Under the pieces are notes generated by a model. The model did no database searches, was not told the DNA's origin, and worked only from the letters and a program-made list of their open reading frames with translations. Shown piece by piece: positions 1 through 64,000 of a stretch of 64,000 nucleotides of DNA. The DNA lies in contig CADBQN010000006.1 of assembly GCA_902796855.1 (NCBI GenBank), positions 892-64,891 of the forward strand. Reading direction: 5' to 3'. Positions within the stretch are counted from its first letter, which is position 1. Each line of letters opens with the position of its first letter. The translations under genes and the position numbers were made by a program. This DNA comes from an uncultured Bacillota bacterium (GTDB taxonomy: Bacteria > Bacillota > Dehalobacteriia > UBA7702).

Positions 1-1
1 A

Positions 2-1375
2 ATCGCTTTTTTCTGCATTCCCGCGCACGGTCACACCAACCCCATGCTCCCGGTCGCCGCGGAGCTGGTAAAACGGGGAAATACGGTTCGGTTCTATTCC
101 TTCGGCGCGTTCGAGGATAAAATCAAGGCGACGGGCGCGGACTTCGTATCCTGCGACGCTTTTCTGCCCGCGCTGACGGAGCGGGAGGAAGCCGGGCTGA
201 AAAAGGTCTCCGCCACGGAAATGACGATCCAGGATATACGGATCACCCTCCGCATGGACGGTTTCCTTGAGGAGGAATTCGGGACGTTCCGGCCCGATGT
301 CGTCTATACGGATTCCGTTTGTTTTTGGGGCAAGCTGAACGCGTGGAAGCACCAAGTGCCGATGGTGGTCTCCACCAGTACCTTCGCTTTTAATCAGCTC
401 TCGTCGCAGTACATGCGGAACTCACCGCGGGAATGGGCGGATATGCTGCTGGGACTGCCGAAAGTCTCCGGGGAGCTGAAAAAGCTCGCACCTTACGGCT
501 ATCCGGTCAAAGGAGCCCTGTCCCTCATCCAGAGCGACAACCGGACGGACACCGTTGTCTATACCTCAAAGCGTTTTCAGCCCTATGCCGAAAGCTTTTC
601 CGATCACTATGCCTTTGTGGGCCCTTCCCTCTTTGCCAACGATGTCTCCGCCAAGGCGAAGACGCGTCCCCTCGTTTACGTCTCTCTGGGCACCGTGATC
701 AACGACCGCCCGGATTTCTACACCAAATGCGTCGAGGCGCTGCGGAATCAGAACGTTGACGTCATCATTTCCTGCGGGAACGCGACAGACCTCGGGGCGC
801 TGGGAGCCCTGTCGGAAAACACGCGGGTGTACCCTTACGTCGACCAGCTCGATCTCCTTGCCAAGGCGAATGTTTTCATCACGCACTGCGGCATGAACAG
901 CGTTTCCGAAAGTCTGTATATGGCCGTGCCGATGGTCCTTTACCCCCAGACGAACGAACAGAAAGCGGTGGCGAGACGGGTCGCGGAAATGAAGGCCGGT
1001 ACGGTCCTGAGCGACGACTCCGTCGGGGGCATCCGCCGTTCCGTTCTGGAGGTTTTGAACAACGCCGCCTATGGCAGCGCCGCCGAGGCCTGCGCCGCCG
1101 ATTTTCGCTCCTGCGCCGGCGCCGCCGGAGCGGCAGCCTTCATCGAGAACGCGCCGCATGAATCCAACGGCATCGATCCCATCGCCGAACTGCGAAAAGC
1201 GAGCGCGCGCTTCTCGGTTGTATACTGGGGAATCGCCATCGCGCTGATCCTTCTCACCGGCTTCCTCGCCGGCTGGAAATACATTTGGCTCATTGGCGCC
1301 GCCGCCGGTATACTGGCCCATCCGATCGGCAAAGCGATGCAAAAGCGGAACTACAAAAGAGGAATCCGAACGTAA
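2..1375 (+). CDS. GT1-family (macrolide/MGT-type) UDP-glycosyltransferase, 5' end outside window, with unusual hydrophobic C-terminal tail
   Basis: Frame open from nt 2; 'AHGHTNPMLPV' matches the GT1 N-terminal His/NP motif; 'THCGMNSVSESLYMAVPMVLYPQTNEQ' matches the GT1 UDP-sugar binding signature; last ~60 aa (VVYWGIAIALILLTGFLAGWKYIWLIGAAAGILA) predicted TM. Confidence 0.75.
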   Translation: MAFFCIPAHGHTNPMLPVAAELVKRGNTVRFYSFGAFEDKIKATGADFVSCDAFLPALTEREEAGLKKVSATEMTIQDIRITLRMDGFLEEEFGTFRPDVVYTDSVCFWGKLNAWKHQVPMVVSTSTFAFNQLSSQYMRNSPREWADMLLGLPKVSGELKKLAPYGYPVKGALSLIQSDNRTDTVVYTSKRFQPYAESFSDHYAFVGPSLFANDVSAKAKTRPLVYVSLGTVINDRPDFYTKCVEALRNQNVDVIISCGNATDLGALGALSENTRVYPYVDQLDLLAKANVFITHCGMNSVSESLYMAVPMVLYPQTNEQKAVARRVAEMKAGTVLSDDSVGGIRRSVLEVLNNAAYGSAAEACAADFRSCAGAAGAAAFIENAPHESNGIDPIAELRKASARFSVVYWGIAIALILLTGFLAGWKYIWLIGAAAGILAHPIGKAMQKRNYKRGIRT

Positions 1376-1490
1376 AGTCTTTTCCGAATCACAAGACACA
1401 GCGTCGGCCAAAGGGCCGGCGCCTATTTTTTTCAGATAATACCGCGAAAAATTCATATACTGTACCGAAAGATGTTTCGGGAGGTCGTTT

Positions 1491-1985
1491 ATGAACACGG
1501 TACAACGAAAAAGATGGAGCGGCATCGCCTTTGCCCTGCTCCTGCCCTTGGCGGTGGGCGGCCTGGCGGCGGCGCTCGCCGCCGGGGGAATGGCGCGGTT
1601 CGGCGCGCTGAATCAGCCGCCGCTGACGCCGCCGGGCTGGCTTTTTCCGGTAGTCTGGACGGTCCTGTACCTGCTGATGGGGTACGCGGGCTATCTGCTC
1701 CGGGCGGAGCTCCCCCTCAACGACGCCGCGCGGCGGAACCGCCGCGCCGCCCTGTTCCTCTACGCTCTGCAGCTCTTTTTCAACTTCGTCTGGCCGCTGC
1801 TGTTCTTCCGCGCCGGGCTGTACGCTTTCGCCTTCCTCTGGCTGCTGGTTTTGTGGCTGCTCCTTTTTTTGCTGATCCGCGCCGCGGCGAAAACGCGGAA
1901 GCTCGCCGCCGTCCTGCTCCTGCCGTATCTGGCCTGGGTCACCTTCGCCGGATATCTGAACCTGATGATCGCCGTTTTGAACTGA
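1491..1985 (+). CDS. tspO: TspO/MBR tryptophan-rich sensory protein
   Basis: 164 aa, 5 TM, 'PPGWLFPVVWTVLYLLMG' and Trp-rich pattern typical of TspO. Confidence 0.8.
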   Translation: MNTVQRKRWSGIAFALLLPLAVGGLAAALAAGGMARFGALNQPPLTPPGWLFPVVWTVLYLLMGYAGYLLRAELPLNDAARRNRRAALFLYALQLFFNFVWPLLFFRAGLYAFAFLWLLVLWLLLFLLIRAAAKTRKLAAVLLLPYLAWVTFAGYLNLMIAVLN

Positions 1986-2135
1986 CCGGACGGCGTTTTT
2001 CCCGCCGGGGACCGTAAAAAGAAACGTTGCGTTTGTTCCGAAAGTATCATATAATGAAAACAGAAACAGCGGCGCTTTTCCCCATCCCCCGAAAAGCGCC
2101 GCGACAGCAAATATTGGAACGGACGGTCGAACGCG

Positions 2136-2870
2136 ATGAGAAAACGTCTATTTGAAATCATTGAAATCGCCGCGGACGGGGACAGGGCCAGCCGCTTTTA
2201 CGACGGTTTTATGATCCTCGTCATCATCCTGAGCATCATCCCCATCGCCATGAAAGACCCGGGAACGGTCTGGAACGCGCTGGACAAGCTCTGCGTCGCC
2301 ATTTTCATCGTCGACTACGCCCTGCGGCTGTTCACGGCGGATTTTAAGCTGGAGGACCGGCGAAGGGCTTTTTCTTTCCTTCGCTACCCGCTGACGCCGA
2401 TGGCCGTCATCGACCTGCTTTCCATTCTCCCCTCCTTTATTCCGGTCAATCGGAGCCTACGGCTGCTCCGTCTCTTCCGGGCGCTGCGCGTTTTTCGCAT
2501 CTTCCGCGTCCTGCGCTACTCCAAAAGCCTGCGCACCGTCTCGGTGGTGATGAAAAAATCGAAGGATTCCCTGATCGCCGTCTATTCTCTCGCCGCGGTC
2601 TACATCGTCATCTCGGCGCTGGTGATCCTCAACGCGGAGCCGCGCTCCTTTGACAGTTTTTTCGAGGCGCTGTATTGGGCGACGACTTCCCTGGCGACGG
2701 TGGGTTACGGCGATATTTACCCCGTGACCGCCGTGGGGAAAGCGATCTCGATGGTTTCCTCCATGATGGGCATTGCCATCGTGGCGCTCCCCTCCAGCAT
2801 CATCACGGCGGGATACGTCGAGGAGATCAAAAAACGGGAGAGCGGCGACGAACAGAAGGACAAGGATTAG
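2136..2870 (+). CDS. Voltage-gated-type (6TM, KvAP-like) potassium channel
   Basis: Selectivity filter TVGYGD; S4-like Arg repeat RLLRLFRALRVFRIFRVLR; six hydrophobic segments. Confidence 0.8.
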   Translation: MRKRLFEIIEIAADGDRASRFYDGFMILVIILSIIPIAMKDPGTVWNALDKLCVAIFIVDYALRLFTADFKLEDRRRAFSFLRYPLTPMAVIDLLSILPSFIPVNRSLRLLRLFRALRVFRIFRVLRYSKSLRTVSVVMKKSKDSLIAVYSLAAVYIVISALVILNAEPRSFDSFFEALYWATTSLATVGYGDIYPVTAVGKAISMVSSMMGIAIVALPSSIITAGYVEEIKKRESGDEQKDKD

Positions 2871-2907
2871 TTCCGCGTCCCGCCAGACAAACAAAGCATA
2901 AAAAACG

Positions 2908-2957
2908 GCTTCTGCCCTCCCCTTTCGGGGCGGCGCGGAAGCCGTTTTCGTTTCGTT
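2908..2957. terminator. Bidirectional rho-independent terminator between convergent K-channel and GGDEF genes
   Basis: aaaaacggcttc...cccctttcgggg...gaagccgttttcgttt: GC-rich stem with A-run before and T-run after. Confidence 0.6.
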
Positions 2958-2966
2958 CGGATTCGC

Positions 2967-5174
2967 TCAGCGGGACACGGAGCCCATCGCTTTCAGTTCC
3001 TTTTTGCGGCGGTACATCAGGGCGTCGGCCCGGTCGAAGACGTCGCGGATCGTCCTGTCGTCACCGGCGGCGTAATCGGAGATCCCCGCCGCGACAACGA
3101 CCTCCCCAAGGCCGATGTTTGCCTCGGCTTTCCTGCCCAGTTTCGCCATGATCTCCCGGCGGTCGTCATAGTCGCGGCCGCGGAGGATCGCCACAAACTC
3201 GTCACCGCCGACGCGAAAAACGGGGCTGTGCTGGAACAGTTCGCAGATCAGCACCGCCGCGGAGCGGATATACTCGTCCCCGGCCTTGTGACCCAGCGTG
3301 TCGTTGACCTGTTTCAGGCCATTGACGTCGCAGACGACCACGGCAAAGGGTTCCGCAGCGCCGCCCTGGATTTCTCCGTTCAGCGCCGTTTCGGCTTCAA
3401 CATAGGCGTGCTTGCTCTTTACACCGGTGAGGGGGTCGGTGTTCGCCATATGGCGGACACTGCCCAGCTCTGCCTCGCTTTCTTCGGCCCGTTTGCGCAT
3501 CAGGGAGTAGATGTTCAGCAACGTCATCACCGAAAAACCGAAGAGCACGATGACAATGAGCATGCTCCGGGCGATGGTGTGGCGCAGGGCGCTGATTTCC
3601 CCGGCCACGAACGCCGCGGCGTCGGCGGAGCCGAACTTCGCAACGTAATAATCCTGGACGCGGCTCATGGCGTCGCCGGTGGCGGCGATCATCGTCTGGC
3701 TCATCCAGATCAGCGATGTGAAGAGGACCAGGGAAAGAAGGGCGATCCAGACGATGATGGAATTGCCGAATCGATGCGTTTCATCGCGCTTCATCAGCCC
3801 GCGGAAAAAAACAAAACCGAGGATCGCCCAGATGGTGAAGAGGAAGTAGGATTCCGTCGCCATGGAGCCAGAGGAAAAGAGATTGGGAATCAGCAGATAG
3901 AGCAGGAACCCGGCCATGAGTATGAGGCCGATGAAGCCCGTCCTTTTTTCCGCGTTGTCCCCCTGGCGTTTCGCCGTTTTCAGCGCCGCGGCGGAGACGA
4001 AACCGTAAACGATGGTCGCCCCCAGCGTCGTGACGTCGACGATCCAGCCGATGGCCGTCCGCCCCAAAAACGGGATGAGCAGGGAGACCGCGGCGATGAG
4101 CCAGACCGCTTTTTCGGGGATGCCGCGGCGGTTCAGGTTCGAAAAACGGCGGGGCAGCACGCGGTCGCGGGCCAGGGCATAGAAGAGACGGCTCAGGGCG
4201 ATAAGGTTGCCGATGAGGCTGGTGACGATCAGGGCGAGAAGGGAGAAGAGCAGCAGCCAGAGACCGAAATTACCGAGGTAAAAGCGGGCGGCGTAGAACG
4301 CCGGCAATCCTTTAACGCCGCTGAGATTGTCCAGATCACGAATATACGCGAGCCAGCTGCCGTATTCCGGGGGATAAGCGGTCACCGACAGCAGCGTGAC
4401 GAAAATATACAGCAGGGTGGCGGAGAGAATGGCGGCGGCGAGGACACGAAAGACCTTCCGATGGGGAAAGGTATATTCCTCGGCGCTGTGGGAGATATTC
4501 TCAAAGCCAATGAACGCCCACGGAGAAATGCAGGCGATGCCGATGACTTGGGCGACGTCGTTCTTCCCCGGCACGGTGAGAGGCCGGAAGCTGAAGGAAG
4601 CGCCGTGACGAATCAGGGCCGAGGCGAAACAGACGGTGATGCCGACGACGAAAAAGACGGCCAGCGCCGCCATGAGGACGGCGGGGATCTTTTTGCGCCG
4701 GGCACAGAGAACGGCGACGAGCAGGATCGCGGCGATGGAAAGAAGCGCCTCGCCGAGATAGACCTCGTAGCCAAAAAGGGAATAGCAATAGATGACATGG
4801 AACACGCCGCCGAGAAAATAACGGGCAAACAGCGGCAGCGAAGTGGCGTTAGCCCAGAACACGGCGAGATACGTCAGCGCCAGGAACCAGGCGCAGAGAA
4901 AGGCGTGATCGTAGCCGAAAGCTTCCTTCGCGTAGGCGTAGACGCCGCCGGCGTCGGGACAGCAGCGGATCATATAGAAGTAGTTCCCGGCAATGACCAG
5001 CATAATGGCGGCGCCGATCAGCAGCCCGAAAACGCTGCCGACGGGACCGGCCTGGGAGAGACACGTATTGCCGGTGATGACGAGGGAGCCCCAGCCGATG
5101 CTGGCGCCAAGGGCAAAGGCCCAGGCCTCCGCCGGGGACATATAGGGCGTAAGATGCTTTTGAGGATCGGACAT
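2967..5174 (-). CDS. Membrane diguanylate cyclase: N-terminal APC-superfamily permease-like polytopic domain fused to C-terminal GGDEF domain
   Basis: C-terminus has RVGGDEFV active-site motif plus 'TDPLTGV...NR', 'VVVCDVNGLKQVND', 'GHKAGDEYI' GGDEF blocks; N-terminal ~450 aa with 12+ TM helices resembling amino-acid permease (APC) fold. Confidence 0.7.
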   Translation of the reverse strand: MSDPQKHLTPYMSPAEAWAFALGASIGWGSLVITGNTCLSQAGPVGSVFGLLIGAAIMLVIAGNYFYMIRCCPDAGGVYAYAKEAFGYDHAFLCAWFLALTYLAVFWANATSLPLFARYFLGGVFHVIYCYSLFGYEVYLGEALLSIAAILLVAVLCARRKKIPAVLMAALAVFFVVGITVCFASALIRHGASFSFRPLTVPGKNDVAQVIGIACISPWAFIGFENISHSAEEYTFPHRKVFRVLAAAILSATLLYIFVTLLSVTAYPPEYGSWLAYIRDLDNLSGVKGLPAFYAARFYLGNFGLWLLLFSLLALIVTSLIGNLIALSRLFYALARDRVLPRRFSNLNRRGIPEKAVWLIAAVSLLIPFLGRTAIGWIVDVTTLGATIVYGFVSAAALKTAKRQGDNAEKRTGFIGLILMAGFLLYLLIPNLFSSGSMATESYFLFTIWAILGFVFFRGLMKRDETHRFGNSIIVWIALLSLVLFTSLIWMSQTMIAATGDAMSRVQDYYVAKFGSADAAAFVAGEISALRHTIARSMLIVIVLFGFSVMTLLNIYSLMRKRAEESEAELGSVRHMANTDPLTGVKSKHAYVEAETALNGEIQGGAAEPFAVVVCDVNGLKQVNDTLGHKAGDEYIRSAAVLICELFQHSPVFRVGGDEFVAILRGRDYDDRREIMAKLGRKAEANIGLGEVVVAAGISDYAAGDDRTIRDVFDRADALMYRRKKELKAMGSVSR

Positions 5175-5376
5175 CCCGGGTTCACCTGCACTTTCAAAGG
5201 CCGCCGTTACAGCGGCGAACGTTCCGTTAAAAAACGTTCCGCCGAACGCGCCGCGGCCTGTAAAACGAAAATCATTATTCTATAAAGGTTCAACAAATTT
5301 CCATATTATCCTTTTTTCAAAAAAAATTCGCGCGGAGATTTTTCCCCGCGCGATGGGTCCGCGGCCCGCGCCGCTC

Positions 5377-6180
5377 TCAGGTCAGGAGCATACGGTCGTT
5401 GGCGAACTCGCCGCCGCTGGCCTTTTCAAACATTTTCAACAGGTCGGCGACGGTGAGTTTTTCCTTTTCCTCACCGGCGGCCTCAAAAATGATCCGGCCG
5501 TTGTGCATCATGATGATGCGGTTGCCGAGACGCAGGGCGTCCTTCATGTTGTGGGTAATCATCAAAGTGGTGAGCTTTTCCTTCTGGATGAAGGTCTCCG
5601 TCAGCTCCAGGACTTTCGCCGCGGTCTTCGGGTCAAGGGCGGCGGTATGTTCGTCGAGAAGCAGGAGCTTCGGCTTTTGCAGCGTCGCCATGAGCAGGGT
5701 GATGGCCTGACGCTGGCCGCCGGAAAGCAGCCCCACCTTTGTGGTCATGCGGTCTTCCAGACCGAGTCCGAGGGAGGCGACGACCTCCCGATAGCGCTGT
5801 TTTTCATCGTGCTTCACGCCCCAGGCCAGGCCGCGGCGGCGGGTGCGTCGAAAGGCCATGGCGAGGTTCTCCTCAATGGACATCGTCGCGGCGGTGCCCA
5901 TCATCGGATCCTGGAACACCCGGCCGAGGTATTTGGCGCGGCGGTGCTCCCGCATATTGGTAATGTCGATATCATCCAAAAGGATTTTGCCGGCGTCGGA
6001 GGGGAACACGCCGGAGATCATGTTCAGCATCGTGGATTTCCCGGCGCCGTTGCCGCCGATGACGGTGACAAAATCGCTGTCTTCCAAGGTGAGGTTCAGG
6101 CCGGAAAGGGCCATCTTCTCATTGACGGTGCCGGCGTTGAACACTTTGTAGAGGTCGCGGATCTCAAGCATTGGCGTCAC
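5377..6180 (-). CDS. ABC transporter ATP-binding protein (COG1101-type, partner of PF04392 system)
   Basis: Walker A GGNGAGKST, signature LSGGQRQ, Walker B LLLDE; overlaps permease gene upstream. Confidence 0.85.
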   Translation of the reverse strand: MTPMLEIRDLYKVFNAGTVNEKMALSGLNLTLEDSDFVTVIGGNGAGKSTMLNMISGVFPSDAGKILLDDIDITNMREHRRAKYLGRVFQDPMMGTAATMSIEENLAMAFRRTRRRGLAWGVKHDEKQRYREVVASLGLGLEDRMTTKVGLLSGGQRQAITLLMATLQKPKLLLLDEHTAALDPKTAAKVLELTETFIQKEKLTTLMITHNMKDALRLGNRIIMMHNGRIIFEAAGEEKEKLTVADLLKMFEKASGGEFANDRMLLT

Positions 6181-7084
6181 CTCCCTGCGCGGACGGGTCG
6201 ATCTTCACCTTGCCGCCGGTGAACTGCCGCTGCCAATAGGGGATGCCGAGGAAGACGGCGACGACGAGGGCGGTGAGGAGTTTCAGGTCGTTGGCGTTGA
6301 GACCGAGGCGGAGCACCAGCGTGATGACGCAGTAGTAGACGACGCCGCCGATGACGGCGGAGAGGAGCCGCAGCGCGAAATTATGGAAAATACGGCTGAA
6401 GAGCACTTCCCCGATGATGACGGCGGCAAGGCCGATGACGATGGCGCCGCGGCCCATGTTGATGTCGGTGAAGCCCTGATACTGAGCGAGCAGCGCGCCG
6501 GCCAGGGCGACAATGCCGTTGGAGATCACGATCCCGGCCATTTTGGTGATGTTGGTGTTGACGCCGTTGGCCCGGGCCATCATCTGATTGCAGCCGGTGG
6601 CGCGGAGGGCGTGGCCGACTTCGGTGCCGAAGAACCAATAGAGCAGCGCGATGACGACGACGGCGAAGAGACCGCCGACAATGAGGGCGCGGGGAATATC
6701 GCTCAACGACAGCAGCAGGCTGAAATTCCGGTAGGAAAGCGGCATATTGGCGAGACCGCCGAGGATCCGCAGGTTGATGGAATACAGCGCCAGCTGTGTC
6801 AGAATCCCGGCTAAAATGGCGGGGATGCCGAACTTTGTGTGGAAGGTGCCGGTGACGAACCCGGCGGCGCAGCCGGCGGCGAAAGCCAGCAGCAGCGCGG
6901 CCCAGACATTGAGCCCCGCCGTGACGGTGGTGACGAGAACGGCCCCGCCGGTGGAGAAGGAGCCGTCCACGGTGAGATCGGGGATATCCAGGATCTTAAA
7001 GGTGATGAAGACCCCGATGGCCATGATCCCCCAGATGATCCCCTGGGCGACGGCGCCGGGGAGCGAGCTTAAAAACTGTGTCAT
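6164..7084 (-). CDS. ABC transporter permease (COG4120-type)
   Basis: 306 aa polytopic membrane protein, translationally coupled between SBP and ATPase genes. Confidence 0.75.
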   Translation of the reverse strand: MTQFLSSLPGAVAQGIIWGIMAIGVFITFKILDIPDLTVDGSFSTGGAVLVTTVTAGLNVWAALLLAFAAGCAAGFVTGTFHTKFGIPAILAGILTQLALYSINLRILGGLANMPLSYRNFSLLLSLSDIPRALIVGGLFAVVVIALLYWFFGTEVGHALRATGCNQMMARANGVNTNITKMAGIVISNGIVALAGALLAQYQGFTDINMGRGAIVIGLAAVIIGEVLFSRIFHNFALRLLSAVIGGVVYYCVITLVLRLGLNANDLKLLTALVVAVFLGIPYWQRQFTGGKVKIDPSAQGGDANA

Positions 7085-7246
7085 GAATCTTTTTTCCTCT
7101 CATTTCCAAAACAGTATCTCTTATATTATCGTCGAGAACGGCGCAAAAGTCAACCATCAAACCGAGAAAGCGCACGAAAAACCGACGAAGAGGCGGAAAA
7201 CCGCGCTCTTCGCCGGGGTGTGACGAGGAATATGCTGAGCCTTGGC

Positions 7247-8239
7247 TTATTCGGCGTCTTCCGCCGCGATGGCTTCATACCCGTCGGGAACGGTGATGTT
7301 CAGCGCGTCACAGCGTTCGGCAACGTATTCCTTGGTCAGGTCGGTGGCGAATTCCACGTCCATCGCGGCGGGGTCGGCGCCGTTGACGAGGATTTCGTAG
7401 GCCATGAGACCGGTCTGATAGCCGAGGTCGTAGTAGCTGATGGAGAGGGTCGCGACGCCGCAGCCTTTGCAGATGCCTTCCTCGCCGGTGACGATGGGTA
7501 TGCCGGCGGCGGAGGCGACGCCGTCAATGGTGCCGGTGCAGGACGCGGCGGTGTTGTCGGTGGGGATGTAGAGGACGTCGCTGCCTTCGCAGGCGGTCTT
7601 GGTGACGGCCTGAACGTCGTTGGAATCGGCAAAGGTATATTCGGTGCAGGTGTAGCCGAGAGCGCCGAGGTATTCCTGCATCTTATCGGACTGATATTTG
7701 GAATTGGCCTCGCCGGAGCAGTAGACGATACCGACGTTCTTGGCGTCGGGGAAGAGCTCCTTGATCATGTCGGCCTGCTGGTCCAGGGGAGCCAGATCCG
7801 AGGTGCCGGTAACGTTCATCCCTGTGGCGCCGGTCCATTCGCCGATATCGAGGGCGGTGCCGTAATCGGTGACGGACGTGGCGACGATGGGGATCGTATC
7901 CGTGGCGGCAAAGGAGGCCTGCAGCGCCGGGGTAGCGTTGGCCATAATCAGATCGACTTTTGAGGAGACGAACCGATTGGCGATGGTGGCGCAGGTGTTG
8001 GAGTCACCGGCGGCGTTCTGGACGTCGATGGAGACGTCGTCGCCGAGCTTATCGGTGAGGGCGTCTTTGAACCCGTCGGTGGCGGCGTCGAGGGCTTCGT
8101 GCTGAACGAGCTGGATGACGCCGATCTGATAGGACGCGTCGCTGTTCACGGCGGACGAATCCTCAGAGGAACCGCCGCAGCCGGCAAGGAGCCCCAGGCA
8201 GCACCCGGCGGCGGCGATCAGTGCGATGATTTTCTTCAT
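7247..8239 (-). CDS. ABC transporter substrate-binding lipoprotein (PF04392/COG2984 ABC_sub_bind family)
   Basis: Lipoprotein signal MKKIIALIAAAGCCLGLLAGCGG (lipobox LLAGC); first gene of SBP-permease-ATPase operon. Confidence 0.75.
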   Translation of the reverse strand: MKKIIALIAAAGCCLGLLAGCGGSSEDSSAVNSDASYQIGVIQLVQHEALDAATDGFKDALTDKLGDDVSIDVQNAAGDSNTCATIANRFVSSKVDLIMANATPALQASFAATDTIPIVATSVTDYGTALDIGEWTGATGMNVTGTSDLAPLDQQADMIKELFPDAKNVGIVYCSGEANSKYQSDKMQEYLGALGYTCTEYTFADSNDVQAVTKTACEGSDVLYIPTDNTAASCTGTIDGVASAAGIPIVTGEEGICKGCGVATLSISYYDLGYQTGLMAYEILVNGADPAAMDVEFATDLTKEYVAERCDALNITVPDGYEAIAAEDAE

Positions 8240-8470
8240 AATTTCTTACCTCCGAACGGCTTTGTGCCGTTATTTCTTTGACTATGTCGTATTATCTCGT
8301 CAAAGTTATCTTATTATAATATAAACATGATTCAATGTCAATAGCAAATCCAAGAAAAAAACGGCCGGAGCCGTCACCGAGGAAAAAGGCCTTTCTTTCG
8401 CCGCGGACTTGTGCCGCGGCGCGAACGGAGTATAATAAAAGCAGAGAAAAAAGCGAAGGAGGAAACCGCC

Positions 8471-9358
8471 ATGAGCTTTTTGACAAGGGAGATCGAGACG
8501 AAGAACGTACTGACCAAATCCAACCTGCCCGTTTCGGATTACTCCGTCAATCCTTATGTGGGCTGCGCCCACGCCTGCGCCTATTGCTACGCTTCCTTTA
8601 TGAAACGGTTCACCAATCACCGGGAGCCCTGGGGCGAATTTGTCGACGTCAAATTCTGGCCGCCGCTGAAACGGCCGGAAAAATACGACGGCAAAGAGGT
8701 CTTTCTCAGCTCCGTCACCGACCCCTATCAGCCCTGCGAGGAAGTATACCAACGCACCCGAACCCTGCTGGAAGAGCTGAAGGGCAGCGGCGCGCGGCTC
8801 AGCGTCGCCACCAAATCCGATCTCGTCCTCCGGGATCTGGAGCTGATCCGCTCCTTCCCCGACGCCCGGGTCTCCTGGTCCGTCAATACCCTGGACGAGT
8901 CCTTTCGGGAAGAAATGGACCGCGCCGTCAGCATTGAGCGCCGCCTCGCCGCCATGAAGCGGTTCTACGACGCCGGCGTCAGGACGACCTGTTTCATCTC
9001 ACCGATCTTCCCCGGCATCACCGATGTAAAAGCCATCATCGAGGCGGCGAAAGACCGCTGCACGCTGGTGTGGCTGGAGAACCTGAACCTCCGCGGCGAT
9101 TACAAGAGCCGTATGCTCCGCTGGGTACACGAACACCGCCCCGACCTGGACGATCTCTACCGCGATATCTACGTCCGGGGCGACCGTTCCTACTGGCGCG
9201 CCCTCGACGCGGAAATACGGGACTACGCCGAAAAGGAAGGGTTCCCCTACCTCCGCGACGACGACAGCCGCCGCGCCGACATCGGCGAAAAACCGGTGAT
9301 CGTCAACTACTTCTTCCACGAGGAGATTATCCCCTCGGCAAAAAAGAAGAGCCGCTGA
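8471..9358 (+). CDS. SPL-family radical SAM protein (COG1533, spore-photoproduct-lyase-like DNA repair photolyase)
   Basis: CAHACAYC (CxxxCxxC) cluster near N-terminus, family-typical 'VNPYVGC' lead-in; start chosen at ATG 8471 with AAGGAGG RBS, rather than the longer track ORF from 8411. Confidence 0.75.
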   Translation: MSFLTREIETKNVLTKSNLPVSDYSVNPYVGCAHACAYCYASFMKRFTNHREPWGEFVDVKFWPPLKRPEKYDGKEVFLSSVTDPYQPCEEVYQRTRTLLEELKGSGARLSVATKSDLVLRDLELIRSFPDARVSWSVNTLDESFREEMDRAVSIERRLAAMKRFYDAGVRTTCFISPIFPGITDVKAIIEAAKDRCTLVWLENLNLRGDYKSRMLRWVHEHRPDLDDLYRDIYVRGDRSYWRALDAEIRDYAEKEGFPYLRDDDSRRADIGEKPVIVNYFFHEEIIPSAKKKSR

Positions 9359-9363
9359 GGCCG

Positions 9364-10044
9364 TCAGCGCCGCAGCAGCCAGAGAATGCCCTTGGCCACG
9401 CGCTCGTCGCAGCGCTGAAAATGATTGCCGGGGTTGAGCTCGAACACCGTCTCGATCCCCCGCTCCGCGAAGTGCGCCGCCAGCGCCACGGTGTTCTCTT
9501 CCACCGGCCGCAGCACGCGGTTCCTCGTTTTCGCCTCTTTGTCCCCGAGAGAGAGATAAATTCTCTCCGGGGGCTTTTTCATGCTCCGTCCCTTCGCGAA
9601 CGCGAGAAAATCCGGATACCAAAAGGAGCCGGAAGCGCTGACGGCGCCGTCAAAGACAGCGGCGCGGTACAGGGCGTAGACCGAAAAGAGCCCGGCGAGG
9701 GAGTAACCGGCGAGGTAAACGCCGGCGGGCTCTGTCGGCAGGACGGCGCGGAGCGACGGCAGAATTTCTCCCGTCAGCGTTTTCAGATAATCATCGGCGC
9801 GACCGCCGCAGGGCGTATCCCCTTTGGCGATGGGCGGAATGGGCCAGGGCGACATATCGTCGTCCCAGCGCAGACCGCTGACGGCGGCAAAGGAAAAATC
9901 CGCCGCCGTGTCCCGGCGGACGAGGTCATAAACGGCTCTCCCCTCGTTGTTGAAGGTGTGGAGCAGGATGAGGGGAGCGTCCTCCCCCAAAGCCGGGATC
10001 AGCAGGATCTCCCTTCCCCCGGCGGTGAAACGTGTTTCAGTCAT
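9364..10044 (-). CDS. Esterase-family alpha/beta hydrolase (PF00756-like putative esterase)
   Basis: 226 aa; 'YLAGYSLAGLFSVYA' nucleophile-elbow-like GxSxG (GYSLAG); last gene of the adenylation-GNAT-esterase operon, overlapping the GNAT gene by 8 nt. Confidence 0.6.
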   Translation of the reverse strand: MTETRFTAGGREILLIPALGEDAPLILLHTFNNEGRAVYDLVRRDTAADFSFAAVSGLRWDDDMSPWPIPPIAKGDTPCGGRADDYLKTLTGEILPSLRAVLPTEPAGVYLAGYSLAGLFSVYALYRAAVFDGAVSASGSFWYPDFLAFAKGRSMKKPPERIYLSLGDKEAKTRNRVLRPVEENTVALAAHFAERGIETVFELNPGNHFQRCDERVAKGILWLLRR

Positions 10045-10528
10045 TGTTTTCCTCTTCCAATATAAAATAATCTTTCATTTCCGAAAAGCCGAGGGAGCGA
10101 TAGAGCTCTTTGGCTCCGGCGGAAGTCTCCAGATAAATCTTTTTCGCCCCGGCCGCTTTCGCCTCGCCGATGAGGCGGCGGCAGACCGCTTCCGCGACGC
10201 CGCGGCGGCGGTACGGCCGGCGGGTATAGACGTTCATCAGATAGGCGCAGAGGCCGTTTTCGTTGTCCGGCGAGGGCATTTCCCGATAGAGGCAGACGCC
10301 GCCGCAGCCAACGGTCTCACCGCCGATCTCGGCGACGACAGCGATGTGCTCCCCTGCCCTCAGCGCCGCGGCGTAATAGGCGCGGTTCTCTTCCCGCAGA
10401 GCGGCCCAGCGCTCCGGCGCCATGCGCTCCTTCGCCGCCGCGAAGACGTGGGCCAGCACTTCCATGCGCAGGGAGAGGAGACGTTCTATATCGGATTCGT
10501 TCAGCTGTTTCAGGATAAGACCGCTCAT
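10037..10528 (-). CDS. GNAT family N-acetyltransferase
   Basis: Start ATG 10528 overlaps adenylation-gene stop (ATGA); acetyl-CoA binding motif 'RRGVAEAVCRRLIGEAKAAGAKKIYLE'. Confidence 0.75.
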   Translation of the reverse strand: MSGLILKQLNESDIERLLSLRMEVLAHVFAAAKERMAPERWAALREENRAYYAAALRAGEHIAVVAEIGGETVGCGGVCLYREMPSPDNENGLCAYLMNVYTRRPYRRRGVAEAVCRRLIGEAKAAGAKKIYLETSAGAKELYRSLGFSEMKDYFILEEENND

Positions 10529-12006
10529 GCCGCCGCCTCCCGGGAGACCTTTGGGAGGGCGTCCCTGTCGACTTTGCCGTTGGGGGTCAGCGGCATTTCG
10601 TCGAGGAAGGCGATGCACTCGGGGATCATGTAATCCGGCAGGTAATCGCCGAGATAGGAACGGATCTCCGCCGCCGTGGTCTCTTCCTGTTCCCGCACGA
10701 TGTAGGCGACCATATAGCGGAGCTCTTCCTCATCGGTCTCCGGACTGACGTGGACGCGGTTCACCAGCCCCGATGCCATCAGGGCGTTTTCCACCTCGCT
10801 GACCTCGACCCGTTTGCCGCCGATCATGATCTGTGTATCCTTGCGGCGGAGAAAGGCGATGCTGCCGTCGGGCAGCCGATAGCCGAGGTCGCCGCTGCGG
10901 TACATACGTCTGCCGTCGGCCAGGGTTTGGAACGCTTCTTTTTCCTTCTCACCGGCGCAGGTATAGCCCAGGGCGACGCCGCCGCCGAGGATGCAGATCT
11001 CGCCGGTCTCCCCTTCCCGCGTCTCGTGCCCCGCTTCGTCCAAAAGCAGAATCTCCGCGCCGTAAACGGGCCTGCCCACGGGATAGGTGCCGTCGGCGAG
11101 GGGTTCCCCGGCGGAGCAGTGATAATAGGAAGCGCAGACCGTCGTTTCCGAGGGGCCGTAGGTGTTGTAGACATCAACTTGGCCGACGAGGTTCGTCACG
11201 TAGGCGCCGCGGAGCACGTCACCGCCGCTGATCAGCAGCCGCAGCGACCGGGGCAGGGACGGCAGGCCGTTGAGTTCCTGGAGCAGATAGGGGAAACCGC
11301 TGACAATGGTGACGCCGCGGCGGTCGATGTACGACGCCAGAGCGGCGGCGTCCTCCCGGATCTCCGCCGGAGGAATGGCCAGCACGGCGCCGGCAAGGAG
11401 CGTGGGGAAGACTTCCTCCACGAAGATATCAAAAGTGCAGACGGAGTGCTGGAGCATGACGTCGTCCTCGCCGGGGCGGAACTCCCGCCGAAAGGCCCGG
11501 ACGTAGTGGCGGACGTTTTCTTCCGTCACCATGACGCCTTTGGGCTTTCCCGTGGTGCCGGACGTATAGAGAATATAGGCGAGGCCTTCGCCGTCGGCGG
11601 CAGGAGCGCCCTCCGCGTCCTCCGCTGCCATGCCCCGGTCAACGGTGATTTTAGGAAGACCGTCAAAAAGCTCCCGGTATTCGCCGTTGACGATAACGGC
11701 GGCGACGGCGGCGTCCCGCATCATAAAGCGCAGACGCTCCCGGGGGAAGGACGGTTCCGCCGGAACATAGGCCATACCCTTTTTCAGTACGGCGAGGATG
11801 GCGGCGATCATCTCAACGGAGTGATCCATCACAATGCCGATCCTTCCGCCCTCCGGCGGGAGTGCGGCGGCGATGGTATCGGCCAGATCGGACAGTTCCT
11901 GCCGGGTGAGGGCGCGCTCCTCATCAAAAACGGCGGGAGCGGCGGGGTTTTCCCGCCTTTTTTCCTCAAAGAGCTCCGCGAGGGAGCGTCTCTGACGCGT
12001 GTTCAT
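10525..12006 (-). CDS. Stand-alone adenylation (AMP-binding) enzyme, DltA/NRPS A-domain-like
   Basis: 'YILYTSGTTGKPKGV' AMP-binding core, 'YRSGDLG', 'NGKVDR' C-terminal motif; start ATG 12006 has a TCAGGAGG RBS (track ORF extended to 12102 from a weaker start). Confidence 0.8.
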   Translation of the reverse strand: MNTRQRRSLAELFEEKRRENPAAPAVFDEERALTRQELSDLADTIAAALPPEGGRIGIVMDHSVEMIAAILAVLKKGMAYVPAEPSFPRERLRFMMRDAAVAAVIVNGEYRELFDGLPKITVDRGMAAEDAEGAPAADGEGLAYILYTSGTTGKPKGVMVTEENVRHYVRAFRREFRPGEDDVMLQHSVCTFDIFVEEVFPTLLAGAVLAIPPAEIREDAAALASYIDRRGVTIVSGFPYLLQELNGLPSLPRSLRLLISGGDVLRGAYVTNLVGQVDVYNTYGPSETTVCASYYHCSAGEPLADGTYPVGRPVYGAEILLLDEAGHETREGETGEICILGGGVALGYTCAGEKEKEAFQTLADGRRMYRSGDLGYRLPDGSIAFLRRKDTQIMIGGKRVEVSEVENALMASGLVNRVHVSPETDEEELRYMVAYIVREQEETTAAEIRSYLGDYLPDYMIPECIAFLDEMPLTPNGKVDRDALPKVSREAAA

Positions 12007-12540
12007 GGTGTGCCTCCTGACTATTGTTTTCCCTTGGTTCATGTTTTTTCGGACGCTCCGCGCCGCCCGGCCCGGCGGCGCGGAGCGTTCCTTCTGCATC
12101 AATATTCTTTCTTTTCGCGCTTTTTCCTTTTTTCATCCCGGTCGGAGCGCCGGTTTTCACGAAAAAAACACAAAAAAAGATTTCGGAAGGATCCTCCGCC
12201 GTCGGCCCGCTCCCCGTTTCCGCGCTCCCGCAGCCGGAGCGTTTCGGGAAATCAGCCCGGCGCGTACGCGTTCATCCCGTTTGAGTAAGATCAAGACTTT
12301 TTTCCAAACCGATGTTTTTCGGGAAATCATCTCTTTTTTCGATGAAACGATCCGCGAAAGAGAGGAGCGACCCGAAGCGAGGAAATCGCGAGGGATAACC
12401 TCCTCGCCTGGACGGAGCAGCAGCGTCTCGCGGTGCGGGGAACGGCGATTGAACGCGCCGTGATCGATGTTCAGACAACCGCCGATGTGAACAGGCACAT
12501 AACGGAAATCATGCTTCCGCTTCTGCCTCAAAACGAATAA
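12007..12540 (-). promoter_or_regulatory. Long (~500 nt) untranslated leader upstream of adenylation-GNAT-esterase operon with a perfect 15-bp GC stem-loop ~35 nt before the RBS
   Basis: No credible ORF on either strand; hairpin ACGCUCCGCGCCGCC-GGGCCGGG-GGCGGCGCGGAGCGU at ~12045-12090 (minus-strand RNA); further imperfect repeats cgaggaaatcgcgagg/cctcctcg around 12370-12410. Confidence 0.35.
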
Positions 12541-12590
12541 ATCAAAAAACCGCTCAAACCCGGCTTTGTCCGAGTTTAAGCGGTTTTTCG
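12541..12590 (-). terminator. Rho-independent terminator after response-regulator gene
   Basis: minus-strand RNA: aaaccgcuuaaac..guuugagcgguuuuuuga hairpin followed by U-run. Confidence 0.55.
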
Positions 12591-12599
12591 TTTTCGCTT

Positions 12600-13289
12600 T
12601 TATTCTTCCTCTGTACGAACGAGACGGTAGCCGACCCCGGTGTGGGTGCGGATGCGGCGGACCTCGCCGCGGTCGATCTTTTTCCGGAGCGACGCCATAA
12701 AGACCCGCAGGTTCATCACGTTGTTCTCCCAGCTGCTCCCCCAGATTTCCGTCGTCAGGAAGCTGTGGGTCAGCACCCTGCCTTCGTTCTGCGCCAGCAG
12801 GCAGAGGAGCTTATACTCGATGGGCGTCAGCGCGACTTCCTCCCCGTTGAGGCGGACGGAACCGGCGGCGAAATCAATAATGAGGCCGCCGTCGCGAAAA
12901 ACGGAACCATGCTCCCGTTCCCGGTTGCCCCTCACAAAGCGCCGCTCCATGACGCGGATACGGGCGAGGAGCTCCGCCACGGAAAAGGGCTTGGTCAGAT
13001 AGTCGTCGGCGCCGGCGTCCAGGGCCATGACCTTATCGGCGTCCTCCTTCCTGGCGCTGATGACGATGATCGGCACGTCGGACCAGGAGCGAATCCGCTG
13101 GATCACCTCGGTGCCGTCGATATCGGGCAGGGCCAGTTCCAAAAGGACGATGTCGGGATTGTTGGCCGAGATCAGGGAGACGGCGCTTTCGCCGGAAGAG
13201 GCCGTGACGCATTTATAGTCGTGGGCTTTCAGCGTCACGTGGATCAGGTTGCGTATTTTGCGGTCGCCGTCGGCGACGAGAATTTCCAT
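12600..13289 (-). CDS. OmpR/KdpE-family two-component response regulator (REC + winged-helix), no cognate kinase adjacent
   Basis: Phospho-acceptor region 'DIVLLELALPDIDG', 'TKPF', C-terminal 'VRRIRTHTGVGYRL' wHTH; neighbours are transporter genes and a terminator. Confidence 0.85.
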   Translation of the reverse strand: MEILVADGDRKIRNLIHVTLKAHDYKCVTASSGESAVSLISANNPDIVLLELALPDIDGTEVIQRIRSWSDVPIIVISARKEDADKVMALDAGADDYLTKPFSVAELLARIRVMERRFVRGNREREHGSVFRDGGLIIDFAAGSVRLNGEEVALTPIEYKLLCLLAQNEGRVLTHSFLTTEIWGSSWENNVMNLRVFMASLRKKIDRGEVRRIRTHTGVGYRLVRTEEE

Positions 13290-13376
13290 GAGACGCGTCC
13301 CCTTTCCCGAAGATTCAAAGAAGTACCGATGACGCGGCGCTTCTTTGTTTATTATACAACGCTTCGGGAAACGGTG

Positions 13377-14336
13377 TCAACGACGCGGCTCACGCGGCGG
13401 GAGGCGCCCCTCTTTCCCCGCGGCGCGGATCTCCGACACCTGGACGATGATGACGAGGCCGAGGATGAGGACGATGCCGAGGACCTGACTGAGCGTCAGC
13501 GTCTGATGAAAGAAGACGAGGCCGAGGACGGTCGCCGTCAGCGGGTCCATGACGTAGCCCAGCTGGACATAAGTGGGTTCCAGCCGTTTCAGCGACCGGA
13601 TGTAGCAGAAGTAGGAAAGGACGGTGGCGATCAGCGCCAGCCCAGCCAGGGGGAGCAGCACCATACCGCCGCTGACGGCGACGGCGCGGGCCATTTCGGC
13701 ACAGAGGAGCCACGGCGGCGCGACAAATGAAAGGAACACCACGCCGAGACCGCCGTCCCACACGAGGACGACATTGGCGTCGACGCCTGCTTCCAGCAGA
13801 TATTTTTCACAGATGACCATCCCCGCCCAGCCGACCATCGTCAGCAGCGACCAGACGACGCCGGCGGCGGAAAAAGTCCCGCCTTCGCCAAAGACGTTGA
13901 GCGTCAGGGCGATACCCGCCACCGCCAGCGCGCAGAGAAGGGCTTTGCCGACCGTGAGCGGGGTTTTAAAAACGATCCGGGAAAAGATCATCAGCAAAAA
14001 GAGATTGCCGAAGACGATGGTGTGGACGATGCCCGCCGACATATACAGATAGGCCTTTACCATCGCCAGATTAAAGAGCGCCGTTAAGACGCCGTAAAAA
14101 ATCAGCACAGGCGCGAGCTTTTTGGGGATCTTCAGCTTTCGAAAATCGTCTTTGATAACGGCCGCCAGAAAAAAGAGGAAGAGGAACAGAGGCGATATCA
14201 CCGCGACAGAGCCCTCACTGACGCCGTAATTCCCCAAAAGCCCGGCGAAAACGCCGTGGGTGCCCCAGGTCACCCCGGCCATGACCGCCAGCAGAAAATA
14301 CAGCTGTTTCGGCAGTTTTCCGTTCGGGAAAATCAT
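13377..14336 (-). CDS. EamA/DMT-family transporter (paralog 1)
   Basis: 10 TM, duplicated EamA halves; ~55% identical to downstream paralog by eye. Confidence 0.75.
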   Translation of the reverse strand: MIFPNGKLPKQLYFLLAVMAGVTWGTHGVFAGLLGNYGVSEGSVAVISPLFLFLFFLAAVIKDDFRKLKIPKKLAPVLIFYGVLTALFNLAMVKAYLYMSAGIVHTIVFGNLFLLMIFSRIVFKTPLTVGKALLCALAVAGIALTLNVFGEGGTFSAAGVVWSLLTMVGWAGMVICEKYLLEAGVDANVVLVWDGGLGVVFLSFVAPPWLLCAEMARAVAVSGGMVLLPLAGLALIATVLSYFCYIRSLKRLEPTYVQLGYVMDPLTATVLGLVFFHQTLTLSQVLGIVLILGLVIIVQVSEIRAAGKEGRLPPREPRR

Positions 14337-14427
14337 CTATGTCACCTCCGTCATCAAATCATCATACCGGTATAAGAACGCTCGCAAAACAGCCGGTTTT
14401 TTTCGAACCAACCAAAGGGCCTTTGCC

Positions 14428-15369
14428 TCACGCCGTCTCTTTCCCCGCGGCGCGGATCTCCGACACTTCGACGGCGATGACGAGGCCGATGATGAGGGCG
14501 ACGCCAAAGACCTGAAGCGGTTTCAAAGTCTGACCGAAGAGGAGCAGGCCGAGGACGGTCGCCGTCAGCGGGTCCATCACGTAGCCCAGCTGGACGAGGG
14601 CGGGTTCCATCTTTTTCAGCGCCTGGATGTAGAGGAAGAGCGAGCCGATGGAGGTGATGAAGATGATCCCGGCAAAGGGGATCAGCGCCGCGCCGCCGCT
14701 GAGCTTCACCGCCGTGACGATCTCGGATATCGCCGTCGGCGGCGGCGCGATGAAAGAGAGGATGAGAAAACCGAGAAGTCCCTGAAAGAACAGGACGGCG
14801 TTGCCGCTCATCCCCTTTTCCAGCAGCAGCTTGTCGCAGGTCACCAGAACCGCCCAGCTGACCATCGCCGCCATCGTCCAGAGGAAGCCGACCCGGGAAA
14901 CGGCGCCGCCGCCAAAGACGTCGAGCATCAGCGAGATCCCCGCCACCGCCAAAACGCAGAACAGCAGTTTCGACGCGGTGAACGGCGTCTTAAAGAGGAT
15001 CCGGGAAAAGATCATCAGCAGAAAGAGATTGCAGAAGATCACGGTATGGACGATGCCCACCGGCAGATGGAAATAGGCTTTGATGGTGGCGAGGTTGAAC
15101 ACCGCCGACATCAGCCCGTAGAGGATGAGGAGCGGGATCAGCCTTTTGGGAACGGCCAGCTCCCGGATATCGCTTTTCAGAATCAGCAAAAAGAAAAAGA
15201 TAAAGACGCCCAGCGGCGAGATCAGCGCCACGGTGTGATCGGAAACGCCGTATTCCCCCAGCATAAAGGAGAATGTGCCGTGGGTGCCCCAGCAGACGCC
15301 GGCCATCGCCGCCAAAAGAAAACAGAACTGTTTCGGAACTTTTTCATCAAAAAAGGACATGATCTTCAC
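14428..15369 (-). CDS. EamA/DMT-family transporter (paralog 2)
   Basis: Shares blocks with paralog 1: 'AGVxWGTHG', 'LGYVMDPLTATVLGL', 'VSEIRAAGKE'. Confidence 0.75.
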   Translation of the reverse strand: MKIMSFFDEKVPKQFCFLLAAMAGVCWGTHGTFSFMLGEYGVSDHTVALISPLGVFIFFFLLILKSDIRELAVPKRLIPLLILYGLMSAVFNLATIKAYFHLPVGIVHTVIFCNLFLLMIFSRILFKTPFTASKLLFCVLAVAGISLMLDVFGGGAVSRVGFLWTMAAMVSWAVLVTCDKLLLEKGMSGNAVLFFQGLLGFLILSFIAPPPTAISEIVTAVKLSGGAALIPFAGIIFITSIGSLFLYIQALKKMEPALVQLGYVMDPLTATVLGLLLFGQTLKPLQVFGVALIIGLVIAVEVSEIRAAGKETA

Positions 15370-15441
15370 CCCTCCCCCATGATAAACCCTGCGGTTACAG
15401 GAAGGTCAAGTCCTTTTTATAAAAAACGGACCGCCGCGGGA

Positions 15442-16197
15442 TCAGCGGCGGCCTTTCAGCGTCATCAAAACCTCGTTGTACCGCTCCGGAGCGTCGAAGG
15501 AGCCGGCGGAGAGCAGATAAAAGACGTAGCAGGGAACGGAGACCTCAAACCCGGCGGCCTCCGCCCGGGAAAAACCGGCGGCGACAGCGTCGCTGACGTC
15601 AAAGAAACCGGCGCTCTTGACAACAACGCTGACAAAACCGTCAAGCAGGCGCTTATCGACACAGCTTTCCCGCAGCTCCGCGGGGAGCAGGGCGAGATCT
15701 TCCTCAAAGACAACGCTGTATTTCTCTTCCCGTTCCCCGTCAAAAAACGTCCCGAAGGTGCAGGCCGGAAAGGAATCGGCGCGGCGCATCAGGTCCTCGG
15801 CGGGGAAAAGATACACGCGGCGCGGCGGCGTCACCGCGGGGGCGTCGTTCAGACGGCGGGCGCGGTCGATGTAGCGGTCGTAAAAATCGCAGATTTCCAG
15901 ATCGCGGACGGCGGCTTCATAGGCCGCCCGGGATTTCCGCCGGAACCCGGCGATGGAAGCGGAGAGCTCCGAAAGGGACGTTCCCCGTTTCAGGTCGCTG
16001 ATGTCGCTGAGCCCCATATCGATGGCGCGGTGATACGCCACGGTCCAGAGTTTATAGAGATCGTCGTCGCCGAAAAGGCGGTAGCCGTTTTCCGGGTCCT
16101 TTTCCGGGCGGATAAAGCCCTTCTGTTCATAATGACGGATCGCCGAGGGGCTGATGCCCAATATCTCGGCGGCCTCGTGGATTTTATACTTCTTCAT
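15442..16197 (-). CDS. MerR-family transcriptional regulator
   Basis: 'MKKYKIHEAAEILGISPSAIRHYEQKGFI' MerR HTH; start ATG 16197 preferred over track TTG start 16239; no strong RBS for either. Confidence 0.65.
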   Translation of the reverse strand: MKKYKIHEAAEILGISPSAIRHYEQKGFIRPEKDPENGYRLFGDDDLYKLWTVAYHRAIDMGLSDISDLKRGTSLSELSASIAGFRRKSRAAYEAAVRDLEICDFYDRYIDRARRLNDAPAVTPPRRVYLFPAEDLMRRADSFPACTFGTFFDGEREEKYSVVFEEDLALLPAELRESCVDKRLLDGFVSVVVKSAGFFDVSDAVAAGFSRAEAAGFEVSVPCYVFYLLSAGSFDAPERYNEVLMTLKGRR

Positions 16198-16254
16198 GTC
16201 AGCGAAAGGGGCGCTCGGCCTCTCTTCTGCCTCCTTCAAAAATAGACCGGAGCG

Positions 16255-16758
16255 TCAATCGTCGAGCTGGGCGATGGTGGTGCTCCCACGTTCCAGGGAG
16301 ACGACGCCGGTGCGGCAGATCTCCAGGATCTCAAAATCCTGCATCAGCGTGATAAAGGCGTCGATGCGCCGGGAATCGCCGGTGATGCGCATGATCACCG
16401 ATTCCCTGGTGTAGTCCACCGTTTCGGCCTTAAAGGCCTCGGCGGCGGTGCGGATATCGTCTCTGGCGGCGGGATCGTTCTTGACCTTGATGAGCATCAG
16501 CTCGCAGTTGACGGAGTCGTCCTTGTTCAGCTCCTTCACCTTGATGACGTCGGGGAGTTTATAGAGCTGGGTGACGATCTGATGGTTCATTTCCGGCTCC
16601 GCCTCGTAGGTCACGGTGATCCGGGAGAATTTTTCCGATTCCGTCTCGCTGACGGTCAGGGAATTGATATTGAACTGACGGCGGCGGAACATGCTGGTGA
16701 CCCTGTTCAGCACGCCGGATTGATTGTTGACCAGCACGGCGATGGTATATTTCTGCAT
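16255..16758 (-). CDS. ilvH: Acetolactate synthase small (regulatory, ACT-domain) subunit
   Basis: 'YTIAVLVNNQSGVLNRVTSMFRRRQFNI' ACT domain; immediately downstream of large subunit. Confidence 0.9.
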   Translation of the reverse strand: MQKYTIAVLVNNQSGVLNRVTSMFRRRQFNINSLTVSETESEKFSRITVTYEAEPEMNHQIVTQLYKLPDVIKVKELNKDDSVNCELMLIKVKNDPAARDDIRTAAEAFKAETVDYTRESVIMRITGDSRRIDAFITLMQDFEILEICRTGVVSLERGSTTIAQLDD

Positions 16759-16759
16759 G

Positions 16760-18421
16760 TTAATCCTCCACCTTTACAATGATATCGTCCATGGAACCGC
16801 CGGGCGGGAGCATCGGCAGCACGAGCTCGTCCCGGTGAACGGCGCAGTCGATAAGGAACGGCCCGTCGGCGGCGAACGCGGTATCGAAGGCTTCTTGCAG
16901 CTCCGCGAGGGAGCGCACCCGTGCTCCTTTGGCGCCAAAGGCTTCGGCCACGGCGACAAAGTCCGTCTGCCGGTCCAGAACGGTGCCGGCGTAGTGGCGG
17001 TCGTACCAGATGGTCTGGAACTGGCGCACCATGCCCAGAACGCCGTTGTTGATGACGAGGATCACCAGGGGCACCTTATTGCTGACGGCGGTGGCAAGCT
17101 CCGTTAAGCACATGCCAAAGCCGCCGTCGCCGGTGACGAGGACCGTCCGTTCCCCGGTGCCGAGGGCGGCGCCAATGGCGGCGCCCATGCCGAAGCCCAT
17201 GGCGCCGAGGCCGCCGTTGGAAATAAAGCGCCGCGTCTGTTCAAAGCGAAGGTACTGGGCGGCCCACATCTGGTGCTGTCCCACATCGGTAACGACGGGG
17301 GTGGACGCTGTGAGATAGTCGTTGAGCAGGGCGTAGATGTTCCGGGGAACGAGACCCTCCCGGTGATCGATCTGTTCTTCCTCCCGGGCCTTAAACTTGC
17401 GGATCTCGTCCCACCAATCGGGGCGCTCCTGCTTTTTCAGAGCGGCGGTGAGCCGCGCCAACGTCAGGCCGACATCGCCTTTGAGGCAAAGGGCGGCCTT
17501 GACGGTCTTTAAGAACTCGGCGTTGTCCACGTCGATGTGGATGACCTTTGCCCCCTGGGCAAAGCGTCCGGTGTCGCCGGTGGCACGGTCGTTAAAGCGA
17601 ACGCCGCAGGCGATGATGCAGTCGGCGTGGTGCATGGCGATGGACGAGGCGTAGTGGCCGTGCATCCCCTGCATCCCCAAAAAGCGGGGGTGCTCCGTGG
17701 CCACGCCGGAAACGCCCATCAGGGAGCACCCAATGGGAGCGTCGATTTTTTCCGCCAGCTCCGTCACGGCCTGCTCCGCGCCGGAGGCGATGACGCCGCC
17801 GCCGAAATAGACAAAGGGGCGGTTGCACTGGGCGATGGTCTCCACGGCCTCGGTCACGTCGGCGCGGGATTGTTTTTCCGCCGCCGGCACCGGTTCGCCG
17901 GGGGTGAATTCCGCCTGCGCCACCTGGATATCTTTGGGCACGTCGATGAGGACGGGACCGGGGCGGCCCGACTTCGCCAGGCGGAAGGCTTCTCGGATCG
18001 TATCCGCCAGCGTCTCCACGGAACCGGCGATGAAATTGTGCTTTGTGATGGGCAGGGTGATCCCGGTGATGTCGATCTCCTGGAAGCTGTCGGTGCCCAG
18101 CTGATCACTGGGAACGTTGCCGGTGACGGCCACCAGGGGAACGGAATCGAGGAACGCCGCGGCGATGCCGGTGACGAGGTTCGTCGCCCCCGGACCCGAA
18201 GTGGCGATGACCGTGCCGACACCGCCGGTGGCTCTGGCGTAGCCGTCGGCGGCGTGAACGGCGCCCTGTTCGTGAGCGGTCAGGACGTGACGGATCTCAT
18301 CCTGACAGCGATAGAGCGAATCGTAAACGTCGATGATCTGACCGCCGGGATAGCCGAAGACCACCTCGACGCCCTGTTCAATCAGGGTCCGCACAATAAT
18401 ATCCGCGCCGGATAACAACAT
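16760..18421 (-). CDS. ilvB: Acetolactate synthase large (catalytic, ThDP/FAD) subunit
   Basis: 553 aa; 'GYPGGQIIDVYD' ThDP N-domain; 'GGLGAMGFGMGAAIGAA...VLVTGDGGFGM' ThDP-binding C-domain. Confidence 0.9.
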   Translation of the reverse strand: MLLSGADIIVRTLIEQGVEVVFGYPGGQIIDVYDSLYRCQDEIRHVLTAHEQGAVHAADGYARATGGVGTVIATSGPGATNLVTGIAAAFLDSVPLVAVTGNVPSDQLGTDSFQEIDITGITLPITKHNFIAGSVETLADTIREAFRLAKSGRPGPVLIDVPKDIQVAQAEFTPGEPVPAAEKQSRADVTEAVETIAQCNRPFVYFGGGVIASGAEQAVTELAEKIDAPIGCSLMGVSGVATEHPRFLGMQGMHGHYASSIAMHHADCIIACGVRFNDRATGDTGRFAQGAKVIHIDVDNAEFLKTVKAALCLKGDVGLTLARLTAALKKQERPDWWDEIRKFKAREEEQIDHREGLVPRNIYALLNDYLTASTPVVTDVGQHQMWAAQYLRFEQTRRFISNGGLGAMGFGMGAAIGAALGTGERTVLVTGDGGFGMCLTELATAVSNKVPLVILVINNGVLGMVRQFQTIWYDRHYAGTVLDRQTDFVAVAEAFGAKGARVRSLAELQEAFDTAFAADGPFLIDCAVHRDELVLPMLPPGGSMDDIIVKVED

Positions 18422-18562
18422 CGTATCTCCCTCTTCTTTCCTGCTTGCGCATTGAAGTATGTAAAATGGATTATATCATTCAAAATATAAAGATAGCGTA
18501 AAGAAGACAGTCTCCTTATAAAGATTCTATAAAGACGCCGTGATTCCTGCCGGAACAGCGAT

Positions 18563-18591
18563 TGACAGCGCGGGAAATTCCCGTTAAAATA
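18563..18591 (+). promoter_or_regulatory. Sigma-A-type promoter (TTGACA-17-TAAAAT) with inverted repeat CGGGAA-a-TTCCCG in spacer
   Basis: ttgacagcgcgggaaattcccgttaaaat ~45 nt upstream of ATG 18635. Confidence 0.5.
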
Positions 18592-18634
18592 AAGACAAAG
18601 ACCGGGTCCCGCCCGGAGAAACGAGGTAAACGCG

Positions 18635-18979
18635 ATGAAAAAAGTGAAAATCACCGTCATGAACATCGGCTGGCTCCCGGAACTGGCCGAGGGCTACGCC
18701 GCCCCGGATCTGGCCCCCTGCGAATACCACCGCAAAGGGCAGGTCTTTTACAGCAACGGCTGGCAGAAACCGGAAGGGCTCTGCGACAACGCCTGGAAAT
18801 CCATGCTGGAATACGTGATGACCCTGGCCCACGGCGGCGAGGATTTTTACAACGGCTGGATGAAAGACAAAAAAACGGCGATGATCGCCTGCAACGACGG
18901 CTTTCGTCCCGTCAGCTTCCTGCTGGAGGCCACCGAGGAAGAAGCGCCGACCTTCATCGACGCCGACCTGAACCACTGA
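18635..18979 (+). CDS. Small Cys/His-containing conserved protein, TIGR04076-like
   Basis: 114 aa, 'MKKVKITVMN...CEYHRKGQVFY...PEGLCDNAWKSM'; family assignment from memory only. Confidence 0.45.
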   Translation: MKKVKITVMNIGWLPELAEGYAAPDLAPCEYHRKGQVFYSNGWQKPEGLCDNAWKSMLEYVMTLAHGGEDFYNGWMKDKKTAMIACNDGFRPVSFLLEATEEEAPTFIDADLNH

Positions 18980-19135
18980 CACCGCAAAACCGCTTTTTAA
19001 AAAAAGCGGTTTCTTCTTTGTTTCGCAAACTTTCACCCAAAACGACGCGGAAAGATGGTATAATAGACATAAATCATGGGCCGCGGGAAACGTCCCGTTT
19101 CAGGGGGACGCGCCGGGCCGGGAAGGATGCCGCCG

Positions 19136-19840
19136 ATGAAGGATTTTATTCGCTTTGAGCAGGTGCAAAAGATCTACCGCATGGGAGAGGTGGAGATCCC
19201 CGCCCTCCGTGACGCCACCTTCACCATCGACGAGGGCGAGCTCTGCGTCATCGTCGGCCCCAGCGGCGCCGGGAAAACGACGCTTTTGAACATCCTCGGC
19301 GGCATGGACACGCTCAGCGGCGGCAGGGTCTTCCTCGGCGACAAGGAGATCTCCGCCTGCGGCGAAGGGGCGCTGACGGGCTACCGCCGCCACGAGATCG
19401 GCTTTGTCTTTCAGTTCTACAACCTCATCCCCAACCTGACGGCGCTGGAAAACATTGAACTCGCCGCGGAGATCTGCGATCACCCCCTCGACGCCGCGGA
19501 AGTCCTCGCCTCCGTGGGGCTGGCGGACCGCGCCGCCAATTTTCCCTCCCAGCTCTCCGGCGGGGAACAGCAGCGTGTCGCCATCGCCAGAGCGCTGGCG
19601 AAAAACCCCAAACTGCTTTTGTGCGACGAGCCCACCGGCGCTCTCGACGACCAAACGGGCAAGGCCGTCCTCGCGCTGCTGCAGGAAATGAGCCGGACGA
19701 AGCGGATGACGGTGGTCATCATCACCCACAACAGCGCCCTCACCGCCATGGCGGACCGGGTTATCACCGTCAGCAGCGGCGTCGTCACGAGCGTCACCAA
19801 GAACCCGTCGCCCGTTCCGGTGGAGGAGATCCAATGGTAA
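19136..19840 (+). CDS. ABC transporter ATP-binding protein (FtsE/MacB-like)
   Basis: Walker A GPSGAGKTT, 'LSGGEQQRVAIARAL', Walker B 'LLCDEPTGALD'; start ATG 19136 with GGAAGGA RBS; stop overlaps permease start (ATGGTAA). Confidence 0.85.
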   Translation: MKDFIRFEQVQKIYRMGEVEIPALRDATFTIDEGELCVIVGPSGAGKTTLLNILGGMDTLSGGRVFLGDKEISACGEGALTGYRRHEIGFVFQFYNLIPNLTALENIELAAEICDHPLDAAEVLASVGLADRAANFPSQLSGGEQQRVAIARALAKNPKLLLCDEPTGALDDQTGKAVLALLQEMSRTKRMTVVIITHNSALTAMADRVITVSSGVVTSVTKNPSPVPVEEIQW

Positions 19841-22800
19841 GAACGCTGACGAAATCCGCCCTCAGGGAGATCCGCCGCAGTCTGGGGCGGTTCCTGGCGG
19901 TGCTGGCCATCGTCGGCCTCGGCGTCGGTTTTTTCGCCGGGCTCCGCGTCTGCCAGCCCGCGATGATCGCCACCGGCCGCGATTACCTGGAAGAACAGAA
20001 TTTTTACGACTTCCGCCTGCTCTCGCCGCTGGGCCTTGACAAAGCGAACGTCAGCGCCCTGAACGGCGGCAACACCCGCGCCGAAGGCGCCTTTTTCGTC
20101 GATTTCCTCAGCGGCGAGGAAAAGCGGGAGATCGTTTTGAGGGCCCACTCCCTGACGGCGGAGATCAACAAACCCTTTGTCACCGCCGGGCGGCTGCCGC
20201 GAAAAACAGGCGAGTGCGCCGCCGACAGCCGCTATTACGGGCCCGAGGACATCGGCAGCGTCATCGCCGTCGCGGACGACAACGACAACGAGACCAAAAA
20301 AGCCCTGGCCTCGGAACGGTTCACAATCACCGGCCTCTGTCAGTCGCCGCTGTACCTGAACTACGAGCGCGGCTCCTCCTCTTTGGGGAACGGCACCGTC
20401 ACCGCCTTTCTCATCCTGACGCCGGAAGACTTCACCGACGAGGCCTTTCACGAAATCTACCTGACCACAGCGGCGGCCAAAAGCGCCTATACGGAAGAAT
20501 ACGACGACGCCATCGCCGCCGAAAAGAGCGGCGTCACCGCCGCCGCCGAGGAACAGGCCGCCCGCCGGTACGACAACATCCGCGGCGACGCCGAAGCGGA
20601 ACTGGCCGACGCCGAGGCGGAGCTGGCCGAAGGCCGCGACGCGTATGAAAAAGCCAAAGCGGAAAGCGAAAGCCGCCTCAGCGCCGCCAAGCGGGAGCTC
20701 GACCGCGGCGAAAAGGAGCTGAGAGACGGCATCCGCCGCTATGAGGAAGGAAAGCAGCAGCTGACCGAGGCGAAAGAACAGATACAAACGGCGGAAACGG
20801 CCCTGGCGGAGCAGGCCCCGGCGCTGGAAGAAGCCAAGGCCGCCCTCGACGCCGAAGGCGCGCCCCTCCTTGAGGCCGAAGCGGAGCTGAACGCGGCAAA
20901 AGCCGCCCTCGACAGCAAAAAAGCCGCTCTCGACAGCGCCGGCGAGGATGCCGACCCGGCGGAGACCGCCGCCTATGAAGAATCGCTCGCCGCCTGGCAG
21001 CGGGAGCGGGCCGCCTTCGAGGCCGCCGCCGCTCCCTACCGGGAGCAGGAGGCGAACTACAGCGCGGCAAAGGAACGGTACGACAGCGCCGTCTCCGAGC
21101 TGGAGCGGAACAAGGCGGAGCTGAGCCAAAGGGAAGCGGAACTCGCCGCGGCCCCGGCAAAAACCGCCGCCGCCCGGAAAAAGCTGGAGCGGGGACGCGC
21201 CGCTTATGAGGCCGGGAAAAAGACCGCCGCCAAAGAACTGGCCCGGGCCGAGGCGGAGCTGCAAGAGGCCGAAGACGACATCGCCGCCGGCTACGCGGAG
21301 CTGGACGATTTAGAGCAGGGCAAAGTCTATGTGCTGACCCGGGAGGAAAACACCGGCTATCGCTGTTTTGACAACGACACCGCCATCGTCGCCGCCATTT
21401 CCCTGATTTTTCCCGTCTTCTTCTTCCTCGTCGCCGCGCTGGTCTGCGCCACGACGATGACGCGGATGATCGAGGAACAGCGCGTCCAGATCGGCGTGCT
21501 GAAAGCGATGGGCTACGGCGAAGGCGCCATCACCGGCAAATACCTGCTCTACACCGGCAGCGCCGCCCTGACCGGCGCCGTCCTCGGCTTTGCCGTCGGC
21601 TGCCGGGCCATTCCGGGGCTGATCTGGCGCATCTACGCCATCATGTACGGCTTCGCGCCGCTGAAATACGTTTTTGACCTGCCTTTGGCCCTGGTCTCTC
21701 TCGCCGCGGCGCTGCTCTGCTCCGTGGGTTCCACCTACTTCGCCTGCCGCCGTTCCCTGCGCTGCCGGGCGGCGGAGCTGATCCGCCCAAAAGCGCCGAA
21801 AGCCGGCAAACGGGTCTTTCTGGAATACGTGACGCCGGTATGGAAGCGCCTGAGCTTCCTGCGAAAGGTCTCCGTCCGCGGCGTCTTCCGCTACCGCAGC
21901 CGGCTGATCCTGATGATCCTCGGCATCGGCGGCTGCACCGCCCTGCTGCTGACGGGGTTCGGCATCAGCAATTCCATCAAGAACATCGTCAACGACGAAT
22001 ACGAGGAGATCATCACCTACGAATACGACGTCGCCTTTGAGGACGCGCAGACCGAGGCGACTTTCGCCGCCTTTCTCGACGAAAACGGCATCGCCCCAGG
22101 CGACGGCCTTCGGGTCTGTTCCGCCGCCGCCGACGTCCGCGGCAAAAAGACGAAATCGGCGACGCTGATCGTCCCCGCCGACGGCAGCGTCGAAGGGTTC
22201 ATCTCCCTCCACCGCGGCGATGAGAAAATCCCGTTCCCCAAGACCGGTGAGGCCGTCATCAACGACGCTTTGGCCGAAGCCGCCGGCATCGGCGTCGGCG
22301 ACGAGATCAGCGTCGGCGAAAGCGACGGCGTCAAACTCACCGCCAAAGTCGCCGCCATCCACGACAATTACGTCTTTAACTACGTTTTCGTCTCGGCGGA
22401 CACCTACCGCCAGGGCTTCCACCGGGAGCCGAAGTACAAGAACGCCTTTCTGCTCCGAAACGGCGAAGAGGACGTCCGCGAACGCGCCGCCGACCTCGCC
22501 AAAGACGGGAACGTCCGCAGCGTCACCGTGAACAGCGACACGAGAGAGCGGATCAATCACACCCTCTCCCGCATGGATTACGTCGTGCTCCTCGTCGTGA
22601 TCTGCGCCGCGGCGCTGGCCTTTATCGTGCTTTACAACCTGACCAACATCAATATCACCGAACGGCTGAGGGAGATCGCCACCATCAAGGTGCTGGGCTT
22701 TTACCCCCGGGAGGTCAGCGCCTATGTCTTTCGGGAGATCAGCGTGCTTTCGGTCCTGGGCAGCCTCGCCGGGCTGCTGATGGGCAAGGGCCTCCACGCC

Positions 22801-22974
22801 TTTGTCATGTCGCGGATCAAGATCGACCTGATCCACTTCCCCTGCCGCATCTTCCCGATGAGCTACGTTCTGTCCTTCGCCATCACGCTGTTCTTTACCG
22901 CTCTCGTGGCCTTCGCCATCCGCTACAAGCTGAAACGGATCAACATGGCGGAATCGCTGAAATCCGTCGAATAA
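19834..22974 (+). CDS. Duplicated FtsX-like ABC permease with ~450 aa extracytoplasmic alanine/glutamate-rich coiled-coil insert
   Basis: Two FtsX 4-TM modules (~21380-21900 and ~22560-22970); 20500-21300 encodes AEAELA.../KAALD... heptad-like repeats; start ATG 19834 overlaps ATPase stop. Confidence 0.75.
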   Translation: MVRTLTKSALREIRRSLGRFLAVLAIVGLGVGFFAGLRVCQPAMIATGRDYLEEQNFYDFRLLSPLGLDKANVSALNGGNTRAEGAFFVDFLSGEEKREIVLRAHSLTAEINKPFVTAGRLPRKTGECAADSRYYGPEDIGSVIAVADDNDNETKKALASERFTITGLCQSPLYLNYERGSSSLGNGTVTAFLILTPEDFTDEAFHEIYLTTAAAKSAYTEEYDDAIAAEKSGVTAAAEEQAARRYDNIRGDAEAELADAEAELAEGRDAYEKAKAESESRLSAAKRELDRGEKELRDGIRRYEEGKQQLTEAKEQIQTAETALAEQAPALEEAKAALDAEGAPLLEAEAELNAAKAALDSKKAALDSAGEDADPAETAAYEESLAAWQRERAAFEAAAAPYREQEANYSAAKERYDSAVSELERNKAELSQREAELAAAPAKTAAARKKLERGRAAYEAGKKTAAKELARAEAELQEAEDDIAAGYAELDDLEQGKVYVLTREENTGYRCFDNDTAIVAAISLIFPVFFFLVAALVCATTMTRMIEEQRVQIGVLKAMGYGEGAITGKYLLYTGSAALTGAVLGFAVGCRAIPGLIWRIYAIMYGFAPLKYVFDLPLALVSLAAALLCSVGSTYFACRRSLRCRAAELIRPKAPKAGKRVFLEYVTPVWKRLSFLRKVSVRGVFRYRSRLILMILGIGGCTALLLTGFGISNSIKNIVNDEYEEIITYEYDVAFEDAQTEATFAAFLDENGIAPGDGLRVCSAAADVRGKKTKSATLIVPADGSVEGFISLHRGDEKIPFPKTGEAVINDALAEAAGIGVGDEISVGESDGVKLTAKVAAIHDNYVFNYVFVSADTYRQGFHREPKYKNAFLLRNGEEDVRERAADLAKDGNVRSVTVNSDTRERINHTLSRMDYVVLLVVICAAALAFIVLYNLTNINITERLREIATIKVLGFYPREVSAYVFREISVLSVLGSLAGLLMGKGLHAFVMSRIKIDLIHFPCRIFPMSYVLSFAITLFFTALVAFAIRYKLKRINMAESLKSVE

Positions 22975-22981
22975 ACAAAAA

Positions 22982-23024
22982 GCCCCGGACCGAAAGGGAA
23001 CGTTTCCCTTGTTCGGCCGGGGCC
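22982..23024. terminator. Bidirectional nested-hairpin terminator between convergent FtsX and acyl-CoA ligase genes
   Basis: gccccggaccgaa[agggaacgtttccct]tgttcggccggggc. Confidence 0.55.
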
Positions 23025-23038
23025 TTCTTATATCGCCG

Positions 23039-24763
23039 TCACTCCGCGGCGGCGCTGTATTTCGCTTCTTCCTCCTCTTCCAGCCGGCGGTAGGCCACCT
23101 TGCCGACGAGGGTCTTGGGGAGTTCCTCCCGGAACTCGATTTCCTTGGGCAGGGCGTATTTGGCGATGTGTTTGCGGCAGTAGGCCATCAGCTCTTCCCG
23201 TGTCTCTTCCGTCGCCGGAACGTCGGGCTTGAGCATGACAAAGACCTTCACCGCCCGCATCTTATAGGGATCGGGCACGCCGATGACGCAGCTCATGTGG
23301 ATCTTCTCGTGGGCGTCGAGAATGTTTTCCAGCTGAGCGGGGTAGACGTTGTAGCCGCTGGTGACAATCATGCGCTTGGCGCGGCCCTTAAAGTAGATAA
23401 AGCCCTCGCTGTCCATAAAGCCGAGGTCGCCGGTGTAGACCCAGGTCAGGCCGTCGCCGTGGCGGCGCAGCGTCTTGGCCGTCTCCTCGGGGTGGTTGAT
23501 GTATTCCCGCATCACCGTGGGGCCCGCCAGCAGGATCTCCCCTTCCTCGCCGCAGGGCAGTTCCTCGTCGCTGTCGGGGCGGACGATCTTGATGTAGGTA
23601 TCGGGGAAGGGCAGGCCGATGCTCCCCTCCTTCGCCATGTGGGGCGGCGTGAGGCAGCAGGCCGTTACCGTCTCCGTGGTGCCGTAGCCCTCGCGGATCT
23701 GAACGGTGGCGCGGTGGTCGTAGAGAAAGCGGTCGAATTTCTTTTTCAGCTCCACGCTGAGGGAGTCGCCGCCGGAAAAGACCCCTTTCAGACAGCTGAG
23801 GTCGGCGCCGTTCATGTCGGGGATGCGCAGCAGCGCCTCGTAGAGCGTGGGCACCCCGGCGATGAAGTTGCAGCGGTATTTCGTGATCAGCTTGGCGTAG
23901 CTCTTCGCCGTGAACCGGGGCACAAGGATGCAGCGTCCCCCCTGGGAGAGCATCGTATGGACGCAGACACCGAGGCCAAAGCCGTGGAAGAGGGGCATCG
24001 CCGCCAGCATTTTGTCGCCGGGGCGGAACATCGGGTTCGCCGCCACGACCTGCTCGCCCAGGGCGTTGAAATTGCCGTTGGTCAGCAGGATCCCTTTGGT
24101 CTTGCCGGTGGTGCCGCCGGAATAGAGGATCACCGCCGGGTCGTCGGCTTTTCGCTCCACCTTGTAATTCCAGAAGCAGGAGCGGCCCAGCCGCATAAAT
24201 TCCTGCCAGCGGATGACCGGGGCGTCGTCGGGGATCTTGCGGATCTTCCGTCCCTCGGTCAGCATGTAGCCGGCTTTCACCGGCCGGGAGAGGGCGTCCT
24301 TCACCCGGGCCAGAACGATGTTGACGACGGGGGTGTTCTGCCGCACCGCCTCGAATTTATGATAGAACTGGTCCAAAGTGACGACGGTGACGCTCTGCGA
24401 CTCGTTGAGATAGAACTCGATCTCCTTTTCGGCGGAGAGGGGGTGGATCATGTTGCAGACGCCGCCGACGAGGTTGACGGCGTAGAACATATACGTCGCC
24501 TGGGGACAGTTGGGCATCGCGATGGTCACGCGGTCGTTCTCGCGGATGCCGATGGTCTTGAGGCTCCTGGCGCAGCGCTGGATCTCGTGGATCATCTGCC
24601 GGTACGTCGTGGAGCGGCCCATGAAGTCGAAGGCCACCTGATTGGGATAGGTCTCGGCGATCCGGGCGACGGCGTCGTACATGGAGCCTTCGGCGTATTC
24701 CAGATGATCGGGGATATCGCCCAGGGAAGAGAGCCAGGGGCGTTTCGCGGTGATTTCACTCAT
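23039..24763 (-). CDS. AMP-dependent synthetase/ligase (acyl- or aryl-CoA ligase)
   Basis: 'ILYSGGTTGKTKGILLTNGN' AMP-binding core; 'YTGDLGFMDSEGFIYFKGRAKRMI' and 'LPKTLVGKV' C-terminal motifs. Confidence 0.85.
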   Translation of the reverse strand: MSEITAKRPWLSSLGDIPDHLEYAEGSMYDAVARIAETYPNQVAFDFMGRSTTYRQMIHEIQRCARSLKTIGIRENDRVTIAMPNCPQATYMFYAVNLVGGVCNMIHPLSAEKEIEFYLNESQSVTVVTLDQFYHKFEAVRQNTPVVNIVLARVKDALSRPVKAGYMLTEGRKIRKIPDDAPVIRWQEFMRLGRSCFWNYKVERKADDPAVILYSGGTTGKTKGILLTNGNFNALGEQVVAANPMFRPGDKMLAAMPLFHGFGLGVCVHTMLSQGGRCILVPRFTAKSYAKLITKYRCNFIAGVPTLYEALLRIPDMNGADLSCLKGVFSGGDSLSVELKKKFDRFLYDHRATVQIREGYGTTETVTACCLTPPHMAKEGSIGLPFPDTYIKIVRPDSDEELPCGEEGEILLAGPTVMREYINHPEETAKTLRRHGDGLTWVYTGDLGFMDSEGFIYFKGRAKRMIVTSGYNVYPAQLENILDAHEKIHMSCVIGVPDPYKMRAVKVFVMLKPDVPATEETREELMAYCRKHIAKYALPKEIEFREELPKTLVGKVAYRRLEEEEEAKYSAAAE

Positions 24764-25629
24764 CAGTATTCAACCTCCTCCGCCAGGGGTTTTTCAAGAA
24801 GCTCCGGGTGTTCCAGCAGGGTTTTCAAAAGCCGCACCGATTTCGCGTAGTAGTAGCCGTCGGCCAGCCGCTCGTCGATGGTGAGCCCCAGATCAACGGT
24901 GTCCTTCATCTCAAAGCCGCCGTCAGCGTCAAAAAAGGGACGGTGGGCGCGCTCCCCGACGAGGCAGAAGAGGGAGCACGTCCCCCAGTTCGTCAAGTGG
25001 TGGTAGCCGCTTTTCAGCCTGATGGAACCCACGTTGGACAGCACCACCGAGGCGTAGTAGGGGTCGCTGGCCACAAAGCTTTGGGGCACCCGGCCGTGAC
25101 GGTCGAGGAACATCACAAAATGAACAAAGGCCTTGCAGAGGCCGCGGGGGAGCTTGCTGATGAGATCCATGCTCTCGCTGGTATCGTCGTGGGAGCCCTC
25201 CTTCCGGCAGTCGGTGATGATCTTCCGCAGCTCTTCGTGGATGGTATCGACGGTGTCTTCGCCCTTCAGGTGCAGAAAGGCCAGTCCCTCCTCGCTTTCG
25301 TCGTTGAAGCGCTTTTTCACGACAAAGGCGGCGGAGACTTCATTGCGCTGGTAGAAATTGCCGTTGACGATGAAGCGGTTCAGCTTTGGCCGCAGCGTGA
25401 TGGTCTTGACGACAGCGGTGACGATCAGGTGGAACATCGTATAGGGAAAGTCCTCGCCCTCGTTCTTTTGGGCCAGATAGGCGTTGACCGGCGTCAGGTC
25501 GATCCGTTCGGAGATGTACGCTTCGTTGTCGCAGCGGTTGGGGTAGATGATCCCCGTAAAAAAATGAAGAGGGTCGAGGTCACGGATGAGTGTCCCGTCC
25601 CTGCGATCCCCCCTGTGCCGTTTTGCCAT
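24763..25629 (-). CDS. Stand-alone E2/CAT-fold acyltransferase-like protein (2-oxoacid dehydrogenase E2 catalytic-domain homolog) with His->Glu in the DHRxxDG motif
   Basis: C-terminus 'LTIDERLADGYYYAKSVRLLKTLLEHPELL' aligns to the E2 'SxDHRxIDGAxAARFLxxLKxLLExPxxLL' block; stop/start overlaps downstream ligase. Confidence 0.55.
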   Translation of the reverse strand: MAKRHRGDRRDGTLIRDLDPLHFFTGIIYPNRCDNEAYISERIDLTPVNAYLAQKNEGEDFPYTMFHLIVTAVVKTITLRPKLNRFIVNGNFYQRNEVSAAFVVKKRFNDESEEGLAFLHLKGEDTVDTIHEELRKIITDCRKEGSHDDTSESMDLISKLPRGLCKAFVHFVMFLDRHGRVPQSFVASDPYYASVVLSNVGSIRLKSGYHHLTNWGTCSLFCLVGERAHRPFFDADGGFEMKDTVDLGLTIDERLADGYYYAKSVRLLKTLLEHPELLEKPLAEEVEY

Positions 25630-25803
25630 AATTCCTCCTTGCGGTGAGAATAACTGCTCCCGGCCGGAGGCAGCCCCTCCCGGCCGATGAAAAAAGAATA
25701 ACTAATCAATTCTTCCTCATTATATACCATTTTTTCCGATTTTAAAAGCCCCTTTCGGCGAAGTTTCGACAACTTTCGCGAAAGGGGCCCGGAAAAGGAG
25801 CGG

Positions 25804-26223
25804 TTATTTCAGGCGCAGATTCGCGGAGCGGACCCAGCCTTTGTACCCGGCGTAAACAACCAGCGCCGAACCTCGCTCCGGATCGGTGCGCAGAACCGTC
25901 ACGAACCGCCTTTCGGGAATCATCAGCACCTGAACGTTGCGCCTCGCGTCGCGGAACATCCAGATATCGGCGGCGGGCACCGCCGTGATCCGCTTTTCAC
26001 CGGGAGCCGCCGGGGGACGTTTCGCCGCCGTGTCGTCCACCAGCGGCGCGCCGGTTTCGGTGATGGTGACGGTCATTCCCTCAAACAGGCTTTCCTCGAA
26101 CCGCAGCAGCGGCGGAGCGGCGGACAGAGCGGAGTCCCCTTCCCCGGACGGCGCGGCGCAAACGGCGGCGCTCAGGGCAAAAAGGAGCAGCGTAAAGCAG
26201 CAAACGGCAAACGGTTTTTTCAT
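25804..26223 (-). CDS. Secreted hypothetical protein
   Basis: Signal peptide MKKPFAVCCFTLLLFALSAAVCAA; start ATG 26223 with GGAGG RBS. Confidence 0.5.
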   Translation of the reverse strand: MKKPFAVCCFTLLLFALSAAVCAAPSGEGDSALSAAPPLLRFEESLFEGMTVTITETGAPLVDDTAAKRPPAAPGEKRITAVPAADIWMFRDARRNVQVLMIPERRFVTVLRTDPERGSALVVYAGYKGWVRSANLRLK

Positions 26224-26465
26224 GGCGGCCTCCGGTTCGTTTTTCCGCGGCGGCCGTGCCGACAAACGGCACGGTCACACTTTCCACATTATAAAATATC
26301 ATATACGATATTTTACCGTTTTTCAGTGAAGAACCGGTCAAAGCCGCCGTCAGGAACGGCGTTTTTTTCTTGTATTTATCCTGCCCGCGTCAGGCGCCGA
26401 AAAGCCCCCCGCCGCGAAGGTACGGCCTCCTTCGCGAAAGGGGGCTTTGCCTTTAAAGACAGCGC

Positions 26466-27149
26466 TCACCCGCTGAAGCTGTCCACCAAAACCTCTTTAT
26501 ACTGCTGATAGTAGGCTTGGAAGTCTTCGTTTATATCGGGGCTGTACATCGACCGCTCCCGGGAAAGTGAATTCCGATTCCTTTTTTTCGCTTCCTCCGC
26601 CACTTTTCGCGTGAGGTATTCCTCATACTTTTTCTGCCGCAGCTTGCCGGCGTACAGCGTCCTCTCAAAAGCGGGGCGATACGCCTCAAAGTACGCGTCC
26701 TCATCCATGCCCATGGCCCGCAGATAGGCGTCAAAGCCGTTGTTCCCGTCTTCGGCGCGGAGAGAGCGCAGGTTCTCCCTTTGCGCCAGAATAAAATCGT
26801 CAAGCTCCGCTTCCGTCACCGTCAGCCCTTCGGCGATGGATTCCTCCTTCACCAGAACCGAAAACAGAATCTCCTTTCGCGCCTCTTCCGGAGTATACAT
26901 CCCGGAACGGACATACCAGTCGACGGACTGAGGATAGTATTCGGTATAGATCACCTTCCCGTCTTCGATACGGAGCGGGCCCGCCGCCGGATCATAATCC
27001 GCCATGGCCGCGCCGGCCATACCGTAATCCGTTTCCGGGAGCATGGTCTCTCCCGGAGCCTTCGTGTGGCGCAAAAAATCGACGGCAACGGAAAGAGCCG
27101 CGGCGGAAACGCAGAGGAGCAAAAGGATCCAAACGCTGTATTTTGACAT
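26466..27149 (-). CDS. N-terminally membrane-anchored hypothetical protein
   Basis: MSKYSVWILLLLCVSAAALSVAVDFL signal/anchor; acidic, Tyr-rich ectodomain. Confidence 0.45.
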   Translation of the reverse strand: MSKYSVWILLLLCVSAAALSVAVDFLRHTKAPGETMLPETDYGMAGAAMADYDPAAGPLRIEDGKVIYTEYYPQSVDWYVRSGMYTPEEARKEILFSVLVKEESIAEGLTVTEAELDDFILAQRENLRSLRAEDGNNGFDAYLRAMGMDEDAYFEAYRPAFERTLYAGKLRQKKYEEYLTRKVAEEAKKRNRNSLSRERSMYSPDINEDFQAYYQQYKEVLVDSFSG

Positions 27150-27193
27150 GATTACCTCCTAAAAACGCTGTCCGGCCGCGGAACGCGGCGGAC

Positions 27194-28759
27194 TCAGTAA
27201 GATTTTGAGCGGGAGAAGAAACCGCCGAGCATCGACCCGATGACGCTTCCTTGGGGGCTTTCGTAGGGGCGGCCGCCGAGAATCAGCCCTTCCGTCCGGA
27301 GCTTGCCGAGGTCATCCGGGGCGGTCTCGTAAGGGTTGGCCGAGAGGATCGCCATATCGGCGATCTTGCCCGGTTCGAGGCTGCCCCGCTCCTTTTCGTC
27401 AAAGGAGGCGTAACAGCCGTTGTAGGTGCACATCCTGAGGGCGTCGCGGACGGAGACGGATTCCGCGCCGTTGTTCACCGCCCGTTCCAGCCAGAGGAAG
27501 GGATCCGGGGCGGTGCAGGGGGCGTCGGAGCCGAAGGAGACGACGATACCGTTGTCGCGGAACGTCCGCAGGGGGTTGAGCCGGGCGGTCCGCTCCGCGC
27601 CGAGGATCTTCACGAGGTATTCGTCGGGCTCCTGCTTCCAGCGGATGAAAGCGCTCTGCACCGGCATCTGGATGTGATAGTCGCGGCAGATGGCGATGCC
27701 TTCTTCCGTCGGCAGACAGTCGTGGATGATGCCGTGGCGGTGGTCGTCCCGGGGGAAATCCTCCAAAGCGGCGCGGAGGGCCCGGGCGGCCTGGTCAAAG
27801 GCTTTGTCGCCGATGGCGTGCATCTCGATCTGCAGCCCGGCCCGGTTCGCCTCTTTGCAGAACGCGGTGACCTTTTCGTCGCTGTAATAGAGCACGCCGT
27901 CGCCGCCGAGGTCGTCGGCGTAGGGCTCGTTCAGCGCCGCGTCGTGGGAGCCGAAACAGCCGTCGAGGGCGCACTCAAAGCAGCCGCCGATCCGCGGCAG
28001 GCGGCGGCCCGTGGCCACCGACACCTTCATCGACTGGGGAAAGACCCTAAGCTGAAAGCCGTTGTTCAGCGATTTGGCGAAGACCTTCTCAAAGGTGATG
28101 TCGAGGTTCCCGGTGAAACCGACGCCGCTGACGGTGTGCACCATGCCGATGCCGCGGGCGGCCATGAAGTCCGCGGCGGCGCGCATATCGGCAAAGAGCT
28201 CCACCAGCGACAGGGAGCTCGTGATGTCGTCGGAAAAGCGGAAAAAGGCCTCCTGATTCATTTCGCCGCTGTCCGGGTGAAAGCCGCGGAGGCGCTTCAC
28301 CTTGGCTTCCATCCGTTTCAGCAGCTTTGTGTTGACGACGCAGGCGTGGCCGTCGTATTTCACCACCATGATCTCGCGGTCGGGGCAGACCATATCCAGC
28401 TCTTCCCGGCGGATGAGCCGCCGCTCCGAGACGGAATAGGGCGACGCGCCGAAGGCGATGAGCTTTTTCCGCCGGGAGCGGGAGACGAACTCCCGGATCA
28501 TCGCGGCGATCTCCGCGTTGGAGGCGGCGTCCATAACGTTGAGCCCGGCCTGGAACGTGGAGAACGACGCGAAGTGCTGATGCGTATCGACGAACGCCGG
28601 CACCAGCGCCTTTTCTCCCAAATCCGTCACACCGCTATGACGGTACCGCTCCGGCAACTCGTCGCCGACGAAGACGATTCTGCCGCCGTCCTCCACCAAA
28701 AAGCGGCGGACGCTGTCTTCCGCGTCGACGGTCAGGATCGTTCCCTGATAGCATTTCAT
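27194..28759 (-). CDS. Amidohydrolase-family metal-dependent hydrolase (Amidohydro_3-like)
   Basis: 521 aa; N-terminal 'ALVPAFVDTHQHF' metal-binding HxH; distal 'GSDAP' block. Confidence 0.75.
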   Translation of the reverse strand: MKCYQGTILTVDAEDSVRRFLVEDGGRIVFVGDELPERYRHSGVTDLGEKALVPAFVDTHQHFASFSTFQAGLNVMDAASNAEIAAMIREFVSRSRRKKLIAFGASPYSVSERRLIRREELDMVCPDREIMVVKYDGHACVVNTKLLKRMEAKVKRLRGFHPDSGEMNQEAFFRFSDDITSSLSLVELFADMRAAADFMAARGIGMVHTVSGVGFTGNLDITFEKVFAKSLNNGFQLRVFPQSMKVSVATGRRLPRIGGCFECALDGCFGSHDAALNEPYADDLGGDGVLYYSDEKVTAFCKEANRAGLQIEMHAIGDKAFDQAARALRAALEDFPRDDHRHGIIHDCLPTEEGIAICRDYHIQMPVQSAFIRWKQEPDEYLVKILGAERTARLNPLRTFRDNGIVVSFGSDAPCTAPDPFLWLERAVNNGAESVSVRDALRMCTYNGCYASFDEKERGSLEPGKIADMAILSANPYETAPDDLGKLRTEGLILGGRPYESPQGSVIGSMLGGFFSRSKSY

Positions 28760-28998
28760 TTCAATTCCCCCGTATCTTTTTCGGGCGCGCCCGATTTTTT
28801 TATCGGCTTAAACGTACCACATCCGCGGCATCGTGTCAACGACGGCGCCGGGAAAAAGCCATGTATTTTACGCATATTTTTTCATCCCCCTGTGATTTCC
28901 TATTGAAATCGCCGCTGAAATGCGGTAAAATGATGGTGTCGAAGTGTATCAAATGAGATGCCGACATCTCAATTTTTTCGGGAATAAAGGAGAAGTGT

Positions 28999-30396
28999 AT
29001 GTCAGAAATCAAAGAAGCCTGCGGCGTCATCGGGATCTTTAACACCAGCGGTCTGAACCTGCCGAAAGAAATGTACTACGGCCTTTTCGCCCTGCAGCAC
29101 CGCGGTCAGGAAAGCTGCGGCATGGCCGTGAGCCGCGGCGGGGAAGTGATTTCCCACAAGGATATGGGCCTCGTCAGCGAGGTCTTCAACGACGGCAAAA
29201 TCGCCGAGCTCCAGGGGGAAATCGGCATCGGTCACTGCCGCTACTCCACCACCGGCGACAGTGAGTCCGTCAACGCCCAGCCCCTGACGACGAATTTTGT
29301 CAAAGGCACCCTGGCCATCGCCCACAACGGCAACCTGGCCAACGCCGACGAGATCCGCCGCGGCCTCATGGAGGAACAGGGCGCGATCTTCCACACCAAC
29401 ACCGACTCGGAAATTTTCGCCTATCTCATCGCCAAAAAGGAAGCCGAGACCCATCTGCTGGAAAAAGCCATCCGTCAGGCGACGGAACTGGTCTCCGGCG
29501 CTTACGCCCTCCTCGTGATGAGCCCCCGAAAGCTGGTGGGCATCCGCGATCCCCTCGGTCTCAGACCTCTCTGCCTCGGGGAAAAGAACGGCTCCTACAT
29601 CCTCGCCTCGGAAAGCTGCGCCGTGGAAGCCATCGGCGGCACCTTCATCCGCGACATTGAGCCCGGCGAGATCATCGTCATCGACAAAGACGGCTGTACC
29701 TCCCTGAAAGCCGAAAAGCTCCCGGAAAAACAGCGTCCCTGCATTTTTGAGTATATCTATTTCGCCCGTCCCGACAGTTACATCGACGGTCAGAGCATCT
29801 ACGAGGCGCGCCACCTCGCCGGCCGCATCCTCGCCGAGCGCTACCCCGTGGAAGCCGACATCGTCATGCCCGTCCCGGACAGCGGCATCGACGCCGCCAT
29901 CGGCTACGCCGAAGGCAGCGGCATCCCCTACGGCGTAGGGCTCATCAAGAACCGCTACATCGGCCGGACGTTCATCCAGCCCGACCAGGTGCAGCGGGAG
30001 GAAGCCACCCGCATCAAGCTGAACGTGCTGAAACACACCGTCGTCGGCAAGCGCGTCGTCCTCGTCGACGACAGCATGGTCCGCGGCACCGTCAGCCGGG
30101 GCATCGTCAGCATGCTGAAAAAAGCCGGCGCGAAGGAAGTCCATATGCGCATCAGCGCGCCGCCCTTTACCTGGCCCTGCTTTTTCGGCGTCGACCTGCC
30201 GGAAAAGAAACAGCTGGTGGCCTGCAACCACACCATTGAGGAGATCCGTCAGGATCTCAACGTCGATACCCTCGGCTTCTTCCACGTGGAAGACCTGCCC
30301 CGGATCATCCCCAACTGCGCCTTAAACGGCTACTGCGACGCCTGCTTTACCGGGGATTACCCGGTGCCCGTGCCCTTAAAGGACGAGGACCGCTGA
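28999..30396 (+). CDS. purF: Amidophosphoribosyltransferase
   Basis: N-terminal 'CGVIGI' Ntn nucleophile, 'LQHRGQESCGMA', PRTase motif 'VVLVDDSMVRGT'; C-terminal Cys cluster for Fe-S. Confidence 0.9.
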   Translation: MSEIKEACGVIGIFNTSGLNLPKEMYYGLFALQHRGQESCGMAVSRGGEVISHKDMGLVSEVFNDGKIAELQGEIGIGHCRYSTTGDSESVNAQPLTTNFVKGTLAIAHNGNLANADEIRRGLMEEQGAIFHTNTDSEIFAYLIAKKEAETHLLEKAIRQATELVSGAYALLVMSPRKLVGIRDPLGLRPLCLGEKNGSYILASESCAVEAIGGTFIRDIEPGEIIVIDKDGCTSLKAEKLPEKQRPCIFEYIYFARPDSYIDGQSIYEARHLAGRILAERYPVEADIVMPVPDSGIDAAIGYAEGSGIPYGVGLIKNRYIGRTFIQPDQVQREEATRIKLNVLKHTVVGKRVVLVDDSMVRGTVSRGIVSMLKKAGAKEVHMRISAPPFTWPCFFGVDLPEKKQLVACNHTIEEIRQDLNVDTLGFFHVEDLPRIIPNCALNGYCDACFTGDYPVPVPLKDEDR

Positions 30397-30400
30397 GGCC

Positions 30401-30682
30401 ATGACCGAAAAGAAAGCCGCGCTCCTCGCGCTGCTGGGCCGCCGCCGCGACAAGGAAGCCCTTTGCCTCCTGGAGGAAGACCCCGCCCTCATCGACGAGG
30501 AAGTCATCACCGCCGCGCTGGATCACGGCTGCGTCCGGGTGATCCGCTTTCTGCGGAGCCGCGGGGCCATCACCATGGCGGGCAGAGCGGCCCGGGAGGA
30601 ACGGCGCCTCAGCGAGGCCAACGCGAAGATCGCCGCCTTCGACCGGGAAATGGCCGAGATCGAAAAGCTCTTGGATTTGTAA
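30401..30682 (+). CDS. Small hypothetical protein (coiled-coil C-terminus)
   Basis: 93 aa ORF 5 nt after purF; no recognisable family. Confidence 0.35.
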   Translation: MTEKKAALLALLGRRRDKEALCLLEEDPALIDEEVITAALDHGCVRVIRFLRSRGAITMAGRAAREERRLSEANAKIAAFDREMAEIEKLLDL

Positions 30683-30691
30683 GGAGATCTC

Positions 30692-31192
30692 ATGGAAACA
30701 AAGGACAAGCACAACGCCGCCGTCATCGAAGCGAAAATCCAGCTGACGCCAAAGGATAAGGAACGGGCCATCGACTACAATTACTTTGTCAAGCGCAAGC
30801 TCATTTTGGCCGACGTCGTTTTCTTCCTGCTCCTCGCCGTCGCGCTCATCGCCTTAAAATACACCGGCCTGGCTCCGATCCCCGCCGTTCTCGTCTATTT
30901 ATCCTACGGCGTCATCGTCCTCCTCGTTGTCTTTTTCATGTTCATCAAGATGATGGCCTCCGCCGGCGGCGTCAGCCCGATGCGGTACGTCACCATCAGC
31001 GAGGAAGCGCTGACCACCCGGGTGGCCAACGAGAAAAAGGAATTCACCATTCGCTGGGAGGATTTTCCCCACAAGGCGGCGACGAAGAACTATTTCTTCC
31101 TCTACCCCGACGCCACGCAGTTTTTGATTTTGCCGAAGCGCTGTTTCAGCCCGGAGGAAGTCAAAACGATCACCGGCTATATCAAACGATAA
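30692..31192 (+). CDS. YcxB-like membrane protein
   Basis: 166 aa; two TM helices after ~40 aa; C-terminal 'TIRWEDF...FLYP...FLILPKRCF' resembles YcxB family. Confidence 0.5.
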   Translation: METKDKHNAAVIEAKIQLTPKDKERAIDYNYFVKRKLILADVVFFLLLAVALIALKYTGLAPIPAVLVYLSYGVIVLLVVFFMFIKMMASAGGVSPMRYVTISEEALTTRVANEKKEFTIRWEDFPHKAATKNYFFLYPDATQFLILPKRCFSPEEVKTITGYIKR

Positions 31193-31197
31193 AGAGC

Positions 31198-31232
31198 AAA
31201 ACCACCGGCTGAGCCGGTGGTTTCTGTTTTAT
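31198..31232. terminator. Bidirectional terminator hairpin AAACCACCGGCtgaGCCGGTGGTTT (copy 1 of a repeated element)
   Basis: Perfect 10-bp stem, 3-nt loop, flanked by A-run/T-run between convergent YcxB and SASP genes. Confidence 0.6.
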
Positions 31233-31238
31233 CTCATT

Positions 31239-31448
31239 TTATTCCGTTTTCGCCTTTTCGGCGGCGTCCCGCCTCTTTTTCATCAGCAGGCCGCCGACTC
31301 TCCCCGTCTCTTTGGCGCTGAGACCGGCCCAGCCGACGTCCCGCACTTTATCGAGGAGGCCTAATTCCTCGGCGATTTCCAGTTTCATCCGCTCCATCTC
31401 CGGGGGCGTTTTTTTCATTTTGCTTTTGCGCGATCGGGCGATTGGCAT
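31239..31448 (-). CDS. Alpha/beta-type small acid-soluble spore protein (SASP)
   Basis: 'KLEIAEELGL...GWAGLSAKETGRVGGLLMKK' matches SspA-family core; start ATG 31448 with GGAGGTG RBS (track ORF extended upstream through junk). Confidence 0.7.
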   Translation of the reverse strand: MPIARSRKSKMKKTPPEMERMKLEIAEELGLLDKVRDVGWAGLSAKETGRVGGLLMKKRRDAAEKAKTE

Positions 31449-31519
31449 CGCTTCACCTCCGTTCATCGGCCTGTTTCCTATTTTCCCCGGGAAATTCAAA
31501 ATAATACCGATCAAAAGCA

Positions 31520-31548
31520 TTGACTTTTTTGCCGTCTTTCTATACAAT
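31520..31548 (+). promoter_or_regulatory. Sigma-A promoter for tyrS (TTGACT-17-TACAAT)
   Basis: ttgact tttttgccgtctttcta tacaat, ~75 nt upstream of tyrS ATG. Confidence 0.55.
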
Positions 31549-31626
31549 TATAAAGATAGAAAAAGCACTGAGACGGCGCTGTTTTTGCCCGGCAAACCAT
31601 GAAAAAGCTTTTGAGGTGACAATCGT

Positions 31627-32850
31627 ATGAGTGTTTTTGACACGTTATCCGAACGCGGCTACATCGAGCAATGTACCCACGAAGATGAAATCCGTGAGCT
31701 TCTCGAAAAGGAGAAAGTCTCGTTCTATATCGGCTTTGACCCCACCGCCGACAGTCTCCACGTCGGCCATTTCATCCAGATCATCGTCATGATGCATATG
31801 CAGCGGGCGGGGCACCGTCCCATCGCCCTGCTGGGCGGCGGCACCGGCATGATCGGCGACCCCTCGGGCCGCAGCGACCTTCGGCAGATGATGACGGTGG
31901 AGACCATCGACCACAACGTCGCCTGCTTCCGTCAGCAGATGGGGCGCTTCCTCGATTTTGGCGAAGGCAAAGCCCTCGTCGTCAACAACGCCGATTGGCT
32001 CCGCGACCTGAAATACGTCGATTTCCTCAGGGAAGTGGGGGCGATGTTCTCGGTAAACCGCATGCTCACCGCCGACTGCTACAAGAGCCGCTTTGAAAAG
32101 GGGCTGACCTTCCTTGAGTTCAACTACATGCTGATGCAGAGCTACGACTTTTTGGAGCTCTACCGCAAATATAACTGCAAGCTCCAGCTCGGCGGCAATG
32201 ACCAATGGAGCAACATTTTAAGCGGCGTCGACCTTGTCCGCCGTCTCGACCGCGGCCAGGCTTTGGGCATGACCTTTAAGCTGCTCACCACCTCCGAAGG
32301 GAAGAAGATGGGCAAGACCGCCAAAGGCGCCCTCTGGATCGACGAAACGAAGACGACGCCCTATGAGTTCTACCACTACTGGCGCAACGTCGACGACGCC
32401 GACGTGGAAAACTGCCTGGCGCTTTTGACCTTCCTTCCCATGGACGAAGTGCGCAAGCTCGGCGGTTACAAAGACAGCAAGATCAACGAGGCCAAGGAAG
32501 TGCTGGCCTTTGAGGTGACAAAACTCGTCCACGGCGAGGAAAAAGCCATCAAAGCCAGAGACGCCGAACGCGCCCTCTTCGCCAAAGGCGGCGAAGGCGG
32601 CGACGTCCCCACCCTCGACATGAAGGCCGCCGATTTCAGCGACGGCGTCAATATCCTCGATCTCTATCTCCAAGCCGGCCTCATCCCCTCCAAGGGCGAA
32701 GGCCGCCGCTTGATGAAGCAGGGCGGCATCAAGATCAAAGGTAAGGGCGAAAGCGATTTTAACCGCCTCATCACCTTAGATGACTTTGAAGACGGTCAGC
32801 TCCTGCTGCAAAAGGGCAAAAAGACCTTTAAGCGGATACGGATCGACTGA
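31627..32850 (+). CDS. tyrS: Tyrosine--tRNA ligase
   Basis: Class I HIGH motif 'ADSLHVGHF', KMSKS-equivalent 'KKMGKT', C-terminal S4 domain. Confidence 0.92.
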
Positions 32851-32852
32851 CC

Positions 32853-33134
32853 ATGGAAGATTACGTAAGAGACATCGAAGACCGCCTGGACGACCTGATG
32901 AGCGGCGACGACGCCCCCCGGGACGTCATCTCCCTTGCCCAGGAGCTGCGGATGGAATATCCCGAAGAGTTCAAGCGGTTCACGTCAAATATGGCAAGAA
33001 AATACGAGCTCAGCGTCTGCGGCGCCCACCATGTCCACATCAACGGGCTGCTGACGATTCTGGATCGCTGGGCCGACGAAGGGAAAGTGCGCAAAGTCAT
33101 TGAAAAGGGCTCCATCCTCTGGCAGAAGAACTGA
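32853..33134 (+). CDS. Small hypothetical protein
   Basis: 93 aa ORF starting 3 nt after tyrS stop; acidic. Confidence 0.35.
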   Translation: MEDYVRDIEDRLDDLMSGDDAPRDVISLAQELRMEYPEEFKRFTSNMARKYELSVCGAHHVHINGLLTILDRWADEGKVRKVIEKGSILWQKN

Positions 33135-33167
33135 GGGAGCGAAACGAGGGGAAAGCGAGGCGCGGCC

Positions 33168-33761
33168 ATGAAAAGAGCTCACGGCGGCTGTTTCCGGCGG
33201 GTGCTGGATATCCTGATCGTGTCAGGCGTCATTTCGGCGCTGCTCCTCGGCTATATGGGGCTGAAAAAGGCCGACGAGGCCGAAGCGAGCCGCACCCCCG
33301 TGGCGGAGCTGGGCGCCGTTTACGCCGGCGAGACCGCCGCTTCCTGGGACGCGCTCCTGCTTGATACAGTGATGAAGGAATTCATCGGCGACAGCGCTGT
33401 TCTGAACCGTCTGCGCTCCCTTTTGGGCGACGACTCCGCCGCGGCGCTGATCACCGAATCCTATTATCTCCCCGCCGACGGCGACGTTTCCACGGCCATC
33501 GGCCGCCGCGTTCTCGTCCACCGGCTGAAAAAGGCCTATTCCGAACAGGAGCTTTTCGCCATCTACTGCGGCATCATGGGCTACGACGCCGCCGACGAAG
33601 AGAGTCTCCTCTCCCTCATCGAGGGGATCGGCCTCAGCGGCGCCGCTCCGGAAGACCTGACCGCCAGCGACGTCCTGCGGGACATCCTGAACTATCTGAA
33701 CGAACAAGACCTGCTCTCCGACGACTACACGGAGAAGCTGAACGCCTATTTTGCCCCCTGA
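33168..33761 (+). CDS. Hypothetical membrane-anchored protein
   Basis: N-terminal TM (ILIVSGVISALLLGYMGL); high-GC codon usage like flanks. Confidence 0.4.
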   Translation: MKRAHGGCFRRVLDILIVSGVISALLLGYMGLKKADEAEASRTPVAELGAVYAGETAASWDALLLDTVMKEFIGDSAVLNRLRSLLGDDSAAALITESYYLPADGDVSTAIGRRVLVHRLKKAYSEQELFAIYCGIMGYDAADEESLLSLIEGIGLSGAAPEDLTASDVLRDILNYLNEQDLLSDDYTEKLNAYFAP

Positions 33762-33952
33762 GGGCGAACGGTGTGAAAAAAAGCATATCCCACCCCGGAG
33801 GCCGCGCGCGGCGGGGCCCGGGCGGTACCTCATGCGAACGGCAGATCTCTTGACGCCGATCTGATTCGGAGAAACCCCAATTTCGTCGAGAGATAGCATG
33901 AGGACTACCGTCCGGATTGCGCCGCGCGGGCACCCGCGTTGAAGATAAAGAA

Positions 33953-33986
33953 ATCCACTCAGCCGAAAAGCCGAGTGGATTTTTTG
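33953..33986. terminator. Hairpin plus T-tract at left edge of low-GC island
   Basis: atccactc-agccgaaaagcc-gagtggat followed by tttttt. Confidence 0.5.
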
Positions 33987-34042
33987 ACTTTAAAGAACTG
34001 CCCCTTTGAAACTAACTCTTTATTCCGGGACGCGTCCCCTTT

Positions 34043-34265
34043 GGCGTGCCGTCGGAACCGCCTTTGGTGGTTTCATTGGTTTTTGGTGTGCTATCGGAAC
34101 CGTCCTCATCGGTTTCATCGGTTTTCGGCGTGCCAGCGGAACCGTCTTTGGTGGTTTCATTGGTTTTTGGCGTGCCATCGGAACCGTCTCCATTGGTTTC
34201 ATCGGTTTTTGGCGTGCCATCGGGATCGTCCCTGTTGGTTTGCTGTTGGTTTTCCCCGTTGGTTT
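34043..34265. repeat. Tandem array of five 42-bp repeats (GGCGTGCCATCGGAACCGTCTTTGGTGGTTTCATTGGTTTTT consensus), preceded by a GGGACGCGTCCC palindrome
   Basis: Units at 34043, 34085, 34127, 34169, 34211, last one 44 bp and degenerating; open in 4 of 6 frames; minus frame would read a KPMKP-rich 14-aa repeat from a TTG start. Confidence 0.8.
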
Positions 34266-34319
34266 AAGGGAATGTATCAAATAGTTAGCAAAAAGAGCTC
34301 TGAGGGTTCCACAAATAGG

Positions 34320-35477
34320 CTATATACTTTTCTTCCATTCTTTGTATAATTCGGCACATTTGGCAACACAAAAAGCTGAAAACAATAAACCACCGCCATT
34401 TCGTTTGTTATCTTTTTCAATCTGAACTTTGTACTGAGCTTTGATATCATTATCAGAGAAATCATCAAAATGTATTTTGAGATATTTGTCAAAATCATCC
34501 TTTTCCTGTGCGTCTTTAAAAATGAGAAGCTGATTGAAATTATTCTCACGACTGGAAATATCAAGTGACCCATGAGTAAAAAGCCGCAATAGTTTCCCCT
34601 CTATGGAATCCAACAAATAGCATGAATACCAAAAATCGTCTCTACCGGCTACAGCACAGGTTTTCGCTTTGGGAAGGTATTTTCGAAACCCATCAAAACA
34701 CCAAAGTTCCGTTTCATAAATAATTGTGTTATGAAACATGATGTTTAGTGGAGCAAGATGCATCTCCGGATCTGTATAAAATGCTGCGGGTGCCAACCAA
34801 TCAGGTTTCATTTTCCCGAATTGTTTTATTTGATACTCCGGAAAATCGGTATGGTAAGAGTAATTCTTATTACCCCAATCCATTTCCCAATTATCAATAT
34901 CATCCAATAATATCATTAACCGTTCTTTAGGAGGTCGATCAATACCGAAACGCTTTCGCCATAAATACTCTACATCATTCATATCAGCGTTTCCATCGAT
35001 TGCAGTGTTATTATCAACCACTCTCGTATAGATTCGATACGGAAGAACTGTTTTTCCAATCTTTTTACCGTCCGAAGATGTAATATTCCCATCTTGATAC
35101 GATTTTTCCAAATAATACGGAACATCAGATGTATTTTTTACAATAAGCACATCGATTTCATGATTTTCTATGGTAATTGTCCTCATTTCAATACGGGGTC
35201 TAACGCTTCCGGCATAGTGAATATTCCTTAAAATATTTACAACACGCTGTTGATCTCGCCTATTTGCATCGTTTTCCACGCCGAGGATTTCAAAGGTCTG
35301 ATCTCCAATACCAAAAATAATATATGCATCACGATCTGCCCGCGAATTTGCCATACAGGTTATATCATGAACAAGATCACCTTTATCATGATGATGCTCT
35401 CTTTTGAAATCCCACCAATCATCTTCACGTTGAGACTGTATCAGTTCTTCAATTACGGATGTTAAATCTTTTTCCAC
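34320..35477 (-). CDS. Schlafen/AlbA_2 (PF04326) domain protein with uncharacterised C-terminal domain, likely defence-associated
   Basis: N-terminus 'EELIQSQREDDWWDFKREHHHDKGDLVHDITCMANSRADRDAYIIFGIGD' fits AlbA_2 core; AT-rich codon usage; last gene of island operon. Confidence 0.55.
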   Translation of the reverse strand: MEKDLTSVIEELIQSQREDDWWDFKREHHHDKGDLVHDITCMANSRADRDAYIIFGIGDQTFEILGVENDANRRDQQRVVNILRNIHYAGSVRPRIEMRTITIENHEIDVLIVKNTSDVPYYLEKSYQDGNITSSDGKKIGKTVLPYRIYTRVVDNNTAIDGNADMNDVEYLWRKRFGIDRPPKERLMILLDDIDNWEMDWGNKNYSYHTDFPEYQIKQFGKMKPDWLAPAAFYTDPEMHLAPLNIMFHNTIIYETELWCFDGFRKYLPKAKTCAVAGRDDFWYSCYLLDSIEGKLLRLFTHGSLDISSRENNFNQLLIFKDAQEKDDFDKYLKIHFDDFSDNDIKAQYKVQIEKDNKRNGGGLLFSAFCVAKCAELYKEWKKSI

Positions 35478-35536
35478 AAAGATACCTCCTGACTATTATA
35501 AACAGGGATATTTCCAAACAAAGCCGTCCCTTTTAA

Positions 35537-38437
35537 TCAAAAGCTAAGGATATTGTTTAAAATAACAAGGTTAAAAATAAACTGTTTTTCCCCTTCTTTG
35601 AACTTCACATTAATATAACCCTTGTCAGTATCTTTTTTTGTAATCGTACCTTCGCCGAATTTTTTATGAGTTACCTTCATTCCGATTTTCATATCATCAA
35701 AAATTACTTCGGCATGATTTGTTTCGGCTTCGCTTGCTTTTTCAGTCTTTTCAGCAGTACCCTTTTTGCTGACCGTCTTATGTTGGCTTCGTATATCGGA
35801 ATCAGCTTCCACTGTTTTTTCTAAAGGCTTCGTCTCTTCTTCACGAAAAACCGGTTCAGACAGATCCATATCATTTTCCATTGTTGCCTGCTGATTGTAA
35901 AAAAGCTGCTGGTATTCTTCTTTTTTGATAACCGTGTCCCAACCGCCGACATCTTTTCCTTCGTGTTTATCTATACCTGTGTAAGAAAGACTGCTGTCCT
36001 CATACCGCTTAAATTTAAAAATAGCGTCATTCATCAAGCTCGCGTTGAACACTCCCAAAGCGCAGAGCAACTCAAAATCCTTTACGTCAAGACCGGTAAC
36101 TTTTTTGAAAAGTCCGGGTTCAAGCTGGGTAATTACATCTTTCAGGGTGCGCTCACGGTAATCCGTCAGATACATGAAAACCGGAATACGCGTGGCAAAT
36201 TTGATGAGCTTTTCCTGAATCTGCTTCCGCATGGATTTATATTCTTTTTCCTCTGCCGTAAGCTCTTTCTTTTCTTTCTTGGAAAGCTTATCTTCTCCCT
36301 CTTTCTTGGCTTTTTTAACCTTCTCCGATTTATTGATAATGGTCTCAATATCGCTGTTTAAGGAGCGGAACCCCTCAATATGCATCAGGGCGTTCAGCGC
36401 TTCTTCACTTGCCAGCAACCGGGAAAGCGTTTCATTATCTACATTCACCAGCAACGCGGACTCCCAGCGGCGCGCAAGCAAAGTAGCGGAAGTACCGGCA
36501 AGAGCAATATCAAGAACATCCTGCGCGGAAATCTGTTTCATGGTTGAACCGTCATAGGCCAGCACAGGCAGGAAGCTTATAAACTCCGCGACTTTCTTTT
36601 CAGGATTATCTTCATTGACGTTCAGGCGGCAGGAATAATCGGAAATCTGACGAAGCGCACGGTCAAGAGCAAAATCAAAAACATAGCATTCCTGCTTCAT
36701 TATCTGTTCTTTTCCCGCGTCGTCCTTTATTGTCCATGGCGACTGCACACGAAAAGCCGTTTGAAAATACGTTTCGGGGCTTTTCAGATTCCGCAGCATA
36801 AACACGCCTGTCCACGGTTTTATCGTGACGCCCGTTGTGAGTTTGCCGCAGGAAAGGGTAATTGTTTTTGTGGCAAGCGGATTATCCATCGCGTTTTGAA
36901 CAGGGCGCAAAGCATCAAGACCGATACCAGCCTGAGAACCGGCGCAGACAACAACTTTATAATCTCTGAAATAGTTATCCTGCATCAGAAGATTATTCAT
37001 TGCATAGCAGGCCGCGACATTCGGCAGAAACCAAAGCGTATGATTCAGCACCGCCAAAAGCCGGGCATCAGAAAAGGGCATCGGCGGTCGTTTATCCTGT
37101 CCCAGTTTCAAATCATCCACACTGGAAGGAAGATATGACCCGCGGATAAGCTGAAGCCATTTATAGACCTCGTTTTCATAAACGAATTTAGCATTTTCAA
37201 CGGTATCACCTTCCTGCACTTTCGCGGAGAAAAAAACATTCAGGTCAAATTCGTTAAATTCCCCGTTCAGTGCAATCTGGCGAATACTGTCCGGAATTTG
37301 ATAGGTGAGCATCACCATTCGAGGCAGAGCGAGATAGGGATTATCCGAACCTTTCCAGTTCTCTTTTGCTCTTTGCTCGTCTGAATAAGTCCAGTTATAA
37401 ATCTGATCTTCTATAAATTCACCGCTGTTAAGGGCGCGGAACGGAGTTCCGGACAGGAATAAATAATACTGCGTGGTAATGGGCAAAAATGTTTCGTTAT
37501 AGGCGTTATCCGCCTCATCCTTTTTATATTTTTCCTGGTCAAAGTCGGCCTCTGCCTCTTCATCGGGATTTTCAAAAAGCTTTTTTGCGTTTTCTCTCCA
37601 CGCTCCGAAATGGTACTCGTCAAAAACAACCAAATCCCAGTTGGCCGAGTGAATAAACTCATTCTTGGACTTGATGCCGCCGTTTTCATTCGTGCCCAAC
37701 AGGTCTTGAAACGAACCAAAGACAACAATCGGTCTGCTTTTATCCGCGTTGTCAAAGGCCTGATCGATATTGATATTCTGACCGTGCGCGTCTTTGTTTG
37801 ACACAAACTGCCATCCCTCAAAATCGGTATGGCCCGCCAAATCCTCCGCCCACGCGGATTCCACCGCCGGTTTAAAGGTAAGAACAAGAACTCTCTTTAA
37901 CCCCATCTTTTTTGCCAGCTCATAGGTGGCAAAGGTCTTGCCGAAACGCATTTTGCAGTTCCAGAGGAATTTCGGCGCGCGGGTGGGCTCGGCCTCCTCA
38001 GCCTGTTTAAAATAGCTCATCGCACGCTGAACGGCCTCTGCCTGTTCCGGACGCATTTGAAAAGACAGGGTTCTGTTTTCCGTGTTTTCCGTATTGTCCC
38101 GCACCGCAACAATCGCGGCTTTTACCGCGTCTAAATCACATTGGTACCATTCGTTTCGATCCGCTCCGGCGTTCAGCTGACGATACCCGCGCCGACGAAG
38201 GGCCGCATGAATGTCATGGTCAGTAAAACAGCTCCCATCAGGGCGCACAGCGGGTTCGGTCAGCACGATTTTATACGGTACAGCGGAAGTGTGCATCTGT
38301 TCTGCAACACGGGTCTCAGCGTCACGTTCGGTATATCCGATTTTCAGATAGCCCTTGTGGGACGCAACGCCGATAAGCTCATACGCATATATGGTTGGCG
38401 TTACTTCTGGACGAGGGGCGAAAAAATCAATAGCCAT
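35537..38437 (-). CDS. Fusion protein: N-terminal T5orf172 (GIY-YIG-superfamily) domain + SNF2-like SF2 helicase/ATPase + coiled-coil + C-terminal Tudor-like domain; putative restriction/effector subunit
   Basis: 'TIYAYELIGVASHKGYLKIGYTERDAETRVAEQ' = T5orf172; 'KMRFGKTFATYELA' (motif I), 'WDLVVFDEYHFGA' (motif II), 'LFLSGTPFRA' (SNF2 motif III); C-terminus 'MKVTHKKFGEGTITKK...INVKFKEGEKQF' like the UvrD/PcrA C-terminal Tudor. Confidence 0.65.
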   Translation of the reverse strand: MAIDFFAPRPEVTPTIYAYELIGVASHKGYLKIGYTERDAETRVAEQMHTSAVPYKIVLTEPAVRPDGSCFTDHDIHAALRRRGYRQLNAGADRNEWYQCDLDAVKAAIVAVRDNTENTENRTLSFQMRPEQAEAVQRAMSYFKQAEEAEPTRAPKFLWNCKMRFGKTFATYELAKKMGLKRVLVLTFKPAVESAWAEDLAGHTDFEGWQFVSNKDAHGQNINIDQAFDNADKSRPIVVFGSFQDLLGTNENGGIKSKNEFIHSANWDLVVFDEYHFGAWRENAKKLFENPDEEAEADFDQEKYKKDEADNAYNETFLPITTQYYLFLSGTPFRALNSGEFIEDQIYNWTYSDEQRAKENWKGSDNPYLALPRMVMLTYQIPDSIRQIALNGEFNEFDLNVFFSAKVQEGDTVENAKFVYENEVYKWLQLIRGSYLPSSVDDLKLGQDKRPPMPFSDARLLAVLNHTLWFLPNVAACYAMNNLLMQDNYFRDYKVVVCAGSQAGIGLDALRPVQNAMDNPLATKTITLSCGKLTTGVTIKPWTGVFMLRNLKSPETYFQTAFRVQSPWTIKDDAGKEQIMKQECYVFDFALDRALRQISDYSCRLNVNEDNPEKKVAEFISFLPVLAYDGSTMKQISAQDVLDIALAGTSATLLARRWESALLVNVDNETLSRLLASEEALNALMHIEGFRSLNSDIETIINKSEKVKKAKKEGEDKLSKKEKKELTAEEKEYKSMRKQIQEKLIKFATRIPVFMYLTDYRERTLKDVITQLEPGLFKKVTGLDVKDFELLCALGVFNASLMNDAIFKFKRYEDSSLSYTGIDKHEGKDVGGWDTVIKKEEYQQLFYNQQATMENDMDLSEPVFREEETKPLEKTVEADSDIRSQHKTVSKKGTAEKTEKASEAETNHAEVIFDDMKIGMKVTHKKFGEGTITKKDTDKGYINVKFKEGEKQFIFNLVILNNILSF

Positions 38438-38441
38438 ATTA

Positions 38442-40025
38442 TCACTCCAACTCCATCTTTGGTATTGACTCTTCTATAACTTTGACTTCGTGTTCATTCA
38501 ACCCATATTTTTCGTATAGTTTTTCATCCGTCCATCGAATAGAGAAGTCTTGAATTGGGACAAACTCATAAGCTTTTGGAGGCATGTCTTGTGTTGAGGT
38601 TTTTATAGCAACTAAAAACCTCAGAAATTTGGTTGATATATACGCCATTAAATTATCGGCTTCTTCTTTCGATAATCTTCTATCTGGCGGTAAAGCAACA
38701 ACATAAGTATTAGAACTACACGAATTCGGTGCACTAATTTTTGGCTTTCCAACTATGCTTCCACTTGGATTTCCTGAACGAGGAATTATTACTTTATATT
38801 TGTTAACTGCCTCTCTGTTCTTTGGGATGCTTTTTTCAGCGACATAACACATTCCGCCATGAATATACACTTTTACTTGTCTAGCGTTAGTAGGCTTTGA
38901 ACTCATAGCAATAAAGCTTTTCCCGTCCGCTGTCTGAATTAAACCGTCTTCTTTATTCCCGTTCCAGTCAACTTTTGTATGGAACCCGAAATATCTACCA
39001 GCATTTAGCCATTCAGATAATGAGGGTTCGTTAATCTTTTGAACCTTTTTCAAAACTGATATCTGGGCATCATTCCTTATAAAGGTTTCCATATCTTTTT
39101 CAAGCAATGGACGTTCAGTCATGCTGACATAATCTCCATCATGTGAAAAAACCTGACAAAGCCCTCTATTATCCCTATCCCATAGGAAATAACACACTCC
39201 ACCTTTTATCTCCACTCCAGGAAAGCAATCTGAGGCTGTAGGATAGTCGTGGATGACCCTTATTCTATCATCATGAAGCATGTCACTTCTAAATGAATCC
39301 AGCCCTCGTCCACCCATGAACCATCGAGCAGGGATAATCATGCAAAGATACTTTGGGGATAGTTTTTGCGCCTGTTGTACAAACTTTTGATATATCGGCA
39401 AAGCGCTTGCAGCATTACCTCCATCACTAAGATGATATGGAGGATTACTAATAATTACATCAAATTTCATATTAAATGCCTCCTGTGGCTTTAACATATG
39501 AATGAACTCATATGCATGAGTTTCCATAGTTTCGCCTCTATCCTCTTCTCCAAGAACAGTCTTATTGGAAATACCGCAATATATACAACGCCTATCTTTC
39601 CAATTATGTTGGATTTTTTTATACCTTATGTTTCCCTGAGCTGTGTCAAATCTCGTAACAGAGTATTCACTATTGGGGTACTTCGAACAGTAAATGCTTC
39701 TTCTAGATAGCAAGCTAGTCAACTCAGTAATAGCAATGCCATAGATCTGGTTTTGAAAGATATGGTCTATTCTTTCTTGCAAATCAGGGAATTGCCATTC
39801 TAATCCTTTTATCAAGCGTTTTGCTATCTCCCGAAGAAATACGCCACTTTTACAAGCAGGGTCAAGAAACTTCGTATCAGGATTTTCAAACAATTCCTGC
39901 GGGAGCATATCCAACATTGCATTGGCTATATCCGGCGGGGTAAAAACCTCATCATTTGAAAGATTCGCTAAACAAGTCAGAACATCAGGGTTATATATAT
40001 TTCCAAAAAGACCATTATCAGCCAT
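38442..40025 (-). CDS. Gamma-class N6-adenine DNA methyltransferase (Eco57I/TaqI-like) with C-terminal putative TRD
   Basis: Motif X 'DEVFTPPDIANAMLDML', motif I 'FLDPACKSGVFL', motif IV 'DVIISNPPYHLSD'. Confidence 0.8.
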   Translation of the reverse strand: MADNGLFGNIYNPDVLTCLANLSNDEVFTPPDIANAMLDMLPQELFENPDTKFLDPACKSGVFLREIAKRLIKGLEWQFPDLQERIDHIFQNQIYGIAITELTSLLSRRSIYCSKYPNSEYSVTRFDTAQGNIRYKKIQHNWKDRRCIYCGISNKTVLGEEDRGETMETHAYEFIHMLKPQEAFNMKFDVIISNPPYHLSDGGNAASALPIYQKFVQQAQKLSPKYLCMIIPARWFMGGRGLDSFRSDMLHDDRIRVIHDYPTASDCFPGVEIKGGVCYFLWDRDNRGLCQVFSHDGDYVSMTERPLLEKDMETFIRNDAQISVLKKVQKINEPSLSEWLNAGRYFGFHTKVDWNGNKEDGLIQTADGKSFIAMSSKPTNARQVKVYIHGGMCYVAEKSIPKNREAVNKYKVIIPRSGNPSGSIVGKPKISAPNSCSSNTYVVALPPDRRLSKEEADNLMAYISTKFLRFLVAIKTSTQDMPPKAYEFVPIQDFSIRWTDEKLYEKYGLNEHEVKVIEESIPKMELE

Positions 40026-40731
40026 TTTCTGTAATCCTCCTATAATGGATTAACGGATATTCGTTTACAGGTTTCGGAATAAGTTTCTTTGTAATGGGAT
40101 CAAATGTCCAATTATTATAATTCAGCGCAACATCGTCAAATAAATTTTGTTCTTCTGCGTAGTTACTCTTATTCGAATTTTCTTTCAAAAGAACATCCAA
40201 GCGGAAATCACGCCGTTTTATTCTCGCGTCGTTAAAAGGAAACGTCCATTCAGCGAAAATAATGGGGGTTTCTGTGTCCTGCTGGTTCTCATCAACACAC
40301 ATCAGGCTCAGGGCGTTTCCGCAAACGATATTCTTTTGCAGGATATACCGCGCGGCGGTTCTGGCCTCATCGTTGGCTTCCTTTTTGCAAACCGCCGTAT
40401 ATTCCGCGTCCCACAGGGCAAACAGATTTTCGCGGCATATTTCAGCGTTATCCGCTAAAATATCTACACCGTAAAGGCTCGTCAGCGCAAGAATGGCGTT
40501 TCGCTCATAATCATAGGCGCTTTTTTTGTATTTTGATTTTACCACCGCCAATTTACGGGAAAGAATCTCCGCAAGGAAAACGCCCTCGCCTACGGCAGGC
40601 TCTAAAAATCTTGAATCAATCCGCAGACATTCATCCGCTACCAAATCACACATGGCCTTTACTTCACGCTCAGCGGTAAATACTTCCCCGTGGTCAGATA
40701 TACGCTGTTTTGTTTTTACTTGCTTTGCCAA
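40018..40731 (-). CDS. N6-adenine MTase-like protein with motifs X and I but degenerate motif IV (NPPY -> GNAL); likely catalytically inactive paralog or partner
   Basis: 'HGEVFTAEREVKAMCDLV' (X), 'FLEPAVGEGVFL' (I), 'IVCGNALSL' in place of NPPY; 8-nt overlap with downstream MTase. Confidence 0.55.
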   Translation of the reverse strand: MAKQVKTKQRISDHGEVFTAEREVKAMCDLVADECLRIDSRFLEPAVGEGVFLAEILSRKLAVVKSKYKKSAYDYERNAILALTSLYGVDILADNAEICRENLFALWDAEYTAVCKKEANDEARTAARYILQKNIVCGNALSLMCVDENQQDTETPIIFAEWTFPFNDARIKRRDFRLDVLLKENSNKSNYAEEQNLFDDVALNYNNWTFDPITKKLIPKPVNEYPLIHYRRITENG

Positions 40732-40762
40732 AAGTATAAACCCCCATTTCGGTCAAAAAGGA

Positions 40763-41224
40763 TTATTTCATCACAACCGGAACCGTTTCCAGTCCGAGGC
40801 GTTTTGCCGCGCAGTATCGCAGGTATTCCCCTTCTAAAAGGTACTTTGAACCGTGACGCGAAACGACGAGCGGTTTTCCCAAATCGCCGTGGATTTTATA
40901 GTATGTCACCATCCGTTCAATCGCCGCTTCCGCCGGCTTTTCATAATTGGCGTTCACCCTTATGCTCTCAAGCGCGATAAACCATTTGCTGAATGACGCT
41001 TTTCTGTTTTTGACCGGTTTTCGCGTCTGAACAGGTTGAGACGTATCCTCTTTATAATAATCGCAGTGGCCCGCGCCATAGCAGCGGTCGGAATGTTTTA
41101 CGCAATAGGCGTTTTCTTTGCGATAAAAAATACATTTACTCCGGTGGCGGCGGTCGTCGTCTTCGCCCCGTGTGAATTTTTCCACATGCCACGGCGTACC
41201 GGTCAAACGATTCAGCCCGGTCAT
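40763..41224 (-). CDS. Zn-ribbon + ParB/Sulfiredoxin-like nuclease (ParBc) domain protein
   Basis: 'CIFYRKENAYCVKHSDRCYGAGHCDYY' Cys/His cluster; C-terminus 'LESIRVNANYEKP...LLEGEYLRYCAAKRLGLETVPVVM' matches ParB N-terminal domain; start ATG 41224 with AAAGAGGTG RBS. Confidence 0.6.
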   Translation of the reverse strand: MTGLNRLTGTPWHVEKFTRGEDDDRRHRSKCIFYRKENAYCVKHSDRCYGAGHCDYYKEDTSQPVQTRKPVKNRKASFSKWFIALESIRVNANYEKPAEAAIERMVTYYKIHGDLGKPLVVSRHGSKYLLEGEYLRYCAAKRLGLETVPVVMK

Positions 41225-41368
41225 CGCGAACACCTCTTTTCTCAAAAAACAAAACAATATAACAAAAAATATTCCAATTATATTAAATTCCACATATTTC
41301 CTCTTTTTCCTTCTTCCCCTCCCCTCACCCCTATTCTACCACCGTCCCGGTGACATTTTCGGGACATG

Positions 41369-41390
41369 AAAAAACCGCCGGAGCGGCGGT
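41369..41390 (-). terminator. Terminator of GNAT gene at right edge of island
   Basis: minus-strand RNA accgccgcuccggcggu followed by UUUUUUC. Confidence 0.5.
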
Positions 41391-41443
41391 CTTTGACGCG
41401 GGGCGGCGCGTTCCGTTGGGGGAAACCGCGCGGCCCGGGGCTT

Positions 41444-42157
41444 TTAAACGTTTTGATATGCGTAAATCAGTTTGTCATAGGTCTTTTCTCCGACGGTGAG
41501 GCCGTCCTTTTCGGTGCGGATATGGCGCATCCCGGCTTTTTCAAGGACTTTTCGGGAGGCCTCGTTCTCCGCGGCGCACCAGGCGGTGACCGTGGCAATG
41601 CCCTCGTTTTCCGTCAGGTATTCCAGCACTTTCTGCAGCGCCGCCGTCGCGTAACCGCGGCCCTGCCATGATCGTTTGACGCTGAAACCGACCTCGATTT
41701 GGTCGTCCGCGTAATCATAGGCGCCGATCGTCCCCATCAGGACGCCGTCCACGTCCATCGCCCAGCCGTAAAAGCGCTCGTCGTCGTAGCTTTTTATGAA
41801 CCGGCGCACGGTCTCTTTCGCCTTCTCCGGCGTGGCGTAGGGGTTCCAGCCGGAGTATCGCGACGCTTCGGGGTCTGTTCCAAAGCTTTGAAAGAGCGTC
41901 TCCGCGTCCTCGGGGGTGTATCTCCGCAGGGTCAGCCGCTCCGTCCGAAGCTCCGCCGTGCCGTGGACCTCGATTTCCTCCATGGCGGCGATCTGAGAAT
42001 TGTACAGGAGAAAATTCCCGATGATCACGCCGTCCTCGTCGCCGCCGTATTCATGCGTCAAAAACGCCTGGCTGCAGTGGGACGCGAAACCGATGAAGGT
42101 CTCGCCCCAAATGTCCGTTGCCCGGACGTGTTTTTGGTCGAATTTCGTGAGATCCAT
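41444..42157 (-). CDS. GNAT (RimJ/RimL-like) N-acetyltransferase with extra N-terminal ~60 aa (start uncertain; alternative ATG near 41992)
   Basis: 'ERLTLRRYTPEDAETLF' RimL-type N-terminus; 'QGRGYATAALQKVLEYL' acetyl-CoA site. Confidence 0.7.
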   Translation of the reverse strand: MDLTKFDQKHVRATDIWGETFIGFASHCSQAFLTHEYGGDEDGVIIGNFLLYNSQIAAMEEIEVHGTAELRTERLTLRRYTPEDAETLFQSFGTDPEASRYSGWNPYATPEKAKETVRRFIKSYDDERFYGWAMDVDGVLMGTIGAYDYADDQIEVGFSVKRSWQGRGYATAALQKVLEYLTENEGIATVTAWCAAENEASRKVLEKAGMRHIRTEKDGLTVGEKTYDKLIYAYQNV

Positions 42158-42257
42158 TTTTCACTCCTTTTTCATAAAACGGCGCGCCGCGCCATAAAAC
42201 GCCTTTGCTTTCACACTGCCATTATACACGAAACAGCGGGAGAAACCAAGCGCAAAT

Positions 42258-42282
42258 CAAAACCACCGGCCGAACCGGTGGT
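42258..42282. terminator. Terminator hairpin AAACCACCGGCcgaaCCGGTGGTTT (copy 2 of repeated element)
   Basis: Near-identical to hairpin at 31198-31232. Confidence 0.55.
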
Positions 42283-42288
42283 TTGATT

Positions 42289-45200
42289 TCACTTGATGAG
42301 GTTTTCCAGCGTCTCAAAGAGGAGCTCCGGTTCCACGGGCTTGCTCAGGTGCGCGTCGAGGCCCGCCTGCATGCTCCGCTGAACGTCCTCGTCAAAGGCG
42401 TTGGCGGTCAGGGCGATGATCGGGACGGTCTTCGCGTCGGCGCGGTCCATTTCCCGGATCGTCCGCGTCGCCTCGAGGCCGTCCATTTCCGGCATTCGCA
42501 TATCCATGAGGATGGCGTCGTAGTAGCCTTCCTCGTGTCCGCCGAACATCTCCACGGCGACTCTGCCGTTTTCGGCGTGCTCCACTTCCATCTCCCGCAT
42601 GGAAAGGACCATCATCATGATCTCGGCGTTGACCATGACGTCTTCCGCCAGCAGGACGCGGCGGCCCTTGAGATCGACGGTCTCCTCCACCAGCTTCGCG
42701 TTTTTCTTTTTAAAGGCCTCGCGGAACTCATCCATCACCGTCCCGGCGAAGAGGGGTTTTGCAACAAAAGTATCCACGCCGGCCTTACGGGCCTCTTCTT
42801 CAACCTCATCCCAGTTGTAGGAAGTCAGAATGATAATTGGCGTATGATTCCCAACGATAGCACGGATCTGCCTTGTCGTCTCCACACCATCCATTTCCGG
42901 CATCTTCCAGTCCACGAGAATCAAGTTGTAATCCTTCCGGCGGGTATGACGCATTTTGACCATTTCAATGGCGTCCTTGCCGGACAACACCATCTCACAA
43001 CTGATCCCAACCTGCTCAAGAATGATCTGGGCGTGTTCGCAGGCGATGCGGTCGTCGTCGACGACCAGCACGCTCATTTCGTGGGGGCGAATCTCAATGT
43101 CATCGTTGTCAGAAGCAATGTGACTCGACTGCCCCAGTGTAATGGTGACGGTAAACGTGGTTCCAACACCTTTTTCACTTTCCGCTTCAATATGGCCGTT
43201 CATCAGTTCTACAATATTTTTTGTGATGGGCATGCCCAGACCGGTGCTGCCATATTTATTGGTCGTAGACGAAGCCTCCTGTGAAAACACTTCGAACAGC
43301 TTAGGCAGATATTCCTTGCTCATGCCGATACCGGTATCGCTGATAGTACAGCGCAGCGTAGCATTGCCGTCCATCCTTGCCACATCTTTAATGATAAAGG
43401 TCACGGTACCATCTTCGGGTGTAAACTTGACAGCATTGCCCAGAATATTGATCATCACCTGGCGCAGTTTCATGTCGTCGCCGATATAATATTCGTCAAT
43501 CTGTCCCTCTGTCCGGCACTCGTAATGAATCCCTTTATCCCGGCACTGTCCGCTGATGATGGTGTTGACCTGTTCCAGCGTCTTGGAGAAGGAAAATTCC
43601 TCGTTCTTGATGGTCATCCGCCCGGACTCGATGCGGCTCATATCGAGGATGTCGTTGATGATGCCAAGCAGATGATGGGCCGAGGTGCCGATCTTTTCCA
43701 GATATTCCCGGGTCTGGGCGGAAATTTCCGGGTCGCTCAGCGCGATATTGTCCAGACCGATGATGGCGTTCATCGGCGTGCGGATCTCGTGGCTCATGTT
43801 GGAGAGAAAAGCGGTTTTCGCTTTGTTAGCCGCTTCCGCCTCTGCCAGTGCGTCCTGCAGTACCTGACTCTGCGTCATGGACTTGCGCGTTTCCAAATCC
43901 ACGTCTACGAAGCAGGCGCCAACGATATGCACCAGATGATCTATGCGGTCTTCCGGACGGCGCACCCCGGCGAAACGCACTTCCTCCCATGAATCCCGTC
44001 CATGCCGATGCACCATGTACCGATAGGCGATAACCCGTTGCTCCAGCAACAGGGCTTTTACGTTTTCCGGCTGAATGAAGCGCAGGAATTCCTCACGGTA
44101 TTCTTCCTTAATATTCGTGTTCGCATAGGCGGTCACGGCGGTAATATACCGGAAATGATCCCCAACACGGAAGCCGTTCTCAACGTCGCTGTGCGCCTGA
44201 TAGCACACTCCCTCGTCGTGATCCAGATCCAGATAATAGACGCTCCAATAGTCGGAAGCCAGCGCCGTAATCATGCGGGTCTGTTCTTCCTGCTGTTGCT
44301 TCTGCGCGAGCAGTTCTTCTTGTAACTGAATACGCTGTTCCATTTCTTCCCGCTTGATGCGGTTCTCGGCCTCGGCAGTTTCCCTTTCCAGTATAAGCTT
44401 CGAGTTTCTGCGGCTTTGCCGAACGATAAAAGTAAACAGCCCTAACATAACAGCGATGGTCAGCACCGACTGAATAACGCTCCTCCGAACGATACCAGCG
44501 GAAATGGTGCTGATGTTCTCACTGATCACGCTTTCCCGGATCAGATAGGTCAGACGCCAGTCCGTGCCTTTCACAGGAACATAGCTCAGCGTTTCCCGAA
44601 TACCATTGTAGGTGAAGCAGACCTCGCCGTTTTTTCCCGCGGTAAAATCCGACACAAATCCTTCATAGGAATAGCCCGGCTCAAATTCGGCGCTGCGCAT
44701 GGCTTCGAGCAGATTATCTTCCACGGCAAGACCGCCCAAGACCGTGTTGCTCAGGGCGATGCCGTTGCTGGTATAGATATTGCAGAAGGTCGCACCGTCT
44801 TCTTGGGCGTCCATGGAAACACCGGCAAGCATTTCATCCATGTCGATCTGCATGAAGCAGGCAACCAGTTCCGTATCGGCAAACTGAATGTGAGTGGGAA
44901 CGGCAATGATGACTTTTTTATCGGCACTCTCTAAATTCTCTACCAAAATTTCCGGTCCCTGCAGCATATGATAATCAAATTGGTACTGATTGATCTCTTC
45001 CTGCGGCCCGGTGGAGGTGTAAATCAAATCGTCGGCACCGACAAAAGCAAACCGCTCCAGATTAAAAAGTCGCTTGATCCGTACTTGATACGCCTGGAGA
45101 TGTGCGTTATCGCTCAGATCTTCTTCCGTCATCAGGTCCAAAGCCGTTTCGATGACATTGACTTTTTCCCGCATATTCCCCGCTACGACCTGCTCACGGC

Positions 45201-45366
45201 GACCCGCGAGCTCATCCAGATAGAGCAGGCTGACCGAACGAACGGCGGATTCAGTATCGCTTTTCGCACTGCGCCCCGTCCATATTGTACCAAGAAATAT
45301 GATAAGTAAAAGAATAAGACCCCCTATAATCGAGACAAGCGTTATCCTTTTTTTTCGATTTTCCAT
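42289..45366 (-). CDS. Hybrid sensor histidine kinase/response regulator (extracytoplasmic Cache-like sensor, HisKA, HATPase_c, two REC domains)
   Basis: '[18 protein letters not shown]' H-box; N/G1/G2 boxes; REC1 '[12 protein letters not shown]...[13 protein letters not shown]'; REC2 '[10 protein letters not shown]...[12 protein letters not shown]'; start ATG 45366. Confidence 0.85.
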
Positions 45367-45662
45367 TCGACAACACCCCTTTGACCCGATTCGCCGCGCG
45401 GACTCTTCTGCACCGCGGTTCGTTTCTGAAAATGAATTATGTTTTTTTATTCTTTGTTTTCGGTGTCCGCGCCATTCGCGCGAAACGTTCAAAGAACGGT
45501 ATCTGACCGTACACACATATTATACACAAAGGCGCAGGAAAATCCAATAGAAATTTGGAAAAAAAGGACAAAAGCCCATAAAAAAGCTCCCCCTTTCGGG
45601 GAAGCCTTTCCGCGGCTCCGCCGCTGACCGGGAAACCGAGGACCGGCGGACGGCGCCGCCGA

Positions 45663-46544
45663 TCAAAAGGCCCGGGTGATCATCTCACGATAGCGCCGCA
45701 GCTCCGTTTCGTCGCTTTCCTCCGTGAGCTTTTTAATAGAGGCAAGCAGTTCCTCTTTGGCCTCGGGAATCCTGCACTTCACATGGAACAGGTTGGAAGC
45801 GTGTTCGTTCATGAAGATCGTGTCGTTGGTCAGACAGCGCACAAACTCATGGAGCTCCTCCAGCTTTTCCTTTTCGGTCGATTCCGTATACAGCCCTTTT
45901 TCCACCGCCCGATACAGCGGCGTCCCGGGTACGACCGTCAGCATGGAAGTATTGATCATCGTGGGATGCAGGCCTTCGTAGAGCGTTGCCGTAAGGCGGG
46001 CGTTGGCGGGGCCGCCGCCATGGCCGCCGGCGCCGTTCAGGAAATTGACGATAAACGGAAGCCCGGAGGCCTCGATCTTTTCCAGGACTTCTCTGGCTTG
46101 GGAAGCGGTATAGCCCTTGTTGATCCGCTTTAACACCGTATCGTCTCCGGACTCTACGCCGATATAGGGATCGGCGTAGCCCACCGCCGCCAAGTTCCGA
46201 AGCTGATCTTCCGTTTTATCATAAAAGTTATCAATACGGGCGTAACCGCCGATGCTCTCCACGGAGGGGACATATTTGCGCAGCAGCTCCGCCGTTTTCA
46301 TCAACACATCGTAATCCGCCGCGAAACCGTCCGCGCCCTGCAGAAAAATCCTCTTCGGCGCGCCGAAATATTCGGGAATTTCCCTGATGTCCGCCTCGAT
46401 TTCCGCCAGCGTTGATTTTTTAAACTTCTGATTTTTAAAGTAGGTGCAGAACAGGCAATGGTTATGGGAACATCCCTCTGTCGTCTGTAAATACCCGTCC
46501 GCCGTCTCATAGTGCGGCCGGTTGATCCCTCCCGCGAAACGCAT
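45663..46544 (-). CDS. Radical SAM protein with non-canonical Cx4Cx2C cluster (paralog A, 293 aa)
   Basis: 'TTEGCSHNHCLFCTYF'; 'GVESGDD' glycine-rich SAM motif; no SPASM or B12 domain. Confidence 0.7.
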   Translation of the reverse strand: MRFAGGINRPHYETADGYLQTTEGCSHNHCLFCTYFKNQKFKKSTLAEIEADIREIPEYFGAPKRIFLQGADGFAADYDVLMKTAELLRKYVPSVESIGGYARIDNFYDKTEDQLRNLAAVGYADPYIGVESGDDTVLKRINKGYTASQAREVLEKIEASGLPFIVNFLNGAGGHGGGPANARLTATLYEGLHPTMINTSMLTVVPGTPLYRAVEKGLYTESTEKEKLEELHEFVRCLTNDTIFMNEHASNLFHVKCRIPEAKEELLASIKKLTEESDETELRRYREMITRAF

Positions 46545-46562
46545 CGTGCCATTCCTCCTTTT

Positions 46563-47444
46563 TTACAGCGTCCGCTTGCTTTCGCGGACGGCGGCCATTT
46601 TCGCCATATCGCCGTGTTTGATCTCGTCTTCCAGCACGGCGACGATCTTTTCCTTCCGCCGCAGAAAGTCCGGGCCGGTCAGGTTCGCTCCGGAAACGGT
46701 GTGATGGGTGATAAAGGAGCAGTCGCAGGTCAGGTGCTCCACAAAGGTCTTCAGCTCGATCAGCATCTCCCGCTCGGAAAGGGGCGTAAACGCGCCGCGG
46801 CGCGCGTCCTCCAAAAGAGGCGTACCGGGGAAGAGCACCAGGCCGCCGGTGCCCACCAGCATCGGCCGGCATCGGCTGAAGATCTCCGCCGAGTGGACGG
46901 CGTGCTCCCGGCTGTGTTCCTTCCCGGCGACGCCGTTGAGGAAAGTCATCCAAAAGTCGATGCCCGCTTCGGTCAGCTTGGCGCACTGCTCGATGATGTC
47001 CGCGGCGCGGTAGCCTTTGCCGATCCGCTCCAGCGTCCAATCGTCGCCGCTCTCCACGCCGAGGGAGATTTCCCGCAGCCCCATTTCTTTCAGGTTTTTC
47101 AGCTCCGCGACGGTCTTATTGCGGATATCAGTCACCCGGGTCGCCGCGTAGATGTATTCCATCCGCGGCAGATATCGGTTGATCATTTCCAAAATCGGCG
47201 CCAGTCTGTTATAGCTCAGGCAGAGCGGGTTCGCGGAGAGGAGCTGGATGGTCTTTGCCTCCGGCACGGTCTCGGCCAGCTCCTTTAAGTCCTCCTCGAT
47301 CCACTCTTTGGGCTGGGGACGAAAAGGCACGTCCTTATACATCGTGCAGAAGCGGCACTTGTTGTGCGTGCAGCCCTGGGTGATCTGCAAAAGCGGAAAG
47401 GTGGGCCAGTAGGGGTTTCGGTATACGGTATCGGTAAAATGCAT
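46563..47444 (-). CDS. Radical SAM protein with Cx4Cx2C cluster (paralog B, 293 aa)
   Basis: 'ITQGCTHNKCRFCTMY'; 'LGVESGDD'; start ATG 47444 with AAGGAG RBS (track GTG start 47480 rejected). Confidence 0.7.
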   Translation of the reverse strand: MHFTDTVYRNPYWPTFPLLQITQGCTHNKCRFCTMYKDVPFRPQPKEWIEEDLKELAETVPEAKTIQLLSANPLCLSYNRLAPILEMINRYLPRMEYIYAATRVTDIRNKTVAELKNLKEMGLREISLGVESGDDWTLERIGKGYRAADIIEQCAKLTEAGIDFWMTFLNGVAGKEHSREHAVHSAEIFSRCRPMLVGTGGLVLFPGTPLLEDARRGAFTPLSEREMLIELKTFVEHLTCDCSFITHHTVSGANLTGPDFLRRKEKIVAVLEDEIKHGDMAKMAAVRESKRTL

Positions 47445-47476
47445 GGTAACACTCCTTTGCTCAGGTTCCTCGCCGC

Positions 47477-48001
47477 TCACAGCTCGAAGACAAATTCCTC
47501 GATGGGTTTTCGCTTATAGTGCCAGCCGTTGGCCCTGGCCCGGTCGTTCGGATAGCCGAGGCCCAGCATCATGACGGGGATCATATAGTCCGGCAGGCCG
47601 AAAACGTCCGATACGGTCTTGGAATCGAAACCGCGGATCCAGATCGTGTGCACGCCGAGTTCCTCCGCCTCGTACATCATCGTCGTCGCGGCGATGGAGG
47701 CGTCCTGCTCGCCGGAATTGTAGTTTTGGTAATAACGGTCGCCGGGGTTCGTCCACACCTCCCTCAGATCGTAGCAAACGAGGATGATCAGCGGCGCGTT
47801 ATAGTGAAAGCGGGTGACGGTCTTCAGTTTGGCCATGGCCTCCTCCCCGCGGATCAGAAAGAATTTCTGCGGCTGATAGTTGCAGGCGGTGGGGACGACG
47901 CGCCCCGCCTCCAGAATGCGGTCCAGTTTTTCCGGTTCCACCGGGCGTCTGTCAAAGAAACGCTCGGAATAGCGGTTCTTCGCGAGTTCCAAAAAATCCA
48001 T
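47477..48001 (-). CDS. Nitroreductase-family FMN oxidoreductase
   Basis: 174 aa; 'RYSERFFDRRPV', 'PTACNYQPQKFFLI', 'GVHTIWIRGFD' nitroreductase blocks. Confidence 0.8.
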   Translation of the reverse strand: MDFLELAKNRYSERFFDRRPVEPEKLDRILEAGRVVPTACNYQPQKFFLIRGEEAMAKLKTVTRFHYNAPLIILVCYDLREVWTNPGDRYYQNYNSGEQDASIAATTMMYEAEELGVHTIWIRGFDSKTVSDVFGLPDYMIPVMMLGLGYPNDRARANGWHYKRKPIEEFVFEL

Positions 48002-48050
48002 TTCGTTTTCTCCTTTCGTCCTGAATTGATTCCATTATACCTTCCCCCCT

Positions 48051-48078
48051 TGCAAAAGCAAAGATACAGAAGTATAAT
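48051..48078 (+). promoter_or_regulatory. Sigma-A promoter (TTGCAA-16-TATAAT) for divergent TetR gene
   Basis: cttgcaaaagcaaagatacagaagtataat. Confidence 0.5.
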
Positions 48079-48130
48079 AATGGAAGAAATTTTTACAGAT
48101 TCACTGTTGTGTAAGAATCGGGAGGATGAA

Positions 48131-48655
48131 ATGGCGGAACGCACAAAAATCTGGATCGCGGAGACAATGAAGAAACTGCTGACCAAGAAACCGCTGGATA
48201 AAATATACGTCACGGAAATCTGCCGCGCGGCGGAGATCGAGCGGCCCACTTTTTACTATCATTTTAAGGACAAATATGACCTGATGGCTTGGATGTTCGC
48301 TCAGCACGCGCTGAAAACGGACGTCCTCTCCGTCGCCTCGGCGGCGGAGGGTCTGAAACAGATGCGGAGCGACTTTTTTTTCTATAAACGCGCCTATGAG
48401 GACACTTCGCAGAACCCCATGTGGGCCTATATGCTGGAATACTTCGCGCGGCGCTATACCGAGCTGGCCATGGCAAAGCTGGGAACGGACGCTCTGGACA
48501 CCCAGATCCGGTACAGCATCCGCCTCTATTGCTACGGCACCCTGGGGATGACGAGGGAATGGCTGCTGACGGACAACATCACGCCGGCGGAAACGGCGGT
48601 GACGATGATGTTCCGCTCCATGCCGGAGTCGCTGCGGGAGATCTATTTCTCCTGA
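48131..48655 (+). CDS. TetR/AcrR-family transcriptional regulator
   Basis: HTH 'IYVTEICRAAEIERPTFYYHFKDKYDL'; start ATG 48131 with GGGAGGA RBS (track ORF 47519 is antisense run-through of nitroreductase). Confidence 0.8.
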   Translation: MAERTKIWIAETMKKLLTKKPLDKIYVTEICRAAEIERPTFYYHFKDKYDLMAWMFAQHALKTDVLSVASAAEGLKQMRSDFFFYKRAYEDTSQNPMWAYMLEYFARRYTELAMAKLGTDALDTQIRYSIRLYCYGTLGMTREWLLTDNITPAETAVTMMFRSMPESLREIYFS

Positions 48656-48743
48656 AAAACAGCGCTCCCGGCCGAAGAGGGGCCGGGAGCGATGAGGCGA
48701 GCTTTGGTTCTTCCGCCTTTTGGCGGCGCGCGGAGTTCTTTCG

Positions 48744-49076
48744 CTAAATTCTGTTCCGCTCTCCCCAGACGCAGAGCTGATCCATGACCTTCATCAGGGA
48801 TTTTCCCCGTTCGCTCAGGCGATATTCCACCTTGGGCGGGATCTGCGGATATTCCTTCCGCGCGATCAGGCCGTCGCGTTCCAGCTCTTTCAGGTTGGCG
48901 CTGAGGGTCTTGTCGGAAATGTTTTTGATGTACCGTTTCAGCTCGTTGAAGCGGACGGGCTCAAACTCCATCAGACAGTAGAGGATCACCATTTTGTGCT
49001 TGCCGGAGATCAGCGACAGCGTGTAGCTGAAGCCGGTCTCCTCAAAATTCGCTTTTTCGATGTAATTTTTGATCAT
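48744..49076 (-). CDS. HxlR-family (MarR-like wHTH) transcriptional regulator
   Basis: 'SLISGKHKMVILYCL...RFNELKRYI..ISDKTLSANLKELERDGLIAR' HxlR signature. Confidence 0.85.
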   Translation of the reverse strand: MIKNYIEKANFEETGFSYTLSLISGKHKMVILYCLMEFEPVRFNELKRYIKNISDKTLSANLKELERDGLIARKEYPQIPPKVEYRLSERGKSLMKVMDQLCVWGERNRI

Positions 49077-49195
49077 AATACGCTTTCCTCAATGACAGTA
49101 CCTTTCTTTTATATCAGTACTTGTATTTTTTCCGTTATCGGTTATCATTATAGACAGGACAGAGCGTTCTGTCAAATCCATCACGAAAAGCAGCT

Positions 49196-49768
49196 ATGGT
49201 CATGAGAGAAAAAATAAAAATCACCGAGGGGATCTTCCCGATGCCCGTGCTGATGGTCGCCACGTACAACGAAGACGGCAGCGTCAACGTGATGAACGCC
49301 GCCTGGGGAACGATGCAGCAGAGGGACACGGTGGCGCTGAATCTGACGGAATCGCACAAAACGGTAAAGAACATCAAGGCCCGGGGGGCGTTCACCGTCA
49401 GCGTCACCGACGCCGCCCACATCACGGAAGCGGATTATTTCGGGGTGGAATCGGGCAACCGCGTCCCGGACAAATTCGCCCGCAGCGGTCTCACCGCGGC
49501 CAAAGCCGAAACGGTGGACGCGCCGGTCATCAACGAATTTCCGCTCTGCCTGGAATGTGAATTCGTGGAATACCAGCACAACGAATACGGCTGCGGCGTC
49601 ATCGGCAAAGTCGTCGCCGTCACGGCGGACGAAAGCGTGATGAGCGACGGGAAAATCGACATGTCCCGGGTCAACGCCATTGCCTTCGACCCCTATACCC
49701 ACGGCTATTACAAAGTGAGCGAGCGCGTGGGCGAAGCCTTTCGGGACGGTCTGAAATTGAAGAAGTAA
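49196..49768 (+). CDS. Flavin reductase-like (FMN-binding split-barrel) protein
   Basis: 'PMPVLMVATYNEDGSVNVMNAAWGTM' FMN-binding core; divergent from HxlR (classic pairing). Confidence 0.8.
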   Translation: MVMREKIKITEGIFPMPVLMVATYNEDGSVNVMNAAWGTMQQRDTVALNLTESHKTVKNIKARGAFTVSVTDAAHITEADYFGVESGNRVPDKFARSGLTAAKAETVDAPVINEFPLCLECEFVEYQHNEYGCGVIGKVVAVTADESVMSDGKIDMSRVNAIAFDPYTHGYYKVSERVGEAFRDGLKLKK

Positions 49769-49814
49769 AGAAACACCCTGTTCCAACGCGATTTTTCACG
49801 CCGCGCGGGGCGAC

Positions 49815-49849
49815 AAAAAAGGGACGGTCCTTTCGGAACCGTCCCTTTT
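49815..49849. terminator. Bidirectional terminator between flavin reductase and hybrid kinase 2
   Basis: aaaaaagggacggtcctttcggaaccgtcccttttg. Confidence 0.6.
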
Positions 49850-49854
49850 GACGT

Positions 49855-52197
49855 TCATTTGATGAGGTTCTCCAGTGTCGCGAAGAGGGTTTCGGGCTCC
49901 ACGGGCTTGCTCAGGTGGGTGTTCAGCCCCGCCTGCATGCTGCGCTGAACGTCCTCGTCGAAGGCGTTGGCCGTCAGCGCGATGATCGGGATCGTCTTCG
50001 CGTCTTCCCGCTCCATGCCGCGAATGGTCTTCGTGGCCTCCAGCCCGTCCATCACGGGCATACGCATATCCATCAGGATCGCCGCGTAGTAGCCGGGCTC
50101 GTGTCCCGCGAAGAGATCGACGGCGATCTGACCGTTTTCCGCCAGATCGGCCTCCATTTCCCGCATGGAGAGGACCATGACCATGATCTCGGCGTTCACC
50201 GCGATATCCTCGGCGAGGAGGACGCGGCGGCCTTTCAGGTCGGCGGTCTTTCGGATCAGCGTTTCGTTCTTTTTCCGGAAGGCCTCCCGGAATTCCTCCA
50301 TCACGTTTTCGGCGAACAGGGGCTTGGGCACAAAGGTGTCCACCCCGGCCTCCCGGGCCTCGTCGGCGATGTCGTCCCAGTTAAAGGACGTGAGGATGAT
50401 GATGGGGGTATCCGGCCCGACGACGGCGCGGATTCGACGTGTAGTCTCCAGGCCGTCCATTTCCGGCATTTTCCAGTCGATCAGGATGAGATTGTAATCC
50501 TCCCGGCGGCCGTGCCGGATCCGGACTTTGTCGATGCCTTCCCAACCGGATTCCGCCGTCTCGCAGCTGACGCCGACCTGTTTGAGCACGATCTCCGCGT
50601 GCTCCAGGGCGATGCGGTCGTCGTCGATGACCAGCACGCTCATGTTGCGGGGCGCCGGGTTCCCGTCTTCCGCCGGGGAGCCTCGGCGGTCGCTCTCGCC
50701 GAGGGTCACCGTGACCGTGAAGACCGTGCCCTTCCCCTTTTCGCTTTCCACCTCGATGGTGCCGTTCATCAGCTCCACGATGCTCTTGGTGATGGGCATG
50801 CCCAGACCGGTGCTGCCGTATTTGCTGGTGGAGGTGGAATCCTCCTGGCTGAAAGCGTCAAAGATGTGAGGGAGGTACGCTTCGCTCATGCCGATGCCGG
50901 TGTCGCGGATGACGAATTTCAGCACCGCCTGACCGTCGAACCGCGCGCCTTCCTCAATCAGGAAACTGACTTTGCCGCCCTCGGGGGTAAATTTCACGGC
51001 GTTGCCCAGAAGATTGATCAGGATCTGTTTCAGTTTCATGGCGTCGCCGACGTAATACGTGTCGATCTGCCCCACGGCGCGGCAGTCGTAGGCGAGGCCC
51101 TTTTCGCCGCATTGGCCGCTGATCATGGTGTTGACCTGTTCCAGCGCCTTGGCGAAAGAAAATTCCTCGCGCTTCACCGTCATGCGGCCCGACTCGATGC
51201 GGCTCATATCGAGAATGTCATTGATGATCCCAAGCAGGTGCTGGGCGGAATCGCCGATCTTCTCAAGGTATTCCTTCACTTCGCCGCTGGCGGTGGGATC
51301 GTTCGCCGCGATGTTGTTCAGGCCGATGATGGCGTTCATCGGCGTGCGGATCTCGTGGCTCATGTTGGACAGGAACGCCGTTTTCGCCTTATTGGCGTTT
51401 TCCGCCGCCGAAAGGGCGTCGCGCAGCGCCTCGCGGCTTTCGGAAAGCTCCTCCTTCTGCGCCTGTTCGCGCCGGAGGGATTTTTCCAGTTCCGCGCGGT
51501 ATTCTTCCTTTTCGTCCTCAACGACAAAGCTGTGCAGCAGGCAGGTGCCGACCATGTAGCCCATCGCGTAAAAGGGCCACAGCGGGTAAAAGATCTGCAG
51601 CATGACGAGAGTGATCATCGCCACGCCGAAGAGGCCGATGGTCAGGTTCCGGCGGCGGAATTTTCCCTCGGTCCTCAGCGTCAGGCGCAGGGTGTAGACC
51701 GACGTCAGCAGAAACATCAGGATCTGCACGCCGAGGGAGACGTAGCGCAGCCACGCCGCGTGGTAGCCGCCGCCGGCGTCGAACCAGAACATGACGGGGA
51801 AGAAGATATTGATGACGGCGACGATGATCTGAAAAGCGAAGAACGTCCAGCCGATATGGCGGAGCAGGCGGCCAAAGAAGGTATCGCTCTCCAAATAGGC
51901 GACCACATACTTCGTCCAGAACAGTACGGCCGCGGCCATCGCCGTAAAGTACAGCGTCGTGTCGGCGAACTGAAGCGCCGTGAGGTGATGGGCGTCTAAA
52001 ATCCCCCACAGCGCGTCGGTGATATAATAGCTCAGGACGCACAGCAGAAAGCCGCGGTAGATCCGCTGGGTGCGCGTGATTTCGGCGCCGTCCCGCGTCC
52101 ACAGGATGTCCCTGTTCGTGATCATCAGAATGATGAACGCCAATATGCCGATGATTGAATAGGTCATGCCGTCACTCTCCCAATTCCCTATCGTCAT
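49855..52197 (-). CDS. Hybrid sensor histidine kinase/response regulator paralog (7-8 TM membrane-embedded sensor, HisKA, HATPase_c, two REC)
   Basis: C-terminal ~650 aa ~75% identical to 42289..45366 kinase (e.g. '[22 protein letters not shown]', '[20 protein letters not shown]'); distinct N-terminal polytopic sensor; start 52197 or 52167. Confidence 0.85.
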   Translation of the reverse strand: MTIGNWESDGMTYSIIGILAFIILMITNRDILWTRDGAEITRTQRIYRGFLLCVLSYYITDALWGILDAHHLTALQFADTTLYFTAMAAAVLFWTKYVVAYLESDTFFGRLLRHIGWTFFAFQIIVAVINIFFPVMFWFDAGGGYHAAWLRYVSLGVQILMFLLTSVYTLRLTLRTEGKFRRRNLTIGLFGVAMITLVMLQIFYPLWPFYAMGYMVGTCLLHSFVVEDEKEEYRAELEKSLRREQAQKEELSESREALRDALSAAENANKAKTAFLSNMSHEIRTPMNAIIGLNNIAANDPTASGEVKEYLEKIGDSAQHLLGIINDILDMSRIESGRMTVKREEFSFAKALEQVNTMISGQCGEKGLAYDCRAVGQIDTYYVGDAMKLKQILINLLGNAVKFTPEGGKVSFLIEEGARFDGQAVLKFVIRDTGIGMSEAYLPHIFDAFSQEDSTSTSKYGSTGLGMPITKSIVELMNGTIEVESEKGKGTVFTVTVTLGESDRRGSPAEDGNPAPRNMSVLVIDDDRIALEHAEIVLKQVGVSCETAESGWEGIDKVRIRHGRREDYNLILIDWKMPEMDGLETTRRIRAVVGPDTPIIILTSFNWDDIADEAREAGVDTFVPKPLFAENVMEEFREAFRKKNETLIRKTADLKGRRVLLAEDIAVNAEIMVMVLSMREMEADLAENGQIAVDLFAGHEPGYYAAILMDMRMPVMDGLEATKTIRGMEREDAKTIPIIALTANAFDEDVQRSMQAGLNTHLSKPVEPETLFATLENLIK

Positions 52198-52259
52198 CCG
52201 TCGCGGCCCCGAGGATGTCCCCGCTGACAGGGGGCCGGGCCGCGTTCTTTATCTGTTTT

Positions 52260-53081
52260 TTATGCCTTTTCCCAGCGCAAAAAGCGGTCTTTGCCGTTGA
52301 GGTCGCGCTCGGTCACGGCGCCGGCAAGGCCGTATTTCGCCGCCAGGGAAAGCGCCGTTTCGCCCTGGTTCTCACCGATCTCCATCAGGAACAGTCCCTT
52401 TTCGCCGAGGCGGTCGGCGACTTCCTTCATGATCCGCTCAATGGCGAAAAGGCCGGTGGGGCCGCCGTCCAGAGCGATAAAGGGCTCGTGGGTCACTTCC
52501 AGCGGGATCTCCCGCATCTCCTTTTGGGTGAGATAGGGCGGGTTCGCCGTGATGAGATCAAACCGCTCCCCTTTCGGGAGATGGAAAAAGAGGTCGCTGT
52601 AACGGAACGTCACATCGGTGCCGTTGAGCTCGTTGTTTTTTTTCGCCGTCGCCAGCGCCGCCTCAGAGATATCAGTGGCGAGAAAATCGCCGTCCAGCTC
52701 CTTGGCGAGGGAGATGGCGATACAGCCGGAGCCGGTGCAGAGATCAAGGGCTTTGAGACGGCGTCCCCTGCCCCATCGGATCGCCTTTTCCGCTAAGAGC
52801 TCCGTTTCGGGCCGGGGCACCAGCACCGATTCGTTCACGAGGAAGAGATGTCCGTAAAACTCCTGGGAGCCGACGACGTACTGAAAGGGCTCATGGCGTT
52901 TGAGGCGCTCCGCCGCCCGGCGGTAGACCGACACCCGGGGAACGGCCTCGTCCGCGCCGATGGAGAGGAATTCCCGGCCGGAAAAGGCCTCGATGAGCCA
53001 GCGCACCTCGTGATCGAGGTTCTCCCGGCCGTTCAGCGTCTCTTTCAGCCACAGGATCAGTTCGCGGTAGGTGAGGTTCAT
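52260..53081 (-). CDS. prmC: Release-factor glutamine N5-methyltransferase
   Basis: '[14 protein letters not shown]' SAM motif, 'ITANPPYL' NPPY; 4-nt overlap with prfA. Confidence 0.9.
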
Positions 53082-54151
53082 GCCCCGCCCCCCTCTTTCA
53101 GCAGTTTCACCTGTTCGTCGCGGATCAGGGCGTCGATGATCTCGTCGAGGTCGCCCTCTAAGATGCTGTCGAGACGGTGCAGGGTGAGGCCGATGCGGTG
53201 ATCGGTGACGCGGCCCTGGGGGAAATTAAAGGTGCGGATGCGCTCGCTGCGCTCGCCGCTGCCCACCATGTTTTTGCGCATGGAGGAGATATCCCCCTGC
53301 TGCTCCCGCTGCATCGCCTCGTAAATGCGGGCGCGCAGGATCTTCATGGCCTTTTCCTTGTTGCGGAGCTGGCTCTTTTCGTCCTGGCAGGAGACGACGA
53401 TGCCCGTGGGCAGATGGGTGAGGCGGACGGCGCTTTGGGTGGTGTTGACGCACTGGCCGCCGGGGCCGCTGGCGCAGAAGACGTCGGTCTTCACGTCGTT
53501 GGGGCCGATCTCCACTTCCACTTCCTCGGCTTCGGGCATCACCGCCACCGTCGCCGCCGAGGTGTGCACCCGTCCCTGGGTCTCGGTGTCGGGCACCCGC
53601 TGGACGCGGTGGACGCCGCTTTCGTATTTCAGCCGTGCGTAGGCGTTCTTTCCGGAGACGAGGCAGATCAGCTCCTTGATGCCGCCGATGTCGGTGATGT
53701 TGCTGTTCATGACCTCCACTTTCCAGCCCTGCTTTTCGGCGTAGCGGCTGTACATCTTAAAGAGGTCGTTGGCAAAGAGCGCCGCCTCCTCGCCGCCGAT
53801 GGCGGCGCGGAATTCCATGATGGCGTTCTTGGCGTCGTTGGGGTCCTTTGGCAGGAGCAGGAATTTCAGTGTTTCTTCCAGCTCCGCCAGTTCCTCTTTG
53901 AGGCCGGCGGCCTCTTCCTCGGCGAGGGCGCGCATTTCCGGGTCGTCCTCGCTCTCCAGGAGTTCCATATCGCCGTCGTACTCCTCTTTGAGCTTTTGAT
54001 AGCGGCGGTACCCCGCCACGACGTCCTCCAGTTCGGAGTGGGCCATCACGTCCTTTTTCCATTCGGCCTGACGGCTGATGACGTCGGGATCGCTGATCCT
54101 GAGGGAGAGCTCCTCATATTTCTTTTCCAGCTGAGCTAATTTCTCAAACAT
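53078..54151 (-). CDS. prfA: Peptide chain release factor 1
   Basis: '[26 protein letters not shown]' GGQ motif; RF1-type '[17 protein letters not shown]' codon-recognition region. Confidence 0.9.
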
Positions 54152-55115
54152 TCGTCGTTGATTCCTCCATCCGCGGGGCGGTTTCGGCTTCGTCGGAAAA
54201 AGCCGCTTCCTCCCGGTAATCGATGATGACTTCCTCTTCGGGGTGGGTCTCGGCGTAGTCGGGAATCACCGCCTTTAAAGAGCGGATCGCCACGGCCAGC
54301 TGATCGAGATCGGGTTCTTCCGTCGTCAGCCGCTGGAGCCAGAGCCCCGGCGTGATCAGGGCGCGGACGATGGGATTGCCGCAGTGCCCGGCGCTGAAAC
54401 GGGTGAACTCATAGGTCAGCCCGGCCACAAAGGGCATGCAGACCAGTTTGATCAGCACCCGGGCCCAGGTCGTTTCCGTCTGGCCGACAAAGGTAAAGAC
54501 GAGGATCATCATGATCATCACCATCAGCACAAAGCTGGTGCCGCAGCGCAGGTGGCGGGTGGAATAGGCCGACACCGCCTCCGGCGTCAGCGCCGCGCCG
54601 GCCTCATAGGCGTTGATGGTCTTGTGCTCCGCGCCGTGATAGCGAAAGACCCGCAGGATATCGTCCATGCGGCGGATTAAAAGCAGATAGATCAGAAAGA
54701 CGGCGATGCGGAGCACCCCCTCCAAAAGGCTGCGGCCGAAATCGCCGATGTAGGGACGCAGCGCCGTCCCGGCCCAGGTGGGCAGCACGAGGAACAGCGC
54801 CAGCACCGCCACGACGGCGATACCGACGGAGAGCGCCATTTCCTTGGCGCTGAGTTCCTCTTCCTCTTCGGCGGACTGATTGGCCGACCAGGTGATGGTG
54901 GACATCCCCAGGACCAGCATCTCGATGAGATTGACAAAGCCCCGGATCACCGGCCATTTCAAAAAGCCCCATTTTTCCTTGATACTGTGATGCCGCTCTT
55001 TCCGCGTGGCGATGGAACCGTCGGGCCGGCGCACGGAAATGGCGTAGCCCTCGGGGCCCATCATCATCACGCCCTCGATGACGGCCTGACCCCCGTAGTA
55101 GAATGGTTTTTTCAT
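54144..55115 (-). CDS. DUF1385-family membrane protein (YqhQ-like), conserved rpmE-prfA neighbourhood
   Basis: '[15 protein letters not shown]' N-terminus typical of DUF1385; 323 aa polytopic. Confidence 0.7.
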
Positions 55116-55194
55116 AAAAACTCCTTCTCAGACAGCGGATGGATGGTTCGAAAATAGTAAAAAACAGAGCCGAAGCTCTGTCCTTTTACATGTG

Positions 55195-55398
55195 TTATTG
55201 TAAGCCGTATTTTTTCTTGAACTTATCAACACGGCCGCCTTCTTCAACCAGGAAACGTCTGCTGCCGGTATAGAAGGGGTGGCACTGAGAACAAACTTCG
55301 ACCTTGATGTCTTTTTTCGTGGATTTCGTGGTGAATTTATTCCCACAAGCACAAGTAATTTCGACTTCCTCGTATTTCGGATGGATGCCTTTTTTCAT
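55195..55398 (-). CDS. rpmE: 50S ribosomal protein L31 (Zn-ribbon type A)
   Basis: '[22 protein letters not shown]...[10 protein letters not shown]'. Confidence 0.92.
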
Positions 55399-55494
55399 AC
55401 CCTGTCACCTCACTTCCGGTATGATCCCAAAATTTTCGTGCATAGAAAATTATATCATAACCACCGGCTCATTGCAACTGTTTTTCGTGGATTT

Positions 55495-56745
55495 TTATGA
55501 TTTCTCACCCAAAAAATTGTCTTCCTTTTTTTGGGGGCGGCTGTAATTCCCCACGGCGACGCCGCTTTGGCGCAGCGCGGCGATGAGGGCGTCGGTGCCG
55601 AGGCTCTTTTGCGGCGAAAAGCCGCACTGTTCGTAAAAATAATCGCCGTCGATGTTCAGGTTGCGCAGCTGCACCTTATGAAGGCCCGTTCGCTCGATGA
55701 GGGCGAGGAGCGCTTCGATCTCCTCTTCCCTGTCGGTAAAGCCGGGAAAGGCCAGCAGATTCAGGGAGACGTAAACGCCGCGGGAGACGGCGTAGGCGAT
55801 GGAATTTTCCACGTCCTTCAGCGTGTAGCCCACGGGGCGGTAATAAGCGTCGTTGTGCTCGGCAATGGCCGAAAAGAGGCTGACCCGGAGGGTGTCGATA
55901 CCGGCGTCGACGACGGCGCGGATCCGCTCGGTGTGACCGGCGTTGGTGTTCATGTTGATCGTCCCCCGGTCGGTGTTGCGGCGGATCACCCGGATGGCCT
56001 TGGAGATACGTTCCGCCTCCAAAGAGGGTTCCCCCTCGCAGCCCTGACCGAAGCTGATGATGTTGTCCTCCCGCTTGCCGCCGAGGTGGAAGACGCCGAC
56101 TTCGGCGATTTCCCGCACCGTTGGGCGGAAGGTGATGCGCCCCTGGGCCGAGGGGCAGCACTCCGATTCCTGTTTGGAGATGCAGCCGACGCACCGGGCG
56201 TTGCAGGCCGGGGAGACGGGGAGTCCCCCTTCCCAGCGGCGGTAGAAGACGTTCTGCGCCGTAAAGCAGCCGTATTCCAGGGAACACCGCGCCAGCTGGG
56301 CGATGATCCGGTTGTCCTTCAGCTTCTTTCTCACCTTGTCCACACGGCGGGGCAGATCCCCGGTGTTGTAGTGGGCGGGGTGCCAGACGCGGTGCTCGTC
56401 GGTCTGACGGGCGGCGACGTAAACGCGGCCGTTCTTCATCGCCGCGGCGGTGTAGCCCAAAAGGGGCAGCACCTCGGGGCCGCCGACGGTCTCCGTGGCC
56501 GGGAGCAGCGTTCTGGTAAAGCCCTGGGGCAGGAGCACCGCCACGGCGGTGCCGCGGCCGCGGCAAAGGCGGCCTTCGCCGTCGAAGACCACGGGAGCGC
56601 GTCCCACCATCGCCGCGAAGGTCGCCCCTTCGGGCATGGGGATGTAGTCCGCCGCTTTCAGCACCTCGCCGCCGCGGCGGGCGGCGGCAAAGCGCTTATC
56701 ATCGACGAGAAGATCGCCGTTGTCGTTGGTATAGAGGGGCCTCAT
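55495..56745 (-). CDS. Radical SAM protein, uncharacterised family, with ~150 aa N-terminal extension
   Basis: 'CNARCVGC' CxxxCxxC; 'ISFGQGCEGEPSL' glycine-rich SAM motif; 416 aa. Confidence 0.6.
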   Translation of the reverse strand: MRPLYTNDNGDLLVDDKRFAAARRGGEVLKAADYIPMPEGATFAAMVGRAPVVFDGEGRLCRGRGTAVAVLLPQGFTRTLLPATETVGGPEVLPLLGYTAAAMKNGRVYVAARQTDEHRVWHPAHYNTGDLPRRVDKVRKKLKDNRIIAQLARCSLEYGCFTAQNVFYRRWEGGLPVSPACNARCVGCISKQESECCPSAQGRITFRPTVREIAEVGVFHLGGKREDNIISFGQGCEGEPSLEAERISKAIRVIRRNTDRGTINMNTNAGHTERIRAVVDAGIDTLRVSLFSAIAEHNDAYYRPVGYTLKDVENSIAYAVSRGVYVSLNLLAFPGFTDREEEIEALLALIERTGLHKVQLRNLNIDGDYFYEQCGFSPQKSLGTDALIAALRQSGVAVGNYSRPQKKEDNFLGEKS

Positions 56746-56751
56746 CGGCGC

Positions 56752-57741
56752 TCACGGTTTGTCGATGTCGATCTTGTCGATCATCGGTTTCTTCGCGTAA
56801 TCGTGGATCGTTTCGATGTACCGCACCGTCCCGGTCTTGGAGCGGAGGATCACCGAATGGGTGACGGCCTTGGTGCCTTCGTAGACGACGCCGCGGAGGA
56901 GCGGCCCGGAGGTGATGCCGGTGGCGGCGAAAAAGACGTCGTCGCCGCGGGCGAGGTCTTCCATGGTCAGGACTTTATCGTCGTCGGCGATGCCCATTTT
57001 GGCCATGCGTTCCCGGTCCTCGTCGTCTTCGGGCCAGAGTTTGCCTTGCATGTCGCCGCCAAGGCATTTCAGCGCCGCGGCGGCGATGACGCCTTCGGGA
57101 GCGCCGCCGACGCCGATGACCATGTCGATGCCGGTGTGGGGCAGGCCGCAGGCCACGGCGGGAGCGACGTCGCCGTCGGTGATGAGCTGCACCCGGGCGC
57201 CGATGGAGCGGAGCTCGTCGATGATGCCCTGATGGCGTTCGCGGTCGAGGACAACGACGTTGACGTCGCCGATGTCCTTGCCGGCGGCTTTGGCGTAGGC
57301 GGTGACGTTTTCGGTGACGGAAGCGTCAATGTGGATGAGGCCTTTGCCGGCGGGGCCGCAGCAGACCTTATCCATATACATATCCGGCGCTTTCAGCAGG
57401 TTGCCGCCTTCGGCGGCGGCGAACACGGCGATGGCGCTGGGGGCGTTTTTGGCGCAGAGGTTCGTCCCTTCCAGGGGGTCCACGGCGATATCGACGGCGG
57501 GATCCTTTTCGGTGCCGCAGCCGACCTTTTCGCCGATGTAGAGCATCGGCGCCTCATCCATTTCCCCTTCGCCGATGACGACGGTGCCGCGGATGGGGAC
57601 GGTATCGAAGGCCATGCGCATGCCGCGGACGGCGGCGCCGTCGGCGTCGTTCTTTCTGCCTTTGCCGATCCAGCGGCCGCTGCCGAGGGCGGCGGCTTCG
57701 GTGACGCGCACCAGGTCTAAAGTCAGTTCTTTGCTTAACAT
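56752..57741 (-). CDS. glpX: Class II fructose-1,6-bisphosphatase
   Basis: 'TLDLVRVTEAAALGSGRWIGKG' N-terminus; 'DPLEGTN', 'GVGGAPEGV' GlpX blocks. Confidence 0.88.
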   Translation of the reverse strand: MLSKELTLDLVRVTEAAALGSGRWIGKGRKNDADGAAVRGMRMAFDTVPIRGTVVIGEGEMDEAPMLYIGEKVGCGTEKDPAVDIAVDPLEGTNLCAKNAPSAIAVFAAAEGGNLLKAPDMYMDKVCCGPAGKGLIHIDASVTENVTAYAKAAGKDIGDVNVVVLDRERHQGIIDELRSIGARVQLITDGDVAPAVACGLPHTGIDMVIGVGGAPEGVIAAAALKCLGGDMQGKLWPEDDEDRERMAKMGIADDDKVLTMEDLARGDDVFFAATGITSGPLLRGVVYEGTKAVTHSVILRSKTGTVRYIETIHDYAKKPMIDKIDIDKP

Positions 57742-57773
57742 TTCAAATCTCCTTTATCTGCACGAGGTTTTGC

Positions 57774-58424
57774 TCACAGTGACAGGCCGCTGTTTTCCCA
57801 ATCCGTCCGGAAGCGGCGCAGACCGTCGTCGGTCAGGGGGTGGGCGACCATCTTTTTCATTACGGCGTAAGGGATCGTGGCGATGTCCGCGCCGCCCAAA
57901 GCGGCTTCGGTAACGTCCCGGGGCGAGCGGACGCTGGCGGCGATGATCTTCGTTTTCAGGCCGTAGCGGTCAAAGATCGCCCGGATCTCCTGAATCAGCA
58001 GGGCGCCTTCGGCGCCGTTGTCGTTGAGGCGGCCGATGAAGGGGCTGACGTAGGCCGCTCCGGCCCGGGCCGCCAGCAACGCCTGATTGGCGGAAAAGAC
58101 CAGCGTCAGGTTGGCGGGGATCCCTTTCTCTTTCAGTCTGCCGCAGGCTTTGAGCCCTTCGGCGGTGAGGGGCAGCTTGATGACGACGTTTTCGCCGTAT
58201 TCCCTCAGCTTCAGCCCCTGGGCGACCATGGTCTCGGCGTCTTCGGCGGTGACTTCCAGGCTGAGGGGCCCGGGGATGAGGGATTCGATCCCCTTCATAA
58301 AGTCGGCCACGGAAACGCCGGCCTTCGCCAAAAGCGACGGGTTCGTCGTGACGCCGGAGAGGATGCCCCAGGACGCAATCTCCCGGATCTCCTCCATCAC
58401 GGCGGTGTCTAAATACAGTTCCAT
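57774..58424 (-). CDS. tal: Transaldolase/fructose-6-phosphate aldolase (short Tal/FSA family)
   Basis: 216 aa; 'LDTA...GVTTNPSL' and Schiff-base Lys region 'VVIKLPLT'. Confidence 0.8.
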   Translation of the reverse strand: MELYLDTAVMEEIREIASWGILSGVTTNPSLLAKAGVSVADFMKGIESLIPGPLSLEVTAEDAETMVAQGLKLREYGENVVIKLPLTAEGLKACGRLKEKGIPANLTLVFSANQALLAARAGAAYVSPFIGRLNDNGAEGALLIQEIRAIFDRYGLKTKIIAASVRSPRDVTEAALGGADIATIPYAVMKKMVAHPLTDDGLRRFRTDWENSGLSL

Positions 58425-58512
58425 TTTCTCACACCTTATTTCTTTTTTTCTGTTTTATACAGGCACGGAAAGCGAATGACGTTATTTTACGAAGTCGGTT
58501 CCCGGGTGACGC

Positions 58513-59454
58513 TCAGTCAAAGGCTTTTCCGTCGCAGCCGAGGACGTTGATGAGTTTATGTTTGACCAGTTCCTTGATGTTTTCCCGGGCGGGTTTCAGA
58601 TACTGACGGGGGTCGAAGTGTTCCGGATGCTCATTGAAGTGCTTGCGGATGGTGCCGGTCATGGCGAGGCGCAGGTCGGAGTCGATGTTGATCTTGCACA
58701 CGGCCATGGAGGCGGCTTTGCGGAGCATATCCTCGGGGATGCCGATGGCGTCGGGCATGGCGCCGCCGTTGTCGTTGATCATCTTGACGTATTCGGGGAT
58801 GACCGAGGAAGCGCCGTGGAGCACGATGGGGAATTCCGGCAGCCGTTTGCCGACTTCCTCAAGGATGTCGAAGCGGAGCTGGGGCTTCTGGCCGGGTTTG
58901 AATTTATAAGCGCCGTGGCTGGTGCCGATGGCGATGGCCAGGGAGTCCACGCCGGTGCGGCTGACGAATTCTTCCACTTCCTCGGGGCGGGTGTAGGAGG
59001 CGTCGGCGTCGCTGACGTTGACGTCGTCCTCAATGCCGGCGAGCTTGCCCAGTTCGCCTTCGACGACGACGCCGTGAGCGTGGGCGTATTCAACGACTTC
59101 CTTCGTCAGGGCGATGTTTTCGTCAAAGGGCAGCTTGGAGCCGTCGATCATCACGGAGGTAAAGCCGCTGTCGATGCAGCTCTTGCAGATGTCGAAGTCG
59201 GCGCCGTGGTCCAGGTGGAGACAGATGGGGAGGCCGGTCTCGATCTCGGCGGCTTCCACCAATTTCATCAGGTACGTGGAGTTGGCGTACTTTCTGGCGC
59301 CGGCGGAGACCTGAAGGATCAGCGGGGCGCTGACTTCCTTGGCGGCTTCGGTGATCCCCTGGATCAGTTCCATGTTGTTGACGTTAAAGGCGCCGATGGC
59401 GTAACCGCCCTCATAGGCTTTTTTGAACATTTCGGTGGAGGTAACTAACGGCAT
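58513..59454 (-). CDS. fba: Class II fructose-bisphosphate aldolase
   Basis: 'GGYAIGAFNVNNMELIQ', 'LHLDHG', 'GTSHGAYKF' Zn-aldolase motifs. Confidence 0.9.
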   Translation of the reverse strand: MPLVTSTEMFKKAYEGGYAIGAFNVNNMELIQGITEAAKEVSAPLILQVSAGARKYANSTYLMKLVEAAEIETGLPICLHLDHGADFDICKSCIDSGFTSVMIDGSKLPFDENIALTKEVVEYAHAHGVVVEGELGKLAGIEDDVNVSDADASYTRPEEVEEFVSRTGVDSLAIAIGTSHGAYKFKPGQKPQLRFDILEEVGKRLPEFPIVLHGASSVIPEYVKMINDNGGAMPDAIGIPEDMLRKAASMAVCKINIDSDLRLAMTGTIRKHFNEHPEHFDPRQYLKPARENIKELVKHKLINVLGCDGKAFD

Positions 59455-59511
59455 AACGCATGTCTCCTTTACATTAAATTTATATGACGCGGGGTATATA
59501 TATTTGATTTT

Positions 59512-61233
<1,722 letters not shown>

Positions 61234-62955
61234 TTACATTTCGGTGGGAGCGTGTACCCCCAACAGCGTCAAAACATTCTCAATGGCGATGGCGGCGGCG
61301 CGGCTCAGGCCGAGACGGGCGGCGCGGAGGGCTTCGTCGTCGCAGTTGACGCGGCAGTGGTTGTAAAAACTGTGGAAGGTGGAGGCCAGGTCGTGGAGGT
61401 AGGCGCAGAGCCGATGGGGTTCCAAAAGCTCGGCGGCGGCGTCGATCTCCTCGGGGAGATCGGCCAGTTTCTTCATCAGATCGGCCTCGTGGGGATCGGT
61501 GAGACAGGTATAATCGACGGCGGCGAAGTCCGGGAGGACATAGCCGAGGGACACCGCCTGCCGCAGGATGCTGCAGATGCGGGCGTGAGCGTACTGGACA
61601 TAGAAGACGGGATTGTCGGCGTTTTTCGATTTCGCCAGGTCGAGGTCAAAATCCATGGGGCTGTCGGGGTTGCGCATCACAAAGAAGTAGCGGGCGGCGT
61701 CGTAGCCCACCTCGTCGATGAGGTCTTCCAGCGTCACGTACTGCCCGGAGCGCTTGGACATCGTCACCAGCTCCCCGTTCTGATAGAGCTTCACCAGCTG
61801 CATCAGGATGACGACGAGCTGATCGGGGTCGTAACCAAAGAGGGAGACGGCCCGCTTCATCCGGGCGACGTGGCCGTGGTGGTCGGCGCCCCAGACGTTG
61901 ATGACCTTGTCGAAGCCGCGGTCGAATTTGTCCTTGTGATAGGCGATGTCGGCGGCAAAGTAGGTGGGCACGCCGTTGGCGCGGATCAGCACGTCGTCCT
62001 TGTCCTCCAGGTTCACCCGCTGACCGTCTTTGCTCCGCTTGCCGTCGCCGCCGTTCTCGGCTTTCAGCAGCAGGGAGCCGCCGTCCTCATAGGCGTATCC
62101 CCTCTCCTTCAGCTCCGCCATGGCGGCCATGACCTTGCCGGACTCGTGGAGGCTCCGTTCGGAGAACCAGACGTCAAATTCCACGCCGTAGAGGGAGAGC
62201 ACCCGCTTCATATCGCCGAGCTTTTCCTCTAAGGCGTAGTCGGAGAGGACGCGGATCCGCTCTTCCTCGTCCTTTTCCCGAAGGGAAGCGCCGTGTTCCT
62301 CAAGGTAGTGACGGGCCGTTTCTTTGACGTCCCCGCCGTGGTAGCCGTCTTCGGGGAAAACGGCGTCCTCGCCAAGGAGCTCCCGAAAGCGGGCGTCGAG
62401 GGAAAGGCCTAAAAGGCGGATCTGGTTCCCGGCGTCGTTGATGTAGTATTCCTTTTCCACGTCATAACCGGCGAAGGCCAGGAGATTGCCGAGGGAGTCG
62501 CCGATGGCGCCGCCCCGGGCGTTGCCCATGTGGAGCAGCCCGGTGGGGTTGGCGCTGACGAATTCCACCTGCACCCGTTTGCCGGCGCCGGTGTCGACGG
62601 AGCCGTAGCGCCCGCCCATGCGGTGGACGAGACGGGGCACGTCAAAGAGCCAGTCCTGTTTTAAATAAAAATTCAGAAAGCCCGCCCCGGCGACGTCGAT
62701 TTTCTCGATGTAACCGCCGGCGGTGTCGATTTTTTCCAATAAAACGGCGGCGATGGCTCTGGGAGCCATCCGCGCCTGTTTGGCAAGGAGCATCGCCGCG
62801 TTGACGGCGAAATCCCCGTGGGCCGGGTCTCTGGGGATCTCCACGGCAAAGGCGGGGATCTCCTCAAAAGACAGCTCACCCTCGGATTTCGCGAGGGTGA
62901 GAGCGGTGATGACACGTTCTCTGATATCGTTTTTAAGATCTGTGATCGGTCGCAT
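61234..62955 (-). CDS. argS: Arginine--tRNA ligase
   Basis: 573 aa; class I 'SANPTGLLHMGNARG' HIGH-variant; anticodon-binding DALR domain at C-terminus. Confidence 0.9.
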   Translation of the reverse strand: MRPITDLKNDIRERVITALTLAKSEGELSFEEIPAFAVEIPRDPAHGDFAVNAAMLLAKQARMAPRAIAAVLLEKIDTAGGYIEKIDVAGAGFLNFYLKQDWLFDVPRLVHRMGGRYGSVDTGAGKRVQVEFVSANPTGLLHMGNARGGAIGDSLGNLLAFAGYDVEKEYYINDAGNQIRLLGLSLDARFRELLGEDAVFPEDGYHGGDVKETARHYLEEHGASLREKDEEERIRVLSDYALEEKLGDMKRVLSLYGVEFDVWFSERSLHESGKVMAAMAELKERGYAYEDGGSLLLKAENGGDGKRSKDGQRVNLEDKDDVLIRANGVPTYFAADIAYHKDKFDRGFDKVINVWGADHHGHVARMKRAVSLFGYDPDQLVVILMQLVKLYQNGELVTMSKRSGQYVTLEDLIDEVGYDAARYFFVMRNPDSPMDFDLDLAKSKNADNPVFYVQYAHARICSILRQAVSLGYVLPDFAAVDYTCLTDPHEADLMKKLADLPEEIDAAAELLEPHRLCAYLHDLASTFHSFYNHCRVNCDDEALRAARLGLSRAAAIAIENVLTLLGVHAPTEM

Positions 62956-63066
62956 GGTTCCTCCGGTGGGTCTGGATCGGTGTGAACATAAAAAGTACCT
63001 TTTTATTATAACATATTACGCGGCGTATGGCACGCGAAAAACCGCTTTTTTTTGCCGAATTTCGAA

Positions 63067-64000
63067 TCAGTTGTGATAGAGCTTCCGCGTCTGGTAGACC
63101 GGCTCCATGGACATATTGACGCCAAGGTGGTGGAAGACGTTCTCGTCGACGCGGGAGAGGATCACCGAGGCGTGGGCCTCGCAGCCGGCGAGGGCGCCGA
63201 GCTGATCGAGAGCGCGGGCGGCGCGCTCGTCGGTGACGGCGCTGATGGTCAGGGCGATGAGGGTCTCGTCGGTGTGGAGCCGGGGGTTGCGGTTGCCCAT
63301 GTGCCCCACTTTCAGCTTCTGGATGGGCTCAATGACGTCGGGGCTGATGAGCCGGGCGGATTTTTCAATGCCCGCCAGCTTTTTCAGCGCGTTGAGCAGG
63401 CAGGCCGAGGAAGCGCCGAGGAGGTCGCTGGTCTTGCCGGTGATGACGGTGCCGTCGGGGAGCTCCATGGCGAGGGCGGGGTTGCCGGTGGCCTCGGCCC
63501 GTTCCCTGGCGGCGGCGACGACGGGGCGGTCCGCCGCGGAGATGCCGCAGCGCTTCATCAGCAGTTCGATCTTCTGCACCTCGTTGGCTTTGTCAAAGCC
63601 CTGCCGCTGGGAGACTCTGGCGTTGAAGTAGCGGCGGATGATCTCCTGCCGCGCCGCCCGGCGGCAGACTTCGTCGTCGGAGACGCAGAGACCGGCCATG
63701 TTGACGCCCATGTCCGTCGGCGAGTTATAGGGGCTCCTGCCCCAGATCCCTTCCAAAATGGCGTTGAGCACCGGGAAGATCTCGACGTCGCGGTTGTAGT
63801 TCACCGTCGTTTCGCCGTAGGCGTCCAGGTGGAAGGGGTCGATCATGTTGACGTCGTCGAGGTCGGCGGTGGCGGCCTCATAGGCCAGGTTCACCGGGTG
63901 CTGCAGCGGCAGGTTCCAGATGGGGAACGTCTCGAACTTGGCGTAGCCGGCCTTGACGCCGCGGCGGTTCTCGTGCCAGATCTGGCTGAGACACGTTGCC
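63067..64000 (-). CDS. DUF1846 (UPF0371) family protein, N-terminus beyond window end
   Basis: Frame remains open upstream of the track start (63894) to the window edge; family is ~500 aa. Confidence 0.6.
   Translation of the reverse strand, partial: ATCLSQIWHENRRGVKAGYAKFETFPIWNLPLQHPVNLAYEAATADLDDVNMIDPFHLDAYGETTVNYNRDVEIFPVLNAILEGIWGRSPYNSPTDMGVNMAGLCVSDDEVCRRAARQEIIRRYFNARVSQRQGFDKANEVQKIELLMKRCGISAADRPVVAAARERAEATGNPALAMELPDGTVITGKTSDLLGASSACLLNALKKLAGIEKSARLISPDVIEPIQKLKVGHMGNRNPRLHTDETLIALTISAVTDERAARALDQLGALAGCEAHASVILSRVDENVFHHLGVNMSMEPVYQTRKLYHN

Follow-up and report, generated by a model that had tools for sequence, protein, structure and literature searches.

Introduction

Type III restriction-modification systems combine a beta-class methylase, Mod, with a Res subunit that carries its PD-(D/E)xK nuclease at the C-terminus. 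The authors who described Type ISP enzymes refer to a "wider cohort", as yet uncharacterized, in which helicase subunits and GIY-YIG nucleases occur (PMC3553950). In Vibrio crassostreae, the genes dnmA-yeeB-yeeC (methylase, helicase, and T5orf172) reportedly influence how sensitive the host is to phage (PMC9973331), while those of B. subtilis, the nearest studied analogue of the genes described here, gave neither restriction nor phage defense (PMC9973331). [quoted passage not shown] In addition, bacterial Schlafens have been shown to be anti-phage tRNases (PMC13056530).

Here, we analyzed a DNA stretch of 64,000 nucleotides from an uncultured Bacillota bacterium (referred to as the window), in which a first-pass annotation had described a low-GC island carrying a five-gene, restriction-modification-like operon of non-canonical architecture. 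In our best explanation, which we hold to be reasonably probable together with the mechanism proposed below, the island is a small composite defense islet made up of a B-C-D cassette, a separate Schlafen-type gene E, and an orphan gene A.

Composition and boundaries of the island

The island comprises five minus-strand ORFs, and its edges are marked by hairpins and a tandem repeat:

33951-33982, no strand assigned: hairpin with a 14-bp stem and T-runs on both sides, bidirectional terminator-like, left edge
34040-34241, no strand assigned: 42-bp tandem repeat, 4.8 copies, 80% match, about 53% GC, left edge, outside the low-GC genes
34320-35477, minus: gene E, 385 aa, predicted N-terminal SLFN/AlbA_2 nuclease domain and a C-terminal domain
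35537-38437, minus: gene D, 966 aa, T5orf172 (GIY-YIG superfamily) and SF2/Snf2-like ATPase
38442-40025, minus: gene C, 527 aa, Eco57I-family gamma-class N6-adenine DNA methylase, start overlapping the stop of B by 8 nt
40018-40731, minus: gene B, 237 aa, TTG start, predicted catalytically dead methylase-like subunit, first gene of the cassette
40763-41293, minus: gene A, 176 aa from GTG, or 153 aa from ATG at 41224
41374-41387, minus: hairpin with T-run that ends the GNAT gene, just past its stop, right island boundary

In 500-nt windows, GC content is 0.35-0.50 from about 34,000 to 41,400, with a bump of 0.53 inside the island at about 38,000; it is 0.59-0.63 before the island and back up to 0.55-0.62 past 41,250, and the mean of the entire window is 0.577. 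The GC plot thus bears out the low-GC island, which spans 7.4 kb at 36-50% GC next to neighboring genes of about 60% GC. The five tightly packed ORFs were recovered at exactly the positions annotated before, with an 8-nt overlap between B and C and gaps of 4 nt (C-D), 31 nt (A-B), and 59 nt (D-E), and the edge hairpins and left-edge repeat of that annotation were likewise found. In one minus-strand frame, the repeat is open from stop to stop, without a start codon, and reads as 14-aa units of the form DGTPKT(D/N)ET... Housekeeping genes flank the island, namely tyrS, a hypothetical gene, GNAT, and one for a hybrid histidine kinase.

By gene, GC and GC3 are 0.36/0.31 for E, 0.46/0.49 for D, 0.38/0.32 for C, 0.43/0.45 for B, and 0.50/0.55 for A, as opposed to 0.57-0.63/0.66-0.79 for the flanking genes. 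Because these values differ both from the flanks and between the genes, the island is foreign and mosaic. The view of it as horizontally acquired defense DNA is supported. No tRNA genes were found across the whole window, and no direct repeats were found bracketing the island.

Genes B, C, and D form a conserved cassette

We surveyed 160 related loci, 80 of them genomic (from many phyla) and 80 viral. Among the genomic loci with at least 2.6 kb upstream of D (n=57), C lies upstream of D in 57 of 57 and B in 56 of 57, always in the order B-C-D; on viral contigs, C is present in 67 of 67 and B in 53 of 67. B is absent at a few loci (L072, L136, and L157). Extra genes of up to 3 kb are embedded between C and D at some loci, and the slots on either side of B-C-D hold different genes at almost every locus, including BrxA directly upstream of B at L001-L003. 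GmrSD, NACHT, AIPR, SymE, Fic, and toxin-antitoxin pairs were found as neighbors of related loci. Among the five island genes, B, C, and D alone travel together. The operon described in the first-pass annotation was therefore only partly upheld: its restriction-modification logic, an intact N6-adenine methylase beside an ATP-dependent helicase with a putative nuclease, holds for B-C-D, and its reading as a single co-conserved system of five genes does not, with A and E at 0 of 160 loci.

D relatives were found in at least 596 species genomes from more than 10 phyla, in 1124 protein clusters (50% identity) at E<=1e-30, and on 151 viral contigs. The cassette is carried on phages and plasmids, with Clostridia and Bacteroidota of the gut and rumen as particularly frequent hosts. 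Its genes bear generic public names ("GIY-YIG nuclease family protein", "DEAD/DEAH box helicase", and "N-6 DNA methylase"), and we found no biochemically characterized member of the B-C-D family. The domains and motifs of D and C are as follows:

35540-35902, minus: lineage-specific tail of D, with a small beta-barrel at its end (35558-35695)
35903-36667, minus: conserved helical region of D
36668-38065, minus: SF2/Snf2-like ATPase core of D, with Walker A GKT (37934-37942), DEYH (37610-37621), SGTP (37442-37453), and motif VI (36743-36763)
38093-38404, minus: T5orf172 domain of D (Pfam T5orf172, 5e-9)
38676-39053, minus: hypervariable putative target-recognition domain (TRD) of C, from the conservation profile
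39126-40025, minus: catalytic domain of C, with motif I (39843-39869) and NPPY (39435-39446)

The N-terminus of D belongs to T5orf172/MUG113 of the GIY-YIG clan; among D relatives, Pfam T5orf172 was matched in 26 of 28 and ResIII in 17 of 28. Walker A, DExH, SGTP, and motif VI are invariant in D orthologues, as is Y17 of the T5orf172 domain, with E96 nearly so. The AF2 model of D was poor (pLDDT 52.7) and confident for residues 12-115 and 915-960 only, and the best Foldseek matches were ZorD and Snf2 remodelers at low TM. Annotated earlier as a T5orf172::SNF2-helicase::Tudor fusion, D retains the first two parts, and the Tudor match is weak (E 0.0036, below threshold). No DNA-specificity domain was recognizable in D.

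C matches Pfam Eco57I at 8.7e-34 with its NPPY intact, in agreement with its annotation as an intact Eco57I-class N6-adenine methylase, and PADLOC MTase_II at 8e-50; matches to PglX/BrxX are weak, and that to MmeI_Mtase is below threshold only. NPPY and motif I are invariant across orthologues. Residues 325-450, by comparison, show an identity of 0.05-0.28 vs 0.5-0.86 in the catalytic domain, and their identity is uncorrelated with that of D (rho 0.05 vs 0.44 for the catalytic domain). At L041 and L042, the D proteins are 99% identical and residues 325-450 of C only 28%; at L017 and L051, the corresponding values are 68% and 81%. Judged from these identities, the region is shuffled independently of the remainder of the cassette, as expected of a specificity domain.

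B was annotated earlier as dead-motif and N6-methylase-like, and its sequence agrees: the SAM-binding motifs are kept and NPPY is missing. Motif X (GEVFT, 40675-40689) and motif I (FLEPAVGEGVF, 40576-40608) are invariant across 31 diverse orthologues, and so is E161-W162 (40246-40251), which stands where NPPY would be expected. The family has 7874 matches, and homologues favor the 237-aa version over the 211-aa NCBI call. B is homologous to the N-terminus of C (hhalign probability 98%, E 2e-13); the Pfam match to MmeI_Mtase is below threshold only, and no structural match was obtained for its fold. A distant subfamily has its methylase physically divided between a B-like protein and an NPPY/TRD half. 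We regard B as a conserved companion of the methylase module, probably able to bind SAM but predicted to be catalytically dead, and likely to serve as a third subunit with a structural or regulatory role.

Single-chain T5orf172-ResIII-Eco57I relatives of 1320-1464 aa occur on plasmids and in metagenomes, still with a B-like gene in front, and in the pCV56A fusion the N-terminal effector is swapped for a DUF4145-like domain. The PADLOC "Type IIG" profile REase_MTase_IIG (PDLC03626) is covered at positions 152-798 by D (9e-34) and at 863-1359 by C (6.7e-48), a match of two halves to two proteins that concerns the helicase-containing fused form and not the classical ATP-independent IIG. D and C each correspond to one half of the plasmid single-chain T5orf172-helicase-Eco57I proteins.

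Genes A and E

The following features were located in A and E:

35403-35426, minus: E motif E18-x4-D23-x-K25, read from sequence
40772-40972, minus: C-terminal half of A, weakly ParB/Srx-like
41063-41134, minus: Cys cluster of A (C54/C64/C71/C77)

E matches Pfam SLFN_AlbA_2 (5e-13) and PADLOC PDC-S50 (1.9e-110, 382 of 387 profile positions), and its relatives are solitary genes on plasmids. With the pSlfn single-gene defenses and PDC-S50, it shares an SLFN/AlbA_2 N-terminus, an Ex4(E/D)xK motif, a size of about 43 kDa, and a variable C-terminal domain; RorSlfn5 resembles it in motif and size (PMC13056530). By its profile matches and its distribution, E is a separate, stand-alone candidate defense gene, independent of the cassette and of the prokaryotic Schlafen kind, for which experimental validation exists. 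It is probably a phage-triggered tRNase.

A had no match in Pfam, PADLOC, or NCBIfam, and the earlier ParB-like call finds weak backing in its C-terminal half (phrog_8071, 7.8e-6; Spo0J, E 0.71). It has two relatives among 5.8 billion proteins, and the sole non-identical one does not lie beside a B-like gene. Elsewhere, its slot is occupied by an HTH regulator or BrxA. A is a near-orphan and not a conserved cassette member, possibly a local DNA-binding regulator.

Discussion

Strict co-occurrence, intact motifs, TRD shuffling, the fused relatives, and the presence of the cassette on phages and plasmids suggest that B-C-D is a restriction-modification-type system dependent on ATP, which forms part of the explanation that we hold to be reasonably probable. 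The hypervariable C-terminal domain of C would read a specific, probably asymmetric, DNA site, and methylation would mark host DNA. D would serve as the restriction motor, an ATPase with a putative N-terminal T5orf172 nuclease, and probably docks on C because it is without a DNA-reading domain of its own. Where C encounters an unmethylated site, D may translocate along the DNA and nick or cut it, with a working logic as in Type ISP and Type III enzymes. The steps that we infer here are assembly of a complex, dependence on methylation status, the cleavage mode, and the role of B. A bolder proposal, which we consider doubtful, is that B-C-D is a distinct, unnamed class of ATP-dependent restriction-modification, in which an obligatory dead SAM-binding "half-methylase" gates methylation vs T5orf172-mediated cutting. 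It might, for example, sense SAM depletion by phage SAM-degrading enzymes or complete a pseudo-dimeric methylase, and the split subfamily with its B-like and NPPY/TRD halves would then be an evolutionary intermediate.

It is conceivable, if unlikely, that B-C-D does not cleave DNA at all and is an epigenetic or exclusion module or a decayed relic. The methylase could mark DNA, with the Snf2-like ATPase remodeling or blocking foreign DNA but leaving it uncut, as in BREX, or the methylase could persist as an orphan with a regulatory function, the role proposed for DnmA of B. subtilis. Indeed, dnmA-yeeB-yeeC of B. subtilis showed neither restriction nor protection against phage, and DnmA is a regulator of gene expression (PMC9973331), T5orf172 is poorly characterized, C weakly matches PglX/BrxX, and BrxA stands directly upstream of B at L001-L003; however, PglZ and BrxC are absent from the island. 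Decay is argued against by the conservation across phyla of all catalytic-type residues in the ATPase and the T5orf172 domain, which vary little or not at all. Specificity-domain shuffling is typical of systems under phage pressure, the swap of the N-terminal effector in some fusions (DUF4145-like, pCV56A) is expected for a nuclease module, and the phage and plasmid spread and defense-gene neighbors also favor restriction over a non-cleaving role.

The boundaries of the system can be drawn more narrowly or more widely than B-C-D. D could be an autonomous nuclease-helicase defense like Hna, ZorD, or HmaA, with B and C as a separate traveling methylase that might, for example, shield the carrier element from other restriction systems. 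Single-protein nuclease-helicase defenses are known, HmaA alone defends against T4 (PMC11232893), ZorD is the top Foldseek match (low TM), and C and D can be up to 3 kb apart. Nevertheless, C-D linkage is near-perfect over 124 informative loci, covalent D-C fusions recur, and the variable domain of C behaves as the specificity module of the whole cassette, with none recognizable in D; we regard autonomy of D as decidedly unlikely. That all five genes, A to E, work together as a single integrated system appears highly improbable: the genes are co-oriented, tightly spaced (31-59 nt gaps), without strong internal terminator or promoter signals above background, and probably co-transcribed in the source genome, but A and E are missing from all 160 related loci, A has two relatives anywhere, and E comes from a single-gene family and stands alone elsewhere. 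Moreover, the flanking slots of B-C-D vary at almost every locus, and GC3 differs sharply between the modules. Packed, co-oriented genes in a defense islet are, as a lesson for annotation, not necessarily one system.

On the evidence of sequence, B-C-D appears to be a widespread cassette of the ATP-dependent restriction-modification type for which we found no characterized member. Should it work in the proposed way, it would be a major and so far unstudied obstacle in gut bacteria to infection by phage and to the transfer of DNA, with relevance to phage therapy and the genetic tractability of anaerobes, and it would also supply new specificities of adenine methylation. The conserved dead methylase-like subunit, together with the naturally occurring series of forms (split, fused, and half-methylase), may offer a route to study the assembly and evolution of multi-subunit restriction enzymes.

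Comparison with known systems

Type I, Type III, BREX, and DISARM were set aside in the first-pass annotation, and we concur, as their defining components were not matched. HsdS and HsdR of Type I were unmatched, with weak HsdM-level similarity only; PglZ and BrxC of BREX are not in the island, with weak PglX-level matches for C only and BrxA confined to a single related locus; and DrmA, DrmB, and DrmC of DISARM were unmatched, with a weak DrmMI match for C only. Hma and DUF499-centered BREX-related systems were rejected for want of a third ATPase gene and a PADLOC Hma match. Type III (Mod/Res) resembles the cassette in pairing a methylase, which gives specificity, with a helicase-nuclease, and Pfam ResIII matches D relatives. 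It was rejected because C is a gamma-class Eco57I methylase, the nuclease-like domain of D is an N-terminal T5orf172, and the ResIII ATPase profile alone matches.

The architecture is less exotic than was claimed, given that single-chain plasmid fusions and PDLC03626 span D and C; the set falls in part within a named class, and its genes are in part not co-conserved. With Type IIG/IIL (Eco57I and MmeI; REBASE/PADLOC), the cassette shares the Eco57I methylase family of C and the coverage of PDLC03626 by D and C, although the classical enzymes are single chains with PD-ExK and no ATPase (PMC3553950), in contrast to an ATP-dependent motor and another nuclease fold here. The dnmA(yeeA)-yeeB-yeeC operon likewise unites a gamma-class adenine methylase (non-palindromic there), an SF2 helicase, and T5orf172 in a low-GC defense island. 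The D-family HMM matches the T5orf172 of YeeC with a domain E of 1.7e-6 in B. subtilis and 9e-5 in V. crassostreae, and YeeB matches D at the superfamily level only (E 0.006-1.7, Walker A/DExH region); the YeeC and YeeB sequences were read by machine from a figure and may contain small errors. T5orf172 lies at the helicase N-terminus in D but at the C-terminus of a separate protein there, the methylase is of the MmeI family there and of the Eco57I family here, and no B-like gene is described there.

A Type ISP-like mechanism is suggested by architecture: LlaGI and LlaBIII were not among the PDB sequence matches (E<=1 for D, the fused pCV56A protein, and the D profile; E<=10 for the C profile), and neither D nor C gave a significant sequence match to any solved structure. 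Type ISP enzymes translocate by ATP and cleave on collision, for which two unmethylated sites in head-to-head orientation are required. In the literature consulted, they are described as lone polypeptides with an N-terminal Mrr/PD-(D/E)xK nuclease and no B-like partner, whereas C and D are separate genes, methylase first, with a T5orf172/GIY-YIG-like domain in D and an extra, conserved, dead methylase-like B. Nonetheless, the SF2 helicase-like ATPase and the gamma-class methylase with a C-terminal TRD are present in D and C, and the fused D+C relatives, which are plasmid-borne in lactic acid bacteria, share with Type ISP the N-to-C order of nuclease, SF2 ATPase, gamma-class N6-adenine methylase, and TRD (PMC3553950, PMC4666363).

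Composition and edges of the island

The low-GC island consists of two defence systems and one orphan gene, not of a five-gene system. In the composition profile, GC falls from ~0.60 to 0.35-0.50 across roughly 34,000-41,400 and recovers on both sides, and five minus-strand ORFs, designated A to E, occupy the whole of this interval.

Features of the island and its edges (window coordinates)
40763-41293, minus strand, ORF A (176/153 aa), near-orphan
40018-40731, minus strand, ORF B (237 aa), dead methylase-like protein
38442-40025, minus strand, ORF C (527 aa), Eco57I-family methylase
35537-38437, minus strand, ORF D (966 aa), T5orf172 domain and SF2 ATPase
34320-35477, minus strand, ORF E (385 aa), Schlafen-type protein
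34040-34241, 42-bp tandem repeat, 4.8 copies
33951-33982, hairpin
41374-41387, hairpin
Flanking genes: tyrS, hypothetical gene, GNAT, hybrid histidine kinase (housekeeping)

B and C overlap by 8 nt, and the remaining gaps measure 4 nt (C-D), 31 nt (A-B) and 59 nt (D-E). The GC profile, the ORFs and the repeat and hairpin positions confirm the first-pass annotation, which had described a low-GC island with five packed minus-strand genes, a tandem repeat and edge hairpins. It had also reported no visible integrase or tRNA, and indeed the whole window holds no tRNA and the scanned flanking ORFs no integrase. No Rfam family lies between 30,000 and 46,000, no direct repeats bracketing the island were found, and a search for an empty insertion site located the exact D and GNAT proteins on no other contig on record. 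GC3 is 0.31 in E, 0.49 in D, 0.32 in C, 0.45 in B and 0.55 in A, against 0.66-0.79 in the flanks; the island is thus compositionally mosaic, which hints that its modules differ in origin.

The 42-bp repeat (within window 33990-34290) has ~53% GC and hence lies outside the low-GC block. One of its minus-strand frames, which lacks a start codon and runs uninterrupted between stop codons, reads as 14-aa 'DGTPKT(D/N)ET..' units. The repeat may be non-coding, or it may be the end of a gene that was cut short when the island came in.

Conserved unit and its spread

The proposal that the five genes form one operon-system was not borne out by related loci. D relatives occur in at least 596 species (scan with one genome per species), and when A, B, C and E of the window were compared by tblastn with the best 80 of these loci, A and E were each found in 0 of 80. 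Where at least 2.6 kb lay upstream of D, all 57 loci carried C and 56 of the 57 carried B, always in the order B-C-D. Of 151 viral contigs encoding a D relative, 80 were surveyed; A and E were again each absent from all 80, with C in 67/67 and B in 53/67. Co-occurrence of all five genes was therefore not found in these 160 loci, and B, C and D alone co-occur, so that the unit of inheritance is B-C-D and A and E are local additions. The neighbourhoods of single relatives always contain a ~230-aa B-like gene, an Eco57I methylase and D in order, and the genes around them differ every time (HTH, BrxA, NACHT, GmrSD, AIPR, AAA ATPases and integrases).

In metagenomes, close relatives of D run into the thousands, as do those of B, and the D family comprises 1124 clusters at E<=1e-30 (50% clustering). 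Hosts among the matches listed include Clostridia, Bacteroidota, Fibrobacter, spirochaetes, Desulfovibrio, Lentisphaeria, Anaerolineae, Myxococcota, Bdellovibrio, Mollicutes, Nitrospiria, actinobacteria and proteobacteria, and D is 58-77% identical across phyla among those matches, which points to horizontal spread. The cassette is located among defence genes, on mobilisable plasmids and near integrases or resolvases, and it is intact in a complete gut phage genome, where it adjoins an excisionase.

In 15 genomic loci, C and D are separated by 0.4-3 kb, and in several of them the gap holds toxin-antitoxin pairs, YhcG-like or RhuM-like proteins, or IS. The short C-D junction is an embedding hot-spot (L019, L023, L033, L034, L056, L059, L070, L071, L078, L081, L082, L089, L094 and also L012) for toxin-antitoxin, YhcG/DUF1016-like and RhuM-like genes, an IS4 transposase and several unknowns, the last of which are candidate defence genes by 'guilt-by-embedding' logic. 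Such embedding has likewise been described for Type I restriction-modification, BREX and Hma. A GmrSD-type Type IV restriction gene lies immediately 3' of D in L004/L005 (13017-16070), L011 (10968-12788) and L168 (9419-12505); the pairing recurs in unrelated lineages, including a distant split-methylase subfamily, and would extend coverage to phage DNA of both kinds, unmodified and hypermodified.

Genes A and E

A matches no Pfam, NCBIfam or PADLOC model. The earlier 'ParB-like' call has a weak signal behind it (phrog_8071, 7.8e-6), with Spo0J reaching E 0.71. Just two relatives were found among 5.8 billion proteins, one being the same locus in another sample and the other a 41% identical protein with no adjoining B-like gene. 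In one lineage (L001-L003, 7315-7575), an 86-aa BrxA-family gene lies directly upstream of the B-like gene with a 4-nt overlap. In the window the same position is occupied by A, and at other loci by small HTH genes, a hint that these loci all require a small DNA-binding or regulatory protein.

E is an SLFN/AlbA_2 protein whose relatives stand alone in variable regions of plasmids. Bacterial Schlafens have recently been shown to be single-gene, phage-triggered tRNases in which an Ex4ExK-type motif lies at the N-terminus and the C-terminal sensor domain varies, and the model protein RorSlfn5 is 43 kDa in size and is inactivated in the mutant E15A/D20A (PMC13056530). E, at 385 aa, carries E18-x4-D23-x-K25 at the position equivalent to the RorSlfn5 motif and aligns along its full length with PADLOC candidate PDC-S50 (1.9e-110). 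Motif, size and profile match together suggest that E is an independent system of a known kind.

Methylase C, nuclease-helicase D and their fused forms

C belongs to the gamma-class N6-adenine methylases of the Eco57I family (Pfam 8.7e-34); its motif I and NPPY are intact, and its catalytic motifs are all invariant across phyla. Identity to the window residue is 0.5-0.86 over residues 1-300 and drops to 0.05-0.28 over residues 325-450. Across 2016 orthologue pairs, identity in this hypervariable region is uncorrelated with that of D (Spearman 0.05, versus 0.44 for the catalytic domain). One pair of loci (L041/L042) is 99% identical in D and 28% in the variable region, and another (L017/L051) 68% and 81%, respectively. 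Judged from these alignments, residues 325-450 behave like a target-recognition domain exchanged by recombination. C113, H140, C147 and C150 are invariant in 31 methylase orthologues (window 39576-39689, C residues 113-150), which suggests a zinc-binding insert within the catalytic domain.

The same locus in another sample (L015, ENA ERZ1029114 k87_89221276) is 99.9% identical to window 39862-42773 through GNAT, A, B and up to codon ~55 of C, beyond which lies unrelated DNA containing GGGGTGTCG-type repeats and small ORFs. At the junction C seems to have been broken at motif I by insertion of a mobile element or by a rearrangement. If real, this break would mean that loss of the methylase is tolerated, as fits a restriction subunit that needs C for targeting.

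The N-terminus of D is a T5orf172/MUG113 domain, a member of the GIY-YIG clan, in which Y17 is invariant and E96 nearly so. Next in the chain comes an SF2 ATPase that contains Walker A (GKT), DEYH, SGTP and motif VI QxxFRxQ, catalytic motifs that are all invariant across phyla. The ResIII profile is matched by 17/28 close relatives and SNF2-type profiles by fused relatives. The AlphaFold2 model of D is too poor for reliable fold assignment (pLDDT 52.7), because the alignment is limited to close homologues, and Foldseek gave weak support for ZorD and Snf2 remodellers (TM ~0.15). As for the 'Tudor' tail of the first-pass annotation, AlphaFold2 models a confident small beta-barrel there, but the profile match is below threshold, with detection in 4/28 relatives. 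The tail (residues 846-966, window 35540-35902) is limited to one lineage, mostly gut Clostridia and Bacteroidota, and most family members stop near residue 850. Its terminal barrel weakly resembles the PcrA/UvrD C-terminal Tudor domain, which binds RNA polymerase in those helicases.

D matches positions 152-798 and C positions 863-1359 of one PADLOC profile, the 1359-position 'Type IIG' PDLC03626, so that the two proteins look like halves of a fused enzyme. Such one-chain enzymes of 1320-1464 aa, combining T5orf172, ATPase and Eco57I methylase, are encoded on Enterococcus, Lactococcus, Lactobacillus and Staphylococcus plasmids and in metagenomes, and again have a B-like gene upstream. Their order is nuclease, ATPase, methylase and recognition domain; as the methylase comes first in the split operon, simple read-through of the split genes would not produce this fusion. 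In the pCV56A fusion, a DUF4145-like N-terminus replaces T5orf172, as would be expected of an exchangeable effector module.

The dead methylase-like protein B

The matches of B to methylase profiles are all below threshold, and profile comparison shows B 14-69 to be homologous to C 24-80 (probability 98%, E 2e-13). In 31 diverse orthologues, among them those preceding fused enzymes, there is no variation in motif X (GEVFT), motif I (FLEPAxGxGxF) or YGxD, and the NPPY position is taken by an invariant P-I-x-F-x-E-W. The earlier reading of a dead-motif methylase-like protein therefore stands. For the beginning of B (window 40653-40731), the NCBI gene call uses an internal Met start (211 aa, P0123), whereas the protein is 237 aa long in an ENA call (P0393). 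The alignments with hundreds of homologues begin at the TTG start, and the longer form contains the invariant motif X.

In a distant subfamily, with D ~34% identical, the locus L168 encodes in order a 312-aa B-like protein (hhalign probability 95%, E 3.9e-8), a 345-aa half-methylase with NPPY and recognition part only, a ResIII helicase and GmrSD. B-type proteins thus appear to be natural partners of the Eco57I catalytic/recognition module. Throughout L167-L178 (e.g. L168 3999-9393), the methylase is split into a B-like N-terminal half and an NPPY/recognition half of PADLOC MTase_II PDLC03375-type length (345 aa), followed by a 1140-aa helicase; this arrangement, possibly an evolutionary intermediate, could account for how B arose.

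Comparison with known systems

On the evidence of the fusion, the specificity domain, motif conservation, defence context and phage and plasmid vehicles, B-C-D typifies a variant of ATP-dependent restriction-modification that is both very widespread and uncharacterised, an enzyme kind whose existence is known and which is unstudied. The restriction-modification logic first proposed for all five genes thus holds for B-C-D (methylase with nuclease-helicase, fusions, shuffled recognition domain) but not for a five-gene unit, as A and E are absent from the 160 related loci. We consider a general ATP-dependent restriction-modification mechanism probable for B-C-D, and a translocation-collision mode like that of Type ISP less so.

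BREX, DISARM, Type I and Type III were rejected because their defining components are absent, as the first-pass annotation had anticipated. Hma (helicase, methylase and DUF499 ATPase) was rejected as well, with no third ATPase and no PADLOC match. Sequence and profile searches of B, C, D and the fused plasmid protein against solved structures gave nothing significant (RapA 0.012, HsdM 0.009, BseCI 0.022). A functional analogue is dnmA-yeeB-yeeC, in which the T5orf172 domain of YeeC is homologous to the N-terminal domain of D (E 1.7e-6), but the helicase match is marginal (superfamily level) and the methylase family is different. Orthology of D with YeeB/YeeC of B. subtilis or Vibrio was rejected, as homology is confined to T5orf172. 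The analogue is inactive in B. subtilis, and its deletion mutants in V. crassostreae are reportedly more phage-sensitive (PMC9973331). pLOCK 0919 was rejected as the source of the yeeABC locus, the genes being chromosomal in another strain.

Type ISP is a single chain with an Mrr nuclease, whereas the window cassette has split genes and a T5orf172 nuclease, and D and C show no detectable sequence similarity to LlaGI/LlaBIII; membership fails on these points. However, nuclease, ATPase, methylase and recognition domain, the order of the fused enzymes, is also the domain order of Type ISP (PMC3553950, PMC4666363), and Type ISP is the closest known system in working logic and domain order.

Follow-up and report, generated by a model that had tools for sequence, protein, structure and literature searches.

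Head-to-tail arrays of variant units of 40-100 bp, situated between or after the genes of operons, are well known in bacteria as intergenic VNTRs or minisatellites. Slippage or unequal recombination makes their copy number differ among close strains. An example is given by the MIRU-VNTR loci of Mycobacterium tuberculosis, MIRUs themselves being dispersed over many loci per genome. Of integrative islands it is said that attachment sites and direct-repeat scars are found at the 3′ ends of tRNA, tmRNA or small RNA genes (Williams 2002, cited in PMC10250203). Intergenic VNTRs and minisatellites, as a kind of object, are also treated in PMC12817950. Core defence hot spots, with conserved flanks and no mobile-element hallmarks, have been described in P. 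aeruginosa (cDHS1; PMC10250203) and in E. coli (PMC10121019); for those of P. aeruginosa, exchange of the cargo by homologous recombination in the flanks is proposed in the discussion of the former paper (PMC10250203).

The array considered here resembles each of these in part. It lies in a stretch of 64,000 nucleotides from an uncultured Bacillota lineage (the window), and is read here, with a probability of roughly 0.6, as a non-coding, copy-number-variable, lineage-private minisatellite at the left junction of a defence-island hot spot, without a dedicated function.

The array and its setting

The array (34043-34252; Table 1) is made up of five 42-bp units, contiguous and head-to-tail, with a super-period of 84 bp. 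Tandem Repeats Finder reports it both with a period of 42 bp (4.8 copies over 34040-34241, 80% matches, 0 indels) and with a period of 84 bp (2.4 copies over 34043-34241, 86% matches). A second, separate repeat search gave the identical unit register, and nhmmer with a five-unit profile recovers each of the window's own units (E = 3.5e-12 to 7e-8, matching by construction). The arrangement is that of a VNTR or minisatellite, for which head-to-tail units of 10-100 bp are characteristic. The likeness of unit 1 to unit 3, and of unit 2 to unit 4, suggests that the last amplification was the duplication of a two-unit block. In the degenerate fifth unit, the 3′ half (CCCTGTTGGTTT) is the part retained in the one-unit alleles B and C described below. 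The perfect 12-bp palindrome that adjoins the array resembles the unit core, CGGAACCGTCCC, and so would act as a partial “unit 0”; alone, it is predicted to form no stable hairpin (z = 0.1).

Table 1. Features at and around the array. Positions are those of the window unless another contig is named.
Feature	Position	Strand	Basis or remark
Tyrosyl-tRNA synthetase gene	left of array	+	
93-aa ORF and 197-aa ORF	left of array	+	no Pfam match
Long imperfect hairpin, ~140 nt, candidate small RNA	33791-33940	+	RNA fold
Strong terminator hairpin with T6 run	33951-33988		-19.3 kcal/mol, z = -6.6 on +
Spacer common to alleles A, B and C	33989-34026		far more diverged than core flank
Perfect 12-bp palindrome, GGGACGCGTCCC	34027-34038		sequence
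Unit 1	34043-34084		Tandem Repeats Finder, frame display, nhmmer profile
Unit 2	34085-34126		Tandem Repeats Finder, frame display, nhmmer profile
Unit 3	34127-34168		nearest to unit 1, giving the 84-bp super-period
Unit 4	34169-34210		nearest to unit 2
Unit 5, degenerate	34211-34252		nhmmer E = 7e-8
11-bp mini-repeat, GTTGGTTT..., after array	34232-~34267		Tandem Repeats Finder, period 11 at 34232-34252
Schlafen/AlbA_2 protein, PDC-S50; last gene of island operon	34320-35477	-	Pfam PF04326 5e-13; PADLOC 1.9e-110
T5orf172 helicase/restriction enzyme, 966 aa, type IIG-like region	within 35537-40025	-	Pfam/PADLOC
Eco57I-type methyltransferase, 527 aa	within 35537-40025	-	Pfam/PADLOC
237-aa ORF	island	-	MmeI_Mtase below Pfam cut-off; PADLOC MTase_II 6e-8
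176-aa ORF	island	-	sub-threshold ParB_N match
GNAT acetyltransferase gene	41444-42157	-	
GNAT gene with terminator, then hybrid histidine kinase	beyond island genes		
Hot spot, window	33989-42289		
Hot spot, L001	10906-20594		
Hot spot, L013	1316-2366		
Hot spot, L014	2078-2139		

The five-copy repeat and its palindrome, from which an earlier note on this DNA started, are real: the two repeat searches agree on the units, and an ENA contig from a different sample (L012) carries window positions 33940-34330 exactly, so that the array is not an assembly artefact. Its placement at a GC transition, also pointed out in that note, is borne out by a fall in GC from 0.608 (33001-34000) to 0.408 (34001-35000).

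Several other kinds of repetitive locus were considered and rejected. CRISPR arrays have unique spacers between their repeats, and the units here are contiguous; a CRISPR array, a shufflon and phase-variable mod repeats were all set aside on anatomy. A DGR template/variable repeat pair was rejected as well, there being no reverse transcriptase and the differences not being adenine-specific.

The units are 10-25% diverged among themselves, versus ~1% between strains, which implies that the array either predates the strain split or evolves unusually fast. Despite this divergence the 42-bp length is exact in every unit, without indels, which hints at some constraint on the array. Two further properties, a period that is a multiple of 3 and a length (42 bp) equal to four helical turns, are likewise counted against a neutral reading.

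Leftward of the array are genes and structured elements of the host. The region 33765-33995 has a predicted fold of -112 kcal/mol (z = -7.9); the long hairpin within it is 149/150 identical in the related contig L001 (flank identity 98.6-98.8%), and Rfam returned nothing for it, either at the gathering threshold or with E <= 10. It lies outside the repeat and is given here as context. The terminator that follows, which a pattern scan flags as terminator-like on the minus strand too, is the last host element conserved base-for-base.

Rightward, the island genes are on the minus strand throughout and have 36-47% GC. PDC-S50, to which the last of them is matched, is listed by PADLOC as a candidate defence family. 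Pfam matches among the island ORFs were AlbA_2, T5orf172, Eco57I and GNAT, with MmeI_Mtase and ParB_N below the cut-off; to judge by its domain matches, 35537-40025 is a split type IIG-like restriction-modification system, carried as island cargo. In L003, a contig 99.9% identical, a foreign element (2913-3455) splits the Eco57I-type methyltransferase gene at window position 39862; it has GGGGTGTCG repeats, then small phage-like ORFs. The GNAT acetyltransferase has one relative at >71% identity, a single ENA-only 90%-identity cluster, whose representative is 100% identical and lies on a contig of the window-type island. The GNAT gene may be part of the variable cargo, not of the conserved flank. 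The hybrid histidine-kinase genes (42282-43840 versus 50735-51406 / 49854-50322) are paralogues, with 74-79% DNA identity over >1.5 kb, and flank a radical-SAM/nitroreductase cluster.

Alleles of the locus and the movement of its cargo

Contigs with other alleles were obtained through look-ups of flank proteins, the 93-aa protein giving the informative ones; several window proteins had no record in exact-protein look-ups. The strain flanks are 98.5-99.7% identical to the window, and between them four alleles were found. Allele A (the window and L012) has the palindrome and five units, next to an island with PDC-S50 and the split type IIG restriction-modification genes. Allele B (L001, from JGI, and L002, from Logan) reads GGAACGCGTCCC at the palindrome and has one unit, next to a type III restriction-modification island (REase_III, 5e-291; N6_N4 methyltransferase; DUF4391; SNF2). 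Allele C (L014) has a palindrome of the window type and one unit, next to a third, unrelated sequence. Allele D (L013 and L016) has a HEPN-like (RNHFAH) gene, ending 6 nt past the T-run of the terminator; homology to the window stops at 33991, right after that terminator. On the right flank, window and JGI contig are collinear at least over 43079-64000. With varied cargos between conserved flanks, the locus is a defence-island hot spot. Relative to the long hairpin and the terminator, allele D cargo begins directly after them; alleles A-C insert the spacer, palindrome and unit first.

Copy number is therefore variable among close strains: five in the window and L012, one in L001, L002 and L014, and none in L013 and L016. 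The earlier note had proposed two comparisons with relatives, of copy number and of alleles lacking the window's island; in the first the repeat is not invariant (0, 1 or 5 copies), and in the second allele D carries neither palindrome nor unit. The single unit of allele C consists, exactly, of bases 1-18 of unit 1 joined to bases 19-31 of unit 5, as would result if part of the array were lost by an unequal crossover or by slippage. The alleles with a single unit have the appearance of contraction products. In the window allele, replication slippage or unequal crossing-over would have amplified one unit to five, duplicating a block of 84 bp.

The two allele A contigs are informative on the movement of the cargo. 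Between L012 and the window there are 17 SNPs over 29415-33484 and none over 33485-35177, where ~7 would be expected (P ~8e-4). This SNP-free tract implies one recent history for island, array and the final 280 bp of the 197-aa gene, and the pattern places the crossover within that flanking gene, as in homologous recombination and not site-specific integration. It shows that island and array have moved by homologous recombination, and the strains probably exchange the cargo of this hot spot in the same way, through their conserved flanks.

A remnant attachment or recombination site, the first suggestion of the earlier note, does not agree with this footprint, nor with the gene content: no recombinase or integrase was found in 34320-42289 by Pfam, or in as much of the allele B island as is visible. 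A copy of the junction at the far end of the island, direct or inverted, was also not found, either by the repeat search or by sensitive blastn of 33930-34320 against 34320-43000; the best match there (30 nt, 77% identity) is inside a terminator and at chance level. The window has no tRNA or tmRNA that could be an integration target. An exact match to CGGAACCGTCCC at 49834 was considered as a flanking repeat and rejected, being a terminator arm. The intrinsic terminator it belongs to (49820-49847) has a 3′ arm and T-run, CGGAACCGTCCCTTTTG, nearly equal to the core of the one-unit alleles; the unit may be derived from a terminator half.

Two other suggestions fare differently. An iteron array is not supported: neither the island ORFs nor the scanned flank genes (32853-33761, 41444-46544) showed a replication initiator (Rep-family) domain, and distant blastn of the region against PLSDB plasmids gave no DNA match (homologues of PDC-S50 in PLSDB are all <35% identical). 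Of the proposed contingency-type variable repeat, the variability stands and the contingency does not, because the array, downstream of convergent genes on both strands and thus downstream of the operon, is outside promoter and coding regions, and a 42-bp unit cannot shift the frame.

The junction itself is less easily dealt with. Alleles A, B and C diverge no more than ~5 bp past ...CCCTGTTGGTTT (about window 34252-34257), so that strain comparison upholds the assignment of the array to an island boundary, originally made from one sequence: three unrelated cargos are joined there, and a ~90-bp module, composed of spacer, palindrome and one 42-bp unit, forms the left end of each. In 33989-34042 (spacer, palindrome and a 4-bp gap), identity between the window and L001 is 49/54, versus 285/289 in the 289 bp leftward of 33989; from the end of the terminator on, the mismatches are at 33988, 33992, 33995, 34014, 34018 and 34029. 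For the divergence of this segment between alleles A and B, P is 0.0006 if the flank rate is taken as the reference, and 0.02 with an assumed neutral rate of ~3%. The segment thus seems either to be carried along with the cargo or to change faster.

The allele B island also has, 290 bp into it, a further unit-like copy, diverged from the others (nhmmer E = 7e-4), at L001 11146-11204. It is formed by an inverted pair, GGGACGGTTCC-N16-GGAACCGTCCC, which comes just past the stop codon of the type III res gene and overlaps the start of a called 60-aa ORF.

It is conceivable, if unlikely, that spacer, palindrome and unit make up a cis-acting junction module (a recombinase-binding or docking site, or a Chi-like stimulator) marking the left end of a family of integrase-less defence cassettes, with the array a by-product of repeated exchange. 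The shared left end of the three cargos would follow from this, as would its divergence (~9% between A and B, versus ~1.2% in the flank, as if it were cargo-borne), and the second unit-like copy with its inverted pair, like the perfect palindrome next to the array, would also be in keeping with it. The units contain TGGTGG and AGCGG, which we take to resemble known Chi cores. However, the absence of a recombinase or transposase gene from 34320-42289 and from the visible allele B island tells against such a module, as does that of a copy at the right end; allele D is joined elsewhere, directly after the terminator; the L012 tract puts the crossover in the flanking gene, not in the array; and the motif was not found in the other collections scanned. 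A more specific version, in which the palindrome and a CGGAACCGTC-type unit are the end module of integrase-less cassettes, recognised by a factor of the host or the cassette or Chi-like, and direct the swaps while the array records or enhances exchanges, seems more doubtful still. A common junction for three cargos and a second unit in allele B are, all the same, things that a purely neutral repeat does not predict; it is the first of these, together with the exact length of units far more diverged than the strains, that gives a cis-acting junction role its small probability.

Coding potential and RNA structure

Five of the six reading frames run through the array without a stop. The earlier note was right that stop-free frames exist, although it counted four. 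They are no sign of coding: the plus strand has just 19 A in 210 bases, making stops rare on both strands. Two minus-strand frames deserve mention. One (KPMKPPKTVPMARQ) gives 86 aa (34020-34280), is Lys/Pro-rich (KPMK), and has a TTG start at 34280, with no Shine-Dalgarno sequence before it, just as had been described. The other is acidic, TPKT(N/D)ET..GSDG, and has no start codon; in alleles A, B and C alike its stop coincides with the junction, and allele B has a 1-bp indel that shifts its end, along with other frames running past 34018.

That the array codes, either for the Lys/Pro-rich protein or as the 3′ remnant of an acidic-tail gene cut by insertion of the island, is quite unlikely. 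Such a role would account for a period of exactly 14 codons without indels between units, and for both minus frames being open. Alleles A, B and C share the stop codon of the KPMK frame, and this frame is in phase with the PDC-S50 gene, from which a single TAG divides it; in allele B, the first residues of the called 60-aa gene are a similar peptide, KPIKLKGTVP, for which the second unit-like copy codes. But open frames are explained by the A-poor composition, and PDC-S50 is complete without any extension (profile positions 1-382 of 387). One frame is startless and the other depends on a TTG without a Shine-Dalgarno sequence, and the acidic frame is closed at the junction in all three alleles. 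Database searches point the same way: the TPKT peptide has no homologue among 5.8 billion proteins, and a full HMMER search of 1.84 billion representatives with the KPMK ORF gave only repeat-versus-repeat, low-complexity matches, mostly eukaryote-like and judged spurious. Pfam had no matches for the five open frames or for the 60-aa ORF of allele B. Finally, the variable sites of units 1-4 (n = 13) fall 4/4/5 over the codon phases, an even spread with no sign of purifying selection on a protein. The idea of a small repetitive peptide gene, put forward in the earlier note, is hence not sustained, and the array appears to be outside any protein-coding gene, as expected for a non-coding VNTR, though this placement is not absolute.

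As regards transcription, the array has the host terminator on one side and, on the other, the last island gene, whose stop codon is at 34320, so that any transcript would most likely be the 3′ untranslated tail of the island operon. The array would be transcribed, at most, as such a tail of the minus-strand PDC-S50/type IIG operon, ending at the bidirectional hairpin.

Whether it might act there as RNA depends on the structures that can be predicted for it. In each of units 1-4 there is an invariant GGAACC/GGTTTC stem, with a 9-nt loop that is the most variable part of the unit, and on the plus strand a U-run starts 5 nt after the stem. The unit hairpins have predicted energies of -7 to -12.5 kcal/mol (z = -0.4 to -2.7), that of unit 1 being the strongest (-12.5 kcal/mol, z = -2.7); real terminators in the window have -19 and -22 kcal/mol. 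A pattern scan of 33500-35500 found five terminator-like sites (2.3 +/- 1.7 expected), four of them being units. Taken whole, the array has no significant structure (z = -1.6 on the plus strand, +0.1 on the minus strand), and Rfam gave nothing for the region at the gathering threshold or at E <= 10.

The concentration of terminator-like sites in the units, the combination of a constant stem with a variable loop, and G-U pairs that favour the plus-strand hairpin, strongest in unit 1, could be taken to mean that the array works as RNA: as plus-strand back-up terminators, shielding the convergent island operon from antisense read-through, or as a 3′-UTR element of the minus-strand operon. Against this, the hairpins of the remaining units have little stability (-7 to -9 kcal/mol, z = -0.4 to -1.8), five bases separate stem from U-run, the z-score of the whole array is -1.6, the U-run is absent from the one-unit alleles, and the stems never vary, so that they give no covariation evidence. 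Action as RNA is distinctly improbable on this balance; from the folding models, a role for the array as a back-up terminator or insulator is possible, but weakly supported. A minisatellite without a dedicated function remains the preferred reading.

Distribution and comparison with known systems

Exact-pattern scans for the unit gave no matches in one genome per species across 185,579 species, in 241 million metagenome records or in IMG/VR viral contigs; the palindrome module had none in viral contigs, and a flank protein had none in the genome contig collection. In the window and related contigs, the unit profile matches only this locus, so that looking for the unit elsewhere, as the earlier note had recommended, yielded no other site. 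A single locus and empty scans indicate a lineage-private unit, and not a dispersed family of the MIRU type.

The array alone adds little, beyond a strain-typing marker and a further example of an intergenic bacterial minisatellite. Its hot-spot context is more useful than the repeat: a compact site where, in a Bacillota lineage without cultured members, at least four cargos come directly after a terminator, and where sequence comparison gives direct evidence that island and array move by homologous recombination in the flanks. If the junction module were a functional exchange site, it would bear on how integrase-less defence hot spots arise, but the evidence does not favour this.

Compared with attachment sites, the locus is similar in that a structured element, which may code for an RNA, ends in a terminator directly before the variable region, and in having a short sequence common to several cargos; it is unlike them in having no integrase and no far-end copy, and in units that are contiguous rather than split by island remnants. 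Like the MIRU-VNTR loci, the array is intergenic and head-to-tail, with variant units and a strain-variable copy number; unlike MIRUs, it occupies one locus only in the available sequence, at the junction of a swappable anti-phage defence island. The closest likeness in genomic context is to cDHS1 and the E. coli hot spots, with which it shares conserved flanks, low-GC, strain-variable cargo, the lack of an integrase, and exchange compatible with flank recombination. What was a proposal for P. aeruginosa (PMC10250203) is recorded directly here, in the SNP tract of L012; and this hot spot differs from those of the P. aeruginosa and E. coli papers in carrying a tandem repeat at its junction, and in being found, with four alleles, in an uncultured Bacillota MAG lineage.

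Follow-up and report, generated by a model that had tools for sequence, protein, structure and literature searches.

The third gene of a three-gene operon in the window (the whole stretch of DNA analysed, 64,000 nucleotides) probably encodes the restriction (R) subunit of an ATP-dependent restriction-modification system resembling Types I and ISP, in which a T5orf172 domain has taken the place of the PD-(D/E)xK nuclease. The 966-amino acid product has a T5orf172/GIY-YIG-like domain at its N-terminus, followed by an SF2 ATPase, a helical domain and, at the C-terminus, a Tudor domain of the UvrD/PcrA type. The original prediction had portrayed this protein as an effector; it does not stand alone but is one of three conserved and translationally coupled subunits, the first being a predicted dead methyltransferase paralogue that had been overlooked. 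The features of the operon and its 3' end are:

40018..40731, minus strand: first gene, truncated paralogue of the methyltransferase N-terminus (237 aa; weak Pfam MmeI_Mtase match)
38442..40025, minus strand: second gene, Eco57I-family N6-adenine DNA methyltransferase (527 aa; NPPY)
38676..39125, minus strand: hypervariable methyltransferase segment, presumed target-recognition domain (aa ~301-450)
35537..38437, minus strand: third gene, presumed R subunit (966 aa; ATG start)
33951..33982, minus strand: strong terminator-like hairpin with a 14-bp stem (from a consensus scan only)

Operon structure and the methyltransferase genes

All three open reading frames are intact, in the order 237-aa paralogue, methyltransferase, R subunit. 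The stop codon of the small gene overlaps the methyltransferase start by 8 nt, and the R subunit starts 4 nt past the methyltransferase stop, with GGAG upstream of its start codon. The third reading frame lies exactly where it was first placed, and the strings originally quoted from it were all located: YAYELIGVASHKGYLKIGYTERDAETRVAEQ (aa 17-47), MRFGKTFAT (aa 163-171), WDLVVFDEYH (aa 267-276) and LFLSGTPFRA (aa 326-335).

The 527-aa protein matches the Pfam profiles Eco57I (E=8.7e-34) and N6_Mtase (E=1.6e-8) and the PADLOC profile MTase_II (E=8e-50). Its motif order (X, I ... NPPY) suggests that it belongs to the gamma class. The NPPY class motif is present in 76 of 82 methyltransferase relatives; the other six are presumed to be contig-end fragments. 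Mean identity to relatives is 52-85% across aa 1-300 and falls to 11-36% in aa 301-450. Such a hypervariable segment, alongside a conserved catalytic part and a conserved R subunit, is the pattern of diversification expected of restriction specificity. A search around the methyltransferase for phase-variable or invertible recognition-domain cassettes returned only short chance repeats.

The 237-aa protein shares 27% identity with the methyltransferase N-terminus (E=3e-8). Motifs X and I, of the kind that binds SAM, are retained, but a catalytic motif of the NPPY type is missing. Among 71 relatives of the small gene, the motif I pattern is kept in 67 and (N/D/S)PP(Y/F/W/H) in none. Judged by these motifs, the paralogue is catalytically dead. 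It adjoins both split and fused forms of the system in relatives, and it is a third subunit without a precedent that explains it.

Domains of the presumed R subunit

The 966-aa protein can be divided as follows:

38099..38395, minus strand: T5orf172/GIY-YIG-superfamily domain (aa 15-113)
37403..38065, minus strand: ATPase lobe 1 (aa ~125-345), with RPEQ, Walker A NCKMRFGKT, DEYH and SGTP
36638..37402, minus strand: insertion between the lobes plus ATPase lobe 2 (aa ~346-600), including motif V (TLSCGKLTTGVT) and motif VI (YFQTAFRVQ)
35897..36637, minus strand: C-terminal helical domain (aa ~601-847), presumed methyltransferase docking surface
35708..35896, minus strand: disordered charged linker (aa 848-910; pLDDT 29-38)
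35558..35686, minus strand: UvrD/PcrA-type Tudor domain (aa ~918-960)

The assignment of the N-terminus to T5orf172 in the original prediction is borne out by a Pfam match (PF10544; E=5e-9; 37 bits, cutoff 20; aa 24-110) that is shared by 43 of 50 diverse relatives, and by a GIY-YIG-type alpha/beta fold. In an alignment of 58 diverse relatives, Y17 and K32 are invariant (58/58 each), and R43 (54/58), H77 (51/58) and E96 (56/58) are nearly so. The first Tyr, the helix 1 Arg and the metal-binding Glu of the T5orf172 core are thus conserved as Y17, R43 and E96, so the core is not lacking. Catalytic roles for these and the other conserved residues are putative, being assigned from motif order; the second GIY-YIG Tyr appears to be replaced by Lys (K32), again judged by motif order. 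Identity of the nuclease domain to relatives is 40-59%. Copies of the T5orf172 domain found by tblastn against plasmids are all fused to a helicase. T5orf172 proteins can be real nucleases: activity is reported for ICP1 Gp88, described as an origin-directed nuclease (PMC8263062).

The SF2 motifs I, II, III and VI of the motor are intact and essentially invariant among the 58 aligned relatives: K162, G166 and K167 of motif I (AxxxxGKT) are each present in 58/58; D273 and E274 of motif II (DEYH) in 58/58 and H276 in 57/58; T331 of motif III (SGTP) in 58/58; and Y557, Q559 and F562 of motif VI in 58/58, with R563 in 57/58. Lobe 1 carries an acidic disordered insert (aa 278-316), and in the predicted model an insertion of ~130 aa separates motifs III and IV. 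The ATPase had been called SNF2-style, which holds for its two-lobe fold, structurally similar to SNF2 remodellers, but not for its sequence family. Pfam ResIII matches the lobe 1 region in 41 of 50 relatives, whereas the SNF2 profile (PF00176) has no match in the query at E<=0.1 and matches only 6 of 50 relatives at E<=0.01 (best 3.7e-5); SNF2-rel_dom matches fell below the gathering score in both fused relatives scanned. Lobe 2 of the query and of the relatives scanned had no match to Pfam Helicase_C. Overall, the ATPase is about as similar to Type I HsdR as to SNF2 remodellers, and by sequence it belongs with Pfam ResIII.

The helical domain, modelled as all-helical over aa ~601-847, is among the best-conserved parts of the R subunit (aa 601-825, 69-89% identity to relatives). 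Its position and fold type match those of the HsdR helical domain, and we presume that it is the docking surface for the methyltransferase subunits. The linker that follows is only 19-28% identical to its counterparts.

The proposed UvrD-like Tudor domain at the C-terminus is upheld by profile and model evidence. The query alone matches PcrA_UvrD_tudor (PF21196) below the cutoff (E=0.0036, 17.5-22.4 bits versus 23.9), but 14 of 15 homologous tails match it (best E=3.6e-6), and a profile of the tails finds structures of the E. coli UvrD C-terminal domain (7egs_B, E=5.2e-5; 6yi2_A, E=9e-5). The C-terminus also matches positions 648-717 of the NCBIfam DNA helicase II model (E=6e-4), and a small beta-barrel is modelled at aa 921-954 with pLDDT >90. 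By tblastn the Tudor domain was found at 26 of 80 species loci, and relatives of ~840-860 aa end without it; it is an accessory in only part of the family, a gut-associated branch.

Distribution and genomic context

The public record holds an identical protein, and homologues number in the thousands (4294 clusters at 50% identity, with at least 589 species representatives, from many phyla), all with generic annotation only. The complete trio occurs in the same order at 56 of the 58 species-representative loci with enough upstream DNA, across many phyla; the remaining two have the methyltransferase. This arrangement persists down to 29-32% identity. Relatives in different phyla are 60-77% identical, which suggests purifying selection together with recent mobility, and the module is carried by plasmids and by one temperate gut phage genome.

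Nuclease, motor and methyltransferase also occur as single-chain T5orf172-ResIII-Eco57I fusions (P0250 and P0269; Enterococcus and Lactococcus plasmids). Likewise, the REBASE-derived PADLOC profile REase_MTase_IIG (PDLC03626) is matched at positions 152-798 by the helicase (E=9e-34) and at its C-terminal positions 863-1359 by the neighbouring methyltransferase (E=6.7e-48).

The operon lies in an island of low GC content (36-50%, versus ~60%) that is horizontally acquired, and it adjoins the PADLOC defence candidate PDC-S50. No tRNA gene that could mark an island border is present within the window, and no convincing repeats flank the island. The terminator-like hairpin, 3' of the PDC-S50 gene, probably ends the transcription unit. 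Neighbours of the module in relatives include GmrSD, NACHT, BrxA and toxin-antitoxin genes, and RhuM, DUF1016 or HEPN genes lie between the methyltransferase and R genes in some; in Type I operons, too, RhuM and DUF1016 genes are found between core genes (PMC9881135). The 176-aa open reading frame upstream, the GNAT gene, and PDC-S50 downstream were considered as members of the system and rejected, as none of them adjoins the module in 91 related loci.

Proposed mechanism and alternative explanations

We propose that the Eco57I-family methyltransferase would recognise a short target by means of its variable C-terminal part and methylate adenine on host DNA, which would be protected. At an unmethylated target, such as that of an invader, it would form a complex with the R subunit, recruiting or activating it via the conserved helical domain towards the C-terminus of that subunit. 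ATP hydrolysis by the SF2 motor would then drive movement along double-stranded DNA, and the N-terminal T5orf172 domain could nick or cut at a distance from the target, for instance at a stall or a collision. The third subunit, the 237-aa paralogue, may be obligatory and might sense SAM or act as a scaffold, and the Tudor tail might bind the enzyme to another protein, RNA polymerase or UvrB for example. The original suggestion that the protein translocates, then nicks or cleaves, is also the activity that we infer to be the best reading, as part of a complex and not as a lone effector. Against this reading stand the lack of restriction by a comparable B. subtilis trio, the apparent Lys in place of the second GIY-YIG Tyr, the missing Helicase_C match, the absence of HsdR, Type ISP and Res sequences from the PDB profile matches, and the small subunit, for which no precedent offers an explanation.

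A bolder version would see in this family a separate and very widespread class of ATP-dependent restriction enzymes with GIY-YIG-superfamily nucleases, in which the dead SAM-binding paralogue, as an obligatory subunit, gates the motor and the Tudor tail couples the gut branch to RNA polymerase; we consider it doubtful. Gating might then proceed, for example, by sensing the depletion of SAM by phage SAM-degrading enzymes, and the Tudor domain might direct the enzyme to transcribed invader DNA or resolve collisions between motor and polymerase.

The Type I/ISP-like reading must be weighed against an unlikely Type III-like mechanism, in which ATP hydrolysis switches the complex to a sliding state instead of driving translocation, with two-site cleavage as by EcoP15I (PDB 4zcf). 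The two core genes are indeed in mod-then-res order, with an ATP-dependent R subunit encoded 3' of the methyltransferase; the ATPase N-lobe is of the ResIII kind, that profile being matched by 41/50 relatives; and target recognition is built into the methyltransferase, there being no distinct S subunit. In Type III Res proteins the helicase is N-terminal and the PD-(D/E)xK nuclease C-terminal, and the partner is a beta-class Mod, whereas here the order is reversed, the nuclease is of another family and the partner is an Eco57I-type methyltransferase of the inferred gamma class. It is quite unlikely that the system is a dead or decaying remnant in its host, with the methyltransferase an orphan epigenetic enzyme as has been proposed for DnmA of B. 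subtilis: horizontal acquisition of the island would fit, as would the lack of a phenotype of the B. subtilis trio, but the three reading frames are intact with all catalytic motifs, the genes are tightly coupled, and the identity across phyla speaks for purifying selection and recent mobility.

Conservation of the putative catalytic residues Y17, K32, R43, H77 and E96 in 51-58 of 58 diverse relatives speaks against the very improbable reading that T5orf172 serves merely in DNA binding or regulation, within a methylation-guided defence that, as BREX is reported to do, leaves DNA uncut. Some T5orf172 proteins are described as domesticated regulators (PMC8096241), and in one relative the module has a BrxA gene immediately upstream, but other BREX components are absent. 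The UvrD/PcrA-type Tudor domain, together with the weak RapA-like stretch around motif II (E=0.03), could also point to a housekeeping factor for transcription-coupled DNA repair or R-loops that is brought to RNA polymerase by that domain. This is extremely improbable, given that most of the family has no Tudor domain, that the gene is strictly linked to a methyltransferase whose recognition region is hypervariable, and that distribution is patchy, on islands, plasmids and phage.

Searches of the literature on T5orf172, MUG113 or GIY-YIG domains with a helicase and a methyltransferase found no characterisation, biochemical or experimental, of any member of this family, nor was a biochemical study found of any restriction enzyme that depends on ATP and cuts with a GIY-YIG-superfamily nuclease. 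A characterised member of the proposed Type I/ISP-like system would add a new nuclease-motor combination to the picture formed by Types I, ISP and III and, for the evolution of restriction-modification, would test how freely nuclease modules are swapped onto restriction motors. Such work might also show why the dead-methyltransferase subunit is conserved and what the Tudor tail is for. In gut Clostridia and Bacteroidales the system probably hinders DNA transfer, and it is a likely source of new methylation specificities.

Comparison with known systems

The kinship of the 966-aa protein to HsdR, Type ISP and Res proteins is structural only, because profile searches of the PDB find none of their sequences; the sole profile match was the short RapA stretch, which is not significant, and a single-query search gave only chance matches between a lysine/glutamate-rich coiled segment and NAP1 proteins. 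The protein has the nuclease-RecA1-RecA2-helical order and the motor fold of Type I HsdR, and its Foldseek alignment with EcoR124I HsdR (PDB 2w00) extends over ~810 columns, with no sequence similarity detectable to HsdR chains in the PDB. Type I R subunits, among them EcoR124I HsdR and the putative HsdR fragment 3h1t, are among the closest known systems. A nuclease-first order is shared by HsdR of Type I systems and by the Type ISP enzymes; the original view that the order is reversed is therefore correct relative to Type III Res but not relative to these. The HsdR nuclease is of the PD-(D/E)xK type, whereas that of the present protein is T5orf172/GIY-YIG-type, and Pfam HSDR_N has no match in it. 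Type I systems have HsdM with a separate HsdS, in contrast to the Eco57I-family methyltransferase here, which carries its recognition region with no HsdS gene present, and the dead methyltransferase paralogue forms a third subunit here.

Type ISP enzymes (LlaGI; LlaBIII, PDB 4xqk) are single chains with an Mrr-type nuclease, whereas here M and R are split genes, in that order, the nuclease is T5orf172, and there is an extra small subunit. No sequence-level match to LlaBIII was found. The fused Lactococcus relative was considered as a possible LlaGI or LlaBIII and ruled out, having no PDB sequence match.

Hma shares an operon of a methylase (HmaB) with a Swi2/Snf2-like motor-nuclease (HmaA), but the HmaA nuclease is C-terminal and of the PD-(D/E)xK type, and the third gene encodes an ATPase (HmaC). 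The nickase activity of HmaA is needed for defence (PMC11232893). None of four proteins matched the PADLOC hma models. Membership in Hma, BREX, DISARM or MADS was rejected, since nothing beyond weak matches to generic methyltransferase models came from PADLOC and NCBIfam.

Helicase-associated restriction-modification relatives with GIY-YIG nucleases were anticipated previously (PMC2731913, PMC3553950), and such systems are mentioned in earlier papers only in passing. DnmA (YeeA)-YeeB-YeeC of Bacillus subtilis and its homologues in Vibrio crassostreae have been proposed to be 'Type I-like' (PMC2731913, PMC9973331, PMC7261158). Mutations in the Vibrio homologues raise sensitivity to some phages (PMC9973331), whereas the B. 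subtilis genes, by architecture the nearest trio that has been studied, showed neither restriction nor phage protection (PMC9973331; PMC7261158). By parts list, with helicase and nuclease compared by description, these systems share with the present one a gamma-class methyltransferase with built-in specificity, an SF2 helicase, a T5orf172 domain, a conserved operon and a location in defence islands. They differ in that helicase and T5orf172 are separate (the latter C-terminal in YeeC) and not fused as here, that the methyltransferase is MmeI-like, not Eco57I-like, and that a small dead-methyltransferase subunit, as in the present operon, is not described for the B. subtilis trio.

Domain architecture of the R protein

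The minus strand of the window carries a 966-codon ORF whose ends fall exactly at 35537 and 38437, and all four peptide strings quoted in the original prediction of a T5orf172 domain fused to an SNF2-type ATPase and a UvrD-like Tudor domain lie within it. A protein identical to its product (the R protein) is publicly recorded. Retrieval of close homologues yielded more than 8000 sequences, and no source name was seen other than 'hypothetical protein' (JGI) and 'GIY-YIG nuclease family protein' (NCBI). When representatives at 50% identity were searched exhaustively with the R protein, 4294 clusters matched at E<=1e-3, of which 1124 reached E<=1e-30; the core that they share spans query residues ~15-845. 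This is a very large family already labelled generically by automatic annotation.

The T5orf172 domain was placed by Pfam at aa 24-110 (E=5e-9), with MUG113 as a second match to the N-terminal domain. Domain parsing with AlphaFold2, proposed in the original prediction as a check, was based on an alignment of 58 diverse relatives (mean pLDDT 78) and resolved a nuclease-like beta-beta-alpha-beta-alpha-beta-alpha domain (aa 15-113), two RecA-like lobes with an insertion of about 130 residues separating ATPase motifs III and IV, a wholly helical domain (aa ~600-847) and, after a disordered linker (aa 848-910), a small C-terminal beta-barrel (aa 921-954). Between motifs II and III lies an acidic disordered insert (aa 278-316, window 37490-37606; starting ENPDEEAEADFDQEKYKKDEADNAYNE), where model confidence is low and the alignment consensus has no conserved residue. 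The ORF, Pfam matches, model, conserved motifs and tail profile agree that the predicted combination of T5orf172 domain, ATPase and Tudor domain is real and was correctly parsed.

Y17 and K32 of the T5orf172 domain are invariant (58/58 relatives), and R43 (54/58), D73 (57/58), H77 (51/58) and E96 (56/58) are nearly so. Judged by motif order, Y17 would be the tyrosine of GIY, K32 a lysine at the YIG position, R43 the arginine of helix 1 and E96 the glutamate that binds metal, which suggests that selection keeps the domain catalytic. Absence of the GIY-YIG core, which had been named as grounds for abandoning the nuclease assignment, was not what was found: the putative core residues Y17, R43 and E96 are kept in 54-58 of the 58 relatives. 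Another T5orf172 protein, Gp88 of phage ICP1, has been described as an origin-directed nuclease (PMC8263062).

ATPase motifs I (AxxxxGKT), II (DEYH), III (SGTP) and VI (YFQxAFRxQ) are essentially invariant in the 58 relatives. Foldseek searches with the model ranked ZorD, ISWI, ALC1 and EcoR124I HsdR together, the alignment with HsdR covering about 810 columns; Pfam ResIII matched 41 of 50 diverse family members and SNF2-rel_dom only 6; and sequence and profile searches of the PDB with the R protein found no HsdR, Res or Type ISP chain. The motor is therefore a double-stranded-DNA-translocase-type SF2 ATPase, at roughly the same distance from HsdR as from SNF2 enzymes and clearly more distant from Type III Res. 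The earlier description of the motor as 'SNF2-type' is defensible structurally, but 'rather than Type I' cannot be defended; this argument, and the argument that a nuclease-first order reverses that of Res, overstate the oddity of the protein.

The C-terminal tail of the query alone falls below the Pfam threshold, yet its assignment as a UvrD/PcrA-type Tudor domain is supported by homologous tails (14/15 match PF21196), by a tail profile that matches 7egs_B and 6yi2_A in the PDB, both structures of the C-terminal domain of E. coli UvrD, and by NCBIfam DNA helicase II, the extreme C-terminus of which matches the tail. Only a gut-associated branch has the tail, which tblastn detected in 26 of 80 loci. 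GC content within the helicase gene (35537-38437) is a mosaic, ~50-53% across the 5' third, which encodes the nuclease and ATPase lobe 1, and 36-39% in the linker and tail; with most relatives lacking the tail, this is consistent with its separate acquisition. Partners of UvrD/PcrA Tudor domains are RNA polymerase and UvrB, and by analogy the tail may, speculatively, tether the enzyme to one of these.

A conserved three-gene module

The R gene is preceded on the same strand by two others:

40018-40731, minus strand: first gene, a 237-aa ORF overlapping the next gene by 8 nt
38442-40025, minus strand: 527-aa Eco57I-family N6-adenine methyltransferase (MTase) with NPPY, directly upstream of the R gene and only 4 nt from stop to start

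The 237-aa protein is a truncated paralogue of the MTase N-terminus (27% identity, E=3e-8) in which motifs X and I, of the SAM-binding type, are kept; an NPPY-type motif is found in 0 of 71 relatives of the small paralogue versus 76 of 82 large methyltransferases. Because the SAM-binding motifs are retained without the catalytic loop, the protein may be a partner that senses SAM or serves as a scaffold.

One genome per species was scanned, and at least 589 stretches encode an R-protein relative, from Bacillota, Bacteroidota, Fibrobacterota, Spirochaetota, Pseudomonadota, Verrucomicrobiota, Chloroflexota, Actinomycetota and others, including one bin labelled Heimdallarchaeota. The 58 best loci in which upstream DNA reaches 2.4 kb or more include 56 with the order small gene, MTase gene, helicase gene, and the remaining two have the MTase; the arrangement persists down to 29-32% identity. 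Extra DNA (gap >300 nt) separates the MTase and R genes in 18 of the 56 loci, and the inserts of three loci examined (L074 4991-6004, L067 3131-5992 and L015 4954-5982) variously contain RhuM, DUF1016/YhcG, Bro-N or HEPN_Apea genes or an insertion sequence. According to PMC9881135, RhuM and DUF1016 genes also occur inside Type I operons, where they separate the core genes.

Identity of the MTase to its relatives is 52-85% over aa 1-300 and 11-36% over the hypervariable aa 301-450, which fits a target-recognition domain on which diversifying selection acts. Conservation in the R protein is much higher in the helical domain (69-89% over aa 601-825) than in the nuclease domain (40-59%), which makes the helical domain a good candidate for the subunit interface.

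The R protein and MTase also occur as one chain of about 1450 aa on plasmids of Enterococcus, Lactococcus, Lactobacillus and others. The representatives P0250 and P0269 combine T5orf172, ResIII and Eco57I in a fusion. Positions 152-798 of PDLC03626, a PADLOC profile named 'Type IIG restriction enzyme-methyltransferase', match the helicase of the window, and positions 863-1359 of the profile match the MTase. The small paralogue accompanies split and fused forms alike. When the T5orf172 domain of this family alone was compared with plasmids, every annotated record listed was a helicase or helicase-methylase gene. A temperate phage (Ca. Heliusvirales; 64.8-kb genome PV036449.1, from human faeces/gut) carries a complete trio at L092 4682-9913.

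Genomic surroundings

The module lies inside a low-GC island (~34000-41300; 36-50% GC versus ~60%), in or near which are the following ORFs:

34320-35477, minus strand: PDC-S50 (PADLOC defence candidate) match, 385 aa, Schlafen/AlbA_2 domain, end-to-end PADLOC match E=1.9e-110
40763-41293, minus strand: 176-aa ORF just upstream of the operon, its C-terminus weakly like the ParB N-terminal domain (E=0.013, below threshold)
42289-45516, minus strand: putative hybrid sensor histidine kinase, 1075 aa, two receiver domains, read from translation; just outside the island

The PDC-S50 gene has an AGGAGG ribosome-binding site of its own and begins with GTG, 59 nt downstream of the R gene; it is beside the module in 0 of 91 related loci. 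The 176-aa ORF is not next to the module in other loci. The GC content of the kinase gene (~48-60%) is between island and host values. At the island edge (34040-34249), a 42-nt unit is repeated in tandem in about five copies, which on the minus strand would encode a DSTPKTNETTKGGS-like Ser/Thr/Pro-rich repeat; ORFs overlapping them have no Pfam match. Neighbours of the relatives include GmrSD, NACHT, Fic, BrxA and toxin-antitoxin genes. In one relative (L001 6780-7575), genes for an HTH_3 regulator and BrxA are directly upstream of the module, which hints at regulation or parts in common with BREX-type systems.

Proposed function

The ORF probably encodes the R subunit of an ATP-dependent restriction-modification system. 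To the observed architecture, conservation, operon structure and context may be added a scheme in which all dynamic steps are inferred: the MTase would mark host DNA and recognise targets left unmodified, the R subunit would dock via its helical domain and move on double-stranded DNA, powered by ATP, and the T5orf172 domain would nick or cleave after translocation.

The main caution on restriction comes from the architecturally nearest studied trio, DnmA-YeeB-YeeC of B. subtilis, which showed no restriction or phage protection (PMC9973331; PMC7261158); mutations in its Vibrio crassostreae homologues reportedly raise sensitivity to some phages (PMC9973331). Use of ATP as a switch, in the manner of Type III enzymes, is unlikely, and an inactive relic slightly more so. 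A BREX-like mode of action without cleavage is more doubtful again, and a repair or transcription factor is highly improbable.

Comparison with known systems

Identity with Type III Res is ruled out by domain order, nuclease and methyltransferase class, all of which differ, and identity with Hma (PMC11232893) by the lack of a PADLOC hma match. Restriction-modification relatives with helicase subunits and GIY-YIG nucleases have been mentioned in passing and called uncharacterised (PMC2731913; PMC3553950). A literature search found no paper characterising the R-protein family, and a 2025 EcoSal review of host-dependent restriction contained nothing on such systems under the terms searched. As the R subunit of a restriction-modification system, the protein would resemble Type I HsdR and Type ISP enzymes in its presumed dynamic steps, but differs from both in nuclease family, subunit composition and sequence similarity. 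The proposed system is ATP-dependent restriction in which the nuclease is swapped, a dead methylase is added as a further subunit and, in this branch, the R protein ends in a Tudor tail; its value lies in the size of an uncharacterised family and in two unexplained accessories (the small paralogue and the Tudor tail) rather than in a new principle.

Follow-up and report, generated by a model that had tools for sequence, protein, structure and literature searches.

A half-methyltransferase gene as the probable constant accessory subunit, M1, of a three-gene DrdVI-family restriction-modification system

In the window (the whole 64,000-nucleotide stretch of DNA that was analyzed), an intact methyltransferase gene is overlapped by a minus-strand open reading frame of 237 codons, whose product is itself methyltransferase-like. 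The question raised by this locus is what such a protein does beside a complete enzyme. The reading favored here, at a probability of about three in four, is that the ORF encodes M1, the constant, non-catalytic accessory subunit of a three-gene restriction-modification system of the DrdVI family; the other two genes are termed M2 and R. The coordinates of all features are listed in Table 1.

Table 1. Genes, sequence motifs and gene junction of the M1-M2-R operon, with positions in the window
Feature	Position	Strand	Remarks
M1, 237-aa half-methyltransferase ORF	40018..40731	(-)	gamma-class motifs X, I, II and III, followed by a beta-rich tail of ca. 90 aa
M1 motif X, GEVFTAEREV (residues 15-24)	40660..40689	(-)	G15, E16, V17 and T19 invariant in 81 sequences
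M1 motif I, LEPAVGEGVFL (residues 43-53)	40573..40605	(-)	SAM-binding glycine loop
M1 motif II, YGVD (residues 87-90)	40462..40473	(-)	acidic residue ending beta2
M1 motif III, NIVCGNAL (residues 134-141)	40309..40332	(-)	contains the GNAL of the initial annotation
Overlap of M1 stop and M2 start, 8 nt, ATGGCTGA	40018..40025	(-)	presumed translational coupling
M2, complete 527-aa TaqI/Eco57I-like N6-adenine methyltransferase, gamma-class	38442..40025	(-)	Pfam Eco57I, E = 8.7e-34
R, 966-aa fusion of T5orf172 (GIY-YIG-like) nuclease and SF2 translocase	35537..38437	(-)	Pfam T5orf172, E = 5e-9

The M1 ORF starts with TTG, and a Shine-Dalgarno-like GGGGG run is located 9-13 nt upstream. The public gene call begins at Met27, with the result that motif X is lost. 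Scans for promoters and terminators around the operon gave no excess over the shuffled expectation. In BLASTP, M1 was 40% identical to M1.DrdVI over its full length (residues 5-236, E = 1e-50). More than 7,800 homologs of ca. 237 aa were found (654 representatives of 50%-identity clusters at E < 1e-30); these relatives are spread over many phyla and are alike in length. The rate of nonsynonymous substitution (dN) was only 0.06-0.28 and was low in both halves of the protein; dN alone is given, as dN/dS is not quantifiable because synonymous sites were saturated in all available pairs. The M1 ORF is real, as the initial annotation had it, and strong purifying selection acts on it.

The partner genes were characterized in the same manner, and none of the three ORFs is disrupted in the window. 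M2 is 45% identical to M2.DrdVI over the full length (E = 2e-157). Its motifs X (DEVFTPP), I, II (YGIAITE) and III (HAYEFIH) are invariant and have TaqI-like spacing to NPPY (residues 194-197; 39435-39446), and a variable target-recognition domain (TRD) occupies approximately residues 331-455. The N-terminal half of M2 also features an invariant C113/H140/C147/C150 cluster (the CHCC insertion), and an unusual invariant lysine (Lys59) takes the place of the first glycine in motif I. A dead SAM site was considered on account of Lys59 but discarded, since the residue aligned with it in M.TaqI, a fully active enzyme, is Ala49 (ACAHG). Judged by its motifs, M2 should be a complete methyltransferase by itself. 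R begins 4 nt beyond the M2 stop codon; it is 54% identical to the R subunit of DrdVI over 864 columns (E = 0), and its helicase part matches PADLOC model PDLC03626.

By homology, M1 appears to be an already catalogued gene type, that of the M1 genes of DrdVI and MaeIV, and systems of this type have been named in REBASE-linked papers (PMC6430315, PMC4996451, PMC10113651). The cloning of M1-2.DrdVI in E. coli reportedly resulted in m6A methylation of GCAGCC (PMC6430315). M1/M2.MaeIV, from Methanococcus aeolicus, was assigned to a "so called split methylase/RM" family and methylates GCACY (PMC10113651). In both cases, co-expression of M1 and M2 leads to one-strand methylation at a site that is short and asymmetric. 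The R protein of DrdVI has been described as a fusion of a GIY-YIG-type nuclease with an SF2 translocase (PMC4996451), and the system is labeled Type IIG and "split methylase" by the REBASE authors. DrdVI (Deinococcus wulumuqiensis NEB 479, plasmid pDrdVI) has M1, M2 and R in the same order as the window, with full-length homology. Common to DrdVI/MaeIV and the window are a methyltransferase-like M1 that is ca. 210-240 aa long and contains motifs X and I-III, an Eco57I-type M2 with NPPY, and an R that is a GIY-YIG/T5orf172 nuclease-translocase. Compared to DrdVI, however, the M1 of the window has GNAL instead of GDAL in motif III and a longer, divergent tail, and R has an extra C-terminal segment of ca. 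115 aa with a Tudor-like match; the M1/M2 junction is an 8-nt overlap in the window but an 8-nt gap in pDrdVI. A search of the open-access literature (CC-licensed papers in PMC, and bioRxiv) returned descriptive papers only and no mechanistic study of M1.

The motifs of M1 were examined across 81 sequences. Motifs X and I are indeed intact, as had been noted initially, and are near-invariant in the family: motif X aligns with the DEVFTPP of M2 (hhalign, probability 97%), and in motif I, residues E44, P45, G48, G50 and F52 are invariant throughout the 81 sequences as well as in distant homologs from plasmids. In motif II, Y87 and G88 are invariant, and position 90 is D in 70 sequences and E in 11; the AlphaFold2 (AF2) model has a matching strand at residues 86-90. 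On these motifs, M1 is inferred to bind SAM. The initial annotation had placed IVCGNALSL (residues 135-143) at the position of motif IV, with GNAL standing in for NPPY. In this segment, N134, G138, A140 and L141 do not vary, position 139 is occupied by N in 67 sequences and by D in 14, and M1.DrdVI reads LIHGDALSM. Single-chain relatives have NIxCG(D/N)(A/T)L and then, at a distance of 20-60 residues downstream, a normal FDVIIGNPPY, so GNAL is motif III, the equivalent of ILADFL in M.TaqI. Since NPPY comes further downstream in these relatives, after the point at which M1 diverges from them, M1 comprises only the SAM-binding N-terminal half and a tail.

Several searches for the missing half were in agreement. 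A scan of the entire 237-aa protein, covering the prospect that an NPPY-like motif lay elsewhere in it, revealed neither a PP dipeptide nor a match to [NDS]PP[YFW]. No motifs V-VIII and no TRD were found by hhalign to the M2 profile or by Foldseek, and the hhalign homology to M2 covers M1 residues 14-68 only. When the M1 profile was compared to PDB sequences, nothing significant was obtained (the best match was M.BseCI, E = 0.48). For the tail (residues 145-237), there was no Pfam match beyond residue 144, and the PDB profile matches there were non-significant. An AF2 model calculated from a 120-sequence alignment had a pLDDT of 84, and only ca. 100-110 of its residues superpose on gamma-class methyltransferases. 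All Foldseek matches of this model were gamma-class m6A methyltransferases (BsaXI, CamA, LlaGI, BrxX, MmeI), with TMq values of at most 0.34, ca. 80-160 aligned columns and weak E-values (0.03-0.3); an earlier model made from 30 sequences had an ill-defined N-terminus and gave weak matches only. M1 is the cofactor-binding N-terminal half of a methyltransferase fold with a family-specific tail of ca. 90 residues, and the catalytic half is absent. The earlier description of M1 as an inactive paralog can be kept insofar as the protein is methyltransferase-like, has intact SAM motifs and is not catalytically competent alone; it cannot be kept as regards a full-length enzyme with a mutated NPPY, as motifs IV-VIII and the TRD are missing altogether.

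The arrangement of the genes was compared at related loci. The order M1-M2-R is kept in ca. 150 loci from many phyla, with M1 as the first gene of the operon throughout, and the same layout occurs on plasmids of Mycolicibacterium, Enterococcus and Lactococcus and in one phage. Where there was room on the contig, M2 followed M1 in 68/70 and 71/73 loci of two locus sets, and R was found downstream in 48/51 and 42/42, respectively. The 8-nt overlap with the NPPY-bearing M2 gene, which the initial annotation had pointed out, takes the form ATGnnTGA at 122 of the 153 related loci; overlaps of 4, 11, 14 or 17 nt account for nearly all of the remainder. M1 is almost certainly an accessory subunit made together with the intact methyltransferase, as had been surmised. 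The gene upstream of M1 varies among loci (ribosomal operon, HU, HTH regulators). One M1 homolog is labeled "type III restriction endonuclease subunit M" by NCBI.

The common history of the components was assessed from pairwise identities. Spearman coefficients among M1, the N-half of M2 and R were 0.45-0.6, whereas those against the catalytic, TRD and C-terminal regions of M2 were ca. 0-0.25, and that between M1 and the TRD of M2 was ca. 0. At two loci (L072 and L074), for instance, the M1 proteins are 98% identical, but the TRDs are 19% identical. M1, the M2 N-half and R have an evolutionary history in common, and the catalytic/TRD cassette of M2 has been swapped independently. Because M1 tracks the M2 N-half and R and not the shuffled cassette, it is a constant subunit and not a specificity factor; the specificity role suggested initially does not fit these data. 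The shared history need not stem from physical contact; it could instead show which segments are spared by cassette recombination.

A connection between M1 and R is indicated by single-chain enzymes in which an M1-type N-half is joined to an M2-type catalytic half (P0126, P0152, P0238, P0268, P0269 and L065), as these fused forms usually lack R. A separate M1 was accompanied by R in 90/93 loci, and the fused form in 1/5 (Fisher p = 5e-5; the fused sample comprises five loci only). At the exception, L180, the R gene still follows the fused enzyme; thus, the arrangement of an M2 N-half plus a separate M1 is not strictly required alongside R. The single-chain enzyme is not the common form: when P0152 was the seed of a metagenome scan, all 80 loci retrieved had the three-gene layout.

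In the mechanism proposed, M1 would be produced in step with M2 by translational coupling and would be incorporated into the complex of M2 and R. There, as a subunit that is constant and takes no part in catalysis, it may act as a pseudo-dimer partner of M2 or as a coupling or licensing factor for R; it would be neither a second methyltransferase nor a specificity subunit. A more specific version is put forward tentatively. According to it, M1 represents a class of stand-alone SAM-binding half-methyltransferases that would be dispensable for methyl transfer by M2 and required to couple or license R. M1 might sense the cofactor and allow restriction only in the presence of SAM, or it might stand in, as a pseudo-protomer, for the second protomer of a Type III-like Mod dimer. 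The co-occurrence of M1 with R and the history that it shares with R and the M2 N-half are compatible with licensing, although neither demonstrates it. A regulatory or sensor role for the subunit, also raised by the initial annotation, is possible.

Known enzymes offer partial parallels. In Type III systems (Mod2Res, e.g. EcoP15I), one strand of an asymmetric site receives m6A, and the helicase-nuclease subunit needs the methyltransferase for targeting; in the EcoP15I structure, there are two methyltransferase-type protomers per complex, only one of which methylates. Type III Mod, however, is a beta-class homodimer of complete subunits, whereas the second protomer in the window would be a truncated paralog, and no sequence relationship of the window system to Type III Mod was found. 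In METTL14/METTL3, Dnmt3L/Dnmt3a and Trm6/Trm61, a catalytically dead paralog is the scaffold or activator of an active methyltransferase. These dead paralogs have a complete fold but, as a rule, no longer bind the cofactor, whereas M1 keeps all SAM-binding motifs and lacks half of the fold; homology is limited to the class I methyltransferase superfamily, and the comparison to M1 is one of analogy only. The architecture of the DrdVI family also resembles a Type ISP enzyme split over separate genes. The Type ISP enzymes LlaGI and LlaBIII combine a nuclease, an SF2 translocase, a gamma-class m6A methyltransferase and a TRD, and they recognize asymmetric sites with methylation of one strand (e.g. 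PMC3553950). The structural matches of the window M1 include the methyltransferase domains of LlaGI and LlaBIII, and on Lactococcus and Enterococcus plasmids, a nuclease-helicase-methyltransferase fusion of Type ISP layout adjoins an M1-like gene. A Type ISP enzyme, however, consists of one polypeptide, its nuclease is of the Mrr type, and it has no separate half-methyltransferase, whereas the window system has a T5orf172/GIY-YIG nuclease, three genes and the extra M1; the likeness is that of an inferred mode of action only.

The best of the competing explanations, albeit an unlikely one, is a true split methyltransferase, in which M2 would contribute its catalytic half and M1 would complement it in trans with the functional SAM-binding half. 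Methylation would then require both proteins, and the M2 N-half would have been re-purposed, e.g. for the docking of R. Two adjacent or overlapping genes with methyltransferase motifs in both products are named as one enzyme in the cases of M.AquI alpha/beta and M.EcoHK31I alpha/beta. Those are C5-cytosine enzymes, however, with the motifs divided between the chains without duplication; in the window, M2 has the full motif set, and M1 duplicates the N-terminal motifs. The natural single-chain enzymes, in which an M1-type N-half is followed directly by a catalytic half of the M2 type, show that the M1 N-half can serve as that of a complete enzyme, and the motif I lysine and CHCC insertion of the M2 N-half are points in the same direction. 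Nevertheless, the M2 motifs X, I, II and III are all invariant at TaqI-like spacing, and the lysine has its counterpart in Ala49 of an active enzyme. In addition, one Rossmann-type fold cannot hold two N-halves without a domain swap, of which there was no sign. The "split methylase" label of the REBASE authors agrees with a split enzyme, as does the fact that M1 and M2 of DrdVI and MaeIV were always cloned together in published work (PMC6430315, PMC10113651).

A controller-like or SAM-responsive regulator, which would time the expression of R relative to methylation without being a stoichiometric subunit, is improbable. The constant first position of M1 in the operon and the conservation of its ligand-binding motifs despite the absence of a catalytic role would suit a regulator. 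However, M1 is acidic (pI 5.3), no DNA-binding domain was detected in it by a domain search of the window proteins, and close relatives have a separate upstream HTH gene, the usual controller. The overlap of the M1 stop and M2 start codons likewise argues for matched production, as expected of a partner in a complex.

The explanation offered initially, that of a full-length inactive paralog with NPPY mutated to GNAL and possibly serving as a specificity subunit, is very improbable, being refuted by the alignments. "IV-GN..." does bear a superficial likeness to the "IIGNPPY" context of motif IV. Against this stand the single-chain homologs that have both NIxCG(D/N)AL and FDVIIGNPPY, the canonical motif III (GDAL) of M1.DrdVI, the lack of alignment to M2 beyond M1 residue 68, the superposition of only about a third of the M1 model on methyltransferase structures, and the absence of co-variation with the TRD.

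No better a chance is given to the pairing of M1 with the upstream ParB-like protein as a split version of ParB-methyltransferase fusions, which was also an initial suggestion. The two genes are adjacent in the window, on the same strand and 31 nt apart, and the neighbor has a weak ParB_N match (E = 0.013). However, a ParB-like gene was present at 0/80 genome and 0/80 metagenome loci (0/160 in all), the upstream genes differ between loci, and in close relatives, an HTH gene takes its place. A conserved partnership is refuted; a local interaction limited to the source genome is conceivable. Finally, that M1 is a decaying remnant, i.e. a frameshifted or truncated methyltransferase or the product of a sequencing error at the junction, can be dismissed with near certainty, as, for all its truncated look beside a full methyltransferase and the broken M2 genes at three related loci (L004, L005 and L006), it has thousands of equal-length homologs across many phyla, invariant motif residues, low dN over both halves and the same 8-nt overlap in 122/153 loci.

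With M1 read as the constant accessory subunit, abundant gut-metagenome genes that are mostly labeled "hypothetical" or "N-6 DNA methylase" should be read as DrdVI-type M1 subunits, which would be neither active nor degraded methyltransferases. The family is large: its members number in the thousands and are encoded by chromosomes, plasmids and phages. The point of cassette exchange, at FDVIIxNPPY, may help in the engineering of specificity. If M1 is a SAM sensor, it could provide a response to phage enzymes that degrade SAM. DrdVI-type systems are likely a barrier to gene transfer among gut bacteria.

The window carries the M1 gene of an already known family, that of the DrdVI-type restriction-modification systems. 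A tblastn search of plasmids led to pDrdVI of Deinococcus wulumuqiensis NEB 479, on which proteins of 212 aa (“DNA methyltransferase”), 539 aa (Eco57I domain) and 851 aa (helicase) are encoded in the same order as M1 (the half-methyltransferase), M2 (the methyltransferase) and R (the nuclease-translocase) in the window. The three pairs matched over their full lengths, with identities of 40% (E = 1e-50), 45% (E = 2e-157) and 54% (E = 0), respectively. DrdVI is labeled “Type IIG, split methylase” in REBASE; no paper that tells the role of M1 apart from that of M2 was found in a literature search. R proteins ranged from ca. 810 to 1,100 aa among the relatives. That of the window has a C-terminal extension of ca. 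115 aa (residues ca. 850-966) not found in the R of DrdVI, with a weak match to the PcrA/UvrD Tudor domain at residues 918-947.

Features of the M1-M2-R locus and its surroundings in the window
Feature	Position	Strand	Description
M1	40018-40731	-	237 codons, TTG start; GEVFTAEREV (residues 15-24), LEPAVGEGVFL (43-53), IVCGNALSL (135-143)
M2	38442-40025	-	527 aa; strong Pfam Eco57I match and NPPY motif
R	35537-38437	-	966 aa; N-terminal T5orf172 (GIY-YIG-like) domain and SF2 helicase region; begins 4 nt past M2
ParB-like ORF	40763-41293	-	176 codons from GTG, ca. 153 from an internal Met; upstream of M1
PDC-S50 homolog	34320-35477	-	385 aa; PADLOC PDC-S50, full-length, E = 1.9e-110; PHROG 29016, E = 2.4e-64
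Tandem repeat	34040-34241		42-nt unit, 4.8 copies, 80% match, 84-nt super-period; just beyond the PDC-S50 homolog

In the initial annotation, M1 was described as an inactive methyltransferase paralog in which NPPY had been replaced by GNAL. That account held up in part, in its observations and in its interpretation. The three motif strings quoted there were all located in M1, but the GNAL sequence is motif III, not an altered motif IV. This assignment was made because single-chain distant relatives of ca. 480-530 aa (P0126, P0149, P0152, P0238, P0268 and P0269) carry both elements. Over the first 150-200 residues, NIxCG(D/N)(A/T)L included, they share 44-48% identity with M1; FDVIIGNPPY follows 20-60 residues later, and a C-terminal half homologous to M2 comes after it. 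The counterpart in M.TaqI is ILADFL, its motif III, which lies ahead of FDLILGNPPY. Profile-search alignments to M.TaqI bore out motifs X, I and IV. Position 139, the N of GNAL, was occupied by N in 67 and by D in 14 of 81 family members, and M1.DrdVI has GDAL there. A displaced NPPY-like motif was also looked for, and no PP dipeptide occurs anywhere in the 237 residues. In a profile-profile comparison of M1 with M2, residues 14-68 of M1 were aligned and no more.

The AF2 model of M1 (pLDDT 84, pTM 0.81) featured strands beta1 (42-45), beta2 (86-90) and beta3 (135-139), followed by unrelated beta hairpins. All Foldseek matches to this model were gamma-class m6A DNA methyltransferases (BsaXI, CamA, LlaGI, LlaBIII, BrxX/PglX and MmeI); only ca. 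80-160 columns were aligned, with query TM-scores of 0.34 or below. M1 is half a methyltransferase domain with a private tail; it is not a complete domain whose active site has been lost. In three other proteins (P0191, P0248 and P0256), an M1-type N-terminal half of ca. 175 residues is joined to a long, low-complexity linker rich in Pro, Glu and Thr and then to a helical C-terminal domain, which together replace the usual tail.

Comparison of homologous sequences shows that M1 is a genuine and conserved gene. Over 7,800 homologs were recovered from 5.8 billion proteins, and nearly all of the best 120 of these were 234-253 aa long with identities of 64-100%. With sequences clustered at 50% identity, an exhaustive profile search returned 654 cluster representatives at E < 1e-30. 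Invariant residues are spread along the whole protein in family alignments, and the SAM-binding residues are conserved. In pairwise codon comparisons, synonymous sites were saturated, with dN just 0.06-0.28 in the N- and C-terminal parts alike. The public gene call (P0001, 211 aa, NCBI/ENA) begins at Met27 and thus drops the conserved N-terminus (window 40653-40731, minus strand), motif X included. Because the first 26 residues are conserved among homologs, the TTG start at 40731 was taken to be correct; a GGGGG run is located 9-13 nt 5′ of it.

The final 8 nt of M1 are ATGGCTGA, and the ATG of M2 lies inside them, as the initial annotation had it. Of 153 loci, 122 share an overlap of exactly 8 nt, and most others have one of 4, 11, 14 or 17 nt; this recurrence excludes a sequencing artefact or frameshift at the end of M1, and the arrangement points to translational coupling of the two genes. 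Among 80 genome loci (contigs from one genome per species), M2 followed M1 in 68 of the 70 with room for it, and R came after in 48 of 51. These loci were from Clostridia, Bacteroidales, Treponema, Fibrobacter, Turicimonas, Anaerolineae, Planctomycetes, Elusimicrobia and others. For 80 metagenome loci, the figures were 71/73 (M2 after M1), 57/58 and 42/42 (R). The complete set was also found in a Heliusvirales phage.

In distant versions, a separate M1-like gene is kept though the remaining genes are rearranged. Mycolicibacterium plasmids have M1, M2 and a GIY-YIG R. On Enterococcus and Lactococcus plasmids (L088 6986-12065; L090 2824-7876), the M1-like gene is followed by a fusion of ca. 1,450 aa. 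In Enterococcus, the last 8 nt of the M1-like gene are also the first of the fusion gene; in Lactococcus, 1 nt lies between the two. According to Pfam, the Lactococcus fusion opens with a DUF4145-like N-terminus, continues with a ResIII/SNF2 helicase and ends in an Eco57I methyltransferase; the Enterococcus fusion has the same order, with the R match first and the M2 match second. This layout is Type ISP-like, plus an added half-methyltransferase.

Some irregular loci were also observed. Three metagenome loci (L141, L142 and L144) have tandem M1-like ORFs 5′ of M2, a divergent 214-aa copy and then one of 224 aa (ca. 1565-2903 in L141). M2 is split into two or three ORFs in several otherwise intact loci (L004 8707-10249, L005 8710-10279, L006 1647-3216 and L110), which could reflect decay, phase variation or an error of assembly; L004 lies in a prophage-like region in which R is reduced to a remnant. 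M2 and R are 350-1,490 nt apart in about a quarter of genome loci (L010, L012, L014, L015, L018, L027, L078 and L082), room enough for an extra gene.

Motifs were surveyed in 66 M2 sequences. Motifs X (DEVFTPP), I (FLDPACK(S/T)GVFL), II (YGIAITE), III (HAYEFIH) and IV (FDVIIxNPPY) were all invariant or nearly so, and the region of motifs X and I was aligned by profile search to VETPPEVV...LEPACAHGPFL of M.TaqI. At the first glycine of motif I (DPACKSG), M2 has the invariant Lys59. Cofactor binding need not be abolished by this residue, because TaqI has Ala49 there. Between motifs II and III, M2 also has an inserted, invariant Cys113/His140/Cys147/Cys150 cluster, which probably forms a zinc ribbon. 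Conservation within M2 is highest in the N-terminal half (mean pairwise identity 71%, vs. 55% for the catalytic region). Judged by its motifs, M2 is complete on its own, and the term “split methylase” is misleading because the N-terminal motifs of M1 repeat a set that is present in M2 itself. The main rival explanation, a true split enzyme whose working cofactor site is supplied by M1, is unlikely given the invariance of M2's own motifs.

Natural single-chain enzymes in which an M1-type N-terminal half is joined to an M2-type catalytic half do exist, so the N-terminal half of M1 is able to act as that of a complete enzyme. They are rare; a metagenome scan seeded with one returned three-gene loci exclusively. 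Where the context of a fused form was available, R was absent or fragmentary in four loci (L065, L176, L177 and L179) and present in one (L180), compared to its presence in 90 of 93 loci with a separate M1 (Fisher p = 5e-5). In this small sample of five fused loci, the difference suggests that a separate M1 matters chiefly where R is present.

Pairwise identities were compared by segment across 57-66 loci. The core and tail of M1, the N-terminal half of M2 and all parts of R were intercorrelated (Spearman 0.39-0.6), whereas the catalytic region, target-recognition domain (TRD) and C-terminus of M2 showed almost no correlation with them (-0.03 to 0.27), even though these segments lie between the correlated ones on the DNA. 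Loci L072 and L074 are 98% identical in M1 and 97% in the N-terminal half of M2, but 62% in the catalytic region and 19% in the TRD; L079 and L061 are 57% identical in M1, but 91% and 78% in the latter two. These data indicate that the C-terminal half of M2 is swapped as a specificity cassette, apparently with a breakpoint near FDVIIxNPPY and independently of M1, the N-terminal half of M2 and R. The exchange was seen in M2 genes of L007-L086. On these identities, M1 belongs to the constant chassis. A specificity role, as had been proposed for it, is argued against by a history uncoupled from the TRD. The shared history is compatible with contact between M1 and the N-terminal half of M2 or R, but could merely mirror the sites of recombination.

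Pairing of M1 with the ParB-like protein had been suggested as well. No homolog of that ORF was found in 160 loci related to the module, and in relatives with 79-80% identity its upstream place is taken by an HTH gene; both observations speak against the pairing. The ORF has a Cys/His-rich N-terminal part, a weak C-terminal ParB_N match (E = 0.013) and a PHROG ParB-like match (7.8e-6), and the canonical GERR arginines are seemingly replaced (LEGEYLRY). Part of it lies, with M1, M2, R and the homolog of the candidate defence family PDC-S50 directly downstream of R, in a low-GC island at ca. 34-41 kb (37-47% GC, vs. 52-61% in the flanks), which is probably a defence island gained by horizontal transfer. 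The 42-nt repeat could represent a 14-residue peptide repeat, TDETNKDGSDGTPK on the minus strand.

We propose that M1 would be made in step with M2, would bind SAM and would serve as a constant, non-catalytic subunit of an M1-M2-R complex. Type ISP and Type III enzymes suggest by analogy that the complex would methylate a single strand of its asymmetric site and cut unmodified DNA through ATP-driven translocation. M1 might activate M2, take the place of the second protomer in a Mod-like dimer, or couple or license R, perhaps as a response to SAM.
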